NCBI GenBank assembly: GCA_934149515.1
Contig: CAKPFD010000003.1
Coordinates: forward strand, 8,228 to 72,227
DNA from: an uncultured Bacilli bacterium
Lineage (GTDB): Bacteria > Bacillota_I > Bacilli_A > RF39 > UBA660
Length of the DNA stretch: 64,000 bases
Reading direction: 5' to 3'
The translations under genes were made by a program, and so were the position numbers. Positions 1-64,000 of this stretch are shown one piece after another; within the stretch, counting starts at the first letter, position 1; each line of letters begins with the position of its first letter. Below the pieces are notes generated by a model that searched no databases, was not told the DNA's origin, and saw only the letters and a list, made by a program, of their open reading frames with translations.

Positions 1-1547
1 TCCAAAATGGTAATACCGTCTTTTCTAAAGCTAATTTTATGGCTAATGAGTCTTGTTTGACACCAGAGAGTGTTGATCCGAATAATGCAAATCAGATTCA
101 AGCTCTATATTTACAACATCAACGTGATCCAGGTGGAAGATATGTGACTGATAGTAGTGGAAAAACACACTGGCAAAAGGCAAGCAGTGGTTGTGCTAGT
201 ACGCTTGGACAGTATTATTTTACAAGTGTTACCTCTACTCGTAATACGGTTTTAAAAGTTCATGGTATTTGGAATAATGGTCTTGGAACAGCAAGATATT
301 GTAGTAATGATAATGATGGTTTTTTACGACTTTGTAGTTTAAATGGTAGATATTATTCTTGTACTGAAAATTGTTGGTGGCAAAATCAATGTGCTAGTGA
401 TTCTGTTAGTAGTGAAACAGTTGCTCAAGCAACGTATGAACAAGCGTTAAAAAATTACTATGCTGCTAAAGCAAATTGTGAAAATAAAGCACCAACTTGT
501 TCAAATAAAACAGCAACTTATAAAATGTCCGTTGATAACGAAGGAAAAACAACTACTTATCAAGCAACACAAAGACAAAATAGTTCTAATACAAGTGGTG
601 ATGATTTAGTAAAATCTTCTAGTGGTTATTGTTTAGGAAGTGATACATCCTCTAGAAATAATGGCTCTTACTATTCATTACAGCTAAATTTCCCAAAACA
701 ATATATTCATAATAAAACAGGAGAAGTGACGACGAATGTTACCTCTAATAATCTTCCATTTTATACAGCAGTAGGTGATAAATTTTGTACGAAATTGACA
801 TCTAAAAACATTAACAGTAGTTGGTATGATTGGAAAGTGAATCAAAATAGTAAAAGTTTAACAGCTAGTGAAAAACAAGCGATTACAGATACAATTCAAA
901 ATAATATTACAACATCTGTTTCTGATTTTGGTTATTTTGGTTGGAACTTTGATATTTCTTGTTTTTATGCCTTAATTAAAAATCCAGGGAAAGATAATCC
1001 AAAAGATGGGGATAATCCTTCCAATGTTACGAATGATTTTATTTTTCGAACGATTTCTTTAAATGATGTTTTTCCTGCTAGTAAAAATGCTTTGAATGGT
1101 CGGGATCCTAGATTTAATTGGAGTTGTGCAGCGACGAATTTAACGAATAAAAATTATCCTGTTCAACCAATTGCTTTAACAAAAAAGATTGAAAACAGAG
1201 GGGAAAAGATTTATAATGAATCTAATAGTAGTGAGTATTTAGATTATGAAATTATTTTGACACCTTCTACTATTCAAAAGATCCGTAATGAGTATAATAG
1301 TCGTTATCAAAATTATTCTTATGTGAAGGAAGATCAAAATAATGATATAGCAGTTTCTACTTCTTCTAGAGTGGCTGGTGTAACGGTTTATAATAGTTCT
1401 TTCTTACATCGTTTCTTAGGTAGTGATGTGGTAAAAAAATCTGGTCTTATTGGTTGTAATAATCAATCTAGTGCAACAACTTGTGATAATGCTATCGATA
1501 CGGATAATGCTTGTTATAATGAATATATGGCACAATCGGTAAAATAG
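1..1547 (+). CDS. Secreted Cys/Asn-rich protein, 5'-truncated by the window edge; possible pilus-associated adhesin
   Basis: The frame stays open upstream of the ATG at 39 back to position 1. Many Cys, no TM after the N-terminus, sits directly upstream of the Tad genes. Confidence 0.4.
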   Translation, partial: QNGNTVFSKANFMANESCLTPESVDPNNANQIQALYLQHQRDPGGRYVTDSSGKTHWQKASSGCASTLGQYYFTSVTSTRNTVLKVHGIWNNGLGTARYCSNDNDGFLRLCSLNGRYYSCTENCWWQNQCASDSVSSETVAQATYEQALKNYYAAKANCENKAPTCSNKTATYKMSVDNEGKTTTYQATQRQNSSNTSGDDLVKSSSGYCLGSDTSSRNNGSYYSLQLNFPKQYIHNKTGEVTTNVTSNNLPFYTAVGDKFCTKLTSKNINSSWYDWKVNQNSKSLTASEKQAITDTIQNNITTSVSDFGYFGWNFDISCFYALIKNPGKDNPKDGDNPSNVTNDFIFRTISLNDVFPASKNALNGRDPRFNWSCAATNLTNKNYPVQPIALTKKIENRGEKIYNESNSSEYLDYEIILTPSTIQKIRNEYNSRYQNYSYVKEDQNNDIAVSTSSRVAGVTVYNSSFLHRFLGSDVVKKSGLIGCNNQSSATTCDNAIDTDNACYNEYMAQSVK

Positions 1548-1560
1548 GAGGTAGTAGCGT

Positions 1561-2019
1561 ATGAATAAAGCAACTTTACTAGTTGGTGTGATTGTTTTAT
1601 CACTTTTAACGTTTGGAATCATTAATATTACCCAAAATTATCAAACAGGAAATGAACTTGATTATTACTTGTTAAAAGAAACAACCGAAGCAGCTATGGG
1701 AGATGCTGTTGATATTGGATATTATCGCTTGTCTGGTTTATTACGGATTGATAAAGAAAAGTTTACAGAGAGCTTTGTTAGACGCTTTGCTCAAAATGTC
1801 AACAATGATCGAAGTTATCGGATTCGTATCTATGATATTAATGAAACACCACCAAAAGTCAGTGTGAAAATTGATTCTACAACTGCTGCTACTTTCAATA
1901 GTGAAACACTTGGTATTAGTAATCAAATTGATGCAATCTTAGAATCAAAATATCAAGAAAATCGTCTGATTACCGATATGATTCGATCTGGCAAACTAGA
2001 TTATAGTGAACTTGAGTAA
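1561..2019 (+). CDS. Small N-terminally anchored protein, candidate TadE/pseudopilin-like
   Basis: Strong RBS (GGAGG). One N-terminal hydrophobic helix (LLVGVIVLSLLTFGII), then a soluble domain. Located in the Tad locus. Confidence 0.35.
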   Translation: MNKATLLVGVIVLSLLTFGIINITQNYQTGNELDYYLLKETTEAAMGDAVDIGYYRLSGLLRIDKEKFTESFVRRFAQNVNNDRSYRIRIYDINETPPKVSVKIDSTTAATFNSETLGISNQIDAILESKYQENRLITDMIRSGKLDYSELE

Positions 2020-2054
2020 GTAAAGTTAGAATAAAAAGGAAAGAGGGAAGAAAA

Positions 2055-2876
2055 ATGAATAATTTAGTTATTGGAATGAAGAAATTTTTTACAAATAAGA
2101 ATACCGTAACGGTGGTTGGAGTGTTAGCTGCTGTTATTGTATTATATGTTGGTTATAATATGCGAATTAAACAAGCTATTAATCCAATTAGTGTGCCTTA
2201 TGCTAAACAAACTATTAATCCTGGTGTTCAAATTACTGAGGATATGATAGGCACAATGGAAGTGCCACCTTCAATGTTAAAAGGAGATGTTATCCGTAAT
2301 AAAGCGTCTGTTGTTGATAAGTATTCTTATTCTGATAGTGTTATCCCAGAAGGTAGTTTGTTTTATAAGAGAAGTGTTGTGGAAAAAGAACAATTACCAG
2401 CAAGTATTGTGTTAGATTATCCAAAAGGGTATGTTTTATATAACTTAGATGTTACGATGGCTAGTACTTATAGTAACTCTATTTATCCTGGTAATTATAT
2501 TGATATTTATTTAAAAGTGATGAATCGTATTGATGAAAATTCAACATCAACAGTAACAGATAAAATCATGATTGGTAAGTTATTAGAAAATGTCAAAGTA
2601 CTTGCCGTTTATGATAGTGAAGGAAATAATGTGTTTGCTAACTTAGATGAAAAGAAAACACCAGCTCAAATTATTTTTGCGGTACCAGAAGAGCATCATA
2701 TCTTATTGCGTAAAGCGAGTTATTTAAGAGCATATGAATCTGAAATTATTCCAGTACCAACAGCTGAAAGTTATGAAGAAAAACCAGGAGATGTGAAGTT
2801 ATCTAGTGAAGATTTGAAATCATTTATTAATAATGTAACAGCAATGACAGAAGCTGATTTAAAAGCACAACAATAA
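2055..2876 (+). CDS. cpaB: Flp pilus assembly protein CpaB/RcpC-like (N-terminal TM + SAF-like domain)
   Basis: N-terminal TM, then a domain with the CpaB-like pattern (IKQAINPISVPYA...GVQITEDMI...VIPEGSL). Immediately upstream of the tadA-like ATPase. Confidence 0.5.
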   Translation: MNNLVIGMKKFFTNKNTVTVVGVLAAVIVLYVGYNMRIKQAINPISVPYAKQTINPGVQITEDMIGTMEVPPSMLKGDVIRNKASVVDKYSYSDSVIPEGSLFYKRSVVEKEQLPASIVLDYPKGYVLYNLDVTMASTYSNSIYPGNYIDIYLKVMNRIDENSTSTVTDKIMIGKLLENVKVLAVYDSEGNNVFANLDEKKTPAQIIFAVPEEHHILLRKASYLRAYESEIIPVPTAESYEEKPGDVKLSSEDLKSFINNVTAMTEADLKAQQ

Positions 2877-2897
2877 AAAAGGAAGAAGGGGTTAGTT

Positions 2898-4022
2898 ATG
2901 AATGAAGCGATTTTTGATAAACTGGATTTTGGGCCGTTTCGTCCTTTGATCGATGATGATGATATTACCGATATTTCTTATTGTAATCATGGACAAGTTT
3001 GGATTCGCTCCCTTACATATGGTTCTAAACGAGTAGAAGTACCTGGCCTTGATGATGCTTTTGTAGAAAAATTAGCATTCCAATGTTCTAATGTGATGGG
3101 TACTACGTTTAACAATGCAAAACCATTTTTAGATGCTGAAAGTAGTGAACTTCGTTTGAACTTCGTCCATGAATCTATTGCAACGAATGGAATTGCTACT
3201 GTTATTCGTAAAACGCCAGCAAAGATTCGTCTTTCTAAAGAAAAATTATTGGCAGAAGATTATTTTACAGCTAATATTCATGATATTTTGTTAAAGTGTG
3301 TGGAAGGTCATTGCAATATCATTGTCAGTGGAGAGACTGGTAGTGGTAAAACAGAGTTTGTTAAATATTTGGCTAGTCATACGAAAGAGAATGAAAAGAT
3401 TATTACGATTGAAGATACCCTTGAATTACATTTGGACAAGATTTTTCCACATCGTGATATTGTAGCGATGAAGACCAATAATGTGGCAAGTTATACCGAT
3501 GTGTTGGTTACTTGTATGCGTCAGAATCCCAAATGGATTTTATTATCAGAAGTTCGTAGTGCGGAAGCTGTTACAGCTGTTCGTAACTCGATATCTTCAG
3601 GACATAATATCTTATCGACAATCCATGCGGATAAAGCCAGTGCCATTCCTTATCGTATGTATTCCTTACTAGAAACAGATATTGATGTTTCACAGTTTTT
3701 AACAACTATCTATCGTTATATTCAATTAGGAGTTCATATTAAGGCGTATTATAGTAAAGAATATGGTAAGTTTCATCGTGAAGTTGATGAAGTTGTTGAA
3801 TTTTATGTGGATGAAAATAATCAACCACAAACCCATATTTTATATCAGAAAACATTTGGTAAGAACCCTGTTCAAAACATGCCAAGTGCTCATTTAAGAG
3901 AATATCTTGAAAATCAAAATATTTCTATTGATTCCCTTATTACTAATCAAGATTCTATGGGAAGTATAGCAAAGGAACTTGATTCTACGGTGGCAGATCA
4001 ATTTTCTGGCGAAATTTTATAA
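2898..4022 (+). CDS. tadA: Tad/Flp pilus secretion ATPase CpaF/TadA (VirB11 superfamily)
   Basis: Walker A VSGETGSGKTEF, ITIEDTLEL, Walker B/Asp box ILLSEVRSAEA, His box GHNILSTIHA. 374 aa, followed by TadB/TadC-like membrane proteins. Confidence 0.85.
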   Translation: MNEAIFDKLDFGPFRPLIDDDDITDISYCNHGQVWIRSLTYGSKRVEVPGLDDAFVEKLAFQCSNVMGTTFNNAKPFLDAESSELRLNFVHESIATNGIATVIRKTPAKIRLSKEKLLAEDYFTANIHDILLKCVEGHCNIIVSGETGSGKTEFVKYLASHTKENEKIITIEDTLELHLDKIFPHRDIVAMKTNNVASYTDVLVTCMRQNPKWILLSEVRSAEAVTAVRNSISSGHNILSTIHADKASAIPYRMYSLLETDIDVSQFLTTIYRYIQLGVHIKAYYSKEYGKFHREVDEVVEFYVDENNQPQTHILYQKTFGKNPVQNMPSAHLREYLENQNISIDSLITNQDSMGSIAKELDSTVADQFSGEIL

Positions 4023-4035
4023 TAGGAGTGGTGCT

Positions 4036-4929
4036 ATGGTATTTTTTATCTTATTGCTCATTGCAATTTTAGTTCTTTTATATCGAAATTATAAAGGACA
4101 AAATGTCTATAAATATATTAGTGAACAAGCAAGTGCTATTTACCAACGCTTTGCTCCTTATTCGTTTAAAGTAGTACGTGAAAAGACTAAGGAATTAGGA
4201 CAAGAATATACACCAAGACAATATATGATGCAAGTGCTTTTGATGGGAGGATTTGCAGGTGTTGTTTCGTATTTATACTTTTATAATTTGGTAATTTCTT
4301 TAGTGTATGTTCTTATAGCAGTTGCTACGATTCCATATTTAGCTTTTTTACGATGTAAGCGAGTTTATAGTGAGTATATCTTCGAACAGGTTCAAGTGTA
4401 TACCACCAATACCATTATGGAATTTGCGACAACGCAGAGTTTCGTAAAGGCTTTAGAAGGAGTAAAGGATTCTGGTGTTTTGGAAGATCCAGTGTTAAGT
4501 GATGTTCAGACGATGATCGATATGGCGTATGAAGATGGCTCTATTGATGCAGCGATTGAATACATGAATGGGAAATATCCTTATTACATCGTTAAAAATA
4601 TGCATCAATTATTCTTACAAATTACCAAAGAAGGTGCTAGGGATACAGGAGAAAGTTTGGAAAACATGCAACTTGATATCGATACACTAGTGGAAAGTGT
4701 TTATCGTGATCGAATGGATAGAGCAAACTTTCATAAAAAGTTTTTACAATATGGTGTTATGCTTTATTTAATGGTAATGTTAGTGCAATATATGTTAGGT
4801 AGAGATAATTATATTGCACTACTTAGTGAAGGATATGTCAAAGTATTATTGCATGGTATTATTATCTTTAATAGTTATTTCCTATTGAAAGGTGAGAAAT
4901 ACTATAATGAGAATGTGGGGGTTGAGTAA
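4036..4929 (+). CDS. tadB: TadB-like inner membrane pilus assembly protein (GspF-like)
   Basis: Start refined to the ATG at 4036 with RBS AGGAGTGG. Polytopic membrane protein following tadA, as in canonical tad operons. Confidence 0.5.
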   Translation: MVFFILLLIAILVLLYRNYKGQNVYKYISEQASAIYQRFAPYSFKVVREKTKELGQEYTPRQYMMQVLLMGGFAGVVSYLYFYNLVISLVYVLIAVATIPYLAFLRCKRVYSEYIFEQVQVYTTNTIMEFATTQSFVKALEGVKDSGVLEDPVLSDVQTMIDMAYEDGSIDAAIEYMNGKYPYYIVKNMHQLFLQITKEGARDTGESLENMQLDIDTLVESVYRDRMDRANFHKKFLQYGVMLYLMVMLVQYMLGRDNYIALLSEGYVKVLLHGIIIFNSYFLLKGEKYYNENVGVE

Positions 4930-4931
4930 AA

Positions 4932-5711
4932 ATGGAAATTGTAATTGTTGCTGTTATCCTCTTTTTTGTTTTAATTTATAATAAAACAATTGATGAGCGA
5001 CGTTTTATTCAAGATAACCGTCATTATTTTGAAATTTTACGAGAAGATGATTATAACTTTTTAGTATATGCAAAATATGGAGAAGATGCAAAACCAGATG
5101 TTTTGTTCCAAAAACGCATTTCTTATGGAATTGTCATTATGTTTGTTTTCATGTTTTTATTTCTAGATTCCCTTAATCTTTTGAATATCGTCTTAGCGTT
5201 TTTAATTGGTTTTTTGGTATTTAAAATGCCTTATCAAACGTTAAAAAAATACTATAAACAACATTTGCATGAAATTGATATTATGCTACCATACTATTTA
5301 AAGAGTTTAGAAATATTGATTCAGCATTATACAGTACCAGTTGCCATTGGTAAAAGTATTGAAGATGCACCAGATATTTTTAAACCTGGGTTAAGAGAAT
5401 TGATTGAAAAAGTTAATTCAGGTGATAGTAGTATTACACCATATATGGATTTTGCTAATCAATATCCCGTAAGAGATTCTATGCGAATGATGCGTTTATT
5501 GTATCGTTTAGGAATTGGCGGTCAAGAAAAGAAACAAGAAAGATTGTTGATGTTTTCTAAAACAGTTTCTAATTTGCAAGCGAAAGCTCGTGAAACAAAA
5601 TACAAAGAGCGTCTTTCTAAGATGGAATCACAAACACTTATCATGCTTGTTGTCACTGGTATTTGTGTCATGGTTATTATCTTGACATCTATGTTTACAA
5701 TGCTTGGTTGA
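4932..5711 (+). CDS. tadC: TadC-like inner membrane pilus assembly protein
   Basis: N-terminal TM, internal TMs, C-terminal TM. Paralogous in architecture to the preceding gene, in the position of tadC. Confidence 0.5.
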   Translation: MEIVIVAVILFFVLIYNKTIDERRFIQDNRHYFEILREDDYNFLVYAKYGEDAKPDVLFQKRISYGIVIMFVFMFLFLDSLNLLNIVLAFLIGFLVFKMPYQTLKKYYKQHLHEIDIMLPYYLKSLEILIQHYTVPVAIGKSIEDAPDIFKPGLRELIEKVNSGDSSITPYMDFANQYPVRDSMRMMRLLYRLGIGGQEKKQERLLMFSKTVSNLQAKARETKYKERLSKMESQTLIMLVVTGICVMVIILTSMFTMLG

Positions 5712-5794
5712 CATTAAATGTGAATTCGTTGGTTACAAATGATTATTTATCTGTTATAATAAAGTTAGAAAATAGGAAGGAGAATAAATAGAAT

Positions 5795-6025
5795 ATGAAA
5801 GAAGCGACTGGAGAGTTAAATATGACAGTTATTACCATTTTATTGATAGGAGCAGTTTTAACTTTTGCTTGGATATTATGGGATAAGGTAAAAGCCAAAA
5901 TTGAAAATCAATGGGATAATGTCGATAAAGTTAACAGCGAACAAAAAGGTCAGTGGGGTAAAACTGGTTATCATTATACAGATGATCATTCTATTGAATA
6001 TGCTGGTTATATAATGAATTGGTAG
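5795..6025 (+). CDS. Small membrane protein, candidate Flp-type pilin (non-canonical)
   Basis: 76 aa with a short polar leader ending in Gly (MKEATG/ELN...), then a hydrophobic helix. Lacks the canonical G/XXXXEY motif. Confidence 0.3.
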   Translation: MKEATGELNMTVITILLIGAVLTFAWILWDKVKAKIENQWDNVDKVNSEQKGQWGKTGYHYTDDHSIEYAGYIMNW

Positions 6026-6042
6026 TAAAGGGAGTGGAATAG

Positions 6043-6510
6043 ATGAGAGATGCTTTTGGTAGTTTAATATCGATACAAGTTATATTGGCGTTTGTTTTGC
6101 TAATCAATGGCTATTTAGCGTACTCTGTTAATTATACAAGAGCATTTCGCGTCAAAAATGGAATTATCAATATTATTGAACAATATGAGGGACATACAGA
6201 AGCAGCAAAAGATAAAATTTCCACTTATACCGATGATATGAAGTATCATGTTCCTGCTGAAATGATGAATACAGAATCATTAAGAGATTATGAATGCATT
6301 CAAACAGAAGGTTATTGTATTAAAAAAACAGCAGTAGCAGCTACCGATCCAACAAGTGATGGTTATCGTGGAGCATATTATAGTGTGGTAACATTTGTTA
6401 ATATTGATATACCTGTATTGAATAAATTTATTCGACTTGGTAGTTTCTTACAAGTAAAAGGAGAAACAAAAACAATTTATAGTACTGGTACAGATAGTGA
6501 ATTAGAATAA
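6043..6510 (+). CDS. TadE-like pseudopilin candidate
   Basis: N-terminal MRDAFGSLISIQVILAFVLL resembles the TadE/TadF N-terminal hydrophobic segment after a Gly. 155 aa. Confidence 0.35.
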   Translation: MRDAFGSLISIQVILAFVLLINGYLAYSVNYTRAFRVKNGIINIIEQYEGHTEAAKDKISTYTDDMKYHVPAEMMNTESLRDYECIQTEGYCIKKTAVAATDPTSDGYRGAYYSVVTFVNIDIPVLNKFIRLGSFLQVKGETKTIYSTGTDSELE

Positions 6511-6531
6511 AAATAAGGGGATGAGAAATAA

Positions 6532-7509
6532 ATGAATGTCATTATTGCAAATGAAGCAAAAGATATGTTAGCACAACTTGATATTGATGTTATCAAAAGT
6601 ATTACTGGTGTGCATAGTGCAGATGAAATTGTTAATATGTTTAAAAACTTCTTTTATGCAAGAATGATTTTGGATGTAACAGCAATTGAAGATTATGATA
6701 ATATTACAAATATTCAAAAAATATCTATTGGCTTAGATGCGGATAAAATTATTTTAGTATTACCAAATAATGAAATGTCAACATCTAGTGGTTATTTATC
6801 TAAATTGATATCTATGGGTATTTATAACTTTACGACAAATCTTGAAGGTGTAAAGTATTGTCTTTCGCATCCGAATACTTATAAAGATGTTGCACATATT
6901 CAACAATTAAATGATCTATCTAGTACTATTAATGAAAAAGCAGTTGGTGGTTCTAGAATTATTGGTATTAAAAACATTACTGATCATGCAGGTAGTACAA
7001 CACTTATTTATATGCTAAAAAAAGAATTAGAACAGACTTATGGAATGAGTGTTGTTGCCATTGAAATTAATCGTCATGACTTTATGTATTTTAATGATAA
7101 AAATATGATTTCTGTTACGAATGAAGAATTGATGGCTGAAATTGTAAAACATAAAGATGCTAGTATTATTTTGATTGATTTGAATGATTCAGATAATGAT
7201 GGTGTATGTTCTGATGTTTTATATTTATTAGAACCATCTAGTCTTAAATTGAATAAATTAATGCGAAGAAACCGGAAGGTTTTTGAAGAATTGAAAGGGA
7301 AAAAGATCGTGTTAAATCAAAGTTTATTGACAAGTCATGATGTCATGGATTTTGAATATGAAGGAAAGACAAAAGTATTTTATAATTTACCACCTTTAAA
7401 TGATCGAGTAAAAAATCCTAGTTTAAGTGATTTTTTAGTTAAACTTGGCCTTTTGAATAAGACTGAAGAAAAAGAAGAAGGAAAGATTTTTGGTTTGTTT
7501 AAACGTTAA
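6532..7509 (+). CDS. TadZ/CpaE-like protein (receiver-like N domain + degenerate ParA/MinD-like ATPase domain)
   Basis: N-terminal receiver-like fold pattern, then a central degenerate P-loop GIKNITDHAGSTT. Position in the tad locus. Confidence 0.4.
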   Translation: MNVIIANEAKDMLAQLDIDVIKSITGVHSADEIVNMFKNFFYARMILDVTAIEDYDNITNIQKISIGLDADKIILVLPNNEMSTSSGYLSKLISMGIYNFTTNLEGVKYCLSHPNTYKDVAHIQQLNDLSSTINEKAVGGSRIIGIKNITDHAGSTTLIYMLKKELEQTYGMSVVAIEINRHDFMYFNDKNMISVTNEELMAEIVKHKDASIILIDLNDSDNDGVCSDVLYLLEPSSLKLNKLMRRNRKVFEELKGKKIVLNQSLLTSHDVMDFEYEGKTKVFYNLPPLNDRVKNPSLSDFLVKLGLLNKTEEKEEGKIFGLFKR

Positions 7510-7568
7510 AATATTGACAAATTGGAAAAATTTTTATATGATGTTAGTAGTGAAGGAGAGTATGTGAT

Positions 7569-7925
7569 ATGAAACTTTTAAATTTTATGCAGTTAGCAGA
7601 AGAAACGGTTGATATTGATCCAAATTGTCAGGGGTTAGGCTTCATTGTTAAAATTGTTAAGCATGGGATTTTTCCGATTTTGCAAATTGGTATTCCTATT
7701 ATATTAATTGTATTAGGCACGCTTGATTTAGGTAAAGCAGTTATTTCCTCAGATGAAAAAGAAGTAAAAGCAGCACAAAGTAGATTGATGAAAAGATGTA
7801 TTTATGCAGTAGCCGTTTTCTTTATTGTTACTATTGTTCAGTTAGTGTTTAATTTAATTAATAATGTGGCTGCAAGCAATGCTGGTGATTTGACTGGTTG
7901 GTGGACATGCTGGTCAAATATTTAG
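7569..7925 (+). CDS. VirB2/TrbC-like T4SS pilin candidate (two-TM hairpin)
   Basis: 118 aa with two TM helices separated by a charged loop DLGKAVISSDEKEVKAAQSRLMKR. Paralogous to the C-terminus of the 10743-11858 protein. Confidence 0.45.
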   Translation: MKLLNFMQLAEETVDIDPNCQGLGFIVKIVKHGIFPILQIGIPIILIVLGTLDLGKAVISSDEKEVKAAQSRLMKRCIYAVAVFFIVTIVQLVFNLINNVAASNAGDLTGWWTCWSNI

Positions 7926-7948
7926 TTAGTAAATATTAAAGGTAATCG

Positions 7949-7975
7949 TTAGGGAGACTTATAAGAGTCTTCTTT
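7949..7975 (+). terminator. Weak hairpin (AGACT-N6-AGTCT) plus T-tract, candidate terminator after the VirB2-like gene
   Basis: Inverted repeat followed by TCTTTTATT, read directly from the sequence. Confidence 0.3.
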
Positions 7976-8559
7976 TATTATGTCCTGGATAGGAATATAA
8001 TAAAAATTATCGCTGGTGCGGGTGAGAGTTGAAAAAACGATGGTGAAAGTTCTTTATCTCATACACGATGGAATTGCCAATATCACATAATCTTTACTCT
8101 AAAATATTGAAGGAAAGTAATATATAAAAAATTACGCCGTGATATTGGAATATATTTAAGAAGACTATGTGATTATAAGAAAGTTGAGATAATAGAAGTA
8201 CAAGCATGTTCAGACTCTATATACACGTGTTAGAGTAAAATAGGTGTATCATCATTTATGGGATATTTAAAAAAATTTGTTGATGATTTTCGAACGTTAA
8301 TGAATAATCTTTCTTGTTTTTTATTATGATATTTGGTATGATATGTTCTAAGGTGGAAGAAGGTGAAATGTTATGGAAGATATTATAAATGTTTCTTTAA
8401 TAATAAATCAAATTAGTCACCATAATGAATCAACGCTTGTTAACATAAAGCTAACAGGTGGGTATTTATTTAACATAACAAAAATGTATCTATAAAATGA
8501 GCAGGATAAAACTATCTTGTATTTTTTGGTTATATAAAATTAAGTAAAGGAGAAACGAA

Positions 8560-10494
8560 ATGGGAATTCAATCTAGTATAGCTGCTGGTATGAAAATTGG
8601 TTTAGAAGCAACAAGAGATAGTGGAAATTTATCAAATATTCAAGTTGATGCTGTCAATAAAGCAATTTCTGATTTGGAAAGTGCTAATTTTTCTAATCAA
8701 AATGATTCACAAAGTGTAAATGTTGAAGAACTTGATTTGAATTTAAACAATTCTGTTCAAGAATTTAAAACTGAAAAACAAACATTATCAAACGAACAGT
8801 ACGATCAAGTTATTTCATCATATACCACTCAATATGATGAAACACTTGAACAACTCGATATTGTATTAAAAGCAAGACAAGAAGAATTAGATGATTTACA
8901 AAAACTAGCAATTGATACAGATACAGTAGAAGCAGAAAGAACAGTAACAGAAGAAAATAATGATGCTGATGCTCAAGTTATTAACATGATTGTTAGTGAT
9001 ATGGATGCATGTCCTGAAGAACGTCTGAAACAATTAGGAATTACACAAGATGAATTTCAGAATTATGATTTAGAACAATTAAAAGAACTTTATAAAAAGA
9101 AAATTCCATCTGTGCAGGAATTATATGGAATTGCAGGTAAAGATGTTAATGAAAAGTTAAGGGAAAATTCGGAATTTGTAAATTATGAAGAATATAAAGT
9201 AGCAAAAGAAGAAGCAGAAAATGATGTTGCTGCAATAAAAGAAGCAATTAAGAGATTAAAGATTCAAAAAGAGCAATTACAATATGATTTATTACCATCA
9301 TTAGATGATTATCAAAATTTTGAAGTAACAACTGTAGAAATAAAAGAAGAAAATGTTTTTGATTGTTTGGATACGGATTCTGGTAGTCCATATATTGATT
9401 ATGATAAGTATTGTGCAAAGTATGGTGCTATCGATGAATTAACTTTTTTAAGCGAAATGAAAGAGAAATATCCTCAATATGAAGTACGAGGATTAAAGCA
9501 TCAAGAGATATTAGAGAATATGCTTAAAGTTAGTGATGAAGATGAAAATTTACTTAAAATTTACCAATATTTGTATGCAAAAGAAGGAAAAGAAGCAGCA
9601 TATCAATATGTAGAAGATATAGAAGATCATACCAATCAATTATTAGGGAAGAAAAAAGCTGAAGAATTTTTAAGTACATTAGATGAGAATGATGCTGATT
9701 TAGAGGCTAAAATATTTAATCATTTAAAGACGAGTGGAAAAGGATTGATGGATGGGGTTGAGAGTTTTGGTGAAGGAATAAAGAATATATTTACCTCATC
9801 TGATGTTTATAGTGCAAATGAATATGAAGCGATGTTTATAGCAGAAGCCTTACAAGAAAAGGGATATGGTTTAGATTTTAACTATAATGTAAGTAAAGAA
9901 ATTGGTAGAGTTACTCCTAGTATTGCGCTTAGTACGATATGTTCTCCATTAGGAGCATCTACTGCTAGTACTATTTCTTCTGTTAGTTTAGGTTTATCTT
10001 CAACAGGAAATAGTTATCATAATGCTTTAATTGAAGGATATGAGCCATGGAGAGCAGCACTTTATGGTATTGCTTCTGGTACTAGTAGTGCTTGTTTATC
10101 AAAACTTGGAAGTTTACCTGGAATTTCAATGACAGATGAATCTGCTTCTTTACTTGTAAAAATGGTTAAAGAAGGTGGACAGTCTGCGGCTCAAAGAGTT
10201 TTAACAAATGGTTTTTATAATTCTATTATTTTAGGAAAGACGATTGATTTAACAGGACTTTCCGAACAAGCTATTCAATCATTTATTGTAGCATCACTTG
10301 CTTCTGGTGCTATCAATAAAATTAATGATATTGATGTTAGTATTGATGGAGAAATTGTTCATCTTAGTCTTTCTGCTATTAAAAGAGTTATAAAGGCTTC
10401 TTCTGGTGTTGCTAGTAAATCATCTAGTTTCTTGACAGAGTTACTTTCTACTTCAAGGAGTGGTGGCCATGTCGATTATGGTAGAAATAGATAG
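8560..10494 (+). CDS. Acidic coiled-coil protein of unknown function, first gene of the T4SS module
   Basis: Strong RBS AAGGAGAAA. 644 aa, no signal peptide. E/D/K-rich N-terminal two thirds, S/G/A-rich C-terminus. Confidence 0.5.
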   Translation: MGIQSSIAAGMKIGLEATRDSGNLSNIQVDAVNKAISDLESANFSNQNDSQSVNVEELDLNLNNSVQEFKTEKQTLSNEQYDQVISSYTTQYDETLEQLDIVLKARQEELDDLQKLAIDTDTVEAERTVTEENNDADAQVINMIVSDMDACPEERLKQLGITQDEFQNYDLEQLKELYKKKIPSVQELYGIAGKDVNEKLRENSEFVNYEEYKVAKEEAENDVAAIKEAIKRLKIQKEQLQYDLLPSLDDYQNFEVTTVEIKEENVFDCLDTDSGSPYIDYDKYCAKYGAIDELTFLSEMKEKYPQYEVRGLKHQEILENMLKVSDEDENLLKIYQYLYAKEGKEAAYQYVEDIEDHTNQLLGKKKAEEFLSTLDENDADLEAKIFNHLKTSGKGLMDGVESFGEGIKNIFTSSDVYSANEYEAMFIAEALQEKGYGLDFNYNVSKEIGRVTPSIALSTICSPLGASTASTISSVSLGLSSTGNSYHNALIEGYEPWRAALYGIASGTSSACLSKLGSLPGISMTDESASLLVKMVKEGGQSAAQRVLTNGFYNSIILGKTIDLTGLSEQAIQSFIVASLASGAINKINDIDVSIDGEIVHLSLSAIKRVIKASSGVASKSSSFLTELLSTSRSGGHVDYGRNR

Positions 10495-10742
10495 TAATGA
10501 TAAAAATAAAGGTTGATGGTAAAATTTTAGTAGTTTTATAAGACTGTATTATGGTTGTTAATAATTAAAAAACGTATTGTTTTGTTACTATAATGCAATT
10601 GGAAAATTATTGATTGCTAATTCTTTCTTAACTTTTAATTAGTATTCTATTTAATTTGTACTAGCTTTCGTGTAGCAAATACGTTATAATGATACTAGAT
10701 AGAAAATTGTGCTTAAAACGTATTAAAAGGAGATTGTTAGGT

Positions 10743-11858
10743 ATGAAACGAAAAATTAAAAATTTACTTTTTCTTATAGGATTGTTTTTCTTAGGATTCA
10801 TGCCGAACAATGTGGAAGCATTACAATGTAAATATGATGTACATATGTATAATCAGGATGATGGTTTTTCTAATATAGTTATTTTCAAAATTAATACTAA
10901 TGCTTCGACGGTTGAATTACCTGAAATAGATAGAAAACAATTAAATGGTTATGGCTATTTTTGGTCGTTGCAGGATAGTTATGCTGATTTTTATTTGAAA
11001 CAAGCAAAAAAAAATGGTAAGTTTCATTGCCCTAATATTGTGCTTCAAAATGTACCACCAAATCTAGCATTCGTAAAAGAGGATGATTCTATTAATGCAG
11101 CTGGATATTTCGTTGTTTCACCAGAAACAATTATTGAAGATGCTGATACTGAAAACGAAATAGAAAAAGTTTCTGATTCTTGTTCTGCACCTGTTGTGGT
11201 AGTAGATGCTGATGGGGTAGATACTATAGATGAATCTTATACTGTTTCCTTTAAAATTAGTACTGGACGTACAAAACAATGGTCTATTGATGATAGTATT
11301 GAGTATACAATTGCTGGGTATTCCAAGGGTGATTGGCAACTACCATATGATGATAAAAAAACTTTTTATTTAACTAAAGAGCTTTTGAATTCAGTGTATA
11401 AAAATAGTAGTTTGGATGTAAGTTGTCCTGAAAAAGTATATGCCTGTAAAACAGGTGGGGATTCGATAAGCCCGACAGCACGCTATGAACTTTATTTGTC
11501 GCCTAGTTGTAGTGAAGCAAAAAAAGATTATTTGAATAACGTTAGCTTGGATGGGATGAATCAATCTATTAGTTGTAGCGGATTGTTTGCCGATCAGAAT
11601 GAAGGATCTGTTTATTGGTTATTGCAAAAGATATTAAATTATATGAAGTTGTTAGGGCCAATTTTAGTTGTACTTTTGAGTTCTGTTGATTTTATTAAGG
11701 CGGTAATGTCATCTGATGAAAATGCAATGAAAGTAGCACAAAAAAAATTAATGGTGCGTTTAGTAGCAGCAATTGCCTTGTTTTTGCTACCTTCCCTTAT
11801 TCAATTAATTATAAGTCTTTTAGGTGGAATAATTGATTCAAATTGTTTATTACAGTAA
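10743..11858 (+). CDS. Secreted Cys-containing ectodomain fused to a C-terminal VirB2-like two-TM domain
   Basis: Start refined to 10743 (RBS AAAAGGAG, signal peptide MKRKIKNLLFLIGLFFLGF). C-terminal ~75 aa align with the 7569-7925 protein (shared core motif KAVxSSDE...KxAQxxLMxR). Confidence 0.5.
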   Translation: MKRKIKNLLFLIGLFFLGFMPNNVEALQCKYDVHMYNQDDGFSNIVIFKINTNASTVELPEIDRKQLNGYGYFWSLQDSYADFYLKQAKKNGKFHCPNIVLQNVPPNLAFVKEDDSINAAGYFVVSPETIIEDADTENEIEKVSDSCSAPVVVVDADGVDTIDESYTVSFKISTGRTKQWSIDDSIEYTIAGYSKGDWQLPYDDKKTFYLTKELLNSVYKNSSLDVSCPEKVYACKTGGDSISPTARYELYLSPSCSEAKKDYLNNVSLDGMNQSISCSGLFADQNEGSVYWLLQKILNYMKLLGPILVVLLSSVDFIKAVMSSDENAMKVAQKKLMVRLVAAIALFLLPSLIQLIISLLGGIIDSNCLLQ

Positions 11859-11968
11859 GAGCGTAAAGCTCTTTTTTCTTTCTATAAAATATTTGAAATT
11901 AAGTTAATTCTATGATACTATTAAAGTGATATATTTATCCTATAGTTTTTGATAGGAGGAGTGATGGT

Positions 11969-14155
11969 ATGGGATCTACTACAAAAGCCGCTTGGTATTG
12001 GGATATTATTAGAGAGCTGTTAGCTCACATTGATAATGTTGGTTATGCTATTTTGGGTACAGTTTATAAAATTTTTTATGCTATAGCAACAGCTACAATC
12101 ATTTCTGGTGATGTGATTCGTAATTTTTATAGTCGTATACAGTTAATTCTTGGCATTTTGATGATGTTCAAGCTTGCTATGTCTATTTTAAATATTATTA
12201 TTAATCCAGATTTAGTAACTGATTCAAAACAAGGTGGTACAAAAATTATTACTCGAGTAGTAACTGCCTTATTTATGCTTTTGCTTGTTATACCGATTAA
12301 TCTTCCTCTTGAAGAAGCTGATAGAACGAATAGTGGAAAGGCCTTGTCATTAAATTCCTATATTTATGATCATGGTATTTTGTTTGGCTTTTTATATAAA
12401 TTTCAAGATAGTATGATGCGTGAAAATATTATGGGACGTTTAATTTTAGGAACAACTGGTGGTGGAACCAGTTCTAGTGAAAATAATGATAGTAATGATT
12501 TAGATCGTGATTTTAATGACATTGATGCCAATAATTTGAGTGAAGTTGGTCGTAATATAGCTGCACAGGTTGCTAAAACTTTTATTCGTCCTAATGTTAA
12601 AAATGAATCTGAACCGTATTGTTATACAGATGCCAGTCAGGTAAGTGCTGATTCTGATTTTAATTCTTCTTATGATCCGGATACTAATCCGTGTCCTAAT
12701 GTGAGATGTCCAGCAGAAGTTTATCGTTCTGGCTATACGGATGAAGCTCTTGCTGCCTCTAGTGTTGTTAGAGTTATCAATACAAAATGTAAAGATTCTG
12801 AGTTAAATAAAAAGGTATATGCATTTAATTATATGCCACTTGTTGGTTTGCTTTCTAGTGCTTTTATGTCTGTTATTATAATAGGATTTACAGTTGATAT
12901 TGCAGTTCGTGCAATAAAACTTGCTGTATTGAGATTGATTGCTCCAATTCCAATATTGAGTTATGTTGATCCTAAGAGTCAAAAGGATGGTGCTTTTGGC
13001 AATTGGACGAAATCATTAATTAGCACTTATATTGATTTGTTCATACGACTTGCTATTATTTATTTTGGTGCTTTTTTGATTCAATCTTTATTTAGCTCTG
13101 GAACATTTGCAGGTATTAATTCAGGAAATGCTTTTATTGATATGTTATCTACTGTTGTTATTATTATTGGTATTTTAATTTTTATGAAACAAGCTCCTGC
13201 CTTTTTAAAAAGTGCTCTAGGAATTAAGGGCGAACCAATGAGTAATATTGGACTTGCTGGCTTATTTGGTGGTGCTGCTATGGCTATTGGTGGCGGAGGT
13301 GCTGCTGGCTTTGCACTTGGTATGATGCAGGGAGTGAGTGGAGCTGAAGAAGCAATAAAACAAGGAAAGGGTTTTTCTCCATTTGCTTCGTGGAAGACAA
13401 ATCGTGATCAGATGGCTAAAATTAGAACCGGTGACAAAGATGCGCGTGGTGGTGTAATGGGTGGTATGATGGATCGTGCATTATATCGTACACGTGAAAG
13501 ACGTTTGGGTAAAATGGGATTGACATATGAAGCTATGGAAACTGCTAAAGCGAGAGCTCATGCTCAACAGGAAGCTGTTCAAAGAGCACAACTTAATCGT
13601 GATCTTGCTTATGAGCAATTAAAAAATGCAAAAATTTTCTCTAATCCAAAATCATTACCACCAATTGGAGAAGCACCAAATAAGGATGATTTTATGAAAA
13701 CAGTTCAAGTACCTACCGGAATTGCGAATATAGATCCTTACAATCCAAAGAAGCAACACTTTAAAGAAGAACAGGTTTTGGATGATGATGCTTATAATGC
13801 AGCAATGAAAGAATACAATCAACGAGTATCAGAACGACAAAATCAACAGTCTTTATGGGATACATATATTAGAGCAGAGCAAAAATTATCAACTGCACAA
13901 GAATTGTCTACTAAACTTGATAAGAATTACAAAAGTATTAGTGAGGTTAGAGGTACTTATGGTACTAATTCAACTACTGGTGGAGAATTTGGTGGAGATA
14001 CAAGCCGAGTTCGTAGACGTGAAGGAGATAAGAGAACACAATTTGATGTAAATTCTAATGGAGAAGTTTCTCGTCTTGATGATGTTGGTGTTGATGCTAT
14101 TATATCTGAAACTGGTAGTAGCCCTCGTTCTGGTGGCCGTGGCCATAGGCCATAA
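11969..14155 (+). CDS. VirB6/TrbL-like polytopic T4SS channel protein (PrgH/TcpH/ConG-like)
   Basis: 728 aa with many TM helices in two clusters, a Gly-rich loop and a hydrophilic C-terminal tail. Located just upstream of the VirB3/VirB4 genes. Confidence 0.55.
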   Translation: MGSTTKAAWYWDIIRELLAHIDNVGYAILGTVYKIFYAIATATIISGDVIRNFYSRIQLILGILMMFKLAMSILNIIINPDLVTDSKQGGTKIITRVVTALFMLLLVIPINLPLEEADRTNSGKALSLNSYIYDHGILFGFLYKFQDSMMRENIMGRLILGTTGGGTSSSENNDSNDLDRDFNDIDANNLSEVGRNIAAQVAKTFIRPNVKNESEPYCYTDASQVSADSDFNSSYDPDTNPCPNVRCPAEVYRSGYTDEALAASSVVRVINTKCKDSELNKKVYAFNYMPLVGLLSSAFMSVIIIGFTVDIAVRAIKLAVLRLIAPIPILSYVDPKSQKDGAFGNWTKSLISTYIDLFIRLAIIYFGAFLIQSLFSSGTFAGINSGNAFIDMLSTVVIIIGILIFMKQAPAFLKSALGIKGEPMSNIGLAGLFGGAAMAIGGGGAAGFALGMMQGVSGAEEAIKQGKGFSPFASWKTNRDQMAKIRTGDKDARGGVMGGMMDRALYRTRERRLGKMGLTYEAMETAKARAHAQQEAVQRAQLNRDLAYEQLKNAKIFSNPKSLPPIGEAPNKDDFMKTVQVPTGIANIDPYNPKKQHFKEEQVLDDDAYNAAMKEYNQRVSERQNQQSLWDTYIRAEQKLSTAQELSTKLDKNYKSISEVRGTYGTNSTTGGEFGGDTSRVRRREGDKRTQFDVNSNGEVSRLDDVGVDAIISETGSSPRSGGRGHRP

Positions 14156-14175
14156 TGAAAAGGAGTGTGATATAA

Positions 14176-14496
14176 GTGAACTATTTAATTCCGGCAAATA
14201 CAAAAAGAGGGACATTAATTTTTGGTATATTTCGACCGGCTGATGCTATTATCTTTGGTGTTGGTGTATTAGTAACAATTGTTTTGTTAGCCATTATGCC
14301 GGTTGGAACTACTTTGCAATTACTTTTAGTGCTTTTACCAGCAGCAATTTGTACTTTTTTAGTTATTCCTGTTCCTAATTATCATAATATGTTAACAATT
14401 ATTATTGAGTTATATACATTTCTTACTACACGTCAGAAATATATTTGGAAAGGTTGGTGTGTGAAGGATGTCGAAGACGTCAAGAAAGATCGGTAG
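14176..14496 (+). CDS. PrgI/VirB3-like small membrane protein
   Basis: 106 aa, N-terminus NTKRGTLIFGIFRPADAIIFGVGV matches the PrgI-family pattern (K-R-G-LTxRQ-like, two TMs). Directly precedes VirB4. Confidence 0.55.
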   Translation: MNYLIPANTKRGTLIFGIFRPADAIIFGVGVLVTIVLLAIMPVGTTLQLLLVLLPAAICTFLVIPVPNYHNMLTIIIELYTFLTTRQKYIWKGWCVKDVEDVKKDR

Positions 14497-15025
14497 TCCT
14501 TATACCGAAGATTGGTTACCAGTTGAATCTATTCAAAATGGTATGATTGTTTGCTCTAACAAACAAAAAGTTACTGGAGTAAAAATTGCTCCTAGAAATA
14601 TCTTTATCTTAGATGCTCAAGCACAAGATAATGTATTAATCAGTTTAAAAAACTTTTATAATATGATTGATTTTGAATTCTGGTTAGTTGTAGCAGATCG
14701 CCCAGTTGATATATCAATTTATATGTCACAATTACAACTTTTGTATAATGATACAACTTCTCCAGCAATTCGTAAAATCATTATGCAAGATATTGATAAG
14801 GGTAATACCTTTGTTAACAATAATATTGTTGATACGGAATATTATATTTTATTTAAAGATAGAGATGTTAATAAATTACAGAAACAAATTCGTTTATTAA
14901 TCAACGGCTTGGCAGGATGTGGATTGAATGCTAGCCAGGTTAGTAATGATGATTTGCGAATTATTTTAGAGAACTTCTTAAATGGAGGAAAATCAACAGA
15001 GTTTGGGACGGTGATGCCGGTATGA
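14468..15025 (+). CDS. VirB4 N-terminal domain encoded as a separate ORF
   Basis: 185 aa resembling the N-terminal region of Gram-positive VirB4 (PrgJ/TcpF/ConE). Its stop overlaps the next start as ATGA (15022-15025). Confidence 0.55.
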   Translation: MSKTSRKIGSPYTEDWLPVESIQNGMIVCSNKQKVTGVKIAPRNIFILDAQAQDNVLISLKNFYNMIDFEFWLVVADRPVDISIYMSQLQLLYNDTTSPAIRKIIMQDIDKGNTFVNNNIVDTEYYILFKDRDVNKLQKQIRLLINGLAGCGLNASQVSNDDLRIILENFLNGGKSTEFGTVMPV

Positions 15026-16812
15026 GTATAAGTTTAAAAAGTCAAATTGCTCCAAAAGGTTTGCAATTTAATGCAAGCGATTTCTTTATTAGTGATAAGT
15101 ATGCCACAATTTTAACGGTGGTATCTTATCCTAAATATATTAATCCTGGTTATTTATCTATGCTGACTTCTATGAGTGGTATTAAAATTGTTATTAAGCA
15201 TATACCAGTTCCTTTTTCTACTATGTCTAAAATGATTAACCGTCAAATTGCAGATTTAAGAGAAAAGTATCGTCAAGAAAAGGATCAAACAGCTAAAGAA
15301 AAAATACGACAAGATGCAGAAAGTTTGGAATATTTTGTATCTATGCTTGCTTCTAGCCAAGCACGTATCTTTGATTTCCAAATGCACATTATGATTAATG
15401 CTGATACTAGAGAAGAATTAGAATTAAAGAAAGTCAATGTTAAGAATTATTTGGATGCCATGGAATTAAGAGCAATTTCTTTACGTTTTGAGCAAGAAAA
15501 AGTTTTAAAAAGTATTTTACCAGTTTTCCCAAGTCAAGATGTTGAAGAAAGAATTGGTACGCCGATTCCATCTCCTACGATAGCAGCAATGTATCCATTT
15601 ATTTTTGATAGTATTAAAGATCCTGGCTTATCTGTATTGCTTGGTGTTGATTTCTCTGGTGGTGTTATTTTATTCAATCAATTCTTATATCAAATTCGAA
15701 AAGAGAGTAATCGGAATAATGCTAATATGATTATGCTTGGTACTTCTGGTAGTGGTAAAAGTACAGCTGCTAAGTTGATTTTACGTAGTCATATACGAAA
15801 TGGTTGCCAGATTGTTGCTATCGATCCTGAAAATGAATTAGAAGAAATCACACGTACTTTTGGTGGTGATACTATTGATATTGGTAAAGGTGGAGAATTT
15901 GGTTTAATTAATCCATTAGAAGTTATTATCGATGCTGATGAAGAAGAGATTGCTCAAGGTTTAGGATATACAGTTTTAACTAGAACATTACAATCTTTAA
16001 AAGCATTTATGCGTTATTATGATCCTTCTATTGAAGAAGATGTTTTAACGATGTTTAGTGAAGTTGTCCAAGATACTTACAAACGTTTTGGAATTGATTT
16101 TAATACAGATTTTTCTAAATTTACTTCTCAAGATTATCCAACTTTTACCGATGTTTATGCTACTATCAAAGGACGTTTGATGTCAATGACAGAGCAGACA
16201 CATGAACGTGATATTATGCAGCGTTTGGAACTTAAAATTAGACCATTGACGAAAGAGTTAAAATTTTATTTTGATGGTAAGACGACGGTTAGTGCTAATA
16301 GTGATTTTATGGTATTTAATATTAAGGAATTGATGAATTCAGATACAAATGTCCGTAATGCTTTATTCTTTAATGTTTTAAAATATGCTTGGGGCTTATG
16401 TTTGGATGTCAATGTTAATACTATTTTAATGGTTGACGAAGCCCATGTTTTACTTGGTTCTAATAACGTTTTGGGAGCTGATTTCTTAGCACAAGTTCAA
16501 AGACGTGCTCGTAAATATAATACTGGTACAATTATTATTACTCAACAACCAAGTGATTTTTCTGATCCTGCTGTTATTACACAAGGGAAAGCTATTTTTG
16601 ATAACTCAGCTTATTATTTAGTGATGGGTCTTAAGAAACAAGCAGTAGATGATTTATCAAGATTGATTGATTTAAATGATAATGAAAAAGATAGTATTAA
16701 ACGTTATTCGCAAGGAGAAGCATTGTTTGTTTGTGGTAATCGACGAATGCGTATTAATGTTGTAGTGACAAATGAAGAGTTAGAATCCTTTGGCTCTGGT
16801 GGTGGATTTTAA
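15022..16812 (+). CDS. VirB4-family T4SS ATPase (C-terminal ATPase portion)
   Basis: Walker A GTSGSGKST, Walker B ILMVDEAHVLL, and the IIITQQPSDF motif. Confidence 0.85.
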   Translation: MSISLKSQIAPKGLQFNASDFFISDKYATILTVVSYPKYINPGYLSMLTSMSGIKIVIKHIPVPFSTMSKMINRQIADLREKYRQEKDQTAKEKIRQDAESLEYFVSMLASSQARIFDFQMHIMINADTREELELKKVNVKNYLDAMELRAISLRFEQEKVLKSILPVFPSQDVEERIGTPIPSPTIAAMYPFIFDSIKDPGLSVLLGVDFSGGVILFNQFLYQIRKESNRNNANMIMLGTSGSGKSTAAKLILRSHIRNGCQIVAIDPENELEEITRTFGGDTIDIGKGGEFGLINPLEVIIDADEEEIAQGLGYTVLTRTLQSLKAFMRYYDPSIEEDVLTMFSEVVQDTYKRFGIDFNTDFSKFTSQDYPTFTDVYATIKGRLMSMTEQTHERDIMQRLELKIRPLTKELKFYFDGKTTVSANSDFMVFNIKELMNSDTNVRNALFFNVLKYAWGLCLDVNVNTILMVDEAHVLLGSNNVLGADFLAQVQRRARKYNTGTIIITQQPSDFSDPAVITQGKAIFDNSAYYLVMGLKKQAVDDLSRLIDLNDNEKDSIKRYSQGEALFVCGNRRMRINVVVTNEELESFGSGGGF

Positions 16813-16836
16813 AAAATAGTAGGGTGGTGAGTTACG

Positions 16837-19149
16837 ATGGAAAACCTCCAAAATCAAAATCAAAAAGAAAATAAACAACAAAAAAAACCTCAAAATGGAG
16901 AAAAACGTGAGGTTTTTCCGCATGTTCTTAATGCCTTAAAAGGGAGTGGTAATACTTCTAATAAGCGTCAGAAACATTCTACTTTTGGAGCACTTGATCC
17001 TAAGCAGGCAATAGCAAGGCGAGCAAATCAAGCAAGAAATGGAAATAATATTATTGCAAATGCTTTAGGGCGTGCTTTGCAAAATCGCCGAAATCAGGTG
17101 TTGGAAAATAAAAGAAATAGAGAGAAAACAGATCCGGATAATAAAAAAACAAAAGAAGAAAAAGAAGAAGAGAAAGTCAAAAAAGAAAATGGCGAATCTG
17201 ATAATAAAGAAGATAAAGATAATAAAAAAGAAGGCGAAGGAAAAAAGAAACGAAGCAAACCAAATCTGCTGAATCGTGATGATGAAGAAGAGGATGATGA
17301 AGAATCTAGTGGATTTTCTTTCTTTAAGCGTAAAAAATATAAAAATCCAGTTACAGCAGCAATAAAAGGATTTATTAGAACACAAGTTATTCCGCTTTTC
17401 TTGGGGGTACTTGTTTCTATATTGTTTTTAATTCTTTTGATATTAATTCCAGTTGTTGCAATTTCAAGTGTTGTTAATGCCTTTTCTTTTGATAAGGAAG
17501 TATCTGATGCTAAAGCAGATAGTGATATTTCTGATACTGATCCTAGCGATAGTGAAGAAAGTGATGATGTAGATGATACGAATAAAGAGTTAATTTCTTT
17601 AATTGATTCAAAATATAGTAGTGAAGATAAAACACAATTAGGTAGAATTGTTCATGCTGTGGAATTTGTTTTGCTTTCTTATCAAGGTGATAAAGTATAT
17701 GAGGATTTAACTGAGGATGAGTTGGATGAAGTTGCAAGTATTGTTGTTGCTTCTAAAGATGGTAGTGGAACTTATAACTTAGAAACCCTAAAAACAAAAT
17801 TAGCACAAGAATTTTTTCCATCAAAATTACCAAATTATACTACTGATGATTATGAAGAAATGGCTCAAGGAGTACTTGATTATTTAGATGAATACCAAGA
17901 GATTATTGGTGAAGATACAACTAGTGATGATACTACCAGTAGTGGTGGCATGTGTACATATAATTTGACACGTGTACACTATGAAGGAAATAAAATGATT
18001 ACTGCAAATATTAATCCAAGTAATATTAAAGTTCGTTTGATGCAATCGACTACTTGTGGTGGATCGTATCGACAACCTTTAGCAGGAGAAGAATTAGTTG
18101 ATTTTGAAAAATATATTTTAGGTGTTGCTTATGCTGAAATGGGTGATGGACATGAAGAGGCTGCTTTTAAGGCACAATTGATAGTTGCTAGAAACTTTGC
18201 CTTCATTGATTCTTTAGCAAAAGAAAGAAATTCTCTAAAACAGGAAAATGGTCAGTGGATTATGGAAATTACGAACTGTAATGCTGATCAATATTATTGT
18301 GATCCTGATAAAGGATGTTATCTTGAAGATGAAAATAGAAAAGATACTCATTTTCTTACTGGTACTCTAGCTGGACATAAGACATTCCATTCGGCTCTTC
18401 CCCAAAATGCTTCTGAAAGAAAATGGGCAAATGAAGTGGTTGGTAAAGTTTATGTTGATAGTGAAAATCAATTAGTATGGACGAATTTTGCTGATACAGA
18501 AACTAAAAAAATGTCTTCTTTAGCAAATCAAGGATTAGATTACACTAGTATTTTGTTACAAATGTATCCTTCTGGAACCAAGATAATCAATTCTACTTGT
18601 ACTGCCTCAGCTGATTATATGAATTGGAAACAAAAAGATCCTGCCTGGAGTAATGTTATTTTAGGTGGTGGAACAAATAGTGCAAATTCTATTGGTAATA
18701 TTGGCTGCTTAGTTACTAGTATTGCGATGTTGATTGAAAAAAGTGGGGTACTTAATATGTCTCCGTTACCAACAATGGTATCTGCTGCCACATTTAATCC
18801 GGGAACATTTGCTCAAGCACTTAATACTATCAATACATTTACTAGTGAGGGTAAATTGTCTAATTATTCTAAAGTTACACAAGTTGTACCAAAATTTGTG
18901 CATCAATCTATTATTTATTTAAATGGATTGAGTCAGACTGATAAATTAAATAAGATTTCTTCTACACTTGATCAGGGATTATATTGTACAGCACAAGTTG
19001 GTGGTCGAAGTGGTCCACACTTTGTTGCTATTGATACTGTGGAAGGTAATACAATAAAAATATTTGATCCTGATAGTAATGCAACTGATATGTGGCAAGC
19101 TTATGATTATGAAGAAACAGATAAAATAGTATGTTTTAAGGTGGAATAA
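16837..19149 (+). CDS. T4SS-associated cell-wall hydrolase: K/E-rich tail + TM + SpoIID/LytB-like domain + C-terminal papain-like (CHAP/C39-like) domain
   Basis: SpoIID-like motif EKYILGVAYAEMGDGHEEAAFKAQLIVARNFAF. Candidate catalytic Cys in GNIGCLVTSIAML. One TM after the charged N-terminus. Confidence 0.6.
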   Translation: MENLQNQNQKENKQQKKPQNGEKREVFPHVLNALKGSGNTSNKRQKHSTFGALDPKQAIARRANQARNGNNIIANALGRALQNRRNQVLENKRNREKTDPDNKKTKEEKEEEKVKKENGESDNKEDKDNKKEGEGKKKRSKPNLLNRDDEEEDDEESSGFSFFKRKKYKNPVTAAIKGFIRTQVIPLFLGVLVSILFLILLILIPVVAISSVVNAFSFDKEVSDAKADSDISDTDPSDSEESDDVDDTNKELISLIDSKYSSEDKTQLGRIVHAVEFVLLSYQGDKVYEDLTEDELDEVASIVVASKDGSGTYNLETLKTKLAQEFFPSKLPNYTTDDYEEMAQGVLDYLDEYQEIIGEDTTSDDTTSSGGMCTYNLTRVHYEGNKMITANINPSNIKVRLMQSTTCGGSYRQPLAGEELVDFEKYILGVAYAEMGDGHEEAAFKAQLIVARNFAFIDSLAKERNSLKQENGQWIMEITNCNADQYYCDPDKGCYLEDENRKDTHFLTGTLAGHKTFHSALPQNASERKWANEVVGKVYVDSENQLVWTNFADTETKKMSSLANQGLDYTSILLQMYPSGTKIINSTCTASADYMNWKQKDPAWSNVILGGGTNSANSIGNIGCLVTSIAMLIEKSGVLNMSPLPTMVSAATFNPGTFAQALNTINTFTSEGKLSNYSKVTQVVPKFVHQSIIYLNGLSQTDKLNKISSTLDQGLYCTAQVGGRSGPHFVAIDTVEGNTIKIFDPDSNATDMWQAYDYEETDKIVCFKVE

Positions 19150-19150
19150 A

Positions 19151-19942
19151 ATGAAAAAAAAGAAAAAAAGTTATTATATTGTTTTTATCCTTCTCTTTCT
19201 TTACTTGCTTTTTATGTTTTATTTCTTTGTGATTCCATCTTCTCATAAGTCTTCAAGAAAGATGTATATCATGGTAGATAATACTGCAAAGTGGAAATTT
19301 GAAGGTAAAAAATGGGAAGATATTAAAAGTGATGAGAGCAATTTGTATGATTGGCAGGAGTTTTCTATTTATAAACGTGGTAGTTATTTAGGGAAATATT
19401 ACCTATTATACAATGACCAATTTTTATGGTATGATAAAAAGCGTCATCCAATTCAGAAAAATGGTAGTACAATGCTTGCAGTTCGTTCTAATCAAGATTT
19501 TAAAGTAGCAGAATATTCAACAACTACTATTTCTTTAGAAGATATGTCTTATGTTGACGAAATTTTACAACAGTATAATATTTCTACAAGAGAAATTATA
19601 TTTCAAGAAGCGTTTTCTTATGACTTAGATAGTGATGGGAATCAAGAGAAAATTTTCACTGTTTCTAATCTATTTGAACCAAATTATGCACCAGATAAAA
19701 TATTTTCCTTTATTTTTGTAGTAAAGAATGATAGAATAACGGTAGTTTCTTCCATGGTGGATACTTTAGATAAGGAAAATGAACATTGCCGTAGTTATGT
19801 CCATTCTTTAGTAGATACCAATCAAGATGGAAATTATGAATTTATTACTGGTTGTGGTTACTATAATAGTACTAAAAATTGTGTTGAAATGTTTGAATAT
19901 CAGAAGAATCAATATAAGAAAATAAAGTCTTGTCAAGAATAA
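19151..19942 (+). CDS. N-terminally anchored protein of unknown function; positional candidate for a VirB8-like component
   Basis: One N-terminal TM plus a ~230 aa ectodomain containing DLDSDGNQE and DTNQDGNYE motifs. Confidence 0.3.
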   Translation: MKKKKKSYYIVFILLFLYLLFMFYFFVIPSSHKSSRKMYIMVDNTAKWKFEGKKWEDIKSDESNLYDWQEFSIYKRGSYLGKYYLLYNDQFLWYDKKRHPIQKNGSTMLAVRSNQDFKVAEYSTTTISLEDMSYVDEILQQYNISTREIIFQEAFSYDLDSDGNQEKIFTVSNLFEPNYAPDKIFSFIFVVKNDRITVVSSMVDTLDKENEHCRSYVHSLVDTNQDGNYEFITGCGYYNSTKNCVEMFEYQKNQYKKIKSCQE

Positions 19943-19960
19943 GAGAAAGAAGGATGAACT

Positions 19961-22060
19961 ATGAAACTAAAATTTAGGGCTGATAAAGATGATTTAGTAA
20001 TATTTGGTATATTTGCCATCTTCTTGTTGTATATTGTGTGTATTGGTGTTGTCAATTTACACAGCTTTGCTACAGAAGGTTATTTTAGTACATTCAATCC
20101 TTTTCCAGCTTTTTCTCCTGATTTAATAGGAGTCACATTAGTTGTCTATATTTGTGCTCTTATCGGTATGTTAGTTAGTGTAAAATCTTACTTTTTTGAA
20201 ATGGAAAAAGGCGTTGGTTTTACCACAGAGAAAAAAGATAAGGGGTATTCTAGATGGGCAAAAGATAAAGAATTAAAAGCAGAACTTGCCATGGTTAGAC
20301 CGCAAGATGAAACGTCTAAGGCAGCTGGTGTTCCTCTTATTTTAAAAGATACGGAAGCATGGGTAGATAATGGTGAATATCATACACTAGTTATTGGTGC
20401 CACTGGTAGTGGTAAAACACAAACTGTTATTAAACCGACTGTTAAGTTTTTAGCAAAAGCTGGCGAATCTATGATCATTACCGATCCTAAAGGTGAAATC
20501 TATGAAAGTACAGCAGAAATGTTACGTGACAAAGGGTATGATGTCCAAGTATTAAACTTTCGTGAACCACAAAATGGTACTTGTTGGAATCCACTTTCCT
20601 TACCTTATAGAATGTATAAAAATGGGAATCAAGATAAAGCCATTGAGCTATTAGATGACTTAGCATTAAATATTTTGTATGATGAATCTAGTAGTAATGC
20701 TGATCCTTTCTGGGAAAAGACATCTGCTGATTATTTTTCTGGTGTTGCTTTAGGTCTTTTTGAAGATGCAGAAGAAGAAGAGATCAACATTAATAGCATT
20801 AATTTAATGACAACTGTTGGAGAAGAAAAGTGTGGTGGTACTACTTATATTAAAGAATATTTTAGTGAAAAAGATCCGACTAGTGCTGCTAGTATCAATG
20901 CTTCTGGTACCATTATGGCACCTTCTGAAACAAAAGCATCTATTCTTTCTGTATTTAAACAAAAAATTAAATTATTTGCTTCAAGAGAAAATCTTTCTGA
21001 AATGTTAAGCCGTAGTGATATTGAACTTGCTGATATTGGTCGAAAGAAAACAGCATTGTTCATTGTTATTCAAGATGAAAAGAAAACGTATCACTCTTTG
21101 GTTACTATTTTGTTAAAACAATGTTATGAAACTTTAATTGATGTAGCACAGGAAAATGGTGGAGAACTTCCTGTTCGTACCAATTTCTTGTTGGATGAGT
21201 TTGCTAATATGCCACCATTAAAGGATGTTACAACCATGATTACTGCAGCTCGTTCTCGTCATGTTCGTTTTACGATGATCATTCAGAACTATGCACAGTT
21301 AAATCAAGTTTATGGAAAAGAAAATGCTGAAACCATTCGTGGTAACTGTGGTAATATTATTTATTTGATTTCAACAGAATTAGCAGCATTGGAAGAAATT
21401 TCTAAAATGTGTGGTGAGGTAAAGAGTAAAAAAGATGATAAAACAGCATCTACACCACTTGTTACAGTTTCTGATTTGCAGCGTATGAAGCAGTTTGAAG
21501 TTATTGTTTTACGTTTACGTAAACAACCATTTAAGACAAAGATGACACCTGATTTTAAAATAGATTGGGGCAAAAAATATCCAAAAGCAAAATTTGTTAC
21601 AAGAGAAAAATTACCAGTTAAAACATTTGATATTCGTACGTTTGTCAAAGAAGAAAAAAAACGCAAATTGATTGAAATGGTGAATGCTGCTAATGTAGAT
21701 GCTCAAAGTGGTGGTGCACCATTTATGCCGCCTAACTTATTAGATAGACAACAAGTTTCTCAAAATGAATCACCGGTTCCTGTTTTAAATCCTGGTCTAC
21801 AACAAAAACCAGTAGCAAAACCTGATCTTTCTCCAGCATTTATAGATGAAATGGTGAAGAAAATCGATGCAAGAATTGCTGAACTTGAAAAAGAAGAAGC
21901 ACAGAATCAAAAGGAACAAGAAATGGAAAAGACACTTCCACCAGTTGAAGAAAAGCAATCATTACCTGTTTCAGAACCAGTTAAAAATGAAAAAGATGTT
22001 CCTTTTGAAATTCCAGAGGACGATGATGATGATTTCTTCGATGATTTCTTTGATGAATAA
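19961..22060 (+). CDS. VirD4/TraG-family type IV coupling protein
   Basis: Two N-terminal TMs, Walker A VIGATGSGKTQT, DPKGE and DPFW motifs, Walker B FLLDEFANMP, acidic C-terminal tail EDDDDDFFDDFFDE. Confidence 0.85.
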   Translation: MKLKFRADKDDLVIFGIFAIFLLYIVCIGVVNLHSFATEGYFSTFNPFPAFSPDLIGVTLVVYICALIGMLVSVKSYFFEMEKGVGFTTEKKDKGYSRWAKDKELKAELAMVRPQDETSKAAGVPLILKDTEAWVDNGEYHTLVIGATGSGKTQTVIKPTVKFLAKAGESMIITDPKGEIYESTAEMLRDKGYDVQVLNFREPQNGTCWNPLSLPYRMYKNGNQDKAIELLDDLALNILYDESSSNADPFWEKTSADYFSGVALGLFEDAEEEEININSINLMTTVGEEKCGGTTYIKEYFSEKDPTSAASINASGTIMAPSETKASILSVFKQKIKLFASRENLSEMLSRSDIELADIGRKKTALFIVIQDEKKTYHSLVTILLKQCYETLIDVAQENGGELPVRTNFLLDEFANMPPLKDVTTMITAARSRHVRFTMIIQNYAQLNQVYGKENAETIRGNCGNIIYLISTELAALEEISKMCGEVKSKKDDKTASTPLVTVSDLQRMKQFEVIVLRLRKQPFKTKMTPDFKIDWGKKYPKAKFVTREKLPVKTFDIRTFVKEEKKRKLIEMVNAANVDAQSGGAPFMPPNLLDRQQVSQNESPVPVLNPGLQQKPVAKPDLSPAFIDEMVKKIDARIAELEKEEAQNQKEQEMEKTLPPVEEKQSLPVSEPVKNEKDVPFEIPEDDDDDFFDDFFDE

Positions 22061-22130
22061 TACAATTCTTAGGGATTGTATTTTTTTGGTTGTTCATAGT
22101 ATAATATTTTTAGAATAAGAGGGTATAAAT

Positions 22131-23900
22131 ATGTTAGGAACAATTAAAGAAATTATTCACAATCAAGTCATCGTAGAACTTTCTATTGATATGAGTAAGC
22201 AAGCAAATTTTATTAATCTACATCTTGTATTTGAAGATGATAAGATTAAGATTGTAGGGGAAATTGTCAGTTCTACCATGACCAGTGCAACAGTTAATAT
22301 AGTAGGAGAAATTAAAGATGGGATCTTTTTGCCTGGGGTTAGTAGTAAACCATCTTTTCGTTCACAAGTTCGTATGATAACGCTTGAAGAACTTGCTATG
22401 ATGTTAGGTCCACAAACAGAAACAGAGAATACATTTCCTTTAGGCTATTCTACAATTTATCAAAATTATCCCATTCATGTTAATATTAATGCTTTTTTTA
22501 GTAATCATTTTGCTATTTTAGGAAATAGTGGTAGTGGTAAATCTTTTTCAGTTAGTCGTATGTTACAAAATATCTTTTTTGATATGCAGAAAGCTCCACT
22601 TGGTGCTAGTGTGTTCTTATTTGATGCGTATGGTGAATATACAAATGCGTTTTCTAATTTAGCAGTTACAAATCCTAATCTTCGTTATAAAACATATACA
22701 ACGAATGCTACTTTTGGTGATAGTGATATCTTGAAAATACCATTATGGCTATTAGATGTTGATGATTTAGCATTATTATTAGATGCTACTACGCCTAACC
22801 AATTACCACTATTAAAGAAAACTTTGCAACTTGTTCCAATTTTAACCGGTGAAGAAAAAGATGTAATTGTAGCGAAAAATGATATTATAGCAAGAGCGGT
22901 TTTAGATATTTTATTAAGTGGTCATCAATCTAGTAAGATACGTGATCAAGTAATTGCTGTTTTAACAAAATTTCATACTAGTGACTTAAGCTTAGATAGT
23001 CAGATTGTTCAGCCAGGTTATACAAGAAGCTTGAAGCAATGTCTTTATATTGATAAAATGGGAAAATTACAGGAAATGGAATTGGTTGTTAACTTTGTTA
23101 AAAGTTTCATTCAAGAAGAGCAACAAGAAGTAGCAGCTTTTTCTAAGATGATTGCTTATACCTTAAAAGATTTAGAAACAGCCCTAGATTTTGCTCTTAT
23201 TAGTGAGGGAATCTTGAAAAGTGATAAAGTGTATGATTATGCAAATGTCTTAAGCGTTCGTTTGCACTCTTTAGTCAATAGTCCCAATCATGTTTTCTTT
23301 GATCGCAAAACGTATTTGTCAAGAGAGTCCTTTATTCGCGAATTATTGACATCGTTTGATCATAAAAAGTGTCAAATTGTGAACTTTAATATCAGTTATA
23401 TTGATGATAGATTGGCAAAAGTAATTACAAAAATTTTATCCAAACTATTATTTCAAGCAGCTGTAGAAAATCCAAAAAGAGGAAGTGTTTCTTACCACAT
23501 TATCATCGAAGAAGCACATCGTTATGTTCAAAAAGATACAGATACAGAAATACTTGGATATAATATTTTTGATCGAATTACCAAAGAAGGAAGAAAGTAT
23601 GGTGTCTTGTTAGGTTTGATTACCCAACGTCCTAGTGAATTATCTGATACCGCTATTTCGCAATGTTCTAATTTTCTTATTCTTCGAACCCTTCACCCTA
23701 AAGATTTAGCTTATATTAAAGAAATGGTACCAAATATTTCTATCGAGGTGGTTGATATGCTGAAAAACTTAAAACCTGGGAATTGTATTGCTTTTGGTAG
23801 TGCCTTTTTAGTGCCAGTTCATCTATATTTCTTAAAGCCAAATCCAGAGCCATTGTCAAATAATGTTAATATTTGTCAAATTTGGTATCATAGTGTCTAA
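22131..23900 (+). CDS. HerA/FtsK-superfamily ATPase with N-terminal HAS-barrel (DUF87-like)
   Basis: N-terminal beta-barrel-like segment, Walker A ILGNSGSGKSFS, Walker B HIIIEEAHRYV, Arg-finger region LITQRPSEL. Has its own -10 box (TATAAT) upstream. Confidence 0.6.
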   Translation: MLGTIKEIIHNQVIVELSIDMSKQANFINLHLVFEDDKIKIVGEIVSSTMTSATVNIVGEIKDGIFLPGVSSKPSFRSQVRMITLEELAMMLGPQTETENTFPLGYSTIYQNYPIHVNINAFFSNHFAILGNSGSGKSFSVSRMLQNIFFDMQKAPLGASVFLFDAYGEYTNAFSNLAVTNPNLRYKTYTTNATFGDSDILKIPLWLLDVDDLALLLDATTPNQLPLLKKTLQLVPILTGEEKDVIVAKNDIIARAVLDILLSGHQSSKIRDQVIAVLTKFHTSDLSLDSQIVQPGYTRSLKQCLYIDKMGKLQEMELVVNFVKSFIQEEQQEVAAFSKMIAYTLKDLETALDFALISEGILKSDKVYDYANVLSVRLHSLVNSPNHVFFDRKTYLSRESFIRELLTSFDHKKCQIVNFNISYIDDRLAKVITKILSKLLFQAAVENPKRGSVSYHIIIEEAHRYVQKDTDTEILGYNIFDRITKEGRKYGVLLGLITQRPSELSDTAISQCSNFLILRTLHPKDLAYIKEMVPNISIEVVDMLKNLKPGNCIAFGSAFLVPVHLYFLKPNPEPLSNNVNICQIWYHSV

Positions 23901-23984
23901 ATTTACAGAATGTTTTCATCATTTTCTTGCAAAATGATTGGTAATTTGCCATTTTTTATGTTAGAATGAAGTATAATAGGTAAA

Positions 23985-24446
23985 GTGGAAATAGGAGGAT
24001 TGATAATAATGGGTTTTGATAAATTAAAAAAACTAATTGGACAAGAACCAGATGAAGTAGAAGAAGTAAAAGATGAGGAGTATTATAAAGTGAGTAGAGA
24101 AGATTATAGTTATGAAAATGGAATCGCTGGAAGTAAGATGATGTTGCTTGAACCAAGAGCTTATTCTGAATCACAACAAATTGCAGATTACTTAAAAGAT
24201 AGAAATGCAGTTGTGGTTAATTTAAAACGAGTAACACCAGATCAAGCGAAAAGAATTGTTGATTTCTTAAGTGGTACTTTATATGCAATTGGTGGAGATT
24301 TACAAAAATTAGGTGGAGGAATATTTTTGTGTACACCAAATAATGTAAACGTAGAAGGCAAAATCAGTGAAGATAATGTACCATCTAAACCAACGAAAGC
24401 AACCAAAGCAAAAGCACAAGATGATGACGATGAATTTGATTGGTAA
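23985..24446 (+). CDS. sepF: Cell division protein SepF
   Basis: DUF552-like core [43 protein letters not shown]. Followed by divIVA. Confidence 0.8.
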
Positions 24447-24474
24447 ATAGATCCTTCAAAAGGGATGTGATAGA

Positions 24475-24912
24475 ATGGACAAATTTAATTATGAAGCGAA
24501 TGGCTATAATCGTGCTGAAGTAAATAAGTTTGTAGATGACGTAATAAAAGAAACAGAAGGGATTATCCAACAATGTCGAAAGCAAAAAGATACAATTGCT
24601 TTATTATCTGATAAATTAGCACATTATGAACAATTAGAAGATGCTTTGAAGCAATCTTTTATTCAAGCACAAAAAACAACAGATAACATGAAACAATTAG
24701 CTCAAGAGGAAGCAGATAGTCTCATTCATAATGCTAAAAATAATGCTTCAAGAATTGTCAATGAAGCTTTGCTAAAAGCAGAAAAAATTGAAAATGCAGC
24801 CGATCTGTTAGAAAAAAATATGAAAATATTTAAACGAAAACTAAGAATTATTGTAGAACAACAGATGGCCGTTGTAGAAGAAATTGAGACGCTAGATTTA
24901 AATGAACATTAA
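24475..24912 (+). CDS. divIVA: DivIVA-domain protein
   Basis: N-terminus FNYEANGYNRAEVNKFVDDV is typical of DivIVA, followed by coiled coil. Confidence 0.7.
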   Translation: MDKFNYEANGYNRAEVNKFVDDVIKETEGIIQQCRKQKDTIALLSDKLAHYEQLEDALKQSFIQAQKTTDNMKQLAQEEADSLIHNAKNNASRIVNEALLKAEKIENAADLLEKNMKIFKRKLRIIVEQQMAVVEEIETLDLNEH

Positions 24913-24947
24913 TCTGGTGTCTTTTGTTCATAGAAAGGAGCTTTGTA

Positions 24948-25577
24948 GTGAAAGAAAAAAATACAAGCTTAGAAATTTTATTAATGGAATATTCTGCAGC
25001 TTTACAATCATTAGAAACACAACTTGATATTTTATTAAAAGATTTTACTTATAAAAATCATTATAATCCGGTGGAACATGTTAAAAGTAGAATTAAAAGT
25101 TATGATAGTATTGTTAAAAAACTAACCAGTAGAGGGTATGATGTTACAACTAGAAATATAAAAGAGCATGTTCATGATATGGTAGGAATTAGAATTGTTT
25201 GCTCTTTTTTACCTGATGTTTATAAAATTGTTGAAATGATTGAACAATGTGATCAAATTACTATTCACAATCGTAAAGATTATATTGCAAATCCTAAAGA
25301 AACTGGATATTCTAGTTATCATCTATTAGTATATGTACCAGTTTATTTGATGGATGGTGTTACACTAGTAGAAGCAGAAATCCAAATACGAACAATGGCA
25401 ATGGATTTTTGGGCTAGTCTTGATCATAAAATTGGGTATAAATTTCAAGGACAAATACCAAAAGAAATAAGTGATAATCTTTATAAGTGTGCACTTGATA
25501 TTAATGATCTTGATCATAAAATGCTAATATTGAATGATAAAATGAAAAGTATTAAAGAAGATAAAGAAATACTTTAA
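24948..25577 (+). CDS. Small alarmone synthetase (RelA/SpoT-domain GTP pyrophosphokinase, RelQ/YwaC-like)
   Basis: HDMVGIRIVCSFLPDV, YSSYHLLVYV and EIQIRTMAMDFWASLDHK motifs. Start moved to the GTG at 24948, which follows the AAGGAG RBS. Confidence 0.8.
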   Translation: MKEKNTSLEILLMEYSAALQSLETQLDILLKDFTYKNHYNPVEHVKSRIKSYDSIVKKLTSRGYDVTTRNIKEHVHDMVGIRIVCSFLPDVYKIVEMIEQCDQITIHNRKDYIANPKETGYSSYHLLVYVPVYLMDGVTLVEAEIQIRTMAMDFWASLDHKIGYKFQGQIPKEISDNLYKCALDINDLDHKMLILNDKMKSIKEDKEIL

Positions 25578-25595
25578 GATAATGGTGGTGGAAAA

Positions 25596-27359
25596 ATGAA
25601 GAATGATAAGGGTTTTACTTTAATTGAACTACTTGCGTCTATTACGATTATGGCAATTATTTTGTTATTAGTGATACCATCTGTTAGTAAATTAAAAAAT
25701 GATAATCAGTATAAGACATTTGATTATTATGCTGATACTTTGGTTGCCGCTGCTAAGGTATATGTTGCAAGGGAAGATGAAGATTTAACGGATCTTGGAA
25801 CAACTTATTTTTTAGGGTGTGTTGATATTTCTTATCAAGATTTATTAAATAGTGATTTAATTAAACCTTATACTGATAGCCGTTATGATTGTAGTGATGC
25901 TGTTGTGCGTTATACTAAAGAAAAAGGAAAAACAACATATCAATATAATTTAGTGTGTATAGATACAAAAGAAAATAAAGAAGTATATGAGCATCATGTT
26001 TTTCAAGCGGGTGGATGTGAAGTGGCTGTAGATAAAGATGCTTTATTAAGTAATGATGCTTTAGTAAGTAAATTAAAAAAAGCAAATAAAAGTAATTTAG
26101 ATACTTCTAATTCAGAACAAACTTTTATTACAGGAGAAGATCCAAATAACTATGTTTGGTATAGTGGTAAGTTATGGAGAGCAGTATCGATTGATCCAAG
26201 TGATAATAGTGTCAAACTAATCACACAGTGGAATATATCATCTATTCCATATAATGCATCAGATAATACAGCCTTTGAAGGAAGTTATATGCAGCAGTGG
26301 TTAAATGATACAACGACTGATGGTTTCTTAGGAAATTTAAGAAATTATCAAGACTTTATTAAAACTGATAGTGTATGGAATGCAACACAAACAACTATAA
26401 CGACAAAACCAGCAAAAACAACGATGGTAACAAGTGTTGTAGGATTATTAAATATATATGAACAGGCAATAAGTTATAGGAATGCAAAAAAATCTACTGG
26501 TTATTTAAATAATGGACGATATTGGTGGACATTAACACCGAAAAATACTTCTAGTGTGCATTATATAGATTCTTTTGGGCGCTTATTTGATAGTTTTGCT
26601 GATACTTCACTTTCTATCCGTCCTGCAATTAACTTAAAATCAAGTGTAGAAGTTGTATCAGGAAGCGGAACAGAAACTGATCCTTATCGTTTGAAAGGAG
26701 ATAAGGATACACCAGCAACAGGGACCAAACTAGCAACAAGATATAGTGGTGAGTACATTCGTTTTGGAACAGGGGAGAATAATTTATATCAGATTGTTAG
26801 TCATGAAATACTAGGAACTACTAAAATAGTAAGTGCTACTCCTTTAAAAGAAAGTGGAAGTTATAAAAAAATGGCTTTTGCAAGTTCAGAAGTTAATTAT
26901 TCAAGTAATAATACAATAGGATCCTTCTTAAATGGAGAATACTTAACAAGTGGTAGTTATTTAACAACTGATCAAGTCAATATGATAGAAGATAGTACAA
27001 CCTGGTATTTAGGAACAGTAGGAAGTGAGACAAATTATAATTATAAACTAACAAAATATGCTAATGCATCAGGTACTGCATTAGTATCAAATACAACAGT
27101 TGCTAAAGTAGGTCTATTAAGGTTGGGAGAATTAAATACGGGAATTCTTGATAAATATGAGAATGGTACAATTTATTGGTTGTTAACACCATGGAGTTCT
27201 AGCAATATTTATTGTATGAACACTATTGGTAGTGTTATTAGTGCCCAAGTTACAACTTCCTATGGAATTAGACCTAGCATGAATTTAAAATCTCAAGTTA
27301 TTATTACTGGGGGAGAAGGAACAAAAGAAAATCCGTTTACACTTGCATTATCTTCTTAA
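25596..27359 (+). CDS. Large prepilin-type N-terminal cleavage/methylation domain protein (orphan, 587 aa)
   Basis: Class III/type IV pilin signal KGFTLIELLASITIMAIILLLV. Internal duplicated ~60-aa modules (YWWTLTP...RPAINLKSSVEV / IYWLLTP...RPSMNLKSQVII). Confidence 0.7.
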   Translation: MKNDKGFTLIELLASITIMAIILLLVIPSVSKLKNDNQYKTFDYYADTLVAAAKVYVAREDEDLTDLGTTYFLGCVDISYQDLLNSDLIKPYTDSRYDCSDAVVRYTKEKGKTTYQYNLVCIDTKENKEVYEHHVFQAGGCEVAVDKDALLSNDALVSKLKKANKSNLDTSNSEQTFITGEDPNNYVWYSGKLWRAVSIDPSDNSVKLITQWNISSIPYNASDNTAFEGSYMQQWLNDTTTDGFLGNLRNYQDFIKTDSVWNATQTTITTKPAKTTMVTSVVGLLNIYEQAISYRNAKKSTGYLNNGRYWWTLTPKNTSSVHYIDSFGRLFDSFADTSLSIRPAINLKSSVEVVSGSGTETDPYRLKGDKDTPATGTKLATRYSGEYIRFGTGENNLYQIVSHEILGTTKIVSATPLKESGSYKKMAFASSEVNYSSNNTIGSFLNGEYLTSGSYLTTDQVNMIEDSTTWYLGTVGSETNYNYKLTKYANASGTALVSNTTVAKVGLLRLGELNTGILDKYENGTIYWLLTPWSSSNIYCMNTIGSVISAQVTTSYGIRPSMNLKSQVIITGGEGTKENPFTLALSS

Positions 27360-27398
27360 TTAAGAGATAATATAAAATAATTTTAGGTGGTGGTTTGT

Positions 27399-29384
27399 TT
27401 GGAATTATTGGTACCAGCAGGGAATATGGCATCTTTTATTGCAGCGGTTAATCATGGCGCAGATGCTATTTATTTATCTGGAAAAAGTTTTGGAGCAAGA
27501 AGTTTTGCTCCTAATTTTACGATGGAAGAATTAGAACAAGTGTTACATCTTGGTAAGATTTATGGTGTTAAAGTATATGTGACGATGAATACCTTAATTA
27601 AAGATGGCGAAGTAGAAGAATTTTTGCAGCAAGTAGAATTTTTATATCATCATGGTGTTGATGCTATTATTATGCAAGATTTTGGGATGATTAGTCTTTG
27701 TTTAGAAAAATACCCAAATTTAGTGATTCATGCTTCTACACAGATGAATAGTAGTACTATCAAAACAATAGAATTACTTTATCAAATGGGAGTAAAAAGA
27801 GTTGTTTTACCACGAGAATTAACTAAAGAAGAAATAGAAAAAATAACTGCACCAATTGAAATCGAAGTTTTTATTCATGGTGCTTTGTGTGTTAGTTATT
27901 CTGGTTGTTGTTTATTTAGTCAGCGTCTAGGTGGAAGAAGTGGCAATCGTGGGGAATGTGCTGGTAGTTGTCGGCAGCGATATCAGTTATATTTAAAAGA
28001 TCAAAAAATAAAAGATGGTTATTTACTTTCGATGAAAGAATTAAAAGTTGGTCAAGCTATTTCTTTGTTACCTAGCAATGTTACTAGCTTAAAAATAGAA
28101 GGAAGAATGAAAAGTGCTAGTTATGTGGCGTTTATTACTTCTTATTATCGTCAAATTTTAGATGGACAACTACCTAGTCCAAAACAAGAAGAAGATTTAC
28201 AAAGTTTATTTTATCGTGGATTTACAAGAGGACATCTATTTGAAGAAAAGGAACTGATTAATCCTTTATCACCTAATCACATTGGGTTGAAAATTGGAAA
28301 AGTAATTAGGGTAAGTGATGATAAAGTTACAATTTTATTACAACATGCTTTATATCAAAATGATGGTATTCGCTTTGCAAATAGTAAAAAAGGAATGATC
28401 GTAAACTTTTTATATAATCAAAGGGATCAATTGATTCATCATGCTGATAAAGGACAAACTATTATGGTTGATAATAAAGTTGGTTTAAAGATATTAGATG
28501 ATGTTTGTTTGACTAGCAACTCTTTATTAGATGTTAAAGAAGATAGTATTACTAAGAAAATACCTATTGAAATTCAAGTGATTGCCAAAGCACATCAACC
28601 TTTGCAAATTACTTTCAAGGATTCTTCTTCTCATGTAGTTTCTTATAAAGGAGAAGTTGTAGAAGTATCTAAAAATCAACCAGTAACAAGAGATCGAATT
28701 GAAAAACAAATTGCAAAATTAGGGAATACACCATTTGTTGCAACACATATTACTATAGAAAGTGATGATGCTATCTTTGTCCGCATGGGTGATATTAATG
28801 TGGCAAGAAGAATTCTTAGCGAACGATTAATTGGAGTTTTATTAAATGATTATCCAGAACCAATTATCAATGAAGTTACTTATTCAAAGGTGACAAGAAA
28901 AGAATTTGGAAATTTGCAACAGTATCAAATTATACCAAGAAATGAATTTTCTTTTTCTGATATTAAAGATTTTAGTGCTTTATCAAATGTTATGGATGTT
29001 CATGGTAGGAAAGTGATTGGTACTTATCATTTAAATGTTTATAATGCGTATACTGCTTATTATTTGTATCGACTTGGTTATTTGGCATTGACAGTATCTA
29101 TTGAATTATCAGAAAAAGAAATTATGATACTTTCTGAAAACGTAAAGACTTTATTTGGAGATATTCCATTGCTTGTTAAGACAAGTGGTAGAGTAGAAGT
29201 TATGTTGATTAAGGGTAATATTATGGATCTAGAAAAAGGTAAGACTTATGATTTGGTGGATCTTCATTATCGTCATTTTCCAGTTTTTTATGATGGTACG
29301 TGTACACATGTTTTATCCAATGATGAAGTCCATTTAGAAAAGGAAAAATTACCATCTAATTGTTTTGTTTACAATCAATTATAG
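27399..29384 (+). CDS. Peptidase U32 family protein (collagenase-like, with C-terminal extension)
   Basis: N-terminus ELLVPAGN...GADAIYLSG and Cys cluster CVSYSGCC...GECAGSC. Start placed at TTG 27399 after RBS AGGTGGTGG. Confidence 0.8.
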   Translation: MELLVPAGNMASFIAAVNHGADAIYLSGKSFGARSFAPNFTMEELEQVLHLGKIYGVKVYVTMNTLIKDGEVEEFLQQVEFLYHHGVDAIIMQDFGMISLCLEKYPNLVIHASTQMNSSTIKTIELLYQMGVKRVVLPRELTKEEIEKITAPIEIEVFIHGALCVSYSGCCLFSQRLGGRSGNRGECAGSCRQRYQLYLKDQKIKDGYLLSMKELKVGQAISLLPSNVTSLKIEGRMKSASYVAFITSYYRQILDGQLPSPKQEEDLQSLFYRGFTRGHLFEEKELINPLSPNHIGLKIGKVIRVSDDKVTILLQHALYQNDGIRFANSKKGMIVNFLYNQRDQLIHHADKGQTIMVDNKVGLKILDDVCLTSNSLLDVKEDSITKKIPIEIQVIAKAHQPLQITFKDSSSHVVSYKGEVVEVSKNQPVTRDRIEKQIAKLGNTPFVATHITIESDDAIFVRMGDINVARRILSERLIGVLLNDYPEPIINEVTYSKVTRKEFGNLQQYQIIPRNEFSFSDIKDFSALSNVMDVHGRKVIGTYHLNVYNAYTAYYLYRLGYLALTVSIELSEKEIMILSENVKTLFGDIPLLVKTSGRVEVMLIKGNIMDLEKGKTYDLVDLHYRHFPVFYDGTCTHVLSNDEVHLEKEKLPSNCFVYNQL

Positions 29385-29393
29385 ATAAGAATA

Positions 29394-29813
29394 TTAGTTG
29401 TTCTTGTCTTTTTTTATTTTATCATTTCCATCAAAATTCCAGATATTTAAATGACCCTTAGCGGGTATTTTAGAAATTGGTTTTATATTTTCTAATATCC
29501 AAGCGTATCTTCCTATTTTGTATTCTCTAAGATAATATTCTTTTTTGTTTTTCTTTATCCTTTTTATGAATTCTTCATCCATATAAACACAATCTACTAA
29601 AAGACATTTACAAATAATATTTCCATTTTGCATGTCGATGGTTTTTGCTAGTTTTTTTACTGTATCATTTGTCATATATTTTTTTGCTACAGTTTTGCTA
29701 GCATGAATAAATAATTCTCCACGATAATTTGTTTTCCAACTTCTTGTTTCTATTTTTTTCATACCGTTTGCTAAAAAGGAAGCATATGGTTCTTTGATAC
29801 TGATTACTTTCAT
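29394..29813 (-). CDS. ASCH-domain protein
   Basis: N-terminus MKVISIKEPYASFLANGMKKIETRSW resembles the ASCH/PUA-like fold signature. Confidence 0.55.
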   Translation of the reverse strand: MKVISIKEPYASFLANGMKKIETRSWKTNYRGELFIHASKTVAKKYMTNDTVKKLAKTIDMQNGNIICKCLLVDCVYMDEEFIKRIKKNKKEYYLREYKIGRYAWILENIKPISKIPAKGHLNIWNFDGNDKIKKDKNN

Positions 29814-29928
29814 TTCTTCATCTTTCCTATAATTTATTATTATAAATGTTTTTCTTTATCTTTTCATAAAAAACTTTGCTCTTATTTTATTTTGTGTTAA
29901 AATAAAGCAGTAGAAAGGAAGAATTTGC

Positions 29929-30228
29929 ATGGATGATAGATTGACAAAAGAAGAAGTGTTACATGTTGCACATCTTGCTCGTATTGGTTTAAATGAAGAA
30001 GAAATTGAAAAGTTTCAAGTGCAATTAAAGATTTTGTTAGATGATGTAGAAAAAATAAATGATGTAACAGGATACGATGATGAATTGATGTTTACTCCTG
30101 TTATGGAAAGTGCTAGATTAAGAGATGATACAGTAGGAGAAATGTTAGATAGTCATCTTGCTTTAGCAAATGTACCAAGTCGAAATGGAAATTTTATAGA
30201 AGTGCCGGTGATGATTCATGAAGAATAG
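29929..30228 (+). CDS. gatC: Asp/Glu-tRNA(Asn/Gln) amidotransferase subunit C
   Basis: ~99 aa, VLHVAHLARIGLNEEEIEKF. Overlaps gatA. Confidence 0.85.
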   Translation: MDDRLTKEEVLHVAHLARIGLNEEEIEKFQVQLKILLDDVEKINDVTGYDDELMFTPVMESARLRDDTVGEMLDSHLALANVPSRNGNFIEVPVMIHEE

Positions 30229-31642
30229 ATATTTAGATTTAACGTTAGAAGAAATTCATAATTTATTAGTAGAAAAGAAAATTACACCAGTTGATTTAGC
30301 AACGGAAGCTTTAGAACGTATTAAAGAAAATGAAGAATTGAATGCTTTTATTACTATCAATGAAAACGTAATAGAAGAAGCGAAAGCGATGAATGACGTA
30401 GAGAAAGACAATCTTTTTTATGGAATTCCTATTGCTATCAAAGATAATATTATGACAAAGGACTTAAGGACGACTTGTGCTTCTAAAATGTTAGAGAATT
30501 TTATTCCTATTTATGATGCAACGGTGGTAGAAAAATTAAAAGCTAACCATTTATTAATCGTTGGTAAAACTAATATGGATGAGTTTGCCATGGGTTCTAC
30601 TAGTCGTACTAGTTATTTTGGAGCACCTTTAAATCCGCGCGATAAAACAAAGATTGCAGGAGGTTCTAGTGGTGGATCGGCTGCTTGCGTTGCTGCTGGT
30701 ATTGTGCCTTTTTCCTTAGGTAGTGATACAGGAGGTAGTATTCGTCAACCTGCTAGTTATACAGGTATTGTTGGGATGAAGCCAACTTATGGTAGAGTTT
30801 CTCGTTATGGTTTAGTTGCTTTTGCTTCTAGTTTAGATCAAATTGGTCCGATGAGCAGAACTGTTAAAGAAAATGCGATGCTTTTAAATATTTTAGTTGG
30901 AGAAGATGAAAAAGATTTAACTTCTGCTAAGAAAGACAAGGAAGACTTTACAAGAAAAATAGGGCACCCGATTACTTCTTTGAAAATTGCTGTACCTAGT
31001 TATTTTATGAGTGATGTTGTTTCTACTGAAATAAGAGAAAAAATCGAAACAGTCGTTGCTTTTTTGCAAGAACAAGGTGCAAGAGTTGATGTTGTTTCTA
31101 TGAAATATTTAGAACATGCAGTTAGTTTATATCAAATTATTGCGATGGGAGAAGCTAGTAGTAATTTAGCACGTTTTGATGGCGTTCGTTATGGTTATCG
31201 CTGTGAAAATCCAGTAAATATTGAAGACATGTATTGTCGTAGTAGGCAAGAAGGCTTTGGAGATGAAGTAAAACGAAGAATTATGGTTGGTTCTTATTTA
31301 CTTAGTGGAAAGAATGCAACAGAATATTATAATAAAGCTTTATCGATTCGTGATGATATGAAAAAAGAATTTGATAAAGTATTTGCTGATTATGATTTGA
31401 TAATTGGACCAACTACTACTACTGTTGCTTATGGAATTGATGAATCTTTAGATGATCCAAAAAAATCATTTATGGATGATGTATTGGTTATTCCTGTTAA
31501 TATGGCTGGATTACCTGGTATTTCTGTTCCTTTAAAAACAGATACTTTACCAATTGGTTTACATATTATTGGAAAAGCCTTTGATGAAGCGACAATGTAT
31601 CAATTGGCAAGTTTTATTGAGGAGGGATATCATGGAGTATAA
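30218..31642 (+). CDS. gatA: Glutamyl-tRNA(Gln) amidotransferase subunit A
   Basis: Amidase signature GGSSGGSAA...GSDTGGSIRQPAS. Confidence 0.95.
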   Translation: MKNRYLDLTLEEIHNLLVEKKITPVDLATEALERIKENEELNAFITINENVIEEAKAMNDVEKDNLFYGIPIAIKDNIMTKDLRTTCASKMLENFIPIYDATVVEKLKANHLLIVGKTNMDEFAMGSTSRTSYFGAPLNPRDKTKIAGGSSGGSAACVAAGIVPFSLGSDTGGSIRQPASYTGIVGMKPTYGRVSRYGLVAFASSLDQIGPMSRTVKENAMLLNILVGEDEKDLTSAKKDKEDFTRKIGHPITSLKIAVPSYFMSDVVSTEIREKIETVVAFLQEQGARVDVVSMKYLEHAVSLYQIIAMGEASSNLARFDGVRYGYRCENPVNIEDMYCRSRQEGFGDEVKRRIMVGSYLLSGKNATEYYNKALSIRDDMKKEFDKVFADYDLIIGPTTTTVAYGIDESLDDPKKSFMDDVLVIPVNMAGLPGISVPLKTDTLPIGLHIIGKAFDEATMYQLASFIEEGYHGV

Positions 31643-33050
31643 AGCAACTATAGGAATTGAAGTCCATGTAGAATTAAAAACAAACAGTAAGATTTTTTCA
31701 AATAGTGCTAATTGTTATGGTATGCCTACTAATACTTGTGTTAATGCTGTTGATTTAGGATATCCTGGTACACTTCCTACTATCAATCAACAAGTTTTGG
31801 CACTTGGAGTTAAAGCTTGTCATATTTTACATTGTACTATTCAAAAAGAAATGCACTTTGATCGTAAAAACTATTTTTATCCTGATAATCCTAAAAATTA
31901 TCAAATTACTCAAAATAGAACACCGATTGGAACGAATGGTTATTTAGAAATTGAAGTCGATGGTGTTACGAAAAAAATAGAAATAGAAGAGATGCATATT
32001 GAAGAAGATACTTGTAAAAGTGCACACCGTGGTAGTGTTAGCTTACTTGATTTTAATCGTGCTGGTGTTCCTTTAATTGAAATTGTTACAAAACCTTGTA
32101 TTTCTTCTAGTGCAGAAGCAATGGCTTATCTTGAAAAATTAAAAGAAACCTTGTTTTATGCTGATATTTCTGATTGTAAAATGGAAGAAGGAAGTATGCG
32201 TTGTGATGCCAATGTTTCTATTTCTAAAACTGATGTCTTAGGAACAAAATGCGAAATTAAAAATATTGGTTCTATTCATAATGTTGGACTTAGTATTACT
32301 AAAGAAATCGAACGACAAAAAGAATGCTATGAAAAAAATGAAATGATTAAAGAGCAAACAAGACGATTTGATGATAAATTACAAACTACTGTCTTAATGC
32401 GTTATAAAGAAACAGGTAATGATTATCGCTATTTTCCAGAACCAGATATTCCTTTTGTACATCTTGATGATACCTTTATTGAAAATGCTTTAAAAGATTT
32501 ACCATTATTACCAGATGAATTAAGAGAAAAATATCAACAACTTGGCTTAAATACTATTCAAATTCAAAAATTGATTGCAAATCGCAGCTTAAACCAATTC
32601 TTTTTACAAGTATTAGAATTTCCATGTGATTATAAAATAGCTTGTAATTTATTACTTGGTGACATATCATCTTACTTAAATAGAAAATCTGTTTCTATTT
32701 TTGAAACAAAACTTTGTGCCAAAAAGCTAGTAGATGTTATTGCTTTATTAGAAAAAGGCGAAATTTCTACTAAGAACATTAAAGAAATGATCGATGATTT
32801 AATGAAATCTGATAAAAGTATAGAAGAAATATTAAAAGATAAAAACATTCAAAATATTTGTGATGACACTCTTATTTTAGACATTATTCAAAAAGTACTT
32901 ATTGCTAATCCTAGTAGTGTTTCTGATTATCAACAAGGAAAAGATCGAGCATTAAAATTCTTAATGGGACAAGTTATGAAAGAAACAAAGGGTAGTGTCA
33001 ATCCAAAAAAAGCTAATGATCTATTGATAGAACAACTAAAAAAAATGTAA
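31632..33050 (+). CDS. gatB: Asp/Glu-tRNA amidotransferase subunit B
   Basis: MEYKATIGIEVHVELKT start with RBS GGAGGG. Overlaps the gatA stop. Confidence 0.95.
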   Translation: MEYKATIGIEVHVELKTNSKIFSNSANCYGMPTNTCVNAVDLGYPGTLPTINQQVLALGVKACHILHCTIQKEMHFDRKNYFYPDNPKNYQITQNRTPIGTNGYLEIEVDGVTKKIEIEEMHIEEDTCKSAHRGSVSLLDFNRAGVPLIEIVTKPCISSSAEAMAYLEKLKETLFYADISDCKMEEGSMRCDANVSISKTDVLGTKCEIKNIGSIHNVGLSITKEIERQKECYEKNEMIKEQTRRFDDKLQTTVLMRYKETGNDYRYFPEPDIPFVHLDDTFIENALKDLPLLPDELREKYQQLGLNTIQIQKLIANRSLNQFFLQVLEFPCDYKIACNLLLGDISSYLNRKSVSIFETKLCAKKLVDVIALLEKGEISTKNIKEMIDDLMKSDKSIEEILKDKNIQNICDDTLILDIIQKVLIANPSSVSDYQQGKDRALKFLMGQVMKETKGSVNPKKANDLLIEQLKKM

Positions 33051-33138
33051 AGATGGTAAAATTTACTGTCTTTTTTTGATTTTTGCTTGCTTAATTTAAA
33101 ATATTTGTTATACTTAGGATAATAGAAGGAGAGGAAAA

Positions 33139-34494
33139 ATGAAAAAGAAATTATTTGGGTCTTTAGCATTTTTATCAGTTCTTGCGATGCCTTTTGCTGT
33201 AGATGCTAAAACCATCAACTCTGATTTTACATTAAGTGAAGACATTACAGATGGTATTGTTTTAACTTCTGGTAGTAAAGCAACGCTTGATTTAGCAGGT
33301 CATAATATTACCAATAGTGGTGAACATACTATCATTGTAGAAAAAGGCGCAACCTTAACTATTAAAGGTAAAGGACAAGTTACTGCTGATACAAAGGGTA
33401 AAGCAGTATTACAAAACAATGGTACTTTAATTGTAAAAGATGGTACTTATAGTCGTGTTGAAACACCAACCAATGGTTATTATGTATTTGAAAACCATGG
33501 TAGTGCAACTATTGATGGTGGAACATTTAAAATTTCTTCACCAACAATCACGGATAATGGAGCTTCATCTTTAATCGATAATGGATGGCAATTTCCTGAA
33601 AAAAATACCGATAAAACAAGATCAACATTAGTTATTAATGATGGTAATTTTGAAATAACAGATAATAATAAATATATTAAAAATGATGATTTTGGTGATA
33701 TGACAGTTAATGGTGGTACCTTTACAACTGATAAAAATTCATCAGCAGTTTTAGCTAATATTGGTGCAGATGCTAACTTAACAGTTAATGGTGGAACTTA
33801 TAATCATAATGGTATTGGAAAAAGTGGTAATCCAACAGAACCAATTTGGAATTATGCAGGTGAAACAACTATTACTGGTGGTATTTATCATTTAGTAAGT
33901 GATAAAGTAAACATTACTGATGGTGGAACATTAAAAGTTGACTTCAATCAATATACAGATACAGAAACAGGAGAAACTTATACACTTCGTGAAGAGGATT
34001 TAGATGATTTTCTTAGTATTGATGAAGTAAAAGAAGATGATCTTGATGAAGATGTAGCAAAACTAATTAAAGAAGCAGCAAGTAAATATACAATTGCAGG
34101 ATTTTATAATATTGACTTATTTACTGGATTAAATGAAAATACTTTATTTGAACAAGTATTAGAAACAGAAGATAAAGTAACTGTTACCTTAGCAATTCCT
34201 GAAGGATTAAAAGAAGTAGCAGATGGATATAAACGTATTTATTATGTTATCCGTGTTCATGATGGCAAAACAGAAGTCTTAAATACAACAGTAAATGAAG
34301 ATGGAACACTTTCATTTGATACAGATAAATTCTCAACTTATTCATTAGTTTATACAGATGAAAAAGTACAAACAAATGAAGTCGTAGAAAATCCAAATAC
34401 AGCTGATCCAATTGCTTTCTATGGAATGATTGGAGCAATTAGTTTAGCTGGTGTTGCTGGAGCTAGTGTTTATTTCAAAAAACATCAAAACTAA
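33139..34494 (+). CDS. Surface protein with signal peptide, beta-helix-like repeats and C-terminal TM anchor
   Basis: Signal peptide, repetitive G/T/N-rich beta-strand-like segments, C-terminal hydrophobic anchor plus KKHQN tail. Confidence 0.45.
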   Translation: MKKKLFGSLAFLSVLAMPFAVDAKTINSDFTLSEDITDGIVLTSGSKATLDLAGHNITNSGEHTIIVEKGATLTIKGKGQVTADTKGKAVLQNNGTLIVKDGTYSRVETPTNGYYVFENHGSATIDGGTFKISSPTITDNGASSLIDNGWQFPEKNTDKTRSTLVINDGNFEITDNNKYIKNDDFGDMTVNGGTFTTDKNSSAVLANIGADANLTVNGGTYNHNGIGKSGNPTEPIWNYAGETTITGGIYHLVSDKVNITDGGTLKVDFNQYTDTETGETYTLREEDLDDFLSIDEVKEDDLDEDVAKLIKEAASKYTIAGFYNIDLFTGLNENTLFEQVLETEDKVTVTLAIPEGLKEVADGYKRIYYVIRVHDGKTEVLNTTVNEDGTLSFDTDKFSTYSLVYTDEKVQTNEVVENPNTADPIAFYGMIGAISLAGVAGASVYFKKHQN

Positions 34495-34518
34495 TTTTTA
34501 ATAATATTTTTTAGAACT

Positions 34519-34547
34519 AACTAGATAATGTATCTAGTTTTTTCTTT
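34519..34547 (+). terminator. Rho-independent terminator
   Basis: Inverted repeat AACTAGATA...TATCTAGTT (9 bp stem) followed by a T-tract. Confidence 0.7.
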
Positions 34548-34617
34548 TGTAACTATCTATTGAAAGAATTCCTATCCTTGTGCTATAATGTTATCATTAG
34601 GATGGTGTTAGAAATAG

Positions 34618-35082
34618 ATGAAAGATTTTAAAAAATTATTAAAAAATAACAAAAGAGCAGTTATCGTATTTATTTGTTGTATGATTTTAACCATTGGTGT
34701 TTTTACGGTTAAACTTGTCTTTTTCCCTAATAATGGAAAAGCAATTTATGGTGATCGTTTGGACGGAATTGAAAAGGTACGTATTAGAGATAGTAAACTA
34801 GAACAAATTAAATCTACCTTAGAAGAAAAAGAAGAAGTAGATAGTGTATCTACTAATGTATCTGGTAGAATCTTAAATGTCATGATTACTGTCAAAAAAG
34901 ATACAAGTGTTGATACAGCAAAAACTTTTACAGATAAAATTGATGAAGCATTAGATGAAGATCAGAAAGATTATTTTGATGTTCAAATATTTATTACTAA
35001 AAATGAAGAAGACGAGAAATTCCCTATTATAGGTTATCGCCATCAAAATAATGATCATTATTCATGGACGAAGGATAGATAG
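34618..35082 (+). CDS. N-terminally anchored protein of unknown function
   Basis: 154 aa, single N-terminal TM, acidic C-terminus. Confidence 0.4.
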   Translation: MKDFKKLLKNNKRAVIVFICCMILTIGVFTVKLVFFPNNGKAIYGDRLDGIEKVRIRDSKLEQIKSTLEEKEEVDSVSTNVSGRILNVMITVKKDTSVDTAKTFTDKIDEALDEDQKDYFDVQIFITKNEEDEKFPIIGYRHQNNDHYSWTKDR

Positions 35083-35090
35083 GAGCAATC

Positions 35091-37136
35091 ATGAAAAAGA
35101 AAACAATTATTATATTACCGATTATTGTCGTGGTAGCGGTATTTTTAGGTGTTTATTTCTATTATAATAAACAAGATGCTAAGAATACATTGACTGTAAC
35201 AGAAAAAAAATGGGTAGAAAATAATAAAACAAATGTTGTTGATTTTGAAGTTATTAATGATTATCCTTTGTATGGTATGAATGGAACAGGTGTCTTTTTT
35301 GATTTTTTAGCAGATTTTCAAAAAAATGTTGGACTTGAATTTAACCAAATTCCTTATAATAAAACAGAATCTTGTACTAAAAATTATTTTTGCTTTCGAG
35401 TATTAGAAGCAGATGAAAAACTAACAGATAAAGACCTATTATTATTTACGGATGGTTATATAGCTTTAGGAAAAGATTATGTGCGTTTAAACCATGTTTC
35501 TGATATGCATGATTTGACGTTTGGTGTTTTCCAAAATGATGCCGCATTAATTAGTTATTACTTAAAATCTGGTTCTAATTTAGTTTATAAAACTTATCAA
35601 ACGATTGATGAGATGTTTCAAGCTTTAGATCAAGATGAAGTTGATATGGTTATTATTCCAAATATTATGTATTTAGATAAGACGATTGGAAAAAGTAATT
35701 ATTCTATTAACTATTATTTTACAGAATTAAATCGTCAAGTTGTGTTGACACTTAGTGATAATAATACGCAATTAAATGCCATTGTTCAAAAATATTTTAA
35801 TAAATGGAAAAATAAGCGTTATGTTTCAGAATATAACCAAGCGTATTTAAATTATTATGTTGAAAAAAATAATTTATCTGCCAAAACAAAAGCTGATTTA
35901 ATATCTAAAAATTACGTTTATGGTTATGTTGAAAATACACCGTATGAAATAGAAGTCGATGGAAAAGTAGCTGGTATTGCTGGTGAATATATTAATCGTA
36001 TTAGTCGTTTGACAGATATTAGTTTCACTTATAAAAAATATGCAACAAGACAAGCTTTGAAACAAGCTATTGATAAAGGTGATGTTGATATTTATTTTGA
36101 TTATTATGATGATGGAGCTAGTCGTAGTAATTATTTAGCAACACTTTCGACTTTTGTTGAAGATTATGTTGTTCTTGGTAGACAAAAAGATCATCATATT
36201 ATCAATTCTTTTGAAAGCTTAAAAGATCAAGAAATTGCAATGCTTCCTGATAATGCTTTGTATCGCTATTTTGAAAATAGTAGTCGTAGTCAAATTACAA
36301 CATATGAAAATTTAGAAGAACTATCTCAAAAAGCAAAAGACAAATTGTTAGTAGTTGATCGAGAAGTTTATAACCATTATAAAAATATTTACTTTAAAAA
36401 ATATGATGCTTTATATACCAATACAATGCTTAATGATTATAAATTTATGGTAAAACAAGATAATGAAGCTTTTTACAATTTATTTAATTATATTATCAAT
36501 ACTAATTCTTATTATAATTACCGTAATAGTGGACTTGATGATATTAACCGTTCTACGATGGAAAGAAAGTCATTTTCACAATTGTTCTTTATCATCTTAG
36601 CACTTGTTTCCTTACCTTTAATTGTACTTTTTGTTCTATTTATTTTCTTTAAACAAAAACATAAAATCAAAAAAGTTAGAAAAGAAGATAGACATAAATA
36701 TACTGACTTGCTGACATCGTTGAAAAACCGTAATTATCTGAATAAAAAGACACCAGAATGGGAAGCTAGTAAAGTTTATCCACAAGCCATTGTGATGATT
36801 GATTTAAATAATGTTAAATATGTCAATGATAACTATGGTCATGAAGAAGGCGATAAGCTAATTGTAAAAGCTGCTTCTATATTGGTAAATACACAGCTTG
36901 AAAATAGTGAAATTATTCGAACTGATGGTAATGAATTTTTGATTTATCTTGTTGGTTATAGTGAACAGCAAGTATCTACTTATGCGCAAAAGCTTTCTAA
37001 AGAATTAAAAGATTTACCACATGAATTTGGAGCTGGTGTTGGTTATAGTATGATATTAGATGATATTAAAAGTTTAGATGATGCTATTAATGAAGCAACC
37101 CTTGAAATGATGACTAAAAAACAAGGCTTAAAGTAA
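35091..37136 (+). CDS. Membrane-bound GGDEF-domain protein with degenerate active site (DGNEF)
   Basis: N-terminal TM, large extracytoplasmic domain, second TM, then a GGDEF-family fold (MIDLNNVKYVNDNYGHEEGDKLI...RTDGNEFLIYL). Confidence 0.7.
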   Translation: MKKKTIIILPIIVVVAVFLGVYFYYNKQDAKNTLTVTEKKWVENNKTNVVDFEVINDYPLYGMNGTGVFFDFLADFQKNVGLEFNQIPYNKTESCTKNYFCFRVLEADEKLTDKDLLLFTDGYIALGKDYVRLNHVSDMHDLTFGVFQNDAALISYYLKSGSNLVYKTYQTIDEMFQALDQDEVDMVIIPNIMYLDKTIGKSNYSINYYFTELNRQVVLTLSDNNTQLNAIVQKYFNKWKNKRYVSEYNQAYLNYYVEKNNLSAKTKADLISKNYVYGYVENTPYEIEVDGKVAGIAGEYINRISRLTDISFTYKKYATRQALKQAIDKGDVDIYFDYYDDGASRSNYLATLSTFVEDYVVLGRQKDHHIINSFESLKDQEIAMLPDNALYRYFENSSRSQITTYENLEELSQKAKDKLLVVDREVYNHYKNIYFKKYDALYTNTMLNDYKFMVKQDNEAFYNLFNYIINTNSYYNYRNSGLDDINRSTMERKSFSQLFFIILALVSLPLIVLFVLFIFFKQKHKIKKVRKEDRHKYTDLLTSLKNRNYLNKKTPEWEASKVYPQAIVMIDLNNVKYVNDNYGHEEGDKLIVKAASILVNTQLENSEIIRTDGNEFLIYLVGYSEQQVSTYAQKLSKELKDLPHEFGAGVGYSMILDDIKSLDDAINEATLEMMTKKQGLK

Positions 37137-37150
37137 GATAGGAGTAGAAA

Positions 37151-37987
37151 ATGGAGCGAGCAAGGGAATTTTTTAAAAAAGTTATTTTTATTATAAAAAG
37201 ACCCGAGATGAGGATTTTACCTGGTCAGCTCGCTTTTTTTATTGTTGTATCTCTTATTCCTTTAGTTGCTTTAGTTGGTTCTATTGGAACAAAATTTGGA
37301 CTATCATCAGCAACTGTTAAAGAATTATTAGAAAGTAATGTACCAGAAGCAGTTGTTTCTATGTTAATTCCTAATACAACTACACAAGGTTTAAATTTTA
37401 ATATTATTGTTTTCTTTATCGCTGCTTTTCTTTTGGCAAGTAATGGTCCTTATTCTATGATTAATACTTCTAATGAAATTTATAAGATTAAGGGGATGAA
37501 TGAATTAAAAAGAAGAGCAAAAGCGATTTTAATGACAATTATCTTAGTAAGTTTGTTTATTTTCTTGTTGTTAGTTCCTGCTTTTGGGGATACATTACTT
37601 ACTACTTTAAGTGTGCGATTGCAAAATGATAAATTGTATCATCTCATTGAAGTTAGTTATCATCTTTGTAAATATCCATTTTCGTTAGTATTGATTTATT
37701 TTAATATTAAACTTTTGTATACCCTAGCACCTGATATTCCAATTCGCAGTCAAAGTACAGTACCTGGAGCTTTATTTACAACAGTGATGTGGTTGATTAG
37801 TTCTAAAATTTATGCATTTTACATCAAGTTTTTTTCTCACTATGATATTTTTTATGGTAGTATGTCTAATATTTTGGTATTGTTATTCTGGGTTTATATT
37901 TTGGCTTATATATTCACGCTTGGAATGAGTTTTAATGCGACTGGTATTATGGAAGATGTAAAAAATCAAAACAAAGATGAAATTTAA
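37151..37987 (+). CDS. YihY/BrkB-family membrane protein
   Basis: N-terminal motif LPGQLAFFIVVSLIPL and polytopic profile. Confidence 0.7.
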   Translation: MERAREFFKKVIFIIKRPEMRILPGQLAFFIVVSLIPLVALVGSIGTKFGLSSATVKELLESNVPEAVVSMLIPNTTTQGLNFNIIVFFIAAFLLASNGPYSMINTSNEIYKIKGMNELKRRAKAILMTIILVSLFIFLLLVPAFGDTLLTTLSVRLQNDKLYHLIEVSYHLCKYPFSLVLIYFNIKLLYTLAPDIPIRSQSTVPGALFTTVMWLISSKIYAFYIKFFSHYDIFYGSMSNILVLLFWVYILAYIFTLGMSFNATGIMEDVKNQNKDEI

Positions 37988-38097
37988 TGAGTAGTAAAAA
38001 TATTGTAGAATAAAATAAGTAAAGTTTGAATTTAATTTTACTTATTTTTTGATAAATTAATTTTGTTTTTTTCTTTTTTATGTTATTCTTATAATAG

Positions 38098-38865
38098 ATG
38101 GAGGAAGAAACGATGGAAGAAGAAAAGAAGAAAAATAATGTCGTTTTAATTGTTTTGGTAGTATTATTAGGTTTAGCTTGCTTAGGTATGGGTGCTTATA
38201 TTTTTATGGATAAAAATCAAGATAAAACTACTAAATCATCAATAACAGATACAAAGGTTAAAGAAGAGCAAAATAATGATACTTCAGATGATAGTGCAAC
38301 TAAAGATAATTCAACCAAAGATAATGCAAAGAATAACGTAAATACACAGAATACACAAAATACAGTTTTATTTGATAGTTCTAAATCACTAAATACTACA
38401 GGAAATACCTATAGTTTACATTGTTCAGGTCCCGCTGGAATATTTGTTAGTGTCAATGCTGATCCAAAGGAGATGACATTTAACTTTACACCATCAAGAG
38501 TAGTTGAATATTATCCTTTGAATTGGTCTAGTTCTAGTACGGATGTTAGCAGTAGCGTTATTCGTTTTGATAAAAAGATTGTTGATTTGTTTTTTGGTGG
38601 AATGGGACAAGATGTTACATCTGATACATTATTTATTCTATTAGAAGATGGAACAGTGGAATATATTCCTCTTGTTCATATGTTTCAACATGCACAAGAT
38701 GCACCAGTGTCTTATGGAAAGGTACCTGGTGTAAGTGGTGTTACGAAGTTTATTATGTCAAATGTTACTAGTGGTTATACTGGATGGGTTACTACTTTAG
38801 CAATTCGAAGTGATGGAAGTTTCTATGATATGAGAGAAGCTTTGAAGAATACAGGAAACTATTAA
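38098..38865 (+). CDS. N-terminally anchored secreted protein, unknown function
   Basis: TM/signal anchor, low-complexity linker, globular C-terminal domain. Confidence 0.4.
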   Translation: MEEETMEEEKKKNNVVLIVLVVLLGLACLGMGAYIFMDKNQDKTTKSSITDTKVKEEQNNDTSDDSATKDNSTKDNAKNNVNTQNTQNTVLFDSSKSLNTTGNTYSLHCSGPAGIFVSVNADPKEMTFNFTPSRVVEYYPLNWSSSSTDVSSSVIRFDKKIVDLFFGGMGQDVTSDTLFILLEDGTVEYIPLVHMFQHAQDAPVSYGKVPGVSGVTKFIMSNVTSGYTGWVTTLAIRSDGSFYDMREALKNTGNY

Positions 38866-38892
38866 TTATGATAAAGAATTGGGTGAATCATT

Positions 38893-40470
38893 TTGGAAAA
38901 AGAAAAGATAGAAAATAATCAATCTCAAAAGAAAAAACATTCAACAAGAAATATTATTTTAGCAATACTTGCTATTTTACTTGTTTGTGTTGTTGGTGGA
39001 GTGGGAGCTTATGTTTTTTATCAACCAAAGAGTACACCAACGAAAAAAGATGATGATCAAAAAGTATCTATTTATCGATTTAAAGGAAATGATATCGAAG
39101 ACTTTGATATGTCATTTTTAAAACTTGAAAATAATGATAAAAATAAAATTTATAGTCCATTATCTATTAAATATGCTTTAGCTATGTTACAAGCTGGTAC
39201 TAAAGGAAGTTCAAAGGCTCAAATTGATAGCTTATTTGATGAATATAAATTTAAAAAATATACAACAAGTGATCATTTGTCTTTTGCTAATGCTTTATTT
39301 GTTTCTAATGCTTTTAAGAAAAATGTAAAATCTACTTATATTGAAAAATTAAAAAAAGATTACTATGCAGATGTTATTTTTGATTCCTTTGATAATGCAG
39401 CTGCTGTAAATCAATGGATTGATAATAAAACATTTCATCTTATTCCTAATTTAATTGATGATAGTACTGTTTCAAGCCTTGATTTTCTATTGGTGAATGC
39501 TCTTGCAATCGATATGGAATGGAATAAATTTATTCAAGCGACAACTTCTTCTGCTCGTGAAGATCATTATAGTGTTCATTATGATCATGAAGATTATTAT
39601 ACCTATGTTCCAATTATTAGTGGAAGTTATGGTACACTTTTATTTAATCAAAAAGATGAAGTGGAGGCTTTGGAATTTGGGGCTTCTATCAATAAATATG
39701 ATATTGTTAATACATTAGGTAGGGATAATATTAAACAATTAATTTCATCTGAGTATCAAAAATGGTTGCAAGAAGATGAATATAATTATCAATATGCACA
39801 AGAAGAAAATGAATTAGATGTTGATGCTTATACAGAAAAATTTATTCAAGAGCTTGATGCTAACTATAAAAAATTAGATACTTCTACTGATTTTTATTTT
39901 TACAATGATGATTCTTACAAAGTGTTTGGTAAAGATTTGAAAACGTATGATAATACAACATTAGAATATGTTGCTATTATGCCGAAAACAGAAGAGTTAA
40001 GTCAATTTATTCAAAATACAACGGCTAAAAAAATAAGTGAATTAGTTGGAAATTTGAAACCAATTGCTCTTGATCAATTTGAAGATGGAGCCGTTACTAA
40101 AATAACTGGAAAAGTACCATTATTTCAATTTAGTTATGATTTGGATTTGGAAAATGATTTGAAAAAACTTGGTATAAAAGATGTATTTGATGAAAAGAAA
40201 GCAGACTTATCTAATCTTGCTTCTGATGCCCATATTGAAGAAGTACTTCATAAAGCGACGATTGATTTTTCTAATGAAGGAATTAAAGCAGCAGCAGCAA
40301 CGATAGAAGCTGGTATGGGTTCTACAAGCTTTGGTTTTGAACACTTATTTAAAATTCCTGTGATTGAAATAGATATAACTTTTGATAAACCTTACTTATT
40401 CTTAATACGTGATAAAGATAGTGGAGAAGTTTGGTTTGTTGGTAGTGTTTATCAACCTAACGTTCATTAA
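38893..40470 (+). CDS. Serpin-family serine protease inhibitor with N-terminal membrane anchor
   Basis: C-terminal serpin hallmark IDFSNEGIKAAAATIEAGMGS (hinge/reactive-centre loop) and FLFLIRDKDSGEVWFVGSVYQP. Confidence 0.8.
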   Translation: MEKEKIENNQSQKKKHSTRNIILAILAILLVCVVGGVGAYVFYQPKSTPTKKDDDQKVSIYRFKGNDIEDFDMSFLKLENNDKNKIYSPLSIKYALAMLQAGTKGSSKAQIDSLFDEYKFKKYTTSDHLSFANALFVSNAFKKNVKSTYIEKLKKDYYADVIFDSFDNAAAVNQWIDNKTFHLIPNLIDDSTVSSLDFLLVNALAIDMEWNKFIQATTSSAREDHYSVHYDHEDYYTYVPIISGSYGTLLFNQKDEVEALEFGASINKYDIVNTLGRDNIKQLISSEYQKWLQEDEYNYQYAQEENELDVDAYTEKFIQELDANYKKLDTSTDFYFYNDDSYKVFGKDLKTYDNTTLEYVAIMPKTEELSQFIQNTTAKKISELVGNLKPIALDQFEDGAVTKITGKVPLFQFSYDLDLENDLKKLGIKDVFDEKKADLSNLASDAHIEEVLHKATIDFSNEGIKAAAATIEAGMGSTSFGFEHLFKIPVIEIDITFDKPYLFLIRDKDSGEVWFVGSVYQPNVH

Positions 40471-40553
40471 TGTAAAACAATAGACACATTTTACCTAAAA
40501 AATGTGTCTTTTTCTTTGGTTTTATCTTTTTCTATGATATACTGACTTAGATA

Positions 40554-40808
40554 TTATAGCATATCTACTCGTTTAGGAAGAGATTTTGCTTTTTTCGCAG
40601 TTGTTTCTTCTAACAATGCTTTTGGTAATATTTGAAGAGCTTGTGCAATTTGATCAATTGTTGACGAATAAATATTATATTTTCCAGTTTCAATAACACT
40701 AATATATGCTGTTTTAAAACCAGCTATTTCTCCAAATTGTTCTTGTGTTAGATGTTTTTGATATCGGTACCATTTTGTATTTAGACCGACTAATTCACTT
40801 GTAGTCAT
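40554..40808 (-). CDS. XRE-family helix-turn-helix transcriptional regulator
   Basis: HTH segment LTQEQFGEIAGFKTAYISVIETGK. Confidence 0.6.
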   Translation of the reverse strand: MTTSELVGLNTKWYRYQKHLTQEQFGEIAGFKTAYISVIETGKYNIYSSTIDQIAQALQILPKALLEETTAKKAKSLPKRVDML

Positions 40809-41156
40809 AATGATCGCCCTTTCTGATAGTATTATTTACTATTTCATTATTTATATACTAATTATAAAGTTATTACTTAATATTTTTTATCCCCAACTTT
40901 ATTATTAATTAAATAATTAACAAGGGCACTATTAGAAAGGATAGTAAAGTATGAATAAAATTATAGAAAGAAAGCGCAAACAATTACGTTTATTAGAAGG
41001 TAAATATGCATTATTATTAGAAAAAAAGCCTTGTCGAATTTTCTATTATCGCTATAAAAAATGGAAAAAGGAAGTTTCGTTATTGGAACAACAATTGTTC
41101 TTTTTTTATGAATCGTTTGAAAAGATGGAATAGCAAAAAGAGATCCTTTCGATCTC

Positions 41157-42332
41157 TTATGATTTTGTTCCAGCACTAATATTTTTTATAGTATTCCAAA
41201 AGAGTGTTGGAAAAGATAATGCTTTAGCGTTTTGACCTGCTACTAAATCTTCTTCTTTAACGGTATCTTTTTGATTTTTTATGATTAATTTTCCTAGAAC
41301 ATCGCCTTTTTTAATTGGTAATTTTATTTTGTTTATTGTTACATCATAGGTGTATTTTTTTTCTTCTTCTCCTTTTTTGGACACAATTCCAACATCTAAG
41401 GATGGGCTTAGATCAATTGTTTTGGTGGTGGCTTTATCGATAGTGATTGTTTTAATAATATCACTTTTTTTCTTGATTAGTTGTATTTGATAATTGTTAA
41501 AACCATAATCTAATATATTCATTGTTTCTTGGTTTCTTACTTTGGCGACATCTTCTTGTAAAACAATTGCGATAAGACGCATGTCATTTCTTTTGGCAGT
41601 TGCTGCTAGACAGTACTTGGCAGCATCAGTATGTCCTGTTTTTAAGCCGTCTGCGCCATCATAAAATCTTACTAGTTTATTAGTATTTACTAGCCAGAAT
41701 TTGTTGTTGGTATCTTGTCTTAAATAATCTTCATATAAAGATGAGAAGTCTAGTATTTTTTCATGTTTTAATAATTCTCTTGCAATGATTGCCATGTCGT
41801 AAGCGGAAGAATAATGATTTTCTTCATCTAATCCTGTACAATTTTGAAAGTTGGTATTTTTTAATCCTAGTTGTTTTACTTTTTGATTCATCTTTTTGAC
41901 AAATTCAATTTCTGTCCCTGCTAAATATTCAGCCATTGCAACTGTTGCATCATTGGCACTAGCCATTGATATTCCTTTCATCATTTCTTCTACAGTTAAA
42001 ACTTCACCTTTTGCTAAAAAAATTTGACTACCACCCATGTTAGCAGCGTTGGCACTAGCGGTAACTTTGTCATCCCAAGAAATTTTTCCTGTTTCAATAG
42101 CTTCTAAAATTAGAATTTGGGCGACCATTTTTGTCATAGAAGCAACTGGTAATTGTTCATCTTTATTTTTTTCAAATAAGATTTTTCCAGTCGATGCTTC
42201 CATTAAAATACCGGCTTTGGCATTTGGAATCAGGCTAGTATCTTGATCTTCTGCTTGTACCAAGATTGGAAATAGCAATACTAATATAGAGAAAAATATC
42301 CATTTTTTCAATCTATCAACTCCTAATACCAC
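41157..42332 (-). CDS. dacA: D-alanyl-D-alanine carboxypeptidase (PBP5-like, S11)
   Basis: Signal peptide and SxxK motif ASMTKMV. Confidence 0.85.
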   Translation of the reverse strand: MVLGVDRLKKWIFFSILVLLFPILVQAEDQDTSLIPNAKAGILMEASTGKILFEKNKDEQLPVASMTKMVAQILILEAIETGKISWDDKVTASANAANMGGSQIFLAKGEVLTVEEMMKGISMASANDATVAMAEYLAGTEIEFVKKMNQKVKQLGLKNTNFQNCTGLDEENHYSSAYDMAIIARELLKHEKILDFSSLYEDYLRQDTNNKFWLVNTNKLVRFYDGADGLKTGHTDAAKYCLAATAKRNDMRLIAIVLQEDVAKVRNQETMNILDYGFNNYQIQLIKKKSDIIKTITIDKATTKTIDLSPSLDVGIVSKKGEEEKKYTYDVTINKIKLPIKKGDVLGKLIIKNQKDTVKEEDLVAGQNAKALSFPTLFWNTIKNISAGTKS

Positions 42333-42372
42333 ATTATGTTGTTTAAGTTTTAATTATGTATCATAAGATATA

Positions 42373-43203
42373 GTGGGTGAAAAAATGAAACGAATAATTA
42401 TTCCTTTTCTTATTGTTGTGATGATTTGCTGTTTGGGTGTTTCTTTTCAGTTTCTGAAAGTAGAAAAAAAAGATCCTATTCTTAAGAAGTTTTCTACTAT
42501 TTCTTATTTTATTCCTAGTTATCAAAAACGTTATGAAGCTTATCGTACTTTGCATCCTTCGATGTCACTAGAAGAGGTTGTTACAAAGGTTAATATTGGG
42601 TTAGACAAAGAATTTTATCAAAGCACAAAACCAACACCTTATTTAAATCAAACTACCATTTTAATTAATAAGTATTATTATGTGTTAGAAAATTATGTTC
42701 CTGATAATCTTGTTTTGTTAGATTCTAGTTATTCTAAAAGTGGTATTTATTTAGTAAAAGAAGCAAAAGAACAGTTAGAAAAAATGATAACAGCAGCAGC
42801 ACAAGAAGGTCATGTGCTTCGAGTTATTTCGGCGTATCGCAGTTATTCTTATCAAGTGAAATTATATCAAAATTATGTTGCACAAGATGGAATTGCTGCT
42901 GCTGATACTTATTCGGCTCGTCCTGGTTATTCTGAACATCAAAGTGGTCTTGTTGTAGATATAGATAATGGTAAGGTGCCTTATACTTCCTTTGAAACAA
43001 CAAAAGAATATACTTGGATGGTAGATCATGCATATCAATTTGGCTTTATTTTACGGTATCCAAAGGGAACGGATGCAATTACAGGTTATCAATTTGAAGC
43101 CTGGCATTATCGTTATGTAGGAAAAGAACTTGCTCTAAAAATAAAAAATACTCACCTTACTTTTGATGAGTACTATGCAAGATATTTAGATAGTGAGCTT
43201 TAA
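42373..43203 (+). CDS. M15-family D,D-carboxypeptidase (VanY-like)
   Basis: SAYRSYSYQ...RPGYSEHQSGLVVDI...EAWHYRYVG (zinc ligands His/Asp/His of the VanY fold). Confidence 0.75.
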   Translation: MGEKMKRIIIPFLIVVMICCLGVSFQFLKVEKKDPILKKFSTISYFIPSYQKRYEAYRTLHPSMSLEEVVTKVNIGLDKEFYQSTKPTPYLNQTTILINKYYYVLENYVPDNLVLLDSSYSKSGIYLVKEAKEQLEKMITAAAQEGHVLRVISAYRSYSYQVKLYQNYVAQDGIAAADTYSARPGYSEHQSGLVVDIDNGKVPYTSFETTKEYTWMVDHAYQFGFILRYPKGTDAITGYQFEAWHYRYVGKELALKIKNTHLTFDEYYARYLDSEL

Positions 43204-43502
43204 TTTAACTTTGATAAAGCAATTATTTTGTCCATATCATCATCTGTTGCCATTTTATTTTTATGTATCATTTTACAGCTTTTACAACGATAAATAATTT
43301 TAAATGTATCTTTAAATTTTTCTATTCCAATTGGTTCTAGTAGTCCGTGACAGGTATTTTTTCTATCTCCTGGCATGATATCGACATGTTTTGAATAAAG
43401 ACAGAAAGGACAATGATCTCTTGCACTATAATGAAGTGGTGTTACTTCCTTTTGGCAATTTTCACAAATAAAGGCTTCATCCTTCATAACAAAACGTTTC
43501 AT
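43200..43502 (-). CDS. RNHCP-domain zinc-ribbon protein
   Basis: Cys pairs CENC...ARDHCPFCL...CKSCK. Confidence 0.55.
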   Translation of the reverse strand: MKRFVMKDEAFICENCQKEVTPLHYSARDHCPFCLYSKHVDIMPGDRKNTCHGLLEPIGIEKFKDTFKIIYRCKSCKMIHKNKMATDDDMDKIIALSKLN

Positions 43503-43585
43503 TTTACTTCCTCCAAGTAGTATTATAACAAGCTTTTATTTGAAAAAAAAGGATAAAACTGTTATAATTTATCAAGAGGATAGAA

Positions 43586-44305
43586 ATGATGATAGAATTT
43601 AAATTAGATGATTTTGAAGGGCCACTTGATTTATTATTACATTTGATTAAAGAAAATAAGATGGACATTTTTGATATTCCCATTGAAGAAATTACGAAAC
43701 AGTATTTGGCTTATATTCAAAATGTGAAAAATAGAAATTTAGAGGTTGCTTCTGCTTATTTGGTAATGGCTAGTGAATTAATTGAATTGAAAGCCAAAAT
43801 GTTATTGCCAAGACAACAAGAAGATGATCAAGAACCAGAAGAAGATCCAAGGGAAGAATTGGTTGGTCGGCTATTAGAATATCAAGCTTATAAAGAAATT
43901 AGTAAAGATTTAAAACAAAAAGAATTAAAACGGCAAGAAATCTATACCAAATTACCGGAAGATGTCCGTCAATATCAAGAAAATACAACTTTAGCACAAG
44001 ATGGCTCTATTGATGATTTAGTAGATGCTTTAAAAAAGTTTTTAGCTAGAAAGCAAGAAGAAGTACCACTTCAAACAAAAGTGACGATGAAAGAAATTAC
44101 TGTTTCCTCAAGAAAGATAGAAATTCGTCAAAAATTAAATAAAGAAAAGAAAATGCGTTTTTTTGATTTGTTTCCAGTGGCTTCAAAAGAATATTTGGTA
44201 GCAACATTTCTTGCAGTATTAGAAATGGCTAAAAGTAAGGAATTATTGATTTTTCAGGATACATTATTTGCAGATATTATTTGTGAGGTGGTAGAGCATG
44301 CATAA
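43586..44305 (+). CDS. scpA: Segregation and condensation protein A
   Basis: N-terminus FEGPLDLLLHLI, followed by scpB with an overlap. Confidence 0.85.
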   Translation: MMIEFKLDDFEGPLDLLLHLIKENKMDIFDIPIEEITKQYLAYIQNVKNRNLEVASAYLVMASELIELKAKMLLPRQQEDDQEPEEDPREELVGRLLEYQAYKEISKDLKQKELKRQEIYTKLPEDVRQYQENTTLAQDGSIDDLVDALKKFLARKQEEVPLQTKVTMKEITVSSRKIEIRQKLNKEKKMRFFDLFPVASKEYLVATFLAVLEMAKSKELLIFQDTLFADIICEVVEHA

Positions 44306-44879
44306 AGAAGCAGTATTAGAGGGATTGTTGTTTGTTGTTGGTGATGAAGGATTAACATTAGAACAAATTGAAACTATATTGGAAGTTACAAAAGAAGAAG
44401 CAAAAGACTTAATTCAACAGTTACAACTTCAATATGAAGAACCATCAAGAGGGATTCGAATTGATTTTTTAGGGAATCGTTTAAAGCTAACGACCAAAAA
44501 AGAACATCATGCATATTATCAGAAATTACTAGAAACCGATCAAGCTAATATTCTTAGTCAAGCAGCTTTAGAAACGCTTGCTATTGTTGCTTACAATCAG
44601 CCATTAACAAGAATTCAAATTGATCATTTAAGGGGCATTTCTAGTAGTCAAATGGTAAGAAAGTTGGTAGCAAAAGGTTTTATTAAAGAAACTGGTAGAA
44701 GTGATTTACCTGGACGACCAATTATTTATGAAACAACTAGTGCTTTTTTAGATTATTTTGGTCTTGCTAGTATTGAAGATTTACCAGATATGCGGCAGTT
44801 TTTAGAAGATGAAAATAACAATAATGAAGATAATAGGGAAGAAGTAGATTTATATGATTCAAAATATAAAGAAGAATAA
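44298..44879 (+). CDS. scpB: Segregation and condensation protein B
   Basis: VLEGLLFVVGDEGLTLEQI and the winged-helix motif QIDHLRGISSSQ. Confidence 0.85.
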   Translation: MHKEAVLEGLLFVVGDEGLTLEQIETILEVTKEEAKDLIQQLQLQYEEPSRGIRIDFLGNRLKLTTKKEHHAYYQKLLETDQANILSQAALETLAIVAYNQPLTRIQIDHLRGISSSQMVRKLVAKGFIKETGRSDLPGRPIIYETTSAFLDYFGLASIEDLPDMRQFLEDENNNNEDNREEVDLYDSKYKEE

Positions 44880-45384
44880 AGTTTATCAAAGAATAATATT
44901 TAGTTTATTATTTTGTTTGGTAGTAGCACTTGGATGTTATATGACGAAAAGAAATTTTTCGCATTATCGTCCTAACGATCCTGTTTATGATAATAGCAAA
45001 GAAGATAGTGCTGTTGCTATTTTAGATGCTTTTTTTGAAAAGGGAAAAGAAGAAGAGGTTATTCCATCACTTGATAATATTAGGTTACAAGAAGTTTTAT
45101 ATGGGGAAGAAGATGGTGATGTGATTGTTTGTTCTACTTATCAATTATTAGAATCTAACTCTGATTCCTATCCTTTTTATTCTATTTGTTTAGGAAGTGA
45201 TGATGGAAAAACGTTATCAATAGTTTATGATGATATGTCTTATGTACAGATTATGGAATATGGTATTATGGCATATCAAGTGTTAGAAAATAGTAATTTT
45301 CTAAGTCCATTAGATACTACTTACATTCAAAAGGCACTTTCTATTAATATATCTCCTTCACAAGATTTTCCATCTGTTGTCTAG
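44854..45384 (+). CDS. Hypothetical N-terminally anchored protein
   Basis: ORF with one N-terminal TM, translationally overlapping scpB. Confidence 0.4.
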   Translation: MIQNIKKNKVYQRIIFSLLFCLVVALGCYMTKRNFSHYRPNDPVYDNSKEDSAVAILDAFFEKGKEEEVIPSLDNIRLQEVLYGEEDGDVIVCSTYQLLESNSDSYPFYSICLGSDDGKTLSIVYDDMSYVQIMEYGIMAYQVLENSNFLSPLDTTYIQKALSINISPSQDFPSVV

Positions 45385-45478
45385 TTCCTATGTCAAGTTT
45401 ATCTTTTTTACATGCGCTGCTTTCTTTTTTTTACTTTTTTTATTATAATGAATTTAAGATGATAAGGAGTGTTTAAAA

Positions 45479-45973
45479 ATGAAAAAAAGTAATGTTGTTT
45501 TAATTGTTTTATTGATATTAGCATTTGTTGTTATTCTTTTCTTATCTTCGTTTATTTTATTTCACGTGTATGATAAGAAGGTAACAACATCAACCCAAGT
45601 AAAAGAAGAAGTTACTAAAGAAGATGATACAACGGATGCAAAGTGTCCTGAAGTGGAAGTAGCTAAACCTAAATGTGTTGGTACATATTATGGTGAATTT
45701 CAACAAACTAGTAGTAATGGACTTTCATATGATCTTAAATATACTTATATCTTGAAAGATGATTTTACCTTTACATTTTCTACTGGTTCATCTGGAACAA
45801 GGGGTACTTTTGCTATCAACGATAATACGATTTCTTTGACTGGTATGAGTGAACTTGGAGGTCCAAGAGATGAAGTTACTTATTATCATACGAATGATTA
45901 TATTATTGCAGATGATTGTTCTTTTATCCTTTATAATGATGGTGGAGCGAGATTTAAGTTGGTTCGTCAATAA
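45479..45973 (+). CDS. Hypothetical N-terminally anchored protein
   Basis: RBS AAGGAG, one N-terminal TM. Confidence 0.4.
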   Translation: MKKSNVVLIVLLILAFVVILFLSSFILFHVYDKKVTTSTQVKEEVTKEDDTTDAKCPEVEVAKPKCVGTYYGEFQQTSSNGLSYDLKYTYILKDDFTFTFSTGSSGTRGTFAINDNTISLTGMSELGGPRDEVTYYHTNDYIIADDCSFILYNDGGARFKLVRQ

Positions 45974-45976
45974 CAA

Positions 45977-46011
45977 TTTGCATTTTGGTAACTTTTGTGG
46001 TATTATCTTGC
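45977..46011 (+). promoter_or_regulatory. Sigma-A-type promoter (TTGCAT-17-TATTAT) driving the T-box leader
   Basis: -35 TTGCAT, 17-nt spacer with TG, -10 TATTAT. Confidence 0.5.
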
Positions 46012-46017
46012 TATCGG

Positions 46018-46250
46018 CTGTGAGTAGGAGGAGTAATTTTGCTTCGTTTATAATAGAGAGTTATTGATTGGTGGAACAATAACATAGACGTAAAATGAAG
46101 ACACCTAGGAGCTACTTACTTGAAATCTAGTAGAGTAAGTCGGATAAGAACCGTTATTTCAGTAAGTGATTATATATTTATATAATAAAATGGGTGGTAC
46201 CGCGGATTTAACAGTTATTCGTCCCTTGTGGATAGATAACTGTTTTTTTT
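46018..46250 (+). ncRNA. T-box riboswitch leader upstream of the class IIb aaRS gene
   Basis: Conserved T-box sequence AAATGGGTGGTACCGCGG at 46189-46206, followed by terminator hairpin ACAGTTAT...ATAACTGT plus T8 (46211-46250). Confidence 0.7.
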
Positions 46251-46266
46251 ATGAGGAGGGATTAGA

Positions 46267-47580
46267 TTGAAAACCATTTATTTTGATCACTTAAAAGATT
46301 ATATAGGAAAGGAACTTACCATTGAAGGCTTTGTTGATTCTATTCGTGATTTAGCTTTTGTACAATTTGTAGTACTACGTGATACAACTTCTAAGATTCA
46401 AGTTACAATCTTAAAAGATGAACAGCATGCAGCATTAAATAAAATAATTTCAAATATTAAGATAGAATCTACACTTAAAGTAACAGGAAAGCTTGTTCAA
46501 AATGAAAAAGTTAAATTACATCAAATGGAGTTACTTCCTACAGATATTGTCGTAACTAGTTATTGTTTAGAAGATTTACCATTCAATTATAAAGATAGTC
46601 AGTCCACACTATTAGATACTCGTTTAAATAAGCGTTTTTTGGATCTTCGTAATGAAAAAAATTTATTATTGTTTCAGGTACAGACTTGTCTTGTACAAGC
46701 GATGAGAGAGTTTGTTCTTAATAATAAATTTATAGAGCTTCATACGCCTAAATTAATTGGTGCTGCTAGTGAATCAGGAGCAGAGGTATTTGAATTACAA
46801 TATTTCAATAAAAAAGCTTATTTGGCACAGAGTCCACAGTTTTATAAACAAATGGCAATGTGTAGTGGCTTTGAAAAAGTGTTTGAAGTAGCACCAGTTT
46901 TTCGTGCAGAAAGATCAAATTCTTATCGACATGCAACAGAATTTACTTCCTTTGATGTGGAAATGAGTTATATTGAAAAATTAGAAGATTTGATGAAATT
47001 TGAAGAAGATTTGATAGTTTTTGCTTTTCAGAAGGTAAGAAACAATTATGGAGAGAAAATAAAGGAATTATTTGGAGTGGATGTTGTTGTACCAACTAAA
47101 CCATTTCCTAGAATAAAGTTAGAAGATTTATATCAAAAATTAGAAGAAGTTTATCATTATCAGATGAATTTTGAAGATATTGGTGATATGAATGCTGAAT
47201 CAGAGAAATTGGCAGCTGATTATATTCAAAAAACATTTGGACATCAATTTGTCTTTATTACAGATTTTAGTGCGAAAAAAAGAGCTTTTTATCATAAGAG
47301 AGAAAATGGTATACCACAAGGAGCAGATTTGATTTTTAAGGGATGTGAAATTACAACATTAGCATTACGAGAACACCGTTATGAAATTTTATGTCAACAA
47401 GCAAAAGAGAAGGGGCTAGGTAAGGATGTTTCATTTTATCTTGATTTCTTCCGATATGGTTGTCCACCACATGGTGGTTTTGCTATTGGTGTTGAACGTT
47501 TAACGATGTTATTACTTGGTCTTCCTTCTTTAAAAGAGACAATGTTTTTATTTAGAGGGCCAAACCATTTAGAACCATAA
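46267..47580 (+). CDS. Class IIb aminoacyl-tRNA synthetase, archaeal-type AspRS (possibly non-discriminating) or AsnRS
   Basis: TTG start after RBS GAGGAGGG. Motif 2 FRAERSNSYRHATEF, motif 3 GGFAIGVERL, C-terminal FRGPNHLEP resembling archaeal-type AspRS. Confidence 0.8.
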   Translation: MKTIYFDHLKDYIGKELTIEGFVDSIRDLAFVQFVVLRDTTSKIQVTILKDEQHAALNKIISNIKIESTLKVTGKLVQNEKVKLHQMELLPTDIVVTSYCLEDLPFNYKDSQSTLLDTRLNKRFLDLRNEKNLLLFQVQTCLVQAMREFVLNNKFIELHTPKLIGAASESGAEVFELQYFNKKAYLAQSPQFYKQMAMCSGFEKVFEVAPVFRAERSNSYRHATEFTSFDVEMSYIEKLEDLMKFEEDLIVFAFQKVRNNYGEKIKELFGVDVVVPTKPFPRIKLEDLYQKLEEVYHYQMNFEDIGDMNAESEKLAADYIQKTFGHQFVFITDFSAKKRAFYHKRENGIPQGADLIFKGCEITTLALREHRYEILCQQAKEKGLGKDVSFYLDFFRYGCPPHGGFAIGVERLTMLLLGLPSLKETMFLFRGPNHLEP

Positions 47581-47618
47581 TTACTTTACACTGTTAGGAG
47601 AAAAAAAGACAAATTTAT

Positions 47619-47647
47619 TTGAGAACACTTGTTACTTTTTGTATAAT
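47619..47647 (+). promoter_or_regulatory. Near-consensus sigma-A promoter TTGAGA-17-TATAAT
   Basis: Exact 17-nt spacing, TG adjacent to -10. Followed by RBS AAGGAG and the ATG at 47670. Confidence 0.55.
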
Positions 47648-47669
47648 CTTCTTAAGGAGTGAAGGGAAA

Positions 47670-48431
47670 ATGAAAAAAATTTTGAAGGCTTTATTTTTAG
47701 TGGTGATCTTTGGTATTGTTTTTTCTATATCGGATGTTCATGCTGCTTATGCTTATTACTGGAATATTGGGGGTGAAACTATTTCAAGAGGAGAATCTAC
47801 AGCAGCAGGAAATGTATCTTGGGTAGAAGATAGTCAATACCTTGGTGGCGTTTTAACATTGAATAATTATACTGGTGGTCCATTAAAATTAATTTGTGCC
47901 GGAACTGGTATGAACCAGGTTTTTGCCATTAAATTAGTGGGAAATAATAAAATCACTGCAAAAGATGCTATTGGTATTCTTGCTTCCAATAATATTGAAT
48001 TTATTGGAGATGGTACTTTAACTATTGAAGCAGCTATTCCAATTTTTGATGATTATTCTATTATAGGTGATGCTGGTGCAGTGGTACCTGTTGAAGATCT
48101 TAAACTACAAGGTAATACTACTATAAAAATTGATTTGACAAACAGTCATAATGTTAGTAATAATTCTAGTAATTCTTCTAGTGCACAACCAAAAGAAGAT
48201 ACTACTAATTCTGGTGAAGCAACGAAAGATATTGATGAAGGTGTAACAACAACAGATGAAGATGATACTACAAAAGAAAAAGATGATAAAGTAACAGATA
48301 GCAAAAATGATAATGTTTCTTCTAATCAATCTTTGATAAATACTATTGCTTTAGTTTATGGTGTGATTAGTTTGATTGTTATTATTATATTAGTTGTTCA
48401 ATTAAGAAAATCAAAATTAACGAAAATATAA
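47670..48431 (+). CDS. Surface protein with signal peptide and C-terminal TM anchor
   Basis: Start refined to MKKILKALFLVV after the promoter and RBS. S/N/T/D-rich linker and C-terminal hydrophobic helix plus KSKLTKI. Confidence 0.45.
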   Translation: MKKILKALFLVVIFGIVFSISDVHAAYAYYWNIGGETISRGESTAAGNVSWVEDSQYLGGVLTLNNYTGGPLKLICAGTGMNQVFAIKLVGNNKITAKDAIGILASNNIEFIGDGTLTIEAAIPIFDDYSIIGDAGAVVPVEDLKLQGNTTIKIDLTNSHNVSNNSSNSSSAQPKEDTTNSGEATKDIDEGVTTTDEDDTTKEKDDKVTDSKNDNVSSNQSLINTIALVYGVISLIVIIILVVQLRKSKLTKI

Positions 48432-48488
48432 AAAATAGGTCTGTTATGAATTACTTTGTTTTCATGATAGACCTTTGTTATTTTTAGT

Positions 48489-49106
48489 TTATATATGTTT
48501 TATATCAATTATTGTTTCGTTGTCAAATGTAAGTTCAAATGTTTCACAGTAATCAGAAAAGTTACCACAAAATATTTCATTATTATTAAAAATAATTTTG
48601 TAAGTTCCTTTATCTTGTATTATATTACACCAAGTCATTAATAAAAATAACATGGCAGTTGAATGAAATACGATTGCTATTTTTTTATCCTCTTTTTTTA
48701 ACACTTCCATTAATGCAGCTAAAGTTCTTTCTCTTACTTCTTTTTGACTTTCGCCAGTTCCGATTTTATAATCCTCATTTAAAAATTGTTTTTCACTAAA
48801 ATTAGCTGGTAGTTCGTCAAATGAATTAACTCCAAATTTTCTTTCTCCAAACTCATTTATGACATTAATTTCTATGTTATTGTTTTGTGCTATATATTTA
48901 GCTGTAGATATTGCTCTAACATAACTAGAAGTATATAATTTATCTATATCTTTTAATTTATCGATACTTAATTTTTCTTTTGCAATATTTTCTCCTTCAA
49001 TAGATAAAATTTGTTTTTCATTTTGGAGCTGTAAACTATCACTATTGTTAGCATTGTTAATTTTTAAGGGCTTTGAATGCCTTATTAAATATACCTTTTT
49101 AATCAT
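48489..49106 (-). CDS. Histidine phosphatase family protein (phosphoglycerate mutase-like)
   Basis: N-terminal LIRHS motif (the RHG class) and an HST motif further along. Confidence 0.6.
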   Translation of the reverse strand: MIKKVYLIRHSKPLKINNANNSDSLQLQNEKQILSIEGENIAKEKLSIDKLKDIDKLYTSSYVRAISTAKYIAQNNNIEINVINEFGERKFGVNSFDELPANFSEKQFLNEDYKIGTGESQKEVRERTLAALMEVLKKEDKKIAIVFHSTAMLFLLMTWCNIIQDKGTYKIIFNNNEIFCGNFSDYCETFELTFDNETIIDIKHI

Positions 49107-49324
49107 TATTATCTCATATAATCAATTTTATAGAAATTTGATTGATCCCTTTCTATTTATATTTTTTTACATTTATTTTGATCTGATTGATTGTTAGAGT
49201 TATAGTTGCTTTCACTATCATTATTATTTTCATTTATGTTTTCTACCATAACTGGTTCTTTAATAATTTCATTAGCTAAAACATTATTTTTATTTTCTTC
49301 AATACCATCATTATTAAATTTATT

Positions 49325-50458
49325 TCATTTATCATTATTATCTATTGGCTCATCAATTATTTTATTTTCGCCATAACTATCAATAGGATTAGTATTATCT
49401 ATTTCATACTCTTCTTTATATCCCTTAGCAGAAATTATCTTATTATGGTAATTCATAAACTCTTTAAATTTATCTTGAATAGAATACATCAAGTTATGAT
49501 TTGAACACTCTAATAATATATTAATACCATCTTCACTTTCTAAAGATATTTCACCATACTTGCAAACCGGAATTTGTCTATTATTATTAAATCTCTTATC
49601 TGGTCCACCACTTTTATTAACATATCTCCAAGTATATCTTACAATTTCAGCATCTCTAGGAACCATCTCGGTTTCAACAAAATTTGTTGTACTAAAACCT
49701 GCAACCATATCATTGTATCGTCTACATCCAACTCCACCCATATTTTTAAATATTAACATTCTATCTGGAGTAAAAAATATTTTTTCATTCTTTAAATTTA
49801 GACAATAAACATCAATATTATGTTTAATATACCATGGCATTTTTTTGGCCATAGAAATTCTTGTTCTTGAAACATTATTTCCAGCACCAGCATTATATTT
49901 TGTATTGTATACTTTAATAGATGAACCAATTTGCCATAATCTTTTATTGTTTCCTAACTCAACTAAGAATTCATTTAAAGCATCAAATTTCTTTTGATTT
50001 ATATCATCCATTTCATAAGTTAAATCTAATTTCCATTTTTTTGCAATTAATATTTTTAATAATATTCCTATTGGAATTAACACTATAAGAAATAAACATA
50101 CATTAGCTAATATATCTATAGTTCTTAATTTGTTAATTTGTTTTAATAATTCATCGCCTTTTCCCATTTTAGAAATATTATTGTTTTGATAATAAGTCGT
50201 ATTTCCAGTAATCAACTTAGTATCCTGATTATAATTATAATTATTTCCAGAATTATTAGAATTATTTCTCCGATTACCTTGTGATTCTACATAAGAAATA
50301 CCAGTACCTGGAATAGAATAAGTTTTTCGTTGAGTTCCATTTGGACTATATGTATGCCTATAACCTGGAAATCCCCAACTATAACCAATTCCGGATTTGC
50401 TTAAATTAATCCTAAATCCACCACCAAGGTTTATGCTTTTCCTGTATCTCCATCCCAT
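49325..50458 (-). CDS. DUF4236-domain protein
   Basis: N-terminus MGWRYRKSINLGGGFRINLSKSGIGYSWGFPG matches the DUF4236 signature. Internal TM. Confidence 0.6.
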   Translation of the reverse strand: MGWRYRKSINLGGGFRINLSKSGIGYSWGFPGYRHTYSPNGTQRKTYSIPGTGISYVESQGNRRNNSNNSGNNYNYNQDTKLITGNTTYYQNNNISKMGKGDELLKQINKLRTIDILANVCLFLIVLIPIGILLKILIAKKWKLDLTYEMDDINQKKFDALNEFLVELGNNKRLWQIGSSIKVYNTKYNAGAGNNVSRTRISMAKKMPWYIKHNIDVYCLNLKNEKIFFTPDRMLIFKNMGGVGCRRYNDMVAGFSTTNFVETEMVPRDAEIVRYTWRYVNKSGGPDKRFNNNRQIPVCKYGEISLESEDGINILLECSNHNLMYSIQDKFKEFMNYHNKIISAKGYKEEYEIDNTNPIDSYGENKIIDEPIDNNDK

Positions 50459-50825
50459 TTAGTCACCAACTTTACTATTTATTTTTTCTATATATTTAAC
50501 AATTTTTTTAATTTCTTGTAAAAAAATGTATCATAATTATCAATAAAATTATCTTCAATACCACTAATATTCGCCATATCATTTAATGATGTTGGCTTAT
50601 ATTTGACTAGCAATTTTAGTGCATCTATTATAATCATAAAACTTTTCTTGCAAATTATTTCTTAACATGCATAACTTATTATATAATTGATAATCTTCTT
50701 GATTCATAGCACTCAACTCCTTAAACTTCTACATAATAACTATAGCATAATTTTTACGATTTTTCTTCTTAATAAGATAAAAATAGTTTCACAATATGGA
50801 ACTATCAAAACTCATTTATTGTATT

Positions 50826-51716
50826 TTATCTACTCTCTATTAAGTATTTATTATCTTCATTTACTTGTTGTTGTAATACTTCTAATTTCTTAACATTCTT
50901 ATTATTTCTTAATGCTTCCATTTGATTTCTTGCTGATTCATTTAATTGAATAAGTCTATCAGATTGTTTTATATTCATTCTAATCAATTCTGCATTTGTG
51001 TTTTCTAAATTATTTAAAATTATTAAATGAAGTAAATCTGTATAATCCCTCATATTTCCATTTTTAGCAAGTTTTGGATTATCTTCACGCCACTCTTTAG
51101 CAGTCATACCAAACAATGCAACATTTAATACATCTGCCTCATTTGCATATACAAACTTAATTTGTTGTTCTGTTAAAGTAGGAACTATATATTTTTTAAT
51201 TGCATCAGTATGAACAACATAATTTAATTTAGATAATAATCTATTTGCATGCCATTCAATTTTTTCTTGATATGTTTCATTTCTTTTTAATCTTTCAAAT
51301 TCTTTAATTAAATATAATTTAAATTCAGGACTAATCCAACTAGCAAACTCGAAAGCAATATCACTTCTTGCAAAAGTTCCACCACCATATTTACCAGATT
51401 TAGAAATAATACCAATAGCATTTGTTTCCCTAATCCATTTTTGAGGGGACATAGTAAATGCATGTCTTCCTGCTTCATTTTTAAACTGGTCGAATTCGAC
51501 CACTTTAAAATTTTCATTATTTAATTCTTCCCATACACCTAGAAAAGAAATCGTTTCTTTATTTCTTAACCAATTTTTAACAACATCTGCTGGTGCTTCA
51601 TCATTTTGAGTTTTTGCTAAGTCAGTAAGTGATATATATTCATATCCATTAACTCTAACAACATTTATTTTACTACCTTTAACATCCATCTCTGATTGTA
51701 TTATATTATTTTTCAT
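50826..51716 (-). CDS. KilA-N domain protein (phage/mobile-element associated DNA-binding)
   Basis: N-terminal KilA-N-like segment INVVRVNGYEYISLTDLAK...KNWLRNKETISFL. Confidence 0.55.
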   Translation of the reverse strand: MKNNIIQSEMDVKGSKINVVRVNGYEYISLTDLAKTQNDEAPADVVKNWLRNKETISFLGVWEELNNENFKVVEFDQFKNEAGRHAFTMSPQKWIRETNAIGIISKSGKYGGGTFARSDIAFEFASWISPEFKLYLIKEFERLKRNETYQEKIEWHANRLLSKLNYVVHTDAIKKYIVPTLTEQQIKFVYANEADVLNVALFGMTAKEWREDNPKLAKNGNMRDYTDLLHLIILNNLENTNAELIRMNIKQSDRLIQLNESARNQMEALRNNKNVKKLEVLQQQVNEDNKYLIESR

Positions 51717-52123
51717 AAGGGTCTTCTTTCTGAATTAGTCAATCGTGTCAACCAATCTATTAATTTTTTCATCTAATATAATTTTACCATAAAATTATCG
51801 CTCTAAATCATCATCAGCAATTATTTCTTCTTTATGTAATTCATCAATTAAATCATTATATTTATTTAAGAAAAGAATTTATCTTGTAAGAACTTGATAA
51901 ATTTATTCCATAGTTCTTTGAAGCAATCTAACTTTTCTTGTAATTTAGATACTTTATCCTCTAACATATCCACAAAATCCTTAACAAACTCTAATTTTTT
52001 TTTACAATATTAATCATTTTAACATGTCCTTTCTTTAATTAACAAAAAAATACCAACTTCTTTTAGAACTTGATATTTTCTATATTAAATCCAAAACTAT
52101 AAAACTTTGGACAGATTTCTCAA

Positions 52124-52210
52124 TGGTGCCTGTGGTGGGACTCGAACCCACACGATATTGCTATCACTGGATTTTGAGTCCAGCGCGTCTACCAATTCCG
52201 CCACACAGGC
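52124..52210 (-). tRNA. tRNA-Leu (anticodon CAA)
   Basis: 7-bp acceptor stem GCCTGTG/CACAGGC, anticodon stem CTGGA/TCCAG with loop CTCAAAA, long variable arm, T-loop GGTTCGAGTCC, encoded CCA. Confidence 0.9.
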
Positions 52211-52283
52211 AAATATTACATTTATTATAACATAAAATTTTTAGTTTGCTACATTATTTTGAAAAAAAATAGAAGGAAATATC

Positions 52284-53192
52284 ATGAAGCGTGTTATAAT
52301 GAGTGATGAGAAAGTAGGGAGAGTTATGTTAGTTGCTGATAAATGGAAAGATTATACATTGCTTGATGCTTCTTGTGGGGAAAAATTAGAGCAGTGGAAA
52401 AACATTACATTATTGCGACCAGATCCACAAATTATTTGGAACAATGGAAATTTAATAGATACATATGCTTCTAGTATTCATGCTTGGTATCATCGTAATA
52501 CCAAAGGTGGTGGTTATTGGGAAAATCTAAAAAAAGTACCAAAGCAATGGACTGTCTGTTATCAGGATTTACGTTTTTGTATTAAACAAATGGGATTTAA
52601 ACATACTGGTTTATTTCCAGAACAAGCGGTAAACTGGGATTTTATGATGTCTAAAATAAAAAATAGTAATCGTCCAATTAAAGTATTAAATCTATTTGGT
52701 TATACCGGTGCTGCTACTTGTGCTTGCTTGAAGGCTGGTGCTAGTGTTGTTCATGTTGATTCTTCACGTGGTATGGTAGATTGGTGTCGTGAAAATGTTA
52801 AAGAGAATCATTTGGAAGATAAAAGTATTCGTTATATAGTAGATGATGTTTTAAAATTTGTTAAAAGAGAAATTAGAAGGGGTAATCATTATGATGCCAT
52901 TGTTATGGATCCACCTAGTTATGGTAGAGGTGCTAATGGCGAAGTTTGGAATATTGAGCAAAATTTATTAGAACTTGTTTCTTTGTGTACAGAATTGTTA
53001 AGTGATACGCCATTATTTTTCTTAATTAATTCTTATACTGCTGGTTTATCTTCTCAAGTATTAAAAAATTTATTATTGACGACGGTTGCATTGAAATATC
53101 AAGGTAAAGTTTCTTGTGATGAGGTGGGACTTCCTATTCAACATAGTGATTTAGTGCTACCTTGTGGTATTTATGGACGGTGGGAAGAGTAA
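52284..53192 (+). CDS. Class I SAM-dependent (rRNA) methyltransferase, RlmI/RlmK-like
   Basis: SAM-binding motif LNLFGYTGAATCA, DVLKF...YDAIVMDPPSYG. Confidence 0.6.
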   Translation: MKRVIMSDEKVGRVMLVADKWKDYTLLDASCGEKLEQWKNITLLRPDPQIIWNNGNLIDTYASSIHAWYHRNTKGGGYWENLKKVPKQWTVCYQDLRFCIKQMGFKHTGLFPEQAVNWDFMMSKIKNSNRPIKVLNLFGYTGAATCACLKAGASVVHVDSSRGMVDWCRENVKENHLEDKSIRYIVDDVLKFVKREIRRGNHYDAIVMDPPSYGRGANGEVWNIEQNLLELVSLCTELLSDTPLFFLINSYTAGLSSQVLKNLLLTTVALKYQGKVSCDEVGLPIQHSDLVLPCGIYGRWEE

Positions 53193-53863
53193 TGGTTCCG
53201 ATTTTGTATGAAGATAATCATATTTTGGTTGCTGTGAAACCAATAGGAGTTTTGTCACAAGCAGATGGTAGTGATACACCTGATATGTTAACGATATTAA
53301 AGCAATATTTAAAAGAAACATATCATAAACCGTTTAATGTTTATTTGGGTCTTGTTCATCGACTTGATAAAGATGTTGGTGGTGTTATGGTATTTGCTAA
53401 AACTAGTAAAGCTGCTAGTCGTTTATCAGAACAAGTTCGACAGCATCAAATGCAAAAAATCTACTATGCAGTGGTAGAAGGTAAGATGAGTGGTAGTGGT
53501 GTTTTAGAAAATCATTTAGTAAGAGAGACTTATCGTAGTCGTGTTTGTGATGGTCCTTCTTCTAAACTTGCAAGATTATATTATCAAGTGTTGAAAAGTA
53601 CTTCTTCATCTAGCTTGGTAAAAATTAAATTAGATACTGGTAGACATCATCAAATACGTGTTCAGTTTGCATTTATTTCTCATCCTTTGTTAGGGGATAA
53701 AAAATATGGTCATGGTGGTAAATACCCATTAGCACTTTATGCTGTTTCATTAGGATTTTATCATCCGACCAAAAAAGAGTGGTTGACATTTGTGCATTTC
53801 CCTGATAGAGAAGGGTATTGGAGAAATTTTACAATGTTTGATGAAAATGATTTGCAATTTTAG
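53192..53863 (+). CDS. RluA-family pseudouridine synthase
   Basis: Catalytic motif HRLDKDVGGVMVFAK. Start at the TAATG overlap with the upstream gene. Confidence 0.8.
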   Translation: MVPILYEDNHILVAVKPIGVLSQADGSDTPDMLTILKQYLKETYHKPFNVYLGLVHRLDKDVGGVMVFAKTSKAASRLSEQVRQHQMQKIYYAVVEGKMSGSGVLENHLVRETYRSRVCDGPSSKLARLYYQVLKSTSSSSLVKIKLDTGRHHQIRVQFAFISHPLLGDKKYGHGGKYPLALYAVSLGFYHPTKKEWLTFVHFPDREGYWRNFTMFDENDLQF

Positions 53864-53903
53864 TCATTTTCTGATATGATTTTAATAGTATAGAATAAGG
53901 GAG

Positions 53904-54818
53904 ATGGATGTTATGATATTAGCAGCACTAAATTTTGATTTGAGTTTTTTTACAAGTATTCCTGGTATGCTAATTACCGGTGGAGTGTTGTTATTAATAA
54001 TTGCATTAATTATATTTATTGCGACAAGTGGAAAGAAAGATAAAAAGAAAGGAAAAGAGGATTCTATTGTGGCTTCGACGCCTAGTGTGGATGCGAATGT
54101 GACGACGTCAGAAGTAGCTCCACAGCCAGTTGTAGAGCCTAGTGTGTTTACGACACCTTTACCAACGAATGTGGAACCTAGTGTTTCACCTGTTCAACCA
54201 ATGGCTGGTGTTTCTGAAGTTGGTGTTGTTCAACCACAACCTCAAGTACAAACACCTACGGTTCCAGTACAACCAGCACCTGTTGTGATGCCTAGTGTAG
54301 TACCTTCTACACCTGTTATGCCTGAAGTAAAAGTAGATACTCCTGCTGTTACACCAACGGTTAGTGAAGTAGAAAAGGCTACTCCAGTTGAAGTGGTTTC
54401 AGCACCTAGTGTACCTGTGGTAGAACCACTACCTGTAGAAAGTGCACCTAGTATAGAGGTAGTATCACAAGCTGCTGCACCTGTTCAACCAGTTGTGCCA
54501 GAGCCTGTGAAAGCACCTGAAGCACCACGTCCAATTTATGGTGGCACTACTCCAATTATACCTGATCTTCACGTTGGAAATGAACATCGTCCAATTTATG
54601 GTGGCGCTAATCCATTAGAAAATACGGGGGCTATCCCAAAAGTTGTTCCTCAATCAGCTGCATCAGCTGAACAACCTGTAGTTAATCCAATGCCACAAGT
54701 TGCTGTTCAACCAGAAGTTGTGGTACCAGTGCAACCTACGGTTAGTGTACCTGAATCTCAACAACCAGTTAGTGCACCTAGTACACCAGCTCAAGATGAA
54801 ATTGAAAGTTTATTTTAG
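53904..54818 (+). CDS. Membrane-anchored Pro/Val-rich low-complexity protein
   Basis: N-terminal TM, then P/V/Q/E-rich repeats including duplicated HRPIYGG/PRPIYGG. Confidence 0.5.
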   Translation: MDVMILAALNFDLSFFTSIPGMLITGGVLLLIIALIIFIATSGKKDKKKGKEDSIVASTPSVDANVTTSEVAPQPVVEPSVFTTPLPTNVEPSVSPVQPMAGVSEVGVVQPQPQVQTPTVPVQPAPVVMPSVVPSTPVMPEVKVDTPAVTPTVSEVEKATPVEVVSAPSVPVVEPLPVESAPSIEVVSQAAAPVQPVVPEPVKAPEAPRPIYGGTTPIIPDLHVGNEHRPIYGGANPLENTGAIPKVVPQSAASAEQPVVNPMPQVAVQPEVVVPVQPTVSVPESQQPVSAPSTPAQDEIESLF

Positions 54819-54838
54819 GCTTAAAAAGCCTTTTTTTG
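54817..54838 (+). terminator. Rho-independent terminator
   Basis: AGGCTT-AAA-AAGCCT followed by T7. Confidence 0.6.
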
Positions 54839-54895
54839 TTCTTCTTTTTCTTTTTGTGCATAAGATTATGGTAAATAAAGAAAGGAAGATCATAT

Positions 54896-55156
54896 ATGGA
54901 AACATTAAAAGTTTCATCAAAATCAAATCCAAATTCAGTAGCAGGAGCTTTAGCTAATGTTTTTCGCTCTGATGGTAGTGTAGAAATTCAGGCAGTGGGA
55001 GCGGGAGCATTAAATCAAGCAATAAAAGCGGTTGCCATTGCTAGAGGTTTTTTAGCTCCTTCTGGAAAAAATATTGTTTGTATTCCGGCTTTCACCGATA
55101 TTGCTATCGATGGAGAAGAAAGAACAGCGATTAAATTAATTATTGAAACAAAATAG
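54896..55156 (+). CDS. spoVS: Stage V sporulation protein S
   Basis: 86 aa METLKVSSKSNPNSVAGALA...AVGAGALNQAIKAVAIARGF matches SpoVS end to end. Confidence 0.85.
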   Translation: METLKVSSKSNPNSVAGALANVFRSDGSVEIQAVGAGALNQAIKAVAIARGFLAPSGKNIVCIPAFTDIAIDGEERTAIKLIIETK

Positions 55157-55161
55157 CTAAC

Positions 55162-55195
55162 AAAAAAAGCGATACAAAAAGTATCACTTTTTTTA
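55162..55195. terminator. Bidirectional terminator between spoVS and serS
   Basis: GCGATAC-AAAAA-GTATCAC flanked by an A-run and a T-run. Confidence 0.6.
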
Positions 55196-56473
55196 TGGTT
55201 TTAAGATGGTTTTACCACCCATATATGGTTGTAAGGCTTTTGGAATTTTAATGCTACCATCTTTTTGATAGTTATTTTCTAATACAGCGATTAAGCCACG
55301 TGGAGTAGCTAATACTGTATTATTTAATGTATTGACAAGGTAGTTTCCATTTTCTCCTTTAGCTCTTATTTGTAATCTTCTAGCTTGAGCATCTCCTAAG
55401 GTAGAACATGATCCTACTTCAAAGTAAGTTTTTTGTCTTGGACTCCATGCTTCTACATCGCATGATTTTACTTTTAGATCTGCTAGATCTCCACTACAGC
55501 ATTCTAATGTTCGAACTGGGACATCTAAACTTCTAAAGAATTCAACGGTATAACTCCACATTTTATTGTACCAATCCATAGCATCTTCTTGTTTGCAGAT
55601 AACGATCATTTCTTGTTTTTCGAATTGATGAACGCGATATAATCCTCTTTCTTCTAAGCCGTGTGCTCCAACTTCTTTTCTAAAACATGGACTGTAAGAG
55701 GTTAGGGTAAGTGGTAGGCTTTCTTCTTTGATAATTTGATTTTTAAACTTTCCGATCATTGAATGTTCTGATGTACCGATAAGATATAGATCTTCCCCTT
55801 CAATTTTATACATCATAGCATCCATTTCGGCAAAAGACATTACACCATTGACAACATCGCTTCTTATCATAAATGGAGGTATACAATATGTAAATCCTTT
55901 ATCAATCATAAAGTCTCTAGCATAAGATAACATAGCAGAATGTAATCTTGCAATATCACCCATTAAATAATAGAAACCATTACCAGATGTTCTTCCTGCT
56001 GCTTCCTTATCTAAACCATTTAAACTATCGCAAATATCAGCGTGATAAGGAATTTCATAATCTGGTACGATAGGTTCTCCAAATTTTTCAATTTCCACAT
56101 TTTCATTATCATCTTTTCCGATTGGAACAGAAGGATCGATGATTTGAGGAATGATTAACATTTTTTCTCTTAAATCTATACTTAATTTTCTTTCTTCTTC
56201 TTCAATTTCTTTTAATTGTTCATTAATCTTTTGAACAGATTGCTTTTTCTCATTAGCAAGATCCGTTTTTTTCTCCTTAAATAAAAGACCAATTTCATCG
56301 CTTGCTTGATTCCGTTGCTGTCTTAAAATATCGCCTTCTTGTTTTAAATTTCTAATTTTTTCATCTAGTGCAATCACTTCATCAACAAGTGGTAATTTTT
56401 CATCTTGAAACTTTTTCTTAATATTTTCTTTTACAATTTCTTTATTTTCTCTTATAAATTTAATATCTAACAT
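55193..56473 (-). CDS. serS: Seryl-tRNA synthetase
   Basis: N-terminal coiled-coil arm MLDIKFIREN, class II motifs FRKE and GLYRVHQFEKQEM. Confidence 0.95.
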   Translation of the reverse strand: MLDIKFIRENKEIVKENIKKKFQDEKLPLVDEVIALDEKIRNLKQEGDILRQQRNQASDEIGLLFKEKKTDLANEKKQSVQKINEQLKEIEEEERKLSIDLREKMLIIPQIIDPSVPIGKDDNENVEIEKFGEPIVPDYEIPYHADICDSLNGLDKEAAGRTSGNGFYYLMGDIARLHSAMLSYARDFMIDKGFTYCIPPFMIRSDVVNGVMSFAEMDAMMYKIEGEDLYLIGTSEHSMIGKFKNQIIKEESLPLTLTSYSPCFRKEVGAHGLEERGLYRVHQFEKQEMIVICKQEDAMDWYNKMWSYTVEFFRSLDVPVRTLECCSGDLADLKVKSCDVEAWSPRQKTYFEVGSCSTLGDAQARRLQIRAKGENGNYLVNTLNNTVLATPRGLIAVLENNYQKDGSIKIPKALQPYMGGKTILKP

Positions 56474-56621
56474 TTTGCTCTCCTTTATTTCCTTATTATA
56501 TACTAAATTTCAGGTAAAACTCAAGGTCAATCGTGAAATTTGTCGGATTATTTCACCCTTAAATTACCCTTTCATTACATAGAAAATTCCATTTTGTAAA
56601 CCCTATAAATAGTCATTCAAT

Positions 56622-56650
56622 TTGACAAGAACAAGTGATTTTGGTATAAT
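56622..56650 (+). promoter_or_regulatory. Consensus sigma-A promoter TTGACA-17-TATAAT with extended TG
   Basis: Perfect hexamers with exact 17-nt spacing upstream of the ankyrin-repeat gene. Confidence 0.7.
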
Positions 56651-56673
56651 AAAGACCGTCACGTAAAAAAGAG

Positions 56674-57378
56674 GTGTATAAAATGTTTTACGATGAAATG
56701 CAAGCAATGAAAGCTTGTGAGGAAGAACCGTCCCTGATTTTTGAGTTAATCAAAGAAGGACACTTTACTATTGTAGATAAACTATTAAAGAAAAAACTTG
56801 TTAGTGTATCAGAACTTGATGAAGAAGGAAATACCGTTTTAATGAAATTATTAAAACTAAAACAATATGATCTTGTTTTGAAGTATATGACATGTAGTGA
56901 TTTTGATGTTAACCATCAGAACAAAGATGGTAATACATTTGCTCATATTCTTGCTACAAAAGACTATGTTCATGTTGGTCCAATTATCAAAAAATTAAAG
57001 AAGAATAAAGAATTTTCTCCAAACTTAAAAAACAATGATGGTGATACTATTTTAGATATCTCTATTCGTGGAGGATATTTATGTACTACTTTGAAATTTT
57101 TAGAAGATAGTCGCTTTAATAACATTGATATTGTTTCCTTTGAAAATCTTTACAAAACATTTATTCGAACTAAAGCATTTGGTAAATATACTAAACTGAC
57201 AAACTTAGAACTAGTTGTTTCTAACTTAGAGAAAAAACAAGAATTATTACCTAGAATGGAACGTTTAGTAGAATTAATTGTACAAGATTTTGAAATTATT
57301 AAAAGTGAAATTTTAAATAACCAACTAACAAGTCTTGATCATATTATGGACTCTGTCTTAGTAGAGAGCAATGCGTAA
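56674..57378 (+). CDS. Ankyrin-repeat protein
   Basis: Repeated DGNTxL/NKDGNTFAHILA/DGDTILDISI ankyrin-like units. Confidence 0.6.
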   Translation: MYKMFYDEMQAMKACEEEPSLIFELIKEGHFTIVDKLLKKKLVSVSELDEEGNTVLMKLLKLKQYDLVLKYMTCSDFDVNHQNKDGNTFAHILATKDYVHVGPIIKKLKKNKEFSPNLKNNDGDTILDISIRGGYLCTTLKFLEDSRFNNIDIVSFENLYKTFIRTKAFGKYTKLTNLELVVSNLEKKQELLPRMERLVELIVQDFEIIKSEILNNQLTSLDHIMDSVLVESNA

Positions 57379-57448
57379 AGTCGTATTGCTTTTTACTTGC
57401 AATTTCGATTGTTTTTTTTTATACTAAAATGGTTAATGAGGTGAAAAT

Positions 57449-58855
57449 ATGCGGTTACCAGATTTTAAGGAAGCACGTACAAATACAAAAAAAGAATATC
57501 AAACAAAACAATTTCAACTAGATGCAAAATATTATCAACAATATAAAGGTAAAACTTGTTATTTAAAAACTTATGGTTGTCAGATGAATGAACATGATAG
57601 TGAAAATATTAAAGGAATCTTAGAAGAGATGGGCTTTTTGATGATCGATGATTATGAAGCGGCTGATTTAATTATTTTAAATACTTGTTCTATTCGTGAA
57701 AATGCTCATAATAAAGCGTTTGGTTTTTTGGGTAGAGTAAAACACTTAAAAGAAACGAAAAAAGATTTGATGGTAGGATTATGTGGTTGTATGGCACAAG
57801 AAGAAGTGGTTGCTACTACGATTTTAGAAAAATATCCATGGTTGAATTTTGTTGTTGGGACACATAATTTTTATGAACTTCCTACGATATTAGATAAATC
57901 TATTCAAGATAGAGCATTACAAGTAGAAGTATACTCAAGAGAACAAGATTTGGTAGAAGAAATGCCAGTAGAAAGAGATAATCCTTATAAAGCATATATT
58001 AATATTATCTATGGTTGCGATAAGTTTTGTACTTATTGTATCGTTCCTTATACAAGAGGTAGACAAAGAAGTAGAACGAAAGAAGCTATTTTAAAAGAAG
58101 TAAATGAATTAGTAGAAAATCATTATCAAGAAGTTACCTTATTAGGTCAAAATGTCAATGCTTATGGAAAAGATCTTTATGATGATTATTCTTTAGCAGA
58201 ATTATTAGAAGATGTGGCAAAGACAAATATTCCACGTATTCGTTTTATGACAAGTCATCCTTGGGATTTTAATGATAAAATGATCGATGTGATTGCTCGT
58301 TATCCTAATATCATGCCAAGTATTCATTTACCAGTACAATCTGGTAGTAATAAAATCTTAAAATTAATGGGTAGACGATATACGAAAGAAGAATATTTAG
58401 ATCTATTTCATCAAATGAAAGAAAAAATACCACGTTGTACAATTTCTACAGATATTATTGTTGGGTTCCCAGGAGAAAGTGAAGAAGACTTTGAAGAAAC
58501 ATTATCTTTAGCTAAAGAATGTCGTTATGATAATGCTTTTACTTTCATTTATTCTAAAAGGGTAGGAACACCAGCTGCTAAATTAAAAGATGATGTTACT
58601 CAAGAAGAAAAAGAACAACGTCTATATCGCTTAAACGAAATTGTCAATCAATACTTTCTGGAAAATAATCAAAAACTAGTTCATACCACAATACCAGTTT
58701 TAATCGAAGGAAAATCACCTAAAAAAGAAGATTGTTATTTTGGATATAGCGATACTAACAAATTAGTAAATGTCAAAGGTGATGTAGAAATTGGACAGAT
58801 TGTTCCTGTGCATATATTAGAAGCTAAAACTTGGAGTTTAGATGGACAAGTATAA
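57449..58855 (+). CDS. miaB: Radical-SAM tRNA methylthiotransferase MiaB (YmcB-like)
   Basis: N-terminal KTYGCQMNEHDSE, radical-SAM Cys cluster CDKFCTYC, C-terminal TRAM domain. Followed by the ymcA- and cotE-like genes, as in Bacillus. Confidence 0.85.
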   Translation: MRLPDFKEARTNTKKEYQTKQFQLDAKYYQQYKGKTCYLKTYGCQMNEHDSENIKGILEEMGFLMIDDYEAADLIILNTCSIRENAHNKAFGFLGRVKHLKETKKDLMVGLCGCMAQEEVVATTILEKYPWLNFVVGTHNFYELPTILDKSIQDRALQVEVYSREQDLVEEMPVERDNPYKAYINIIYGCDKFCTYCIVPYTRGRQRSRTKEAILKEVNELVENHYQEVTLLGQNVNAYGKDLYDDYSLAELLEDVAKTNIPRIRFMTSHPWDFNDKMIDVIARYPNIMPSIHLPVQSGSNKILKLMGRRYTKEEYLDLFHQMKEKIPRCTISTDIIVGFPGESEEDFEETLSLAKECRYDNAFTFIYSKRVGTPAAKLKDDVTQEEKEQRLYRLNEIVNQYFLENNQKLVHTTIPVLIEGKSPKKEDCYFGYSDTNKLVNVKGDVEIGQIVPVHILEAKTWSLDGQV

Positions 58856-59183
58856 TAACGATGCTATTTTTGAACAAGTAAAAAAATTAATTACTACTAT
58901 TTTAGAAAGTGATATGTATCAACAATACCTTTTAGTAGAAGAAAAAATGAAAAAGAACTCTACTATTATGGAACAGATCCAACAAGTGAAACAACTAGAA
59001 AAAAAATATGTTCGTAGTGGATTTCAAGAAGAAGCACTTAAAGAACAAATTGATACTATCTATCAACAACTAAAAAATAACCCATTATATAGAAATTATG
59101 AGCAATCCTTTGATAAAGTTAATGAACTTTTTACCTTCTTAAAAGAAGACTTAAATGATTATTTTCAAAAAATAAGTCAATAA
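58842..59183 (+). CDS. YmcA/RicA-like (UPF0342) protein
   Basis: ~113 aa helical protein immediately after miaB/ymcB, conserved synteny with B. subtilis ymcB-ymcA-cotE. Confidence 0.5.
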   Translation: MDKYNNDAIFEQVKKLITTILESDMYQQYLLVEEKMKKNSTIMEQIQQVKQLEKKYVRSGFQEEALKEQIDTIYQQLKNNPLYRNYEQSFDKVNELFTFLKEDLNDYFQKISQ

Positions 59184-59255
59184 AAAAGTAAATTATTATC
59201 TTTTTGGTACAAAACGATTCCTTTTTGCATAGATTAGAGTGAGGAGGGATAGTTT

Positions 59256-59798
59256 TTGTCAAACTTTAAAGAAATTGTCACCAAAGCGGTGATTGGAAAG
59301 GGTAAAAAACAGTTTGTTGATACGCTTGTATTAAAAGCATCTTCTACACCAACAACCGTTTTAGGATGTTGGGTGATCAATCATCGTTTTAGTGGTACTA
59401 AAATAGGTGAAAAGATTCAAATAGTAGGAAGTTATGATATTAATGTTTGGTATTCATTTGATCATGATAGTCAAACAGAAGTATTGAAAGAAACGAAAAA
59501 CTATCAAGAAACTGTCACCATCCAAGATCATCCAAACGATCTTGATAATGAGCAAATTATTGTCCGTAGTTTAAGTGGACCAAGTTGTTTGAAAGCTGAA
59601 ATCGTCAATGACGAAATTCATTGTACAGTAGAAAAAACATTAGGAATAGAACTAGTAGGAGATACAAAAGTTAGAATTAGTGTTGATGATGAGACAGATG
59701 AAACATGGGATGAAATCTATGATAGTGACGATGTGATTGAGCAAAAGATAGATGAAGAAGTAAAAGAAGATTACTTAGAAGAACCAAAAGATAATTAA
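59256..59798 (+). CDS. cotE: Spore coat morphogenetic protein CotE
   Basis: N-terminus FKEIVTKAVIGKGKK...LGCWVINHRF...DINVWYSF parallels B. subtilis CotE, recalled from memory. 180 aa with acidic C-terminus. Confidence 0.65.
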   Translation: MSNFKEIVTKAVIGKGKKQFVDTLVLKASSTPTTVLGCWVINHRFSGTKIGEKIQIVGSYDINVWYSFDHDSQTEVLKETKNYQETVTIQDHPNDLDNEQIIVRSLSGPSCLKAEIVNDEIHCTVEKTLGIELVGDTKVRISVDDETDETWDEIYDSDDVIEQKIDEEVKEDYLEEPKDN

Positions 59799-59855
59799 TG
59801 TTAACAAAAAATGGTTGACAGCACTAGCTAAATATAGTATAGTAATAACATTGAA

Positions 59856-60152
59856 ATGAAGGAGGATATTATGGCAGTAAAATTAAGACTAATGAGAATG
59901 GGAGCTAAAAAACGTCCATTCTATAGAATTGTAGCAATTGATTCTAGAACAAAAAGAGATGGAGAATATCTTGAATTAGTTGGAACTTATAATCCAATTG
60001 AAAAGCAACAAGAAGTTAAAATCAATGAAGAAGTAGCTTTAAAATGGTTACAACAAGGAGCTATTCCATCAGATACTGTTCGTAGTTTATTAAAAGATGC
60101 TGGTGTTATGAAAAAATTTGCTGATTCTAAAAATAAAAAGGAAGCAAAATAA
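59856..60152 (+). CDS. rpsP: 30S ribosomal protein S16
   Basis: [26 protein letters not shown]. Confidence 0.95.
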
Positions 60153-60400
60153 TGGATTACCGCAGCTTAACGGAAAGGATTGTCACTGGTTTAGTCATGA
60201 ATACAGATGCAGTTCGTGTTCAAGAGTTTACAAGTGAAGACGATGATGCGATTGTACTTGAAGTGCTAGTAACAGAAGAAGATATTGGTCGTGTCATTGG
60301 TAAAGGTGGTAAAACTGCTAATGCGATTCGTACTTTGGTACAAGCTAGTAGTAGTTTACATGATCAAAAATATGTAAAAATTAATTTTGATAAGTTTTAG
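60152..60400 (+). CDS. KH-domain RNA-binding protein (YlqC-like)
   Basis: VIGKGGKTANAIRTL KH motif. Immediately downstream of rpsP. Confidence 0.8.
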   Translation: MDYRSLTERIVTGLVMNTDAVRVQEFTSEDDDAIVLEVLVTEEDIGRVIGKGGKTANAIRTLVQASSSLHDQKYVKINFDKF

Positions 60401-60428
60401 AAGTTACAAAAGTAATTTCTTTTTCTTT
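60400..60428 (+). terminator. Rho-independent terminator after the rpsP-KH operon
   Basis: GAAGTTAC-AAAA-GTAATTTC stem followed by TTTTTCTTT. Confidence 0.6.
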
Positions 60429-60476
60429 ATTATTAAGCAAACATTATGTTATAATAAGTGCTAATTAAAAGATGTA

Positions 60477-61397
60477 TTGAGGTTTGTGATGAATAGTAAT
60501 TATTTAGAAAAAACATTATTAAATTTATATCAAATGGGTGAAGATGGCTTGTTTTATCAAAAGTATGGAAAAGTTTATATGCAATTGCTAAAGCAAGGAA
60601 TAGATAAAAAGATTCAGTTTGGACCTTTATTACCTTTTTCAAAAGAAGAAACCCATCAACTAGTTTGTTCTTTTTTAGAAAAGTATGACTTTTTACAAGA
60701 ACAAAATTTTACTTATCATTTACAAGATAATATTCAACTTTATACGAAAGAAGAATTGGATGCTTTTTTAAATTTAGAAAAAAATATACCTAATATGACA
60801 TTTGGTGAGGCAAAATCTTTAGAAAAGGTTAGGGGTAACTTATTATACTTTAATGATGAATATTGGAATTTACATGTTTATCATACAGAAACTTTGTCTA
60901 GTGCTAATACGCTTGTTCATGAATGGATTCATAAGCTGGATGCACCTGATATTGATTTTTTTGATGATGGTTTTTATGATATGCTATCAGAAGTAAAAGC
61001 TTATTATGGTTCGTTTTTGTTCCTTGATGATTGTAAGCAACAAGGTTATTTATCGGACAGTACGATTGTAAGTGATCAGATACGATCTATACTTTCTAGA
61101 CAAATTTTATCTTATCAACAATCTTTAGAATCTCTATCTTGCTTACAAGGCTATCAACAAGATCAAAAATTGGAACAATTGCAGCAAAATGAAAGTTTTG
61201 CCCTTGATGATTATCCACATATTTTAGGGTATTTACTAGCTAGTTATTATTATCAAAATCAAAAGGATCATAAAAAGGCTTCTTTTCTTGAAAAAAGTTT
61301 ATATCAAGATGCTTTTTTAAAAACAAAAGTACATCATTTATTGAAATCTCATGGAAAAAATAAAATAAAACAATTGGTAAAATCGTTTTATACATAG
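60477..61397 (+). CDS. Hypothetical protein with HExxH motif (putative zinc metallopeptidase)
   Basis: TLVHEWIHKLD. No TM helices. Confidence 0.4.
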   Translation: MRFVMNSNYLEKTLLNLYQMGEDGLFYQKYGKVYMQLLKQGIDKKIQFGPLLPFSKEETHQLVCSFLEKYDFLQEQNFTYHLQDNIQLYTKEELDAFLNLEKNIPNMTFGEAKSLEKVRGNLLYFNDEYWNLHVYHTETLSSANTLVHEWIHKLDAPDIDFFDDGFYDMLSEVKAYYGSFLFLDDCKQQGYLSDSTIVSDQIRSILSRQILSYQQSLESLSCLQGYQQDQKLEQLQQNESFALDDYPHILGYLLASYYYQNQKDHKKASFLEKSLYQDAFLKTKVHHLLKSHGKNKIKQLVKSFYT

Positions 61398-61418
61398 TAG
61401 GAAAGGTGGTAATAGGGT

Positions 61419-62129
61419 ATGAAAAAGAAGGCTTTTATTGGTTTGTTCATCATTGTTGCATTGACTTTTATAGGGGTCGGTTATTATTTTTATCCAAAGA
61501 GTGTAGAAGAAAAAGAACATTTACAAAAAACAACTGTTACAAAGCAGTATGAAGATGTCAGTAGTGTTGATAATGAAGAAAATATTGTTCAGTTATATCA
61601 AGAAAAATTTTCTAATCCTGATATTATCGGACAGCTTTCTATTCCTAATACAGATTTAGTTGTTCCAGTAGCACAAGCAAGTGATAATTCTTATTATTTA
61701 GATCATTTACTTGATAAAAGTCAAAATAGTTTAGGTAGTGTTTATCTTGATTATCGGAATCAAGTCACTGATAGAAAATTAATTATTTATGGTCATAATT
61801 CTTTAAAATATAAAACAGAATTTCATCTTTTAGAAAACTATTTAAATCAATCTTATTATGATCAACATAAAGACATTTATTTTCAAACTTTAAATGATAG
61901 TTATCATTATCAAATTTTTTCAGTTTATATTGCTACTAAAGATTATCAACACGTAAATTTGTTATTTGATAATACAACGTACCAAAAACATTTAGATTGG
62001 ATGAAGCAACAATCTATTTATGATACAAAAATTAAAGTATCTTATCAAGATGATATTTTAGTATTACAAACTTGTGATATGAAGCAAGATAATGCCTACA
62101 TTATAGTGGTTGCGAAAAAGGTAGCTTAG
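61419..62129 (+). CDS. srtB: Class B sortase
   Basis: N-terminal TM, LIIYGHN His motif and the catalytic LVLQTCD. Confidence 0.75.
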   Translation: MKKKAFIGLFIIVALTFIGVGYYFYPKSVEEKEHLQKTTVTKQYEDVSSVDNEENIVQLYQEKFSNPDIIGQLSIPNTDLVVPVAQASDNSYYLDHLLDKSQNSLGSVYLDYRNQVTDRKLIIYGHNSLKYKTEFHLLENYLNQSYYDQHKDIYFQTLNDSYHYQIFSVYIATKDYQHVNLLFDNTTYQKHLDWMKQQSIYDTKIKVSYQDDILVLQTCDMKQDNAYIIVVAKKVA

Positions 62130-62207
62130 TGTTATGATATTGTCATAAAGATAAAAGGTAGGTGTTAGACATGAAAGTATTCTCTATAGTAAACCTAAAG
62201 TTAACCT

Positions 62208-62216
62208 GGGGGGGGG
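62208..62216. repeat. G9 homopolymeric tract
   Basis: Nine consecutive G in a ~30% GC genome, ~100 bp upstream of the surface-protein gene. Confidence 0.9.
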
Positions 62217-62258
62217 TACTTTAATCAAACACTTTATCTTTTACCATGTCAAAAACAT

Positions 62259-62286
62259 CAGAATATAAATGTATTCTGGTTTTTTG
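62259..62286 (+). terminator. Rho-independent terminator/attenuator in the leader of the surface protein gene
   Basis: CAGAATA-TAAATG-TATTCTG followed by GTTTTTTGG. Confidence 0.6.
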
Positions 62287-62314
62287 GTGTTTTAAAATAG
62301 AAAAGGAGTAAGAT

Positions 62315-64000
62315 ATGAAAAAATTAAAAGAGAATAAGGAAAAAATCTTTATGGTGGTTTCAATTATCGTATTGTTTGTAGCAGTTATTGGTATCAGCTA
62401 TGCAGCTTTTTCTTATACAAGAGTAGGAGAAAATCTAAATAGTATTACCACAGGGGTTATCTCTATGAGCTATGAAGAAAGTAGCAATATCATATCAATA
62501 GATAAAGCCTTACCAACAACAGATGCAACAGGTAAAGTTCGTCTAAAAGAAGGAGAGTATTTTGATTTCACTGTTTCAACAACCATTAAGGGAACAACAT
62601 CCGTTAATTATGAAATCGCAGCAGAAGACTTTTCTAGTAATACTTTTGATGGAAAGAATATTCGTTTGTATTTAACAAAGCTAAATACCGATGGAAGTGA
62701 AACAGAAGTGATGGCACCAAAGAATTTCTTAAAAAGTCCAAGTGAGAATAAAGCAACAGGAAGACCAGCAAACATGATGAGCTTAGCAAGTGGGACAATC
62801 AGTGCAAGTGAAAGTAACAAATACCGTTTAAGAATGTATGTAGATGAAAGGTATAATCCACAAGGAGATGGAGGGAACAAAACATTTTCGATTCGTATAA
62901 ATGTTTATGGAAAAGTCTATGAAGGACCAGTAGGAAGCAGACTGAAAGCTTATGAAAATGGAACATCAACTGATTTTCATACAGATGATTATAGAGCTAA
63001 AACAACTTCCATTGTAACAAAGAAAGATAATAGTGTACCAGAAACAGTAATAGAAAGTTGGGATGTATCCAAAGCTGGAGATGGATCCATTATGGCTTAT
63101 TCTGAAAGTGATGGAAATGATGGATATAAGATCACTATAGGAGGGCAAGATGGAATTGTACCAGAATCATTAGAAAGATATTTTGAAAAATTTACAGTAG
63201 TAACTTCAATAGATTTATCAGCATTTGATACTTCAGAAACAACTAGTATGGAATACATTTTTAATTATTGTAGTAAATTGATAAATTTAAATATAAGCTC
63301 TTTTAATACTTCCAAAGTAACAAGTATGAGAACGATGTTCCAAAAGTGTGAAAGTTTAACAAAATTAGATTTGAGTCATTTTGATACTTCTAGAGTAACA
63401 GATATGGCAGGCATGTTTATGTATTGTACTAACTTGCAAAATCTAGATGTCAGTAATTTTGATACTACTAAAGTGATTAATATGTATGCAATGTTTTCTA
63501 ATTGCAGTAATTTGTCAACTATGGGTGTAAGTAACTTTAACACATCAAATGTAACAAACATGTCTTATATGTTTAATCAGTGTAAAAATTTATTAAGTTT
63601 AGATGTTAGAAAATTTGATACTTCTAAGGTGACTGATATGTCCGGTATGTTTAACTATTGTGAAAACTTATCAAATTTAGATGTAAGTAATTTTAATACA
63701 TCAAACGTAACAAACATGGTGGCAATGTTTCAAAGATGTTATAATTTAACAAGCTTAGATGTTAGCCACTTTGACACATCTAAAGTAACAAAGATGAATG
63801 GAATGTTTAATCATTGTGAAAATTTATCGAATTTAGATGTAAGTCATTTTGATACATCCAAGGTAACAAATATGAAAACGATGTTTCAATGTTGTTATAA
63901 ACTAACGAGCTTGAATGTAACTAATTTTGATACTTCAAAAGTGACAGATATGGGGTGGATGTTTTTCGGATGTATAGGTTTAACTTCTTTAAATGTTAAT
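62315..64000 (+). CDS. Surface protein with 26-residue repeats (DUF285-like), 3'-truncated by the window
   Basis: RBS AAAAGGAG, N-terminal TM/signal. At least 8 tandem 26-aa repeats LDVSxFDTSKVTxMxxMFxxCxNLxx. The frame is open to position 64000. Confidence 0.7.
   Translation, partial: MKKLKENKEKIFMVVSIIVLFVAVIGISYAAFSYTRVGENLNSITTGVISMSYEESSNIISIDKALPTTDATGKVRLKEGEYFDFTVSTTIKGTTSVNYEIAAEDFSSNTFDGKNIRLYLTKLNTDGSETEVMAPKNFLKSPSENKATGRPANMMSLASGTISASESNKYRLRMYVDERYNPQGDGGNKTFSIRINVYGKVYEGPVGSRLKAYENGTSTDFHTDDYRAKTTSIVTKKDNSVPETVIESWDVSKAGDGSIMAYSESDGNDGYKITIGGQDGIVPESLERYFEKFTVVTSIDLSAFDTSETTSMEYIFNYCSKLINLNISSFNTSKVTSMRTMFQKCESLTKLDLSHFDTSRVTDMAGMFMYCTNLQNLDVSNFDTTKVINMYAMFSNCSNLSTMGVSNFNTSNVTNMSYMFNQCKNLLSLDVRKFDTSKVTDMSGMFNYCENLSNLDVSNFNTSNVTNMVAMFQRCYNLTSLDVSHFDTSKVTKMNGMFNHCENLSNLDVSHFDTSKVTNMKTMFQCCYKLTSLNVTNFDTSKVTDMGWMFFGCIGLTSLNVN

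Follow-up and report, generated by a model that had tools for sequence, protein, structure and literature searches.

Two hairpin proteins are encoded in the window, the whole stretch of 64,000 nucleotides analysed here, and the explanation towards which the evidence leans is that they are a major VirB2-like subunit and a minor subunit that is variable and displayed at the surface, both built on the same assembly module of the PF18895 superfamily within a type IV secretion system (T4SS) of small-genome gut Bacilli. The small protein (7569..7925, forward strand) has 118 aa. The large one (10743-11858, forward strand) comprises 371 aa plus the stop codon, not the 372 aa given by the sequence-only reading, which had placed both open reading frames (ORFs) correctly. 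Both genes carry an AAGGAG-type ribosome-binding site 9-12 nt upstream of the ATG. They are not adjacent in the window: between them lie a pseudogene of an IS200-type transposase (8057-8311) and an ORF of 644 aa (8560-10494).

The shared hairpin module

The duplication of the hairpin, first proposed from the letters of the DNA, held under pairwise and profile alignment. BLASTP aligned residues 43-104 of the small protein with residues 306-367 of the large one (25/62 identical, 40%; 45/62 positive; no gaps; E 5e-16), and the profiles of the two families aligned over 66 columns (probability 99.2%, E 1e-19), a similarity far above chance between transmembrane segments. The homology between the small protein and the C-terminal ~90 aa of the large protein is thus confirmed at the level of sequence. 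The motif D(L/F)xKAV..SSDE...KxAQxxLxxR, which had been noticed earlier, is real and constitutes the best conserved part of both families, having the same consensus residue in both at 12 of the 24 loop columns. In addition, helix 2 shows a recurrence of A, F, T and L at every fourth position (i, i+4, i+8, i+12), and together with the loop consensus this spacing probably marks a surface shared by the two families. Within the small protein, the basic loop and the tip, which are conserved (7725..7796, forward strand; residues 53-76, DLGKAVISSDEKEVKAAQSRLMKR), contain the invariant residues D53, K56-A57, K67, A69-Q70 and R76.

Regarding the fold, AlphaFold2 modelled the small protein as a two-helix hairpin (pLDDT 74.6), with the layout Cys20, helix 24-60, polar tip, helix 63-104 and then WxxC114W, preceded by a short, acidic and polar N-tail of 19 aa and no signal peptide. 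At the C-terminus of the large protein, the hairpin module (11574..11855, forward strand) is arranged as Cys278, helix 290-322, loop, helix 326-362 and Cys368, with helix limits also from AlphaFold2. The loop of the small protein is constant at 24 aa with a mean K+R of 6, and the K+R count of 5-6 in the loops, against 0.5-0.7 in the C-tail, points to a predicted N-out/C-out orientation with the basic loop in the cytoplasm, in agreement with the VirB2/TrbC-like topology suggested before. The N-terminus is placed outside because a signal peptide and a Cys-rich ectodomain precede the hairpin of the large protein. A Cys pair, common to both families, brackets the hairpin in 330 of 338 hairpin proteins, and its conservation suggests a disulphide between the two residues. 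Foldseek matched no solved pilin or other solved structure, a two-helix hairpin being a low-information fold, and a sequence search of solved structures returned no pilin or other match to the hairpin proteins. A type IV or Flp prepilin motif is absent from the small and the large protein.

Ectodomain, expression signals and proposed assembly

The signal peptide and the multiple Cys attributed earlier to the large protein were both recovered. The leader, read from the sequence, covers residues 1-26 (10743..10820, forward strand) and ends in VEA; it is of Sec type, MKRKIKNLLFLIGLFFLGFMPNNVEA, followed by LQC, and A26 and C29 are almost invariant across the large family. By a crude test, 57 of the 63 large paralogues of related loci have a leader-like N-terminus. 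None of the eight Cys of the large protein lies inside a hydrophobic membrane-spanning stretch. The hypervariable, Cys-containing ectodomain that follows (10821..11573, forward strand; residues 27-277) was modelled as two beta-rich domains, at ~26-131 and 145-251 (AlphaFold2, overall pLDDT 72.5), without a Pfam match in the window protein or 58 relatives, a fold or sequence match in the PDB, or a viral-structure match. Comparing the large protein with its closest relatives, the hairpins are 99% and 93% identical and the ectodomains 51-64% and 21-32%, respectively; median identities are 56% for the hairpin and 20% for the ectodomain, the latter being detected by tblastn in just 5 of 80 loci. 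As shown by these identities, the large protein joins a slow-evolving hairpin to a very fast-evolving, predicted secreted ectodomain.

The fusion had been called unusual, which stands for the literature only: a hairpin pair with an ectodomain fusion is not described for Gram-positive bacteria outside Patescibacteria in the available text of PMC12102498 and PMC12857230. Among sequences it is common, most of the best 150 of 10,116 cluster representatives being 300-550 aa long, and it is conserved in homologues, with at least one ectodomain fusion (of at least 250 aa) in 55 of the 66 related loci.

Just upstream of the small gene there is a sigma-70-type promoter-like site, TTGACA-17-TATGAT (7514..7542, forward strand; 11/12 match), and directly downstream a terminator-like stem-loop with a T-run (7951..7974, forward strand). 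Such calls are consensus matches in AT-rich DNA and were therefore set against control ORFs: a promoter-like match of at least 10/12 within 120 nt upstream was found for the small gene in 70/79 loci, compared to 10/224 control ORFs (4%), and a terminator-like structure in 76/79 loci, compared to 24/224 (11%). The large hairpin genes have a promoter-like site in 5/64 cases and a terminator-like structure in 12/64. These counts show that the small gene has a conserved, putatively strong promoter and a putative terminator of its own; since they flank the small gene and seldom the large genes, the small protein would be the major subunit and the large one the minor. The expression signals and evolutionary rates fit a minor, exposed subunit, for which the pilus tip or channel cap proposed earlier would be one candidate place. 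Against assembly into a filament, a ~27-kDa domain on every subunit would be hard to pack in a compact structure, and only a low-copy or terminal place would be plausible for it.

According to the favoured reading, each hairpin would insert with both ends outside, leaving the conserved basic loop on the cytoplasmic side, and the conserved Cys pair would staple its two outer ends together. The T4SS would engage the shared loop and the inner-leaflet face, perhaps comparably to the VirB4-driven extraction of VirB2, and assemble from the hairpins a single conduit or filament across the wall, the bulk of which would consist of the abundant small protein. Using the same module, the large paralogue would enter this assembly as a minor adhesin or specificity subunit displayed at the surface, in function possibly akin to VirB5.

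A tentative alternative, to which we give distinctly less credence, is a non-polymerising anchor or translocon, where the small protein would be a stoichiometric part of a VirB6/VirB3/VirB4 membrane complex that makes no filament. The large protein would then be anchored in the membrane, either exposed at the cell surface or spanning the wall, and the same anchor would keep it at the machine, with a part like that of VirB8-like proteins or of the surface adhesins of other Gram-positive systems. Known Gram-positive T4SSs, as outlined in a 2025 review, possess no VirB2 pilus and instead have membrane-anchored proteins with large extracellular domains; the lack of structural or sequence matches to solved pilins agrees with such an anchor as well, and the conserved cytoplasmic loop would be equally good as a docking site in a membrane complex. 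However, the promoter and terminator of the small gene, present in ~90% of loci, imply expression far above that of the channel genes, as would be expected of a polymer subunit rather than of a channel part present in stoichiometric amounts. Divergent paralogues in tandem arrays of 2-4 are, in turn, typical of pilins or exposed subunits, and the hairpin family is related to an annotated T4SS pilin family, as can be seen below.

Pilin families and genomic neighbourhood

The match to the TrbC/VirB2 Pfam family that the sequence-only reading had anticipated was not obtained: of the 21 sequences and consensuses of the families scanned at E<=10, none listed PF04956, and neither did the two window proteins at E<=0.1. 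Neither window protein matched PF18895 (T4SS_pilin) at E<=0.1. The same family was listed for 17 of the 21 sequences and consensuses (E 2e-6 to 0.44), usually over almost the whole 71-position profile, and at E<=0.01 for 20 of 58 large-family members. With a gathering score of 26.6 bits, the consensuses of the large family (22.5 bits) and of the small family (11.1 bits) both remain below the threshold, and only one of the 21 exceeds it, the distant relative P0198 (28.1 bits). In profile-profile comparison, the small family aligned with PF18895-annotated hairpins at 98.1% (hhalign, E 1e-13) and the large family with PF18895-annotated proteins at 99.9%, a value that is partly circular because its alignment includes P0198. 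By this indirect link, both window proteins are related to PF18895-annotated proteins and are probably divergent members of the T4SS_pilin superfamily, a VirB2-like family treated until now for Patescibacteria. To our knowledge, no member of PF18895 has been experimentally shown to form a pilus, so the name pilin is applied to that family by inference. The Mbov_0395 pilin-like model NF045849 scored best with the large-family consensus (15.4 bits, E 0.011; curated cut-off 40 bits), the small window protein having no match at E<=10 and both window proteins none at E<=0.1. The large-hairpin consensus matched the mycoplasma ICE pilin-like models faintly, at E 0.003-0.011.

The type IV secretion context implied by the earlier comparison with VirB2 is present in the surrounding genes, all on the forward strand. 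The large gene is followed by a VirB6/TrbL-like polytopic membrane protein of 728 aa (11969..14155; PF19597 TrbL_4, E 2.4e-7, above gathering score), found in the same position in related loci. Next is a small membrane protein of 106 aa (14176..14496) with a weak TcpE match (E 0.08), whose conserved position directly upstream of VirB4 suggests that it is VirB3. The VirB4-like ATPase is split into two overlapping ORFs of 185 aa and 596 aa (14468..16812), which match the NCBIfam Mbov_0397 family VirB4 at profile positions 104-277 (E 1.5e-14) and 294-893 (E 1.3e-104); their median identities across loci are 81% and 89%, and the split recurs in L006, L008, L009 and L092. A cell-wall hydrolase with a SpoIID-type domain (16837..19149; PF08486, E 1.2e-6) occupies the VirB1 position, taken in other genomes by M23 or Glucosaminidase+CHAP proteins, and a VirD4-type coupling protein is encoded at 19961..22060 (PF02534, E 2e-59, and PF12696). 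Upstream on the same strand, a Tad-like module (2055..5711; PF16976, PF00437) comprises an RcpC/CpaB-like protein, a CpaF/VirB11-class ATPase and two polytopic membrane proteins; in related loci its synteny with both the hairpin array and the genes of the T4SS is conserved (median identity 70-88%).

The small protein has 579 homologues, and uncultured gut Bacilli carry it in 251 species-level genomes. At least two hairpin genes occur in 64/66 related loci, in arrays of up to four genes, and the array is directly upstream of VirB6 in 64/66. The median identities of VirB4 (89%) and CpaF (88%) across species-level genomes suggest a system under selection. The window ORFs scanned include neither a relaxase nor an integrase, PLSDB returned no plasmid match, and the flanks carry sepF, divIVA, gatA and gatB; the T4SS here is chromosomal. 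In addition, the synteny across related loci, the 251 species-level genomes and the 89% identity of VirB4 count against a patchy distribution of ICE or plasmid type.

It is improbable that the hairpins are no T4SS parts at all, serving instead as general surface anchors or in a Tad-like pilus or other envelope process, the adjacency of the T4SS being a lineage-specific accident. Such an accident would suit the position of the small gene, exactly at the junction of Tad-like and T4SS genes, and the arrangement in L001, where the small gene and the Tad-like genes lie at a distance from the T4SS genes and the large gene. It would also suit those large-family members that lie away from T4SS genes, beside sporulation or housekeeping genes, such as the P0161 homologue, located between a sigma factor gene and rlmN. 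Nevertheless, even the distant P0198 and P0190 homologues are 2-6 kb from VirD4, with housekeeping genes between, and within a few kb of T4SS-type hydrolases; the place of the array next to VirB6 and the missing prepilin motifs also speak against it, and T4SS_pilin is the only database family approached, besides the faint mycoplasma matches. A chance resemblance of hydrophobic segments of no common origin was rejected as practically negligible: biased transmembrane composition can inflate alignment scores, but the BLASTP result was obtained with composition-based statistics, the profiles agree with it, the shared columns with the strongest conservation hold polar residues of the loop and not hydrophobic ones, and the flanking Cys pair is common to both families.

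Comparison with known systems

The closest parallel to the hairpin array is found in the Patescibacteria, whose chromosomal and mostly relaxase-less T4SSs carry, according to PMC12102498 and PMC12857230, arrays of 2-11 divergent VirB2-like/PF18895 pilins, one such array being essential in one species (Wang et al. 2023, cited in PMC12857230; Quinonero-Coronel et al. 2025, PMC12102498). In both kinds of array a short basic loop joins the two helices of a ~70-residue hairpin, divergent paralogues stand in tandem beside VirB6/VirB3/VirB4, and the location is chromosomal, in small genomes with no relaxase found nearby; the window families also match PF18895-annotated proteins by profile-profile comparison. 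Nevertheless, the host here belongs to the Bacilli (Bacillota), the window proteins are below the Pfam threshold, a Tad-like module is fused to the array, and at least one member has a hypervariable ectodomain of 250-450 aa, absent from the discussion in the available text of both papers. A VirB1-type hydrolase is also present, which most Patescibacteria genomes with VirB2 homologues lack.

Among the mycoplasma ICE genes compared, Mbov_0395 (pilin-like), MMCAP2_0566, Mbov_0396 and Mbov_0397 (NF045849, NF045848, NF045889 and NF045975), it is the Mbov_0397 family that the VirB4 here resembles most (350.7 bits), and the large-hairpin consensus has the faint pilin-like matches given above. All matches are far below the curated cut-offs, and the neighbourhood is chromosomal and not that of an integrative conjugative element, with no relaxase or integrase among the window ORFs scanned.

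The Gram-negative VirB2/TrbC (PF04956) and TraA pilins resemble the hairpins in having both ends predicted outside and the basic loop inside, and in the unfused copy being small and adjoining VirB3/B4/B6 genes. They differ by the lack of matches to PF04956 and, by Foldseek or sequence, to solved pilins, by the longer helices of 33-42 residues and by the monoderm envelope. Regarding the cleavable leader of TrbC/VirB2, a Sec-type leader is carried by the large protein and none by the small one. Some members of that family, TrbC and VirB2 pilins, undergo head-to-tail cyclisation, of which the Cys pair tying the N- and C-ends may be an analogue.

Similarly to the minor pilin and pilus-tip adhesin VirB5/TraC, the large protein has a signal peptide for secretion, is encoded between a pilin-like gene and VirB6, and is plausibly a low-copy, exposed specificity subunit. 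However, it has no sequence or fold similarity to VirB5, a soluble helical protein without a membrane hairpin, and would be attached by the hairpin fused at its C-terminus. Type IV pilins, with which there is no homology and no common prepilin-peptidase motif, have the opposite polarity, the module here being C-terminal and a hairpin, not a single N-terminal helix; by analogy only, both combine a conserved hydrophobic assembly module with a variable, globular, exposed domain, and build major and minor subunits on the same module.

Homology, family and topology of the two hairpin proteins

Both reading frames described in the sequence-only reading are present on the forward strand, the small one encoding 118 aa (7569-7925) and the large one 371 aa, rather than 372 (10743-11858). 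A ribosome-binding site of the AAGGAG type precedes each ORF by 9-12 nt, and the start of the large protein is the one used in public gene calls, where a 100% identical entry (P0121) is found. The duplication of the hairpin, also suspected beforehand, is borne out by BLASTP, which aligns residues 43-104 of the small protein with residues 306-367 of the large one without gaps (40% identical, 73% positive, E 5e-16), and by the alignment of the two family profiles (probability 99.2%, E 1e-19). The best shared columns are polar residues of the loop (D, K-A, S-S-D, K, A-Q-S, L and R) and not hydrophobic ones, the loop consensus residue being identical between the families in 12 of 24 columns, and helix 2 carries common A, F, T and L at every fourth position, thus forming one helical face. 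Because of the BLASTP match, the profile match and these polar loop columns, the shared hairpin is considered real and no chance product of transmembrane composition.

Regarding their structures, the AlphaFold2 model of the small protein, built from the family alignment, is a single long helical hairpin (helices 24-60 and 63-104, pLDDT 74.6). The large protein, modeled in the same way (pLDDT 72.5), has a leader helix followed by two beta-rich domains (approximately 26-131 and 145-251) and the C-terminal hairpin (helices 290-322 and 326-362). A tandem duplication of the two beta domains, suspected from the repeated CxY...CPxxxY pattern, was not supported, as hhalign gave a probability of only 5.5%. 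The loop has a fixed length of 24 residues in both families and bears five to six Lys/Arg, compared to 0.5-0.7 in the C-terminal tails. The large protein starts with a Sec-type leader and contains eight cysteines, none of which lies within the hydrophobic membrane-spanning stretches; the leader, the placement of the cysteines and the charge of the loop predict a topology with both ends outside and the loop in the cytoplasm. The N-terminus of the small protein is only an acidic tail of 19 residues, with no signal peptide, and an equal topology is predicted for it due to its homology to the large hairpin. Both families have one cysteine just before helix 1 and another just behind helix 2, each with 99-100% conservation, and the two are found together in 330 of the 338 hairpin proteins collected, suggesting a disulphide that staples the two outer ends.

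The family assignment proposed beforehand, TrbC/VirB2, could not be sustained: PF04956 is unlisted by hmmscan at E<=10 for all 21 family sequences and consensuses. Meanwhile, PF18895 (T4SS_pilin) is listed for 17 of these 21, mostly over nearly the full 71-position profile, with E-values from 2e-6 to 0.44, and it reaches E<=0.01 in 20 of the 58 members of the large family. The homologous protein P0198 is the sole scanned sequence above the PF18895 gathering score (28.1 bits versus 26.6). A word-index homologue search seeded with its hairpin returned only 13 close relatives, so that the PF18895 sample was little widened, and 12 hairpins close to P0198, eight of them annotated as PF18895, have the identical motif and the Cys pair. 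In profile-profile comparisons, these P0198-like hairpins match the small family at 98.1% (E 1e-13) and the large family at 99.9%, the latter figure being partly circular because that alignment includes P0198.

For the two window proteins themselves, the Pfam scan gave no family at E<=0.1. The NCBIfam scan gave no match for the small protein and, for a longer 389-aa reading of the large gene, a stray match to TarQ (E 0.0049, 15.9 bits against a cut-off of 350), which was rejected. The "pilin-like" NCBIfam models of mycoplasma ICEs were matched only faintly, far under their cut-offs. PDB sequence searches with three family profiles returned only noise, Foldseek found nothing at E<=0.001 for both models against PDB and for the large model against viral structures, and tblastn of the hairpin consensus had no match in 72,556 plasmids. 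As PF18895 is recurrent and PF04956 unlisted, both proteins are best described as divergent T4SS_pilin relatives and not as demonstrable TrbC/VirB2 members; on profile evidence, the homology of the two hairpins and this placement are near certain. The earlier interpretation is borne out in part, namely as to a hairpin that is pilin-like and T4SS-associated, and whose fusion turned out to be conserved, but not as to TrbC/VirB2 membership by profile.

Arrays, expression signals and conservation across genomes

The hairpin HMM was applied to all ORFs of the related loci. Among the 66 that extend at least 3 kb downstream, 64 have two or more tandem hairpin genes, with a maximum of four; a second small hairpin gene occurs in 27. 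The fusion to an ectodomain, previously seen as unusual, turned out to be conserved in homologues, since at least one fusion of at least 250 aa is present in 55 of the 66 loci. Those without a large fusion usually have forms of 144-172 aa, consisting of a signal peptide, a short linker and the hairpin, indicating that what separates leader and hairpin is an insert of variable length, the ectodomain. An exhaustive profile search retrieved 10,116 cluster representatives at E<=0.001 (7,859 at E<=1e-10), the best 150 of which are mostly 300-550 aa long; judging from these counts and lengths, such fusions are plentiful in metagenomes and make up thousands of clusters at 50% identity. The Pfam scan found a known ectodomain domain in none of the 58 large-family members.

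Distant ectodomain-hairpin fusions were also seen in chromosomes of spore-forming Firmicutes (contigs L004, 10001-11044; L090, 10001-11311; and L091, 10001-11446). Two distant fusions lie 2-6 kb downstream of VirD4 and M23/CHAP T4SS-type hydrolases, with rhodanese, rmuC and RNase R genes in between. The third, P0161, is encoded behind the spoVA operon and a gene for a sigma factor, and its surroundings are free of T4SS genes for 10 kb.

The small and large genes show contrasting expression signals. The small gene has TTGACA-17-TATGAT upstream (7514-7542) and a stem-loop with a T-run downstream (7951-7974). Among related loci, a promoter match of at least 10/12 precedes the small gene in 70 of 79 cases and a terminator-like hairpin follows it in 76 of 79, compared to 10 and 24, respectively, of 224 control ORFs from the same loci. 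Judged against these controls, the small gene seems to be expressed on its own and at a high level within the cluster, as would be expected for a major structural subunit. The large hairpin genes, with 5 promoter matches and 12 terminator-like hairpins in 64, look like ordinary operon members.

Their parts also evolve at different rates. P0122, the closest relative of the large protein, is 99% identical in the hairpin and 92% in the leader, with 51% and 64% in the ectodomain domains, and the next relative, P0123, retains 93% in the hairpin versus 21% and 32% in these domains. This contrast fits a constrained assembly module holding an exposed domain, binding or antigenic, that diversifies under selection or is replaced as a cassette.

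Relatives of the small protein were found in 251 genomes, in a scan with one genome per species. The hosts of 80 listed loci are uncultured gut "Bacilli" or "Tenericutes" MAGs, Candidatus Onthousia (classified as Bacilli incertae sedis), Ca. Faecimonas and Clostridium sp. CAG:451, with a few MAGs carrying other labels; one listed locus lies in a circular 1.52-Mb genome. The synteny of hairpin, Tad-like and T4SS genes is kept in the related loci examined. Over the 80 listed loci, the median identity to the window falls from the VirB4 ATPase part (89%), the CpaF-like ATPase (88%) and the VirB4 N-terminal part (81%) to the small hairpin (59%) and the large hairpin module (56.5%), then to the VirB6-like protein (38%) and the wall hydrolase (33.5%), the ectodomain of the large protein being detectable in only five loci. 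Read from sequence conservation, this gradient is that of a conserved, functional envelope machine with fast-changing exposed parts, and not of a decaying mobile element. The genes are in a chromosomal neighbourhood and under strong purifying selection.

The surrounding locus

The hairpin genes belong to one co-directional block. It starts with a DUF5411 protein, an RcpC/CpaB-like protein, a CpaF/VirB11-class ATPase and two polytopic membrane proteins, continues with three small or unknown proteins, the small hairpin gene, an insertion, the large hairpin gene and a TrbL_4/VirB6-like gene, and ends with a 106-aa protein at the VirB3 position, VirB4 as two overlapping ORFs, a SpoIID-domain wall hydrolase, a 263-aa protein, VirD4 and a HerA-like ATPase. 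It is followed by sepF, divIVA, a gene of RelA/SpoT type, gatA/gatB and further housekeeping genes; the scanned window ORFs yielded no relaxase or integrase.

The upstream genes (1561-7509, forward strand) form a Tad-like module, and its synteny with the T4SS genes extends to the related loci examined; the whole looks like a combined Tad/T4SS locus. The three further proteins of this module, besides the five named at the start of the block, are of 76 and 155 aa, with hydrophobic N-termini, and of 325 aa, the last being cytoplasmic and 80% conserved.

The two VirB4 ORFs (14468-15025, N-domain, 185 aa; 15022-16812, ATPase, 596 aa; both on the forward strand) overlap by 4 nt. Since four related loci (L006, L008, L009 and L092) share the split, it is conserved and does not stem from a frameshift error. 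The best model for the window VirB4 is the mycoplasma ICE VirB4 family. The following slot is taken by a wall hydrolase (16837-19149, forward strand, in the window; 16717-18516 in L008; 16493-18115 in L009), and its occupants vary by genome (SpoIID with or without Peptidase_C39_2, Peptidase_M23, or Glucosaminidase plus CHAP), which indicates module swapping at a fixed position. Directly 3' of VirD4 lies the HerA/DUF87-type ATPase (589 aa, 22131-23900, forward strand), the third P-loop ATPase of the cluster.

Between the two hairpin genes, the gap at 7926-8559 contains an IS200-type (Y1_Tnp) transposase pseudogene (8057-8311, forward strand, Pfam E 2e-10) with two in-frame stops; a degraded second small paralogue, sought in 7926-8560, was not found there. 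Related genomes have a second small hairpin gene at the position of the pseudogene, or the large gene directly. Then follows an inserted 644-aa ORF (8560-10494, forward strand) with no family match, having an acidic coiled-coil-like N-half and a Gly/Ser/Ala-rich hydrophobic C-half. In the closely related contig L001 (99% identical), homology with the window begins at 8540, and 5' of this point an FtsK/SpoIIIE protein replaces the Tad-like genes and the small gene, which suggests a strain-level rearrangement. In this region (L001 2956-9752), a 1533-aa FtsK/SpoIIIE protein of EssC-like size and a 94-aa protein precede the 644-aa ORF, whose product is possibly a type VII secretion substrate.

Other features of the window were observed 3' of the block. 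Just after the T4SS genes, a large protein resembling type IV pilins is encoded (587 aa, 25596-27359, forward strand); it combines DUF6273 with a motif for prepilin N-terminal methylation (N_methyl), and a DUF6273 protein is also found upstream of the locus in L008 and L009. A bacterial serpin of 525 aa (38893-40470, forward strand; serpin domain E 5e-46) has a hydrophobic N-terminus. Additionally, the stretch 48489-52210 has a low GC (0.25), a reversed GC skew and minus-strand genes, including DUF4236 and KilA-N proteins; it ends at a tRNA-Leu(CAA) gene (52124-52210) and may be a small island or prophage remnant.

Proposed mechanism and comparison with known systems

With modest confidence, the following mechanism is put forward. 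The hairpins would be inserted with the loop in the cytoplasm and the disulphide staple outside, and the T4SS would engage the shared loop and the inner-leaflet face, by analogy with the VirB4-dependent extraction of VirB2 that is known from Agrobacterium work. It would then build a wall-spanning conduit or filament from the hairpins, mostly from the small protein, and the ectodomain-bearing paralogue would join at low copy through the same module and stand in functionally for VirB5, displaying a variable domain for adhesion or specificity. The polymerisation of the hairpins is evenly balanced in our judgement, and the tip or minor-subunit placement of the large protein is less probable than that.

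Of what this mechanism draws on, the hairpin homology, the T4SS_pilin relationship, the T4SS adjacency, the arrays, and the contrasting expression signals and evolutionary rates are shown. As the main rival, the hairpin would be a non-polymerising membrane anchor or a translocon part, which is rather unlikely, although to be taken seriously. That the hairpin proteins are not T4SS parts at all is improbable.

Tentatively, and with considerable doubt, the proposed T4SS assembly can be joined to the remaining features in a wider picture, in which an entire lineage of gut Bacilli with small genomes would make, by means of its T4SS, a surface filament or conduit of VirB2 type. The major pilin would be a hairpin stapled by a disulphide, accompanied by hypervariable hairpin "adhesin pilins" that bear the ectodomains. 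Such a system, chromosomal, Tad-like-coupled and with a relaxase not found nearby, would serve cell-cell or host interaction and not conjugation.

Literature searches on DUF5411, PF19597/PF26593 and RFN20 returned nothing on this system. A 2025 T4SS review states that VirB2 and VirB5 are absent from Gram-positive T4SS with Patescibacteria as the only exception, these being the only monoderms with potential for conjugative pili (PMC12857230). A Patescibacteria survey found VirB2-like pilins via PF18895 and PF04956, in arrays of 2-11 genes, the systems being chromosomal and mostly relaxase-less. Their T4SS has ancestry in common with the monoderm MPF-FATA class, from which such pilins are missing, leaving their origin open (PMC12102498). 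Were the wider picture true, a monoderm Firmicutes-type T4SS would be indicated as the source of the Patescibacteria pilin arrays.

The distinctive trait of this chromosomal Bacilli T4SS is that its hairpins, of the T4SS_pilin type, include some that are fused to an ectodomain. The conserved hairpin module, Cys staple and swappable ectodomain make up a testable sequence-level design, which would let a VirB2-like scaffold display variable adhesins, and the locus provides a second, phylogenetically separate setting for asking the role of relaxase-poor T4SS. The same kind of hairpin array as in Patescibacteria occurs in Bacilli beside monoderm-type VirB4, VirB6 and VirD4 in the related loci examined; three of its features, namely the large hypervariable ectodomain fusions, the near-universal Cys pair and the Tad-like linkage, go unmentioned in the passages of both sources that were consulted (PMC12857230, PMC12102498).

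Follow-up and report, generated by a model that had tools for sequence, protein, structure and literature searches.

A poly-G tract inside a predicted leader ORF as a candidate leader-peptide attenuator of a surface-protein gene family in uncultured gut Bacilli

We analysed a stretch of 64,000 nucleotides from an uncultured Bacilli bacterium (hereafter the window), in which a run of nine G residues (G9) lies between a class-B-like sortase gene and a surface-protein gene that runs off the window. The features of this region, including those predicted from folding, are as follows.

61419-62129: class-B-like sortase gene, separated from the surface-protein gene by a 185-nt spacer.
62110..62138, + strand: predicted promoter-like site, with −35 TTGCGA (62110-62115), a 17-nt spacer and an extended −10 TGtTATGAT (62130-62138).
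62152..62166, + strand: 5' strand of a predicted long-range helix (P1), including the Shine-Dalgarno (SD) sequence of the leader ORF (MFE and centroid structures).
62155..62164, + strand: SD of the leader ORF (AAGGTAGGTG), read from the sequence, 6 nt before the ATG.
62171..62224, + strand: leader ORF (uORF) in its G9 reading, MKVFSIVNLKLTWGGVL followed by the stop; 17 codons, ATG at 62171, TAA at 62222-62224.
62208..62216, + strand: G9 homopolymer, a candidate slipped-strand tract, in uORF codons 13-16 (W-G-G-V) and preceded by the conserved GTTAACCT.
62228..62243, + strand: pyrimidine 'anti-SD-like' box (AACACTTTATCTTTTA), the 3' strand of P1 by folding.
62257..62285, + strand: intrinsic-terminator-like hairpin, with stem 62257-62266/62271-62280, loop 62267-62270 and T6 at 62280-62285.
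62266..62268, + strand: TAA stop of the G7/G10 uORF frame (ending in WGGGTLIKHFIFYHVKNIRI), at the top of the hairpin 5' arm.
62298..62300, + strand: TAG stop of the G8/G11 uORF frame (ending in WGGYFNQTLYLLPCQKHQNINVFWFFGVLK), beyond the terminator, abutting the main SD and 14 nt before the main ATG.
62301..62308, + strand: SD of the surface-protein gene (AAAAGGAG), read from the sequence and conserved in the leader alignment.
62315..64000, + strand, running off the window: surface-protein gene, putatively regulated by the leader, ATG at 62315-62317.

The surface protein carries PARCEL/DUF285 repeats of 26 residues and has a full length of 640 aa in L001. Its N-terminus carries a hydrophobic helix with a ..SYAAFSYT.. 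motif, followed by a conserved N-domain for which structure prediction returned a beta-sandwich at medium confidence, with weak lectin/CBM-like matches. Inspection of the C-terminus revealed neither a sorting signal nor an LPXTG-like end, and the protein was rejected as a sortase substrate on this ground. An earlier sequence-only reading of this DNA had placed the tract between a sortase B gene and the gene for a surface protein, and that arrangement is confirmed; the adjacency of the two genes is incidental, however, since the surface protein lacks a C-terminal sorting signal and homologues with the same leader occur in other contexts.

The same reading had called a nine-G tract statistically unusual, and the composition of the window agrees: G9 is its sole G or C run of at least 6, against 0.009 such runs expected under an iid model at the window's composition, and the next-longest G/C runs are five G5, with no C5. 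In 387 kb of related loci, each of the 50 G/C runs of at least 7 (50/50) is at the leader site, and homologous leaders from unrelated contigs have a G run at the corresponding position.

In promoter-spacer phase variation, as exemplified by Neisseria porA/opc and Bordetella fim, a tract lies between −35 and −10 or otherwise alters promoter geometry. This type of switch was rejected for the window: the first G lies 70 nt past the predicted −10, within an ORF, and the promoter scan called no + strand promoter-like site flanking it. The predicted promoter has 10 of 12 consensus matches plus the TG and overlaps the end of the sortase gene; its equivalent in homologous leaders (TTGAAT-17/18-TGnTAGAAT) lies ~20 nt upstream of the uORF SD. 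A transcription start downstream of the tract had been named as evidence that would speak against phase variation; the predicted promoter is upstream. The uORF start is preceded by an AGGTGA- or AAGGT-type SD in all groups of homologous leaders, and the uORF itself has a homologue in all leaders, marked by the motif ..L(K/Q)x(V/L)(T/N)(W/M)GGG... The G run is inside this short, translated-looking leader ORF and not in a promoter spacer.

In the G9 frame, the uORF of the window stops 5 nt past the run and 32 nt before the base of the hairpin. Judging from the CTTTT(T)A(T/C)CATG box common to them, the G7/G10 frame corresponds by homology to the long frame conserved in the other groups (..FYH..). 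The G8 frame was considered as the window's conserved long frame and rejected on the same evidence; it is an additional, longer open frame, and its state is observed in alleles L003 and L005. Two of the three frames of the window thereby reach the terminator, unlike in other groups.

The same layout of promoter, uORF, G run, pyrimidine box, terminator and SD is found elsewhere ahead of homologous genes for N-domain surface proteins. A scan of species-representative genomes with the sortase, from which the window's species was absent, gave a best identity of 35% and revealed two MAGs with this layout (L031 and L048, sortase ~30% identical to that of the window); the layout was also found in ENA contigs and in 80 human-gut contigs, with at least 8 paralogues in one sample at ~30x coverage. 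Flanking genes differ among genomes that share run, uORF, box and hairpin, and leaders are at least 98% identical where coding regions are 80-92% identical. Across 53 poly-G leaders, runs of G6-G10 occupy the same place, and in all 53 one post-run frame is long (13-27 codons) while the others have 0-6 codons, the exception being the intermediate frame of the window with 16 codons. One post-run frame is open in every leader until a stop in or after the hairpin, and in every non-window group this long-frame stop lies in the hairpin 5' arm. Short-frame stop codons start 1-15 nt after the run, with the hairpin base at +38 to +55, and these stops fall ~27-34 nt or more before the hairpin.

Leaders that depart from this pattern were also found. 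Mixed bases stand in place of the run in 12 distinct, locked leaders, and every one of these has the long frame fixed, an outcome with a chance of ~(1/3)^12 if they are independent. Among natural leader variants, one has lost the T-run (L127) and another the hairpin (L148). In the P0093 group, the structural gene of one poly-G locus carries a frameshift. Look-ups of P0081, P0114 and P0103 matched leaderless paralogues; the P0081 leaderless spacer is identical in 10 assemblies and makes a useful negative control.

Length heterogeneity between strains, which the sequence-only reading had suggested looking for, is present at the window's own locus: assembly consensuses, on which all run-length comparisons here are based, give G9 in one lineage of the species (6 assemblies), and G8 (twice) and G8A in the other. 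Consensus run lengths differ in 15 of 18 leader pairs whose 260-nt flanks differ at 3-5 sites and in none of the 18 pairs with identical flanks (0/18). The run is invariant within a lineage, as illustrated by the 6 assemblies with G9 and by 7 assemblies of another locus with G7. The 37 consensus frame states (10 long, 27 short) fit an expectation of 1/3 (p = 0.49). Errors could account for some of the run-length differences where contigs have low coverage or come from long reads. To find more alleles, the metagenome collection was scanned with a DNA pattern anchored in the flanks, which gave 0 matches, and a search for orthologous alleles through neighbouring proteins returned only further G9 copies. 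The allelic lengths, the G6-G10 range of the family and the position kept in divergent genomes lend comparative support to the earlier proposal of a slipped-strand phase-variation element.

The sequence-only reading had also seen a terminator before the RBS, at 62259-62286, and a hairpin with T6 is indeed found at 62257-62285, 30 nt before the main ATG, though it is weak (10 pairs, of which 2 are G-C and 2 G-U; dG −8.5 kcal/mol). The consensus terminator scan of the window did not call it, because the scan requires 3 G-C pairs and the hairpin has 2. The hairpins of homologous leaders range from −7 to −14 kcal/mol and are directly followed by T runs, and two SNPs in the hairpin of the second lineage preserve pairing. 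The whole leader of the window folds with z = −3.17, and 0 of 200 shuffles fold as well. For P1, the duplex z averages −3.5 across groups, an equivalent duplex occurs in divergent groups, and a few compensatory differences separate the groups. Covariation in the large paralogue group was no better than in shuffles (98.5% of cells paired, one compensatory pair only) because the sequences are too similar, and P1 therefore rests on folding energies and the few between-group compensations. RNAalifold on a cross-group MAFFT alignment gave only 9 box:main-SD pairs and missed both P1 and the terminator, the alignment columns being disrupted by indels. When the leader was checked for a trp-type antiterminator, in which a conserved 2:3 pairing competes with the terminator, P1 could be equated with a 1:2-like helix, and pairing of the box with the hairpin arm was possible on paper; consensus folding did not return the box:arm pairing. 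A known RNA family or riboswitch was rejected, as Rfam 15 held no match to the window region better than E = 3 and none at E <=0.1 for six homologous loci.

Taken together, these observations lead us to interpret the region as a leader-peptide attenuator set by the length of the poly-G tract, a reading to which we assign a probability of roughly 0.6. Transcription would start at the promoter overlapping the sortase stop, and a ribosome would load on the strong SD of the short leader ORF that contains the G run. With G9, the uORF would stop early, the hairpin and U-run would form, and most transcripts would end before the surface-protein gene (OFF or low). Slipped-strand mispairing during replication would add or remove one G and the uORF would read on: with G10 or G7 it would stop at the codon in the top of the hairpin, and with G8 or G11 it would read through the whole terminator to the stop abutting the main SD. 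A ribosome that is translating or terminating there would then block hairpin formation and may also free the main SD, so that the gene would be expressed (ON). P1 would pair the leader SD and start region with the anti-SD-like pyrimidine box downstream of the run, probably limiting leader translation to the first, co-transcriptional ribosome and thus keeping the default state OFF. The window allele, G9, is predicted to be in the OFF or low state, and we infer that the long frame is ON and that the G tract switches heritably and at high frequency. Against frequent switching stand the invariance of the run within a lineage and the 0/18 pairs with identical flanks, and against the model more broadly the weakness of the window hairpin, a promoter and transcription start that are predicted, and the two window frames that reach the terminator. 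The terminator is likely the effector of the switch, because the run length decides whether the uORF stops well before the hairpin or in/after it. The earlier suggestion that the terminator provides an additional attenuation control is thus retained as far as its involvement goes, but rather than additional it would be the effector itself.

The same anatomy might instead control translation. Here the box or an extended hairpin would mask the main SD, and translation of the uORF in the long frame would unmask it, or ribosomes would re-initiate after 62298-62300; run length would still set ON or OFF. Pairing of the box with the main SD is what the cross-group consensus folding returned, the MFE structures of L031 and L048 extend the terminator stem and include the same pairing, and the window's G8-frame stop abuts the main SD, 14 nt from the ATG. 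Moreover, transcription-translation coupling is often weak or loose in Bacillota, which would favour a translational over a transcriptional effect. We nonetheless consider translational control unlikely, since a U-run follows immediately upon the hairpin in every leader, which is the signature of an intrinsic terminator, and since in most groups 42-66 nt separate the long-frame stop from the main ATG, a distance too great for re-initiation. The loss of the T-run in L127 and of the hairpin in L148 also suggests that the terminator is the element that was disabled.

Polymerase slippage or ribosomal frameshifting on GGGGGGGGG would act at the RNA level without heritable switching, by placing a fixed fraction of ribosomes in the long frame and giving constant low expression. 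Transcriptional slippage is efficient at the length of the RNA-DNA hybrid, which runs of 9-10 match, and the stability of tract length within lineages would fit such a mechanism. However, each of the three frames is represented among alleles and paralogues, and no offset relative to the long frame is favoured. Runs of 6-8 are also common, the locked leaders retain the long frame although they have no run, and slippage is best documented for A/T runs, all of which make this explanation a distinctly poor candidate. Slippage could make the OFF state leaky.

It is very improbable that the tract is neutral or decaying, that is, a mutational accident or assembly artefact in a uORF remnant, with the hairpin serving as the sortase terminator and the surface-protein gene having its own promoter downstream of the hairpin. 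A −10-like TAAAAT (62293-62298) between hairpin and SD, the match of consensus states to the neutral 1/3 expectation and the poly-G locus of the P0093 group with its frameshifted structural gene would be compatible with neutrality, but not the retention of run, uORF, box and hairpin amid different flanking genes, leaders more conserved than coding regions, the 12/12 locked leaders in frame, the absence of poly-G elsewhere in the 387 kb of related loci, or the recurrence of the same run lengths in independent assemblies. Equally hard to credit is the notion that the G run is a base-pairing target whose length tunes pairing to a C/U-rich small RNA or to the UUCUCU stretch of the uORF rather than frame, for although the MFE structures of the window and L086 pair the run with the uORF C/U stretch and RepG/tlpB of Helicobacter pylori offers a precedent (PMC8295292), the run is unpaired or apical in other groups, locked variants keep the frame and not the G content, the window has no C run of at least 5, and the geometry of stop codons relative to the hairpin would be left unexplained.

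The attenuator reading has a precedent in S. gallolyticus pil1/pil3, where GCAGA repeats in a leader-peptide gene precede a terminator and the frame of the leader changes with the number of repeats (Danne et al. 2014, PMC3894217). A leader stop at least 28 nt before the hairpin leads to low expression and one in or after the hairpin to high expression, through ribosome occlusion (PMC3894217). Akin to pil1/pil3, the window has a predicted promoter, a leader ORF with a simple repeat, a terminator-like hairpin and a gene for a surface structure, a change in the number of repeat units alters the reading frame because the unit length is not divisible by 3, and the host is a gut-associated Gram-positive. 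The stop geometry is likewise shared and holds in all groups, with the window stops 32 nt before the hairpin base for G9, in the hairpin for G10 and after it for G8. The systems differ in that (i) the tract is a mononucleotide run of G6-G10 instead of 13-23 GCAGA units; (ii) the leaders lack sequence homology, and ours, known from sequence alone, has the predicted P1 and the anti-SD-like box; (iii) the element fronts a multigene family that has many paralogues in each genome, among them copies locked in the long frame without a run and copies with no leader; and (iv) the genes are not sortase-assembled pilins. We read the window element as a homopolymer version of the pil1/pil3 switch.

Classical poly-G/C contingency loci, as in Neisseria, Campylobacter, Helicobacter and Haemophilus, have their tract in the structural gene or in a promoter spacer. 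They share with the window a G/C tract of ~8-10 in a tract-poor genome, surface proteins, length polymorphism among strains and a three-frame ON/OFF logic, whereas the tract studied here lies in a separate upstream ORF and would act through a terminator. The H. pylori tlpB leader carries a variable G repeat that is untranslated and serves as the binding site of the small RNA RepG, with graded, length-dependent expression (PMC8295292). Both mRNA leaders, each ahead of a surface or chemotaxis gene, contain a homopolymeric G repeat of variable length, but the run in our leader is coding, frame-dependent and coupled to a terminator. Ribosome-mediated transcription attenuation governs the E. coli trp and pyrBI leaders. 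It exists in Bacilli as well, in B. subtilis bmrCD (PMC4191407). As in these three leaders, ribosome position on the leader ORF would decide whether the terminator hairpin forms; they sense charged tRNA, UTP or antibiotics, whereas the input to the poly-G leader would be a heritable frameshift. Clostridioides difficile cwpV is controlled by an invertible switch whose OFF orientation places an intrinsic terminator in the leader. It resembles the proposed switch in being a phase-variable surface protein of a Gram-positive gut bacterium with a terminator-based OFF state, but it relies on site-specific DNA inversion, with no repeat tract and no leader peptide.

On balance, we lean towards regarding the poly-G leader, with its promoter, SD-sequestering helix, G-tract uORF, anti-SD box and terminator, as an undescribed conserved class of cis-regulatory RNA that precedes the genes of a large modular surface-protein family in uncultured, low-GC Bacilli of the human gut. 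Several independently switching copies per genome, beside locked-ON and leaderless ones, would generate combinatorial heritable surface variation by the leader-peptide/attenuation mechanism, for which S. gallolyticus has so far provided the sole demonstration.

Repeat-tract phase variation has been described mainly in pathogens, and, to our knowledge, a single case of leader-peptide-plus-terminator phase variation has been studied experimentally. If our interpretation is correct, this mechanism would be a general solution and not a curiosity, because the switch fronts a multigene surface-protein family in abundant uncultured Bacilli of the human gut. It would also provide a signature for predicting ON/OFF states from metagenomes, namely a G run in a uORF and the position of the stop relative to the hairpin, and poly-G length calls in such leaders would be biological information that is flattened by assemblers. 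Finally, it would flag a family of candidate adhesins or lectin-like proteins under pressure from host or phage.

The nine-G tract that the sequence-only reading had singled out as unusual for low-GC DNA is exceptional by count as well: at a G+C content of 30.3%, 0.009 G or C runs of six or more are expected in the window under an iid model, and G9 at 62208-62216 is the sole such run, the runners-up being five G5 tracts. At related loci (387 kb), 50/50 G/C runs of at least seven fall at the leader site. The tract does lie, as that reading had it, in the gap of 185 nt between the sortase and surface-protein genes, and the terminator hairpin placed behind it was found again. The features concerned are:

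61419-62129, plus strand: class-B-like sortase gene (TIGR03064 142 bits, slightly below cut-off; Pfam Sortase)
62110-62138, plus strand: predicted promoter-like site with extended -10 (TTGCGA, 17 nt, TGtTATGAT), overlapping the sortase stop
62155-64, plus strand: leader SD AAGGTAGGTG, sixteen bases past the promoter-like site
62171, plus strand: ATG, after the leader SD, of a small leader ORF (uORF) that encloses the G run
62257-66/62271-80, plus strand: stem of the terminator-like hairpin (loop 62267-70; T6 at 62280-85; dG -8.5 kcal/mol)
62315, plus strand: ATG of the surface-protein gene (main gene), with 26-residue PARCEL/DUF285 repeats (TIGR02167, E = 8e-117)

Since its stem is A+U-rich and a consensus terminator scan needs three G-C pairs, the hairpin was not listed by that scan. 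Immediately 5' of the sortase gene, an ORF of 302-306 aa (60477-61397) without a Pfam or NCBIfam match accompanies the locus in all assemblies of the species.

Where the uORF ends depends on the number of Gs. With nine it is MKVFSIVNLKLTWGGVL and stops at 62222-24, the hairpin lying 32 nt further on; with ten or seven it becomes ..WGGGTLIKHFIFYHVKNIRI and stops at a TAA (62266-68) at the top of the hairpin 5' arm; with eight or eleven it is open past the entire terminator, to a TAG (62298-62300) that abuts the main SD. In S. gallolyticus pil1/pil3, GCAGA repeats within a leader-peptide gene shift the frame: a leader stop at least 28 nt before the terminator leads to low expression, and a stop within or after the hairpin to high expression, the ribosome preventing hairpin formation (PMC3894217). 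Bacillus, too, uses ribosome-mediated transcription attenuation (PMC4191407). Because the geometry of leader stop and terminator in the window, judged from sequence alone, matches that of pil1/pil3, we propose that the element is a homopolymer version of this switch, with a run of G in place of the GCAGA units. The sequences establish the element's anatomy and its conservation; we infer the switching and its direction. An allele with G9 would have the gene OFF or low and one with G10/G7 or G8/G11 would have it ON, slipped-strand mispairing being the proposed source of run-length changes. The main alternative is a purely translational read-out of the uORF frame; RNA-level slippage and RepG-like targeting of the G run by a small RNA (PMC8295292) are less likely.

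The leader of this candidate homopolymer switch recurs at other loci. Used as a protein query, the N-terminal 205 residues of the surface protein returned 420 relatives; the homologues inspected on long contigs among these results carried the leader, and a scan of the metagenome collection gave 80 further loci, from human gut. In class A upstream regions, a G6-G10 run precedes the main ATG by 113-138 nt, or by about 204 nt in one group; in class B a leader of the same type has its run deleted or swapped for mixed bases; class C is without leader, the gene standing directly behind another gene or having a different promoter. Classes A and B share a predicted promoter (TTGAAT-17/18-TGnTAGAAT), a 5' end rich in AAAGAUAAGG followed by a strong SD, a uORF reading ..L(Q/K)x(V/L)(T/N)(W/M)GGG over the run, which GTTAAC(C/A)T precedes, a pyrimidine box (ACUU(C/U)UUUUAUC, like the 3' end of 16S rRNA) and a hairpin with a U-run ahead of the main SD. 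The leader matches no Rfam family, and we found no paper describing the element. GTTAAC (or GTTACC/ATTAAC) directly 5' of the run (window 62200-62207) is kept in all groups, with codons for the peptide motif L(K/Q)x(V/L)(T/N) at that site; neither frame logic nor the predicted helices explain this conservation. Seven leaders (L097, L102, L117, L120, L129, L138 and L163) show at most 5 differences over 260 nt, and the first 900 nt of coding sequence behind them are just 80-92% identical, which suggests leader gene conversion or a leader constrained more than the protein.

In 53/53 poly-G leaders exactly one post-run frame is open for 13-27 codons (the long frame); the remaining two close after 0-6 codons, an exception is the intermediate frame of the window, open for 16 codons. 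In every non-window group, the long-frame stop falls in the hairpin 5' arm (at the hairpin base in L086; the stop-versus-hairpin scan made no hairpin call in L031), and the window's G8 frame ends beyond the hairpin. Short-frame stop codons start 1-15 nt past the run, and the hairpin base lies 38-55 nt past it. The 12 distinct class B leaders, which come from two or more divergent groups, are without exception locked in the long frame, one of them having GGGTGGAGG where G9 would stand; as this is very unlikely by chance, it argues that full-length leader translation is the selected, functional state, and a neutral tract is a less likely explanation. Two long-frame class B leaders, L127 (about 1460-1480; T-run lost) and L148 (about 1440-1470; whole hairpin lost), resemble naturally occurring terminator deletions.

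Long-frame leader peptides end in ..FFNYRIRAG-stop in L048 (8180-8232) and ..FFNHRIRTG-stop in L031 (8445-8492). These ends resemble the SecM arrest motif GIRAG(P); this may be coincidence, or may reflect ribosome stalling at a stop codon within the hairpin.

Contigs with an identical sortase, from several human-gut metagenomes including Hadza samples, show heterogeneity in tract length between lineages: the window locus falls into two, one with G9 in six independent assemblies, the other with G8 twice and G8A once, together with a one-base upstream deletion and two hairpin SNPs by which the pairing is left intact. Neighbouring genes include serS, miaB, ylbF-like, cotE-like, rpsP, a KH-domain gene, cdsA and rseP. 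Among 185,579 species-representative genomes the species has no entry, the best sortase identity there being 35%; two distant MAGs from that scan, Candidatus Onthousia faecavium (L031) and an uncultured Bacilli bin (L048), have G10 in the same arrangement ahead of a protein with the same N-terminus. Among non-redundant poly-G leaders with an assignable upstream frame, 10/37 consensus sequences are in the long frame, no departure from one third (p = 0.49). Run length differed in 0/18 pairs with identical 260-nt flanks, 2/17 with 1-2 flank differences and 15/18 with 3-5; the tract therefore changes about two orders of magnitude faster than any one site. Some run lengths from low-coverage or long-read contigs may be errors. 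For comparison, the spacer of one leaderless paralogue is the same in all ten assemblies that carry it. The majority run-length state is stable within a lineage, and such sequence comparisons show evolutionary lability, not a switching rate. At the locus of the relative P0093 (L089 4600-4680; also L088, L090-L096), a break behind the N-domain divides the structural gene into a 215-aa ORF and, in another frame, a 336-aa ORF, near CACAAAAATAT; the 215-aa product is identical in 9/9 assemblies (L088-L096), and the short-frame leader run is G7 in seven Illumina assemblies and G8 in two long-read assemblies. P0093 is possibly a paralogue that decays in the OFF state.

The window leader folds better than 200/200 dinucleotide shuffles (z = -3.17). 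The dominant predicted feature is a long-range helix, P1, pairing the 5' UTR and SD (62152-66) with the box (62228-43); in its upper part, uORF codons 2-5 would pair with the last six Gs and TACTTT. Each divergent group has a predicted counterpart of this SD-to-box duplex (-12 to -29 kcal/mol; mean z-score -3.5 against shuffled partners), with compensatory differences between groups (GAUUAGUA:UACUAAUU versus GUUUAGUA:UACUAAAC; GUGUU:AACAC versus GUGAU:AUCAC); the large paralogue group is too uniform in sequence to support covariation statistics. Cross-group RNAalifold retained only box:main-SD pairs, so that, taken with the P1 folds, the box could pair with either SD. P1, a predicted and not a proven helix, would hold the default OFF state and restrict uORF initiation to a co-transcriptional window.

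The surface protein itself (window 62315-64000; L001, a full-length copy, 6897-8819) combines a hydrophobic N-terminal helix with a conserved beta-sandwich domain, and its AlphaFold model (pLDDT 71) gave only weak lectin/CBM-like PDB matches (TM 0.34 or below). The family, with P0001-P0120 among the relatives, shares this helix, a ..SYAAFSY.. motif and the beta-sandwich domain, and its C-terminal modules vary, from PARCEL/DUF285 repeats in the window protein to another module in L031, L048 and L086. Since the surface protein has no C-terminal sorting signal and its homologues are not adjacent to sortases, the sortase adjacency is incidental. Clusters at 90% identity include many truncated members (66-506 aa). 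Transposase genes (IS110 family, Mu-like rve, Transposase_mut) beside some members (L087, on a 1.39-Mb contig, 5089-6249; L088 1139-2425, 5754-7779) would fit mobility or rearrangement of the loci. At least 8 paralogue contigs, at 25-33x coverage, come from one sample. The surface protein belongs to a large modular family; pil1/pil3 is the one experimentally dissected case that we found with the geometry of its leader, which is arguably a homopolymer variant of a pil1/pil3-type switch.
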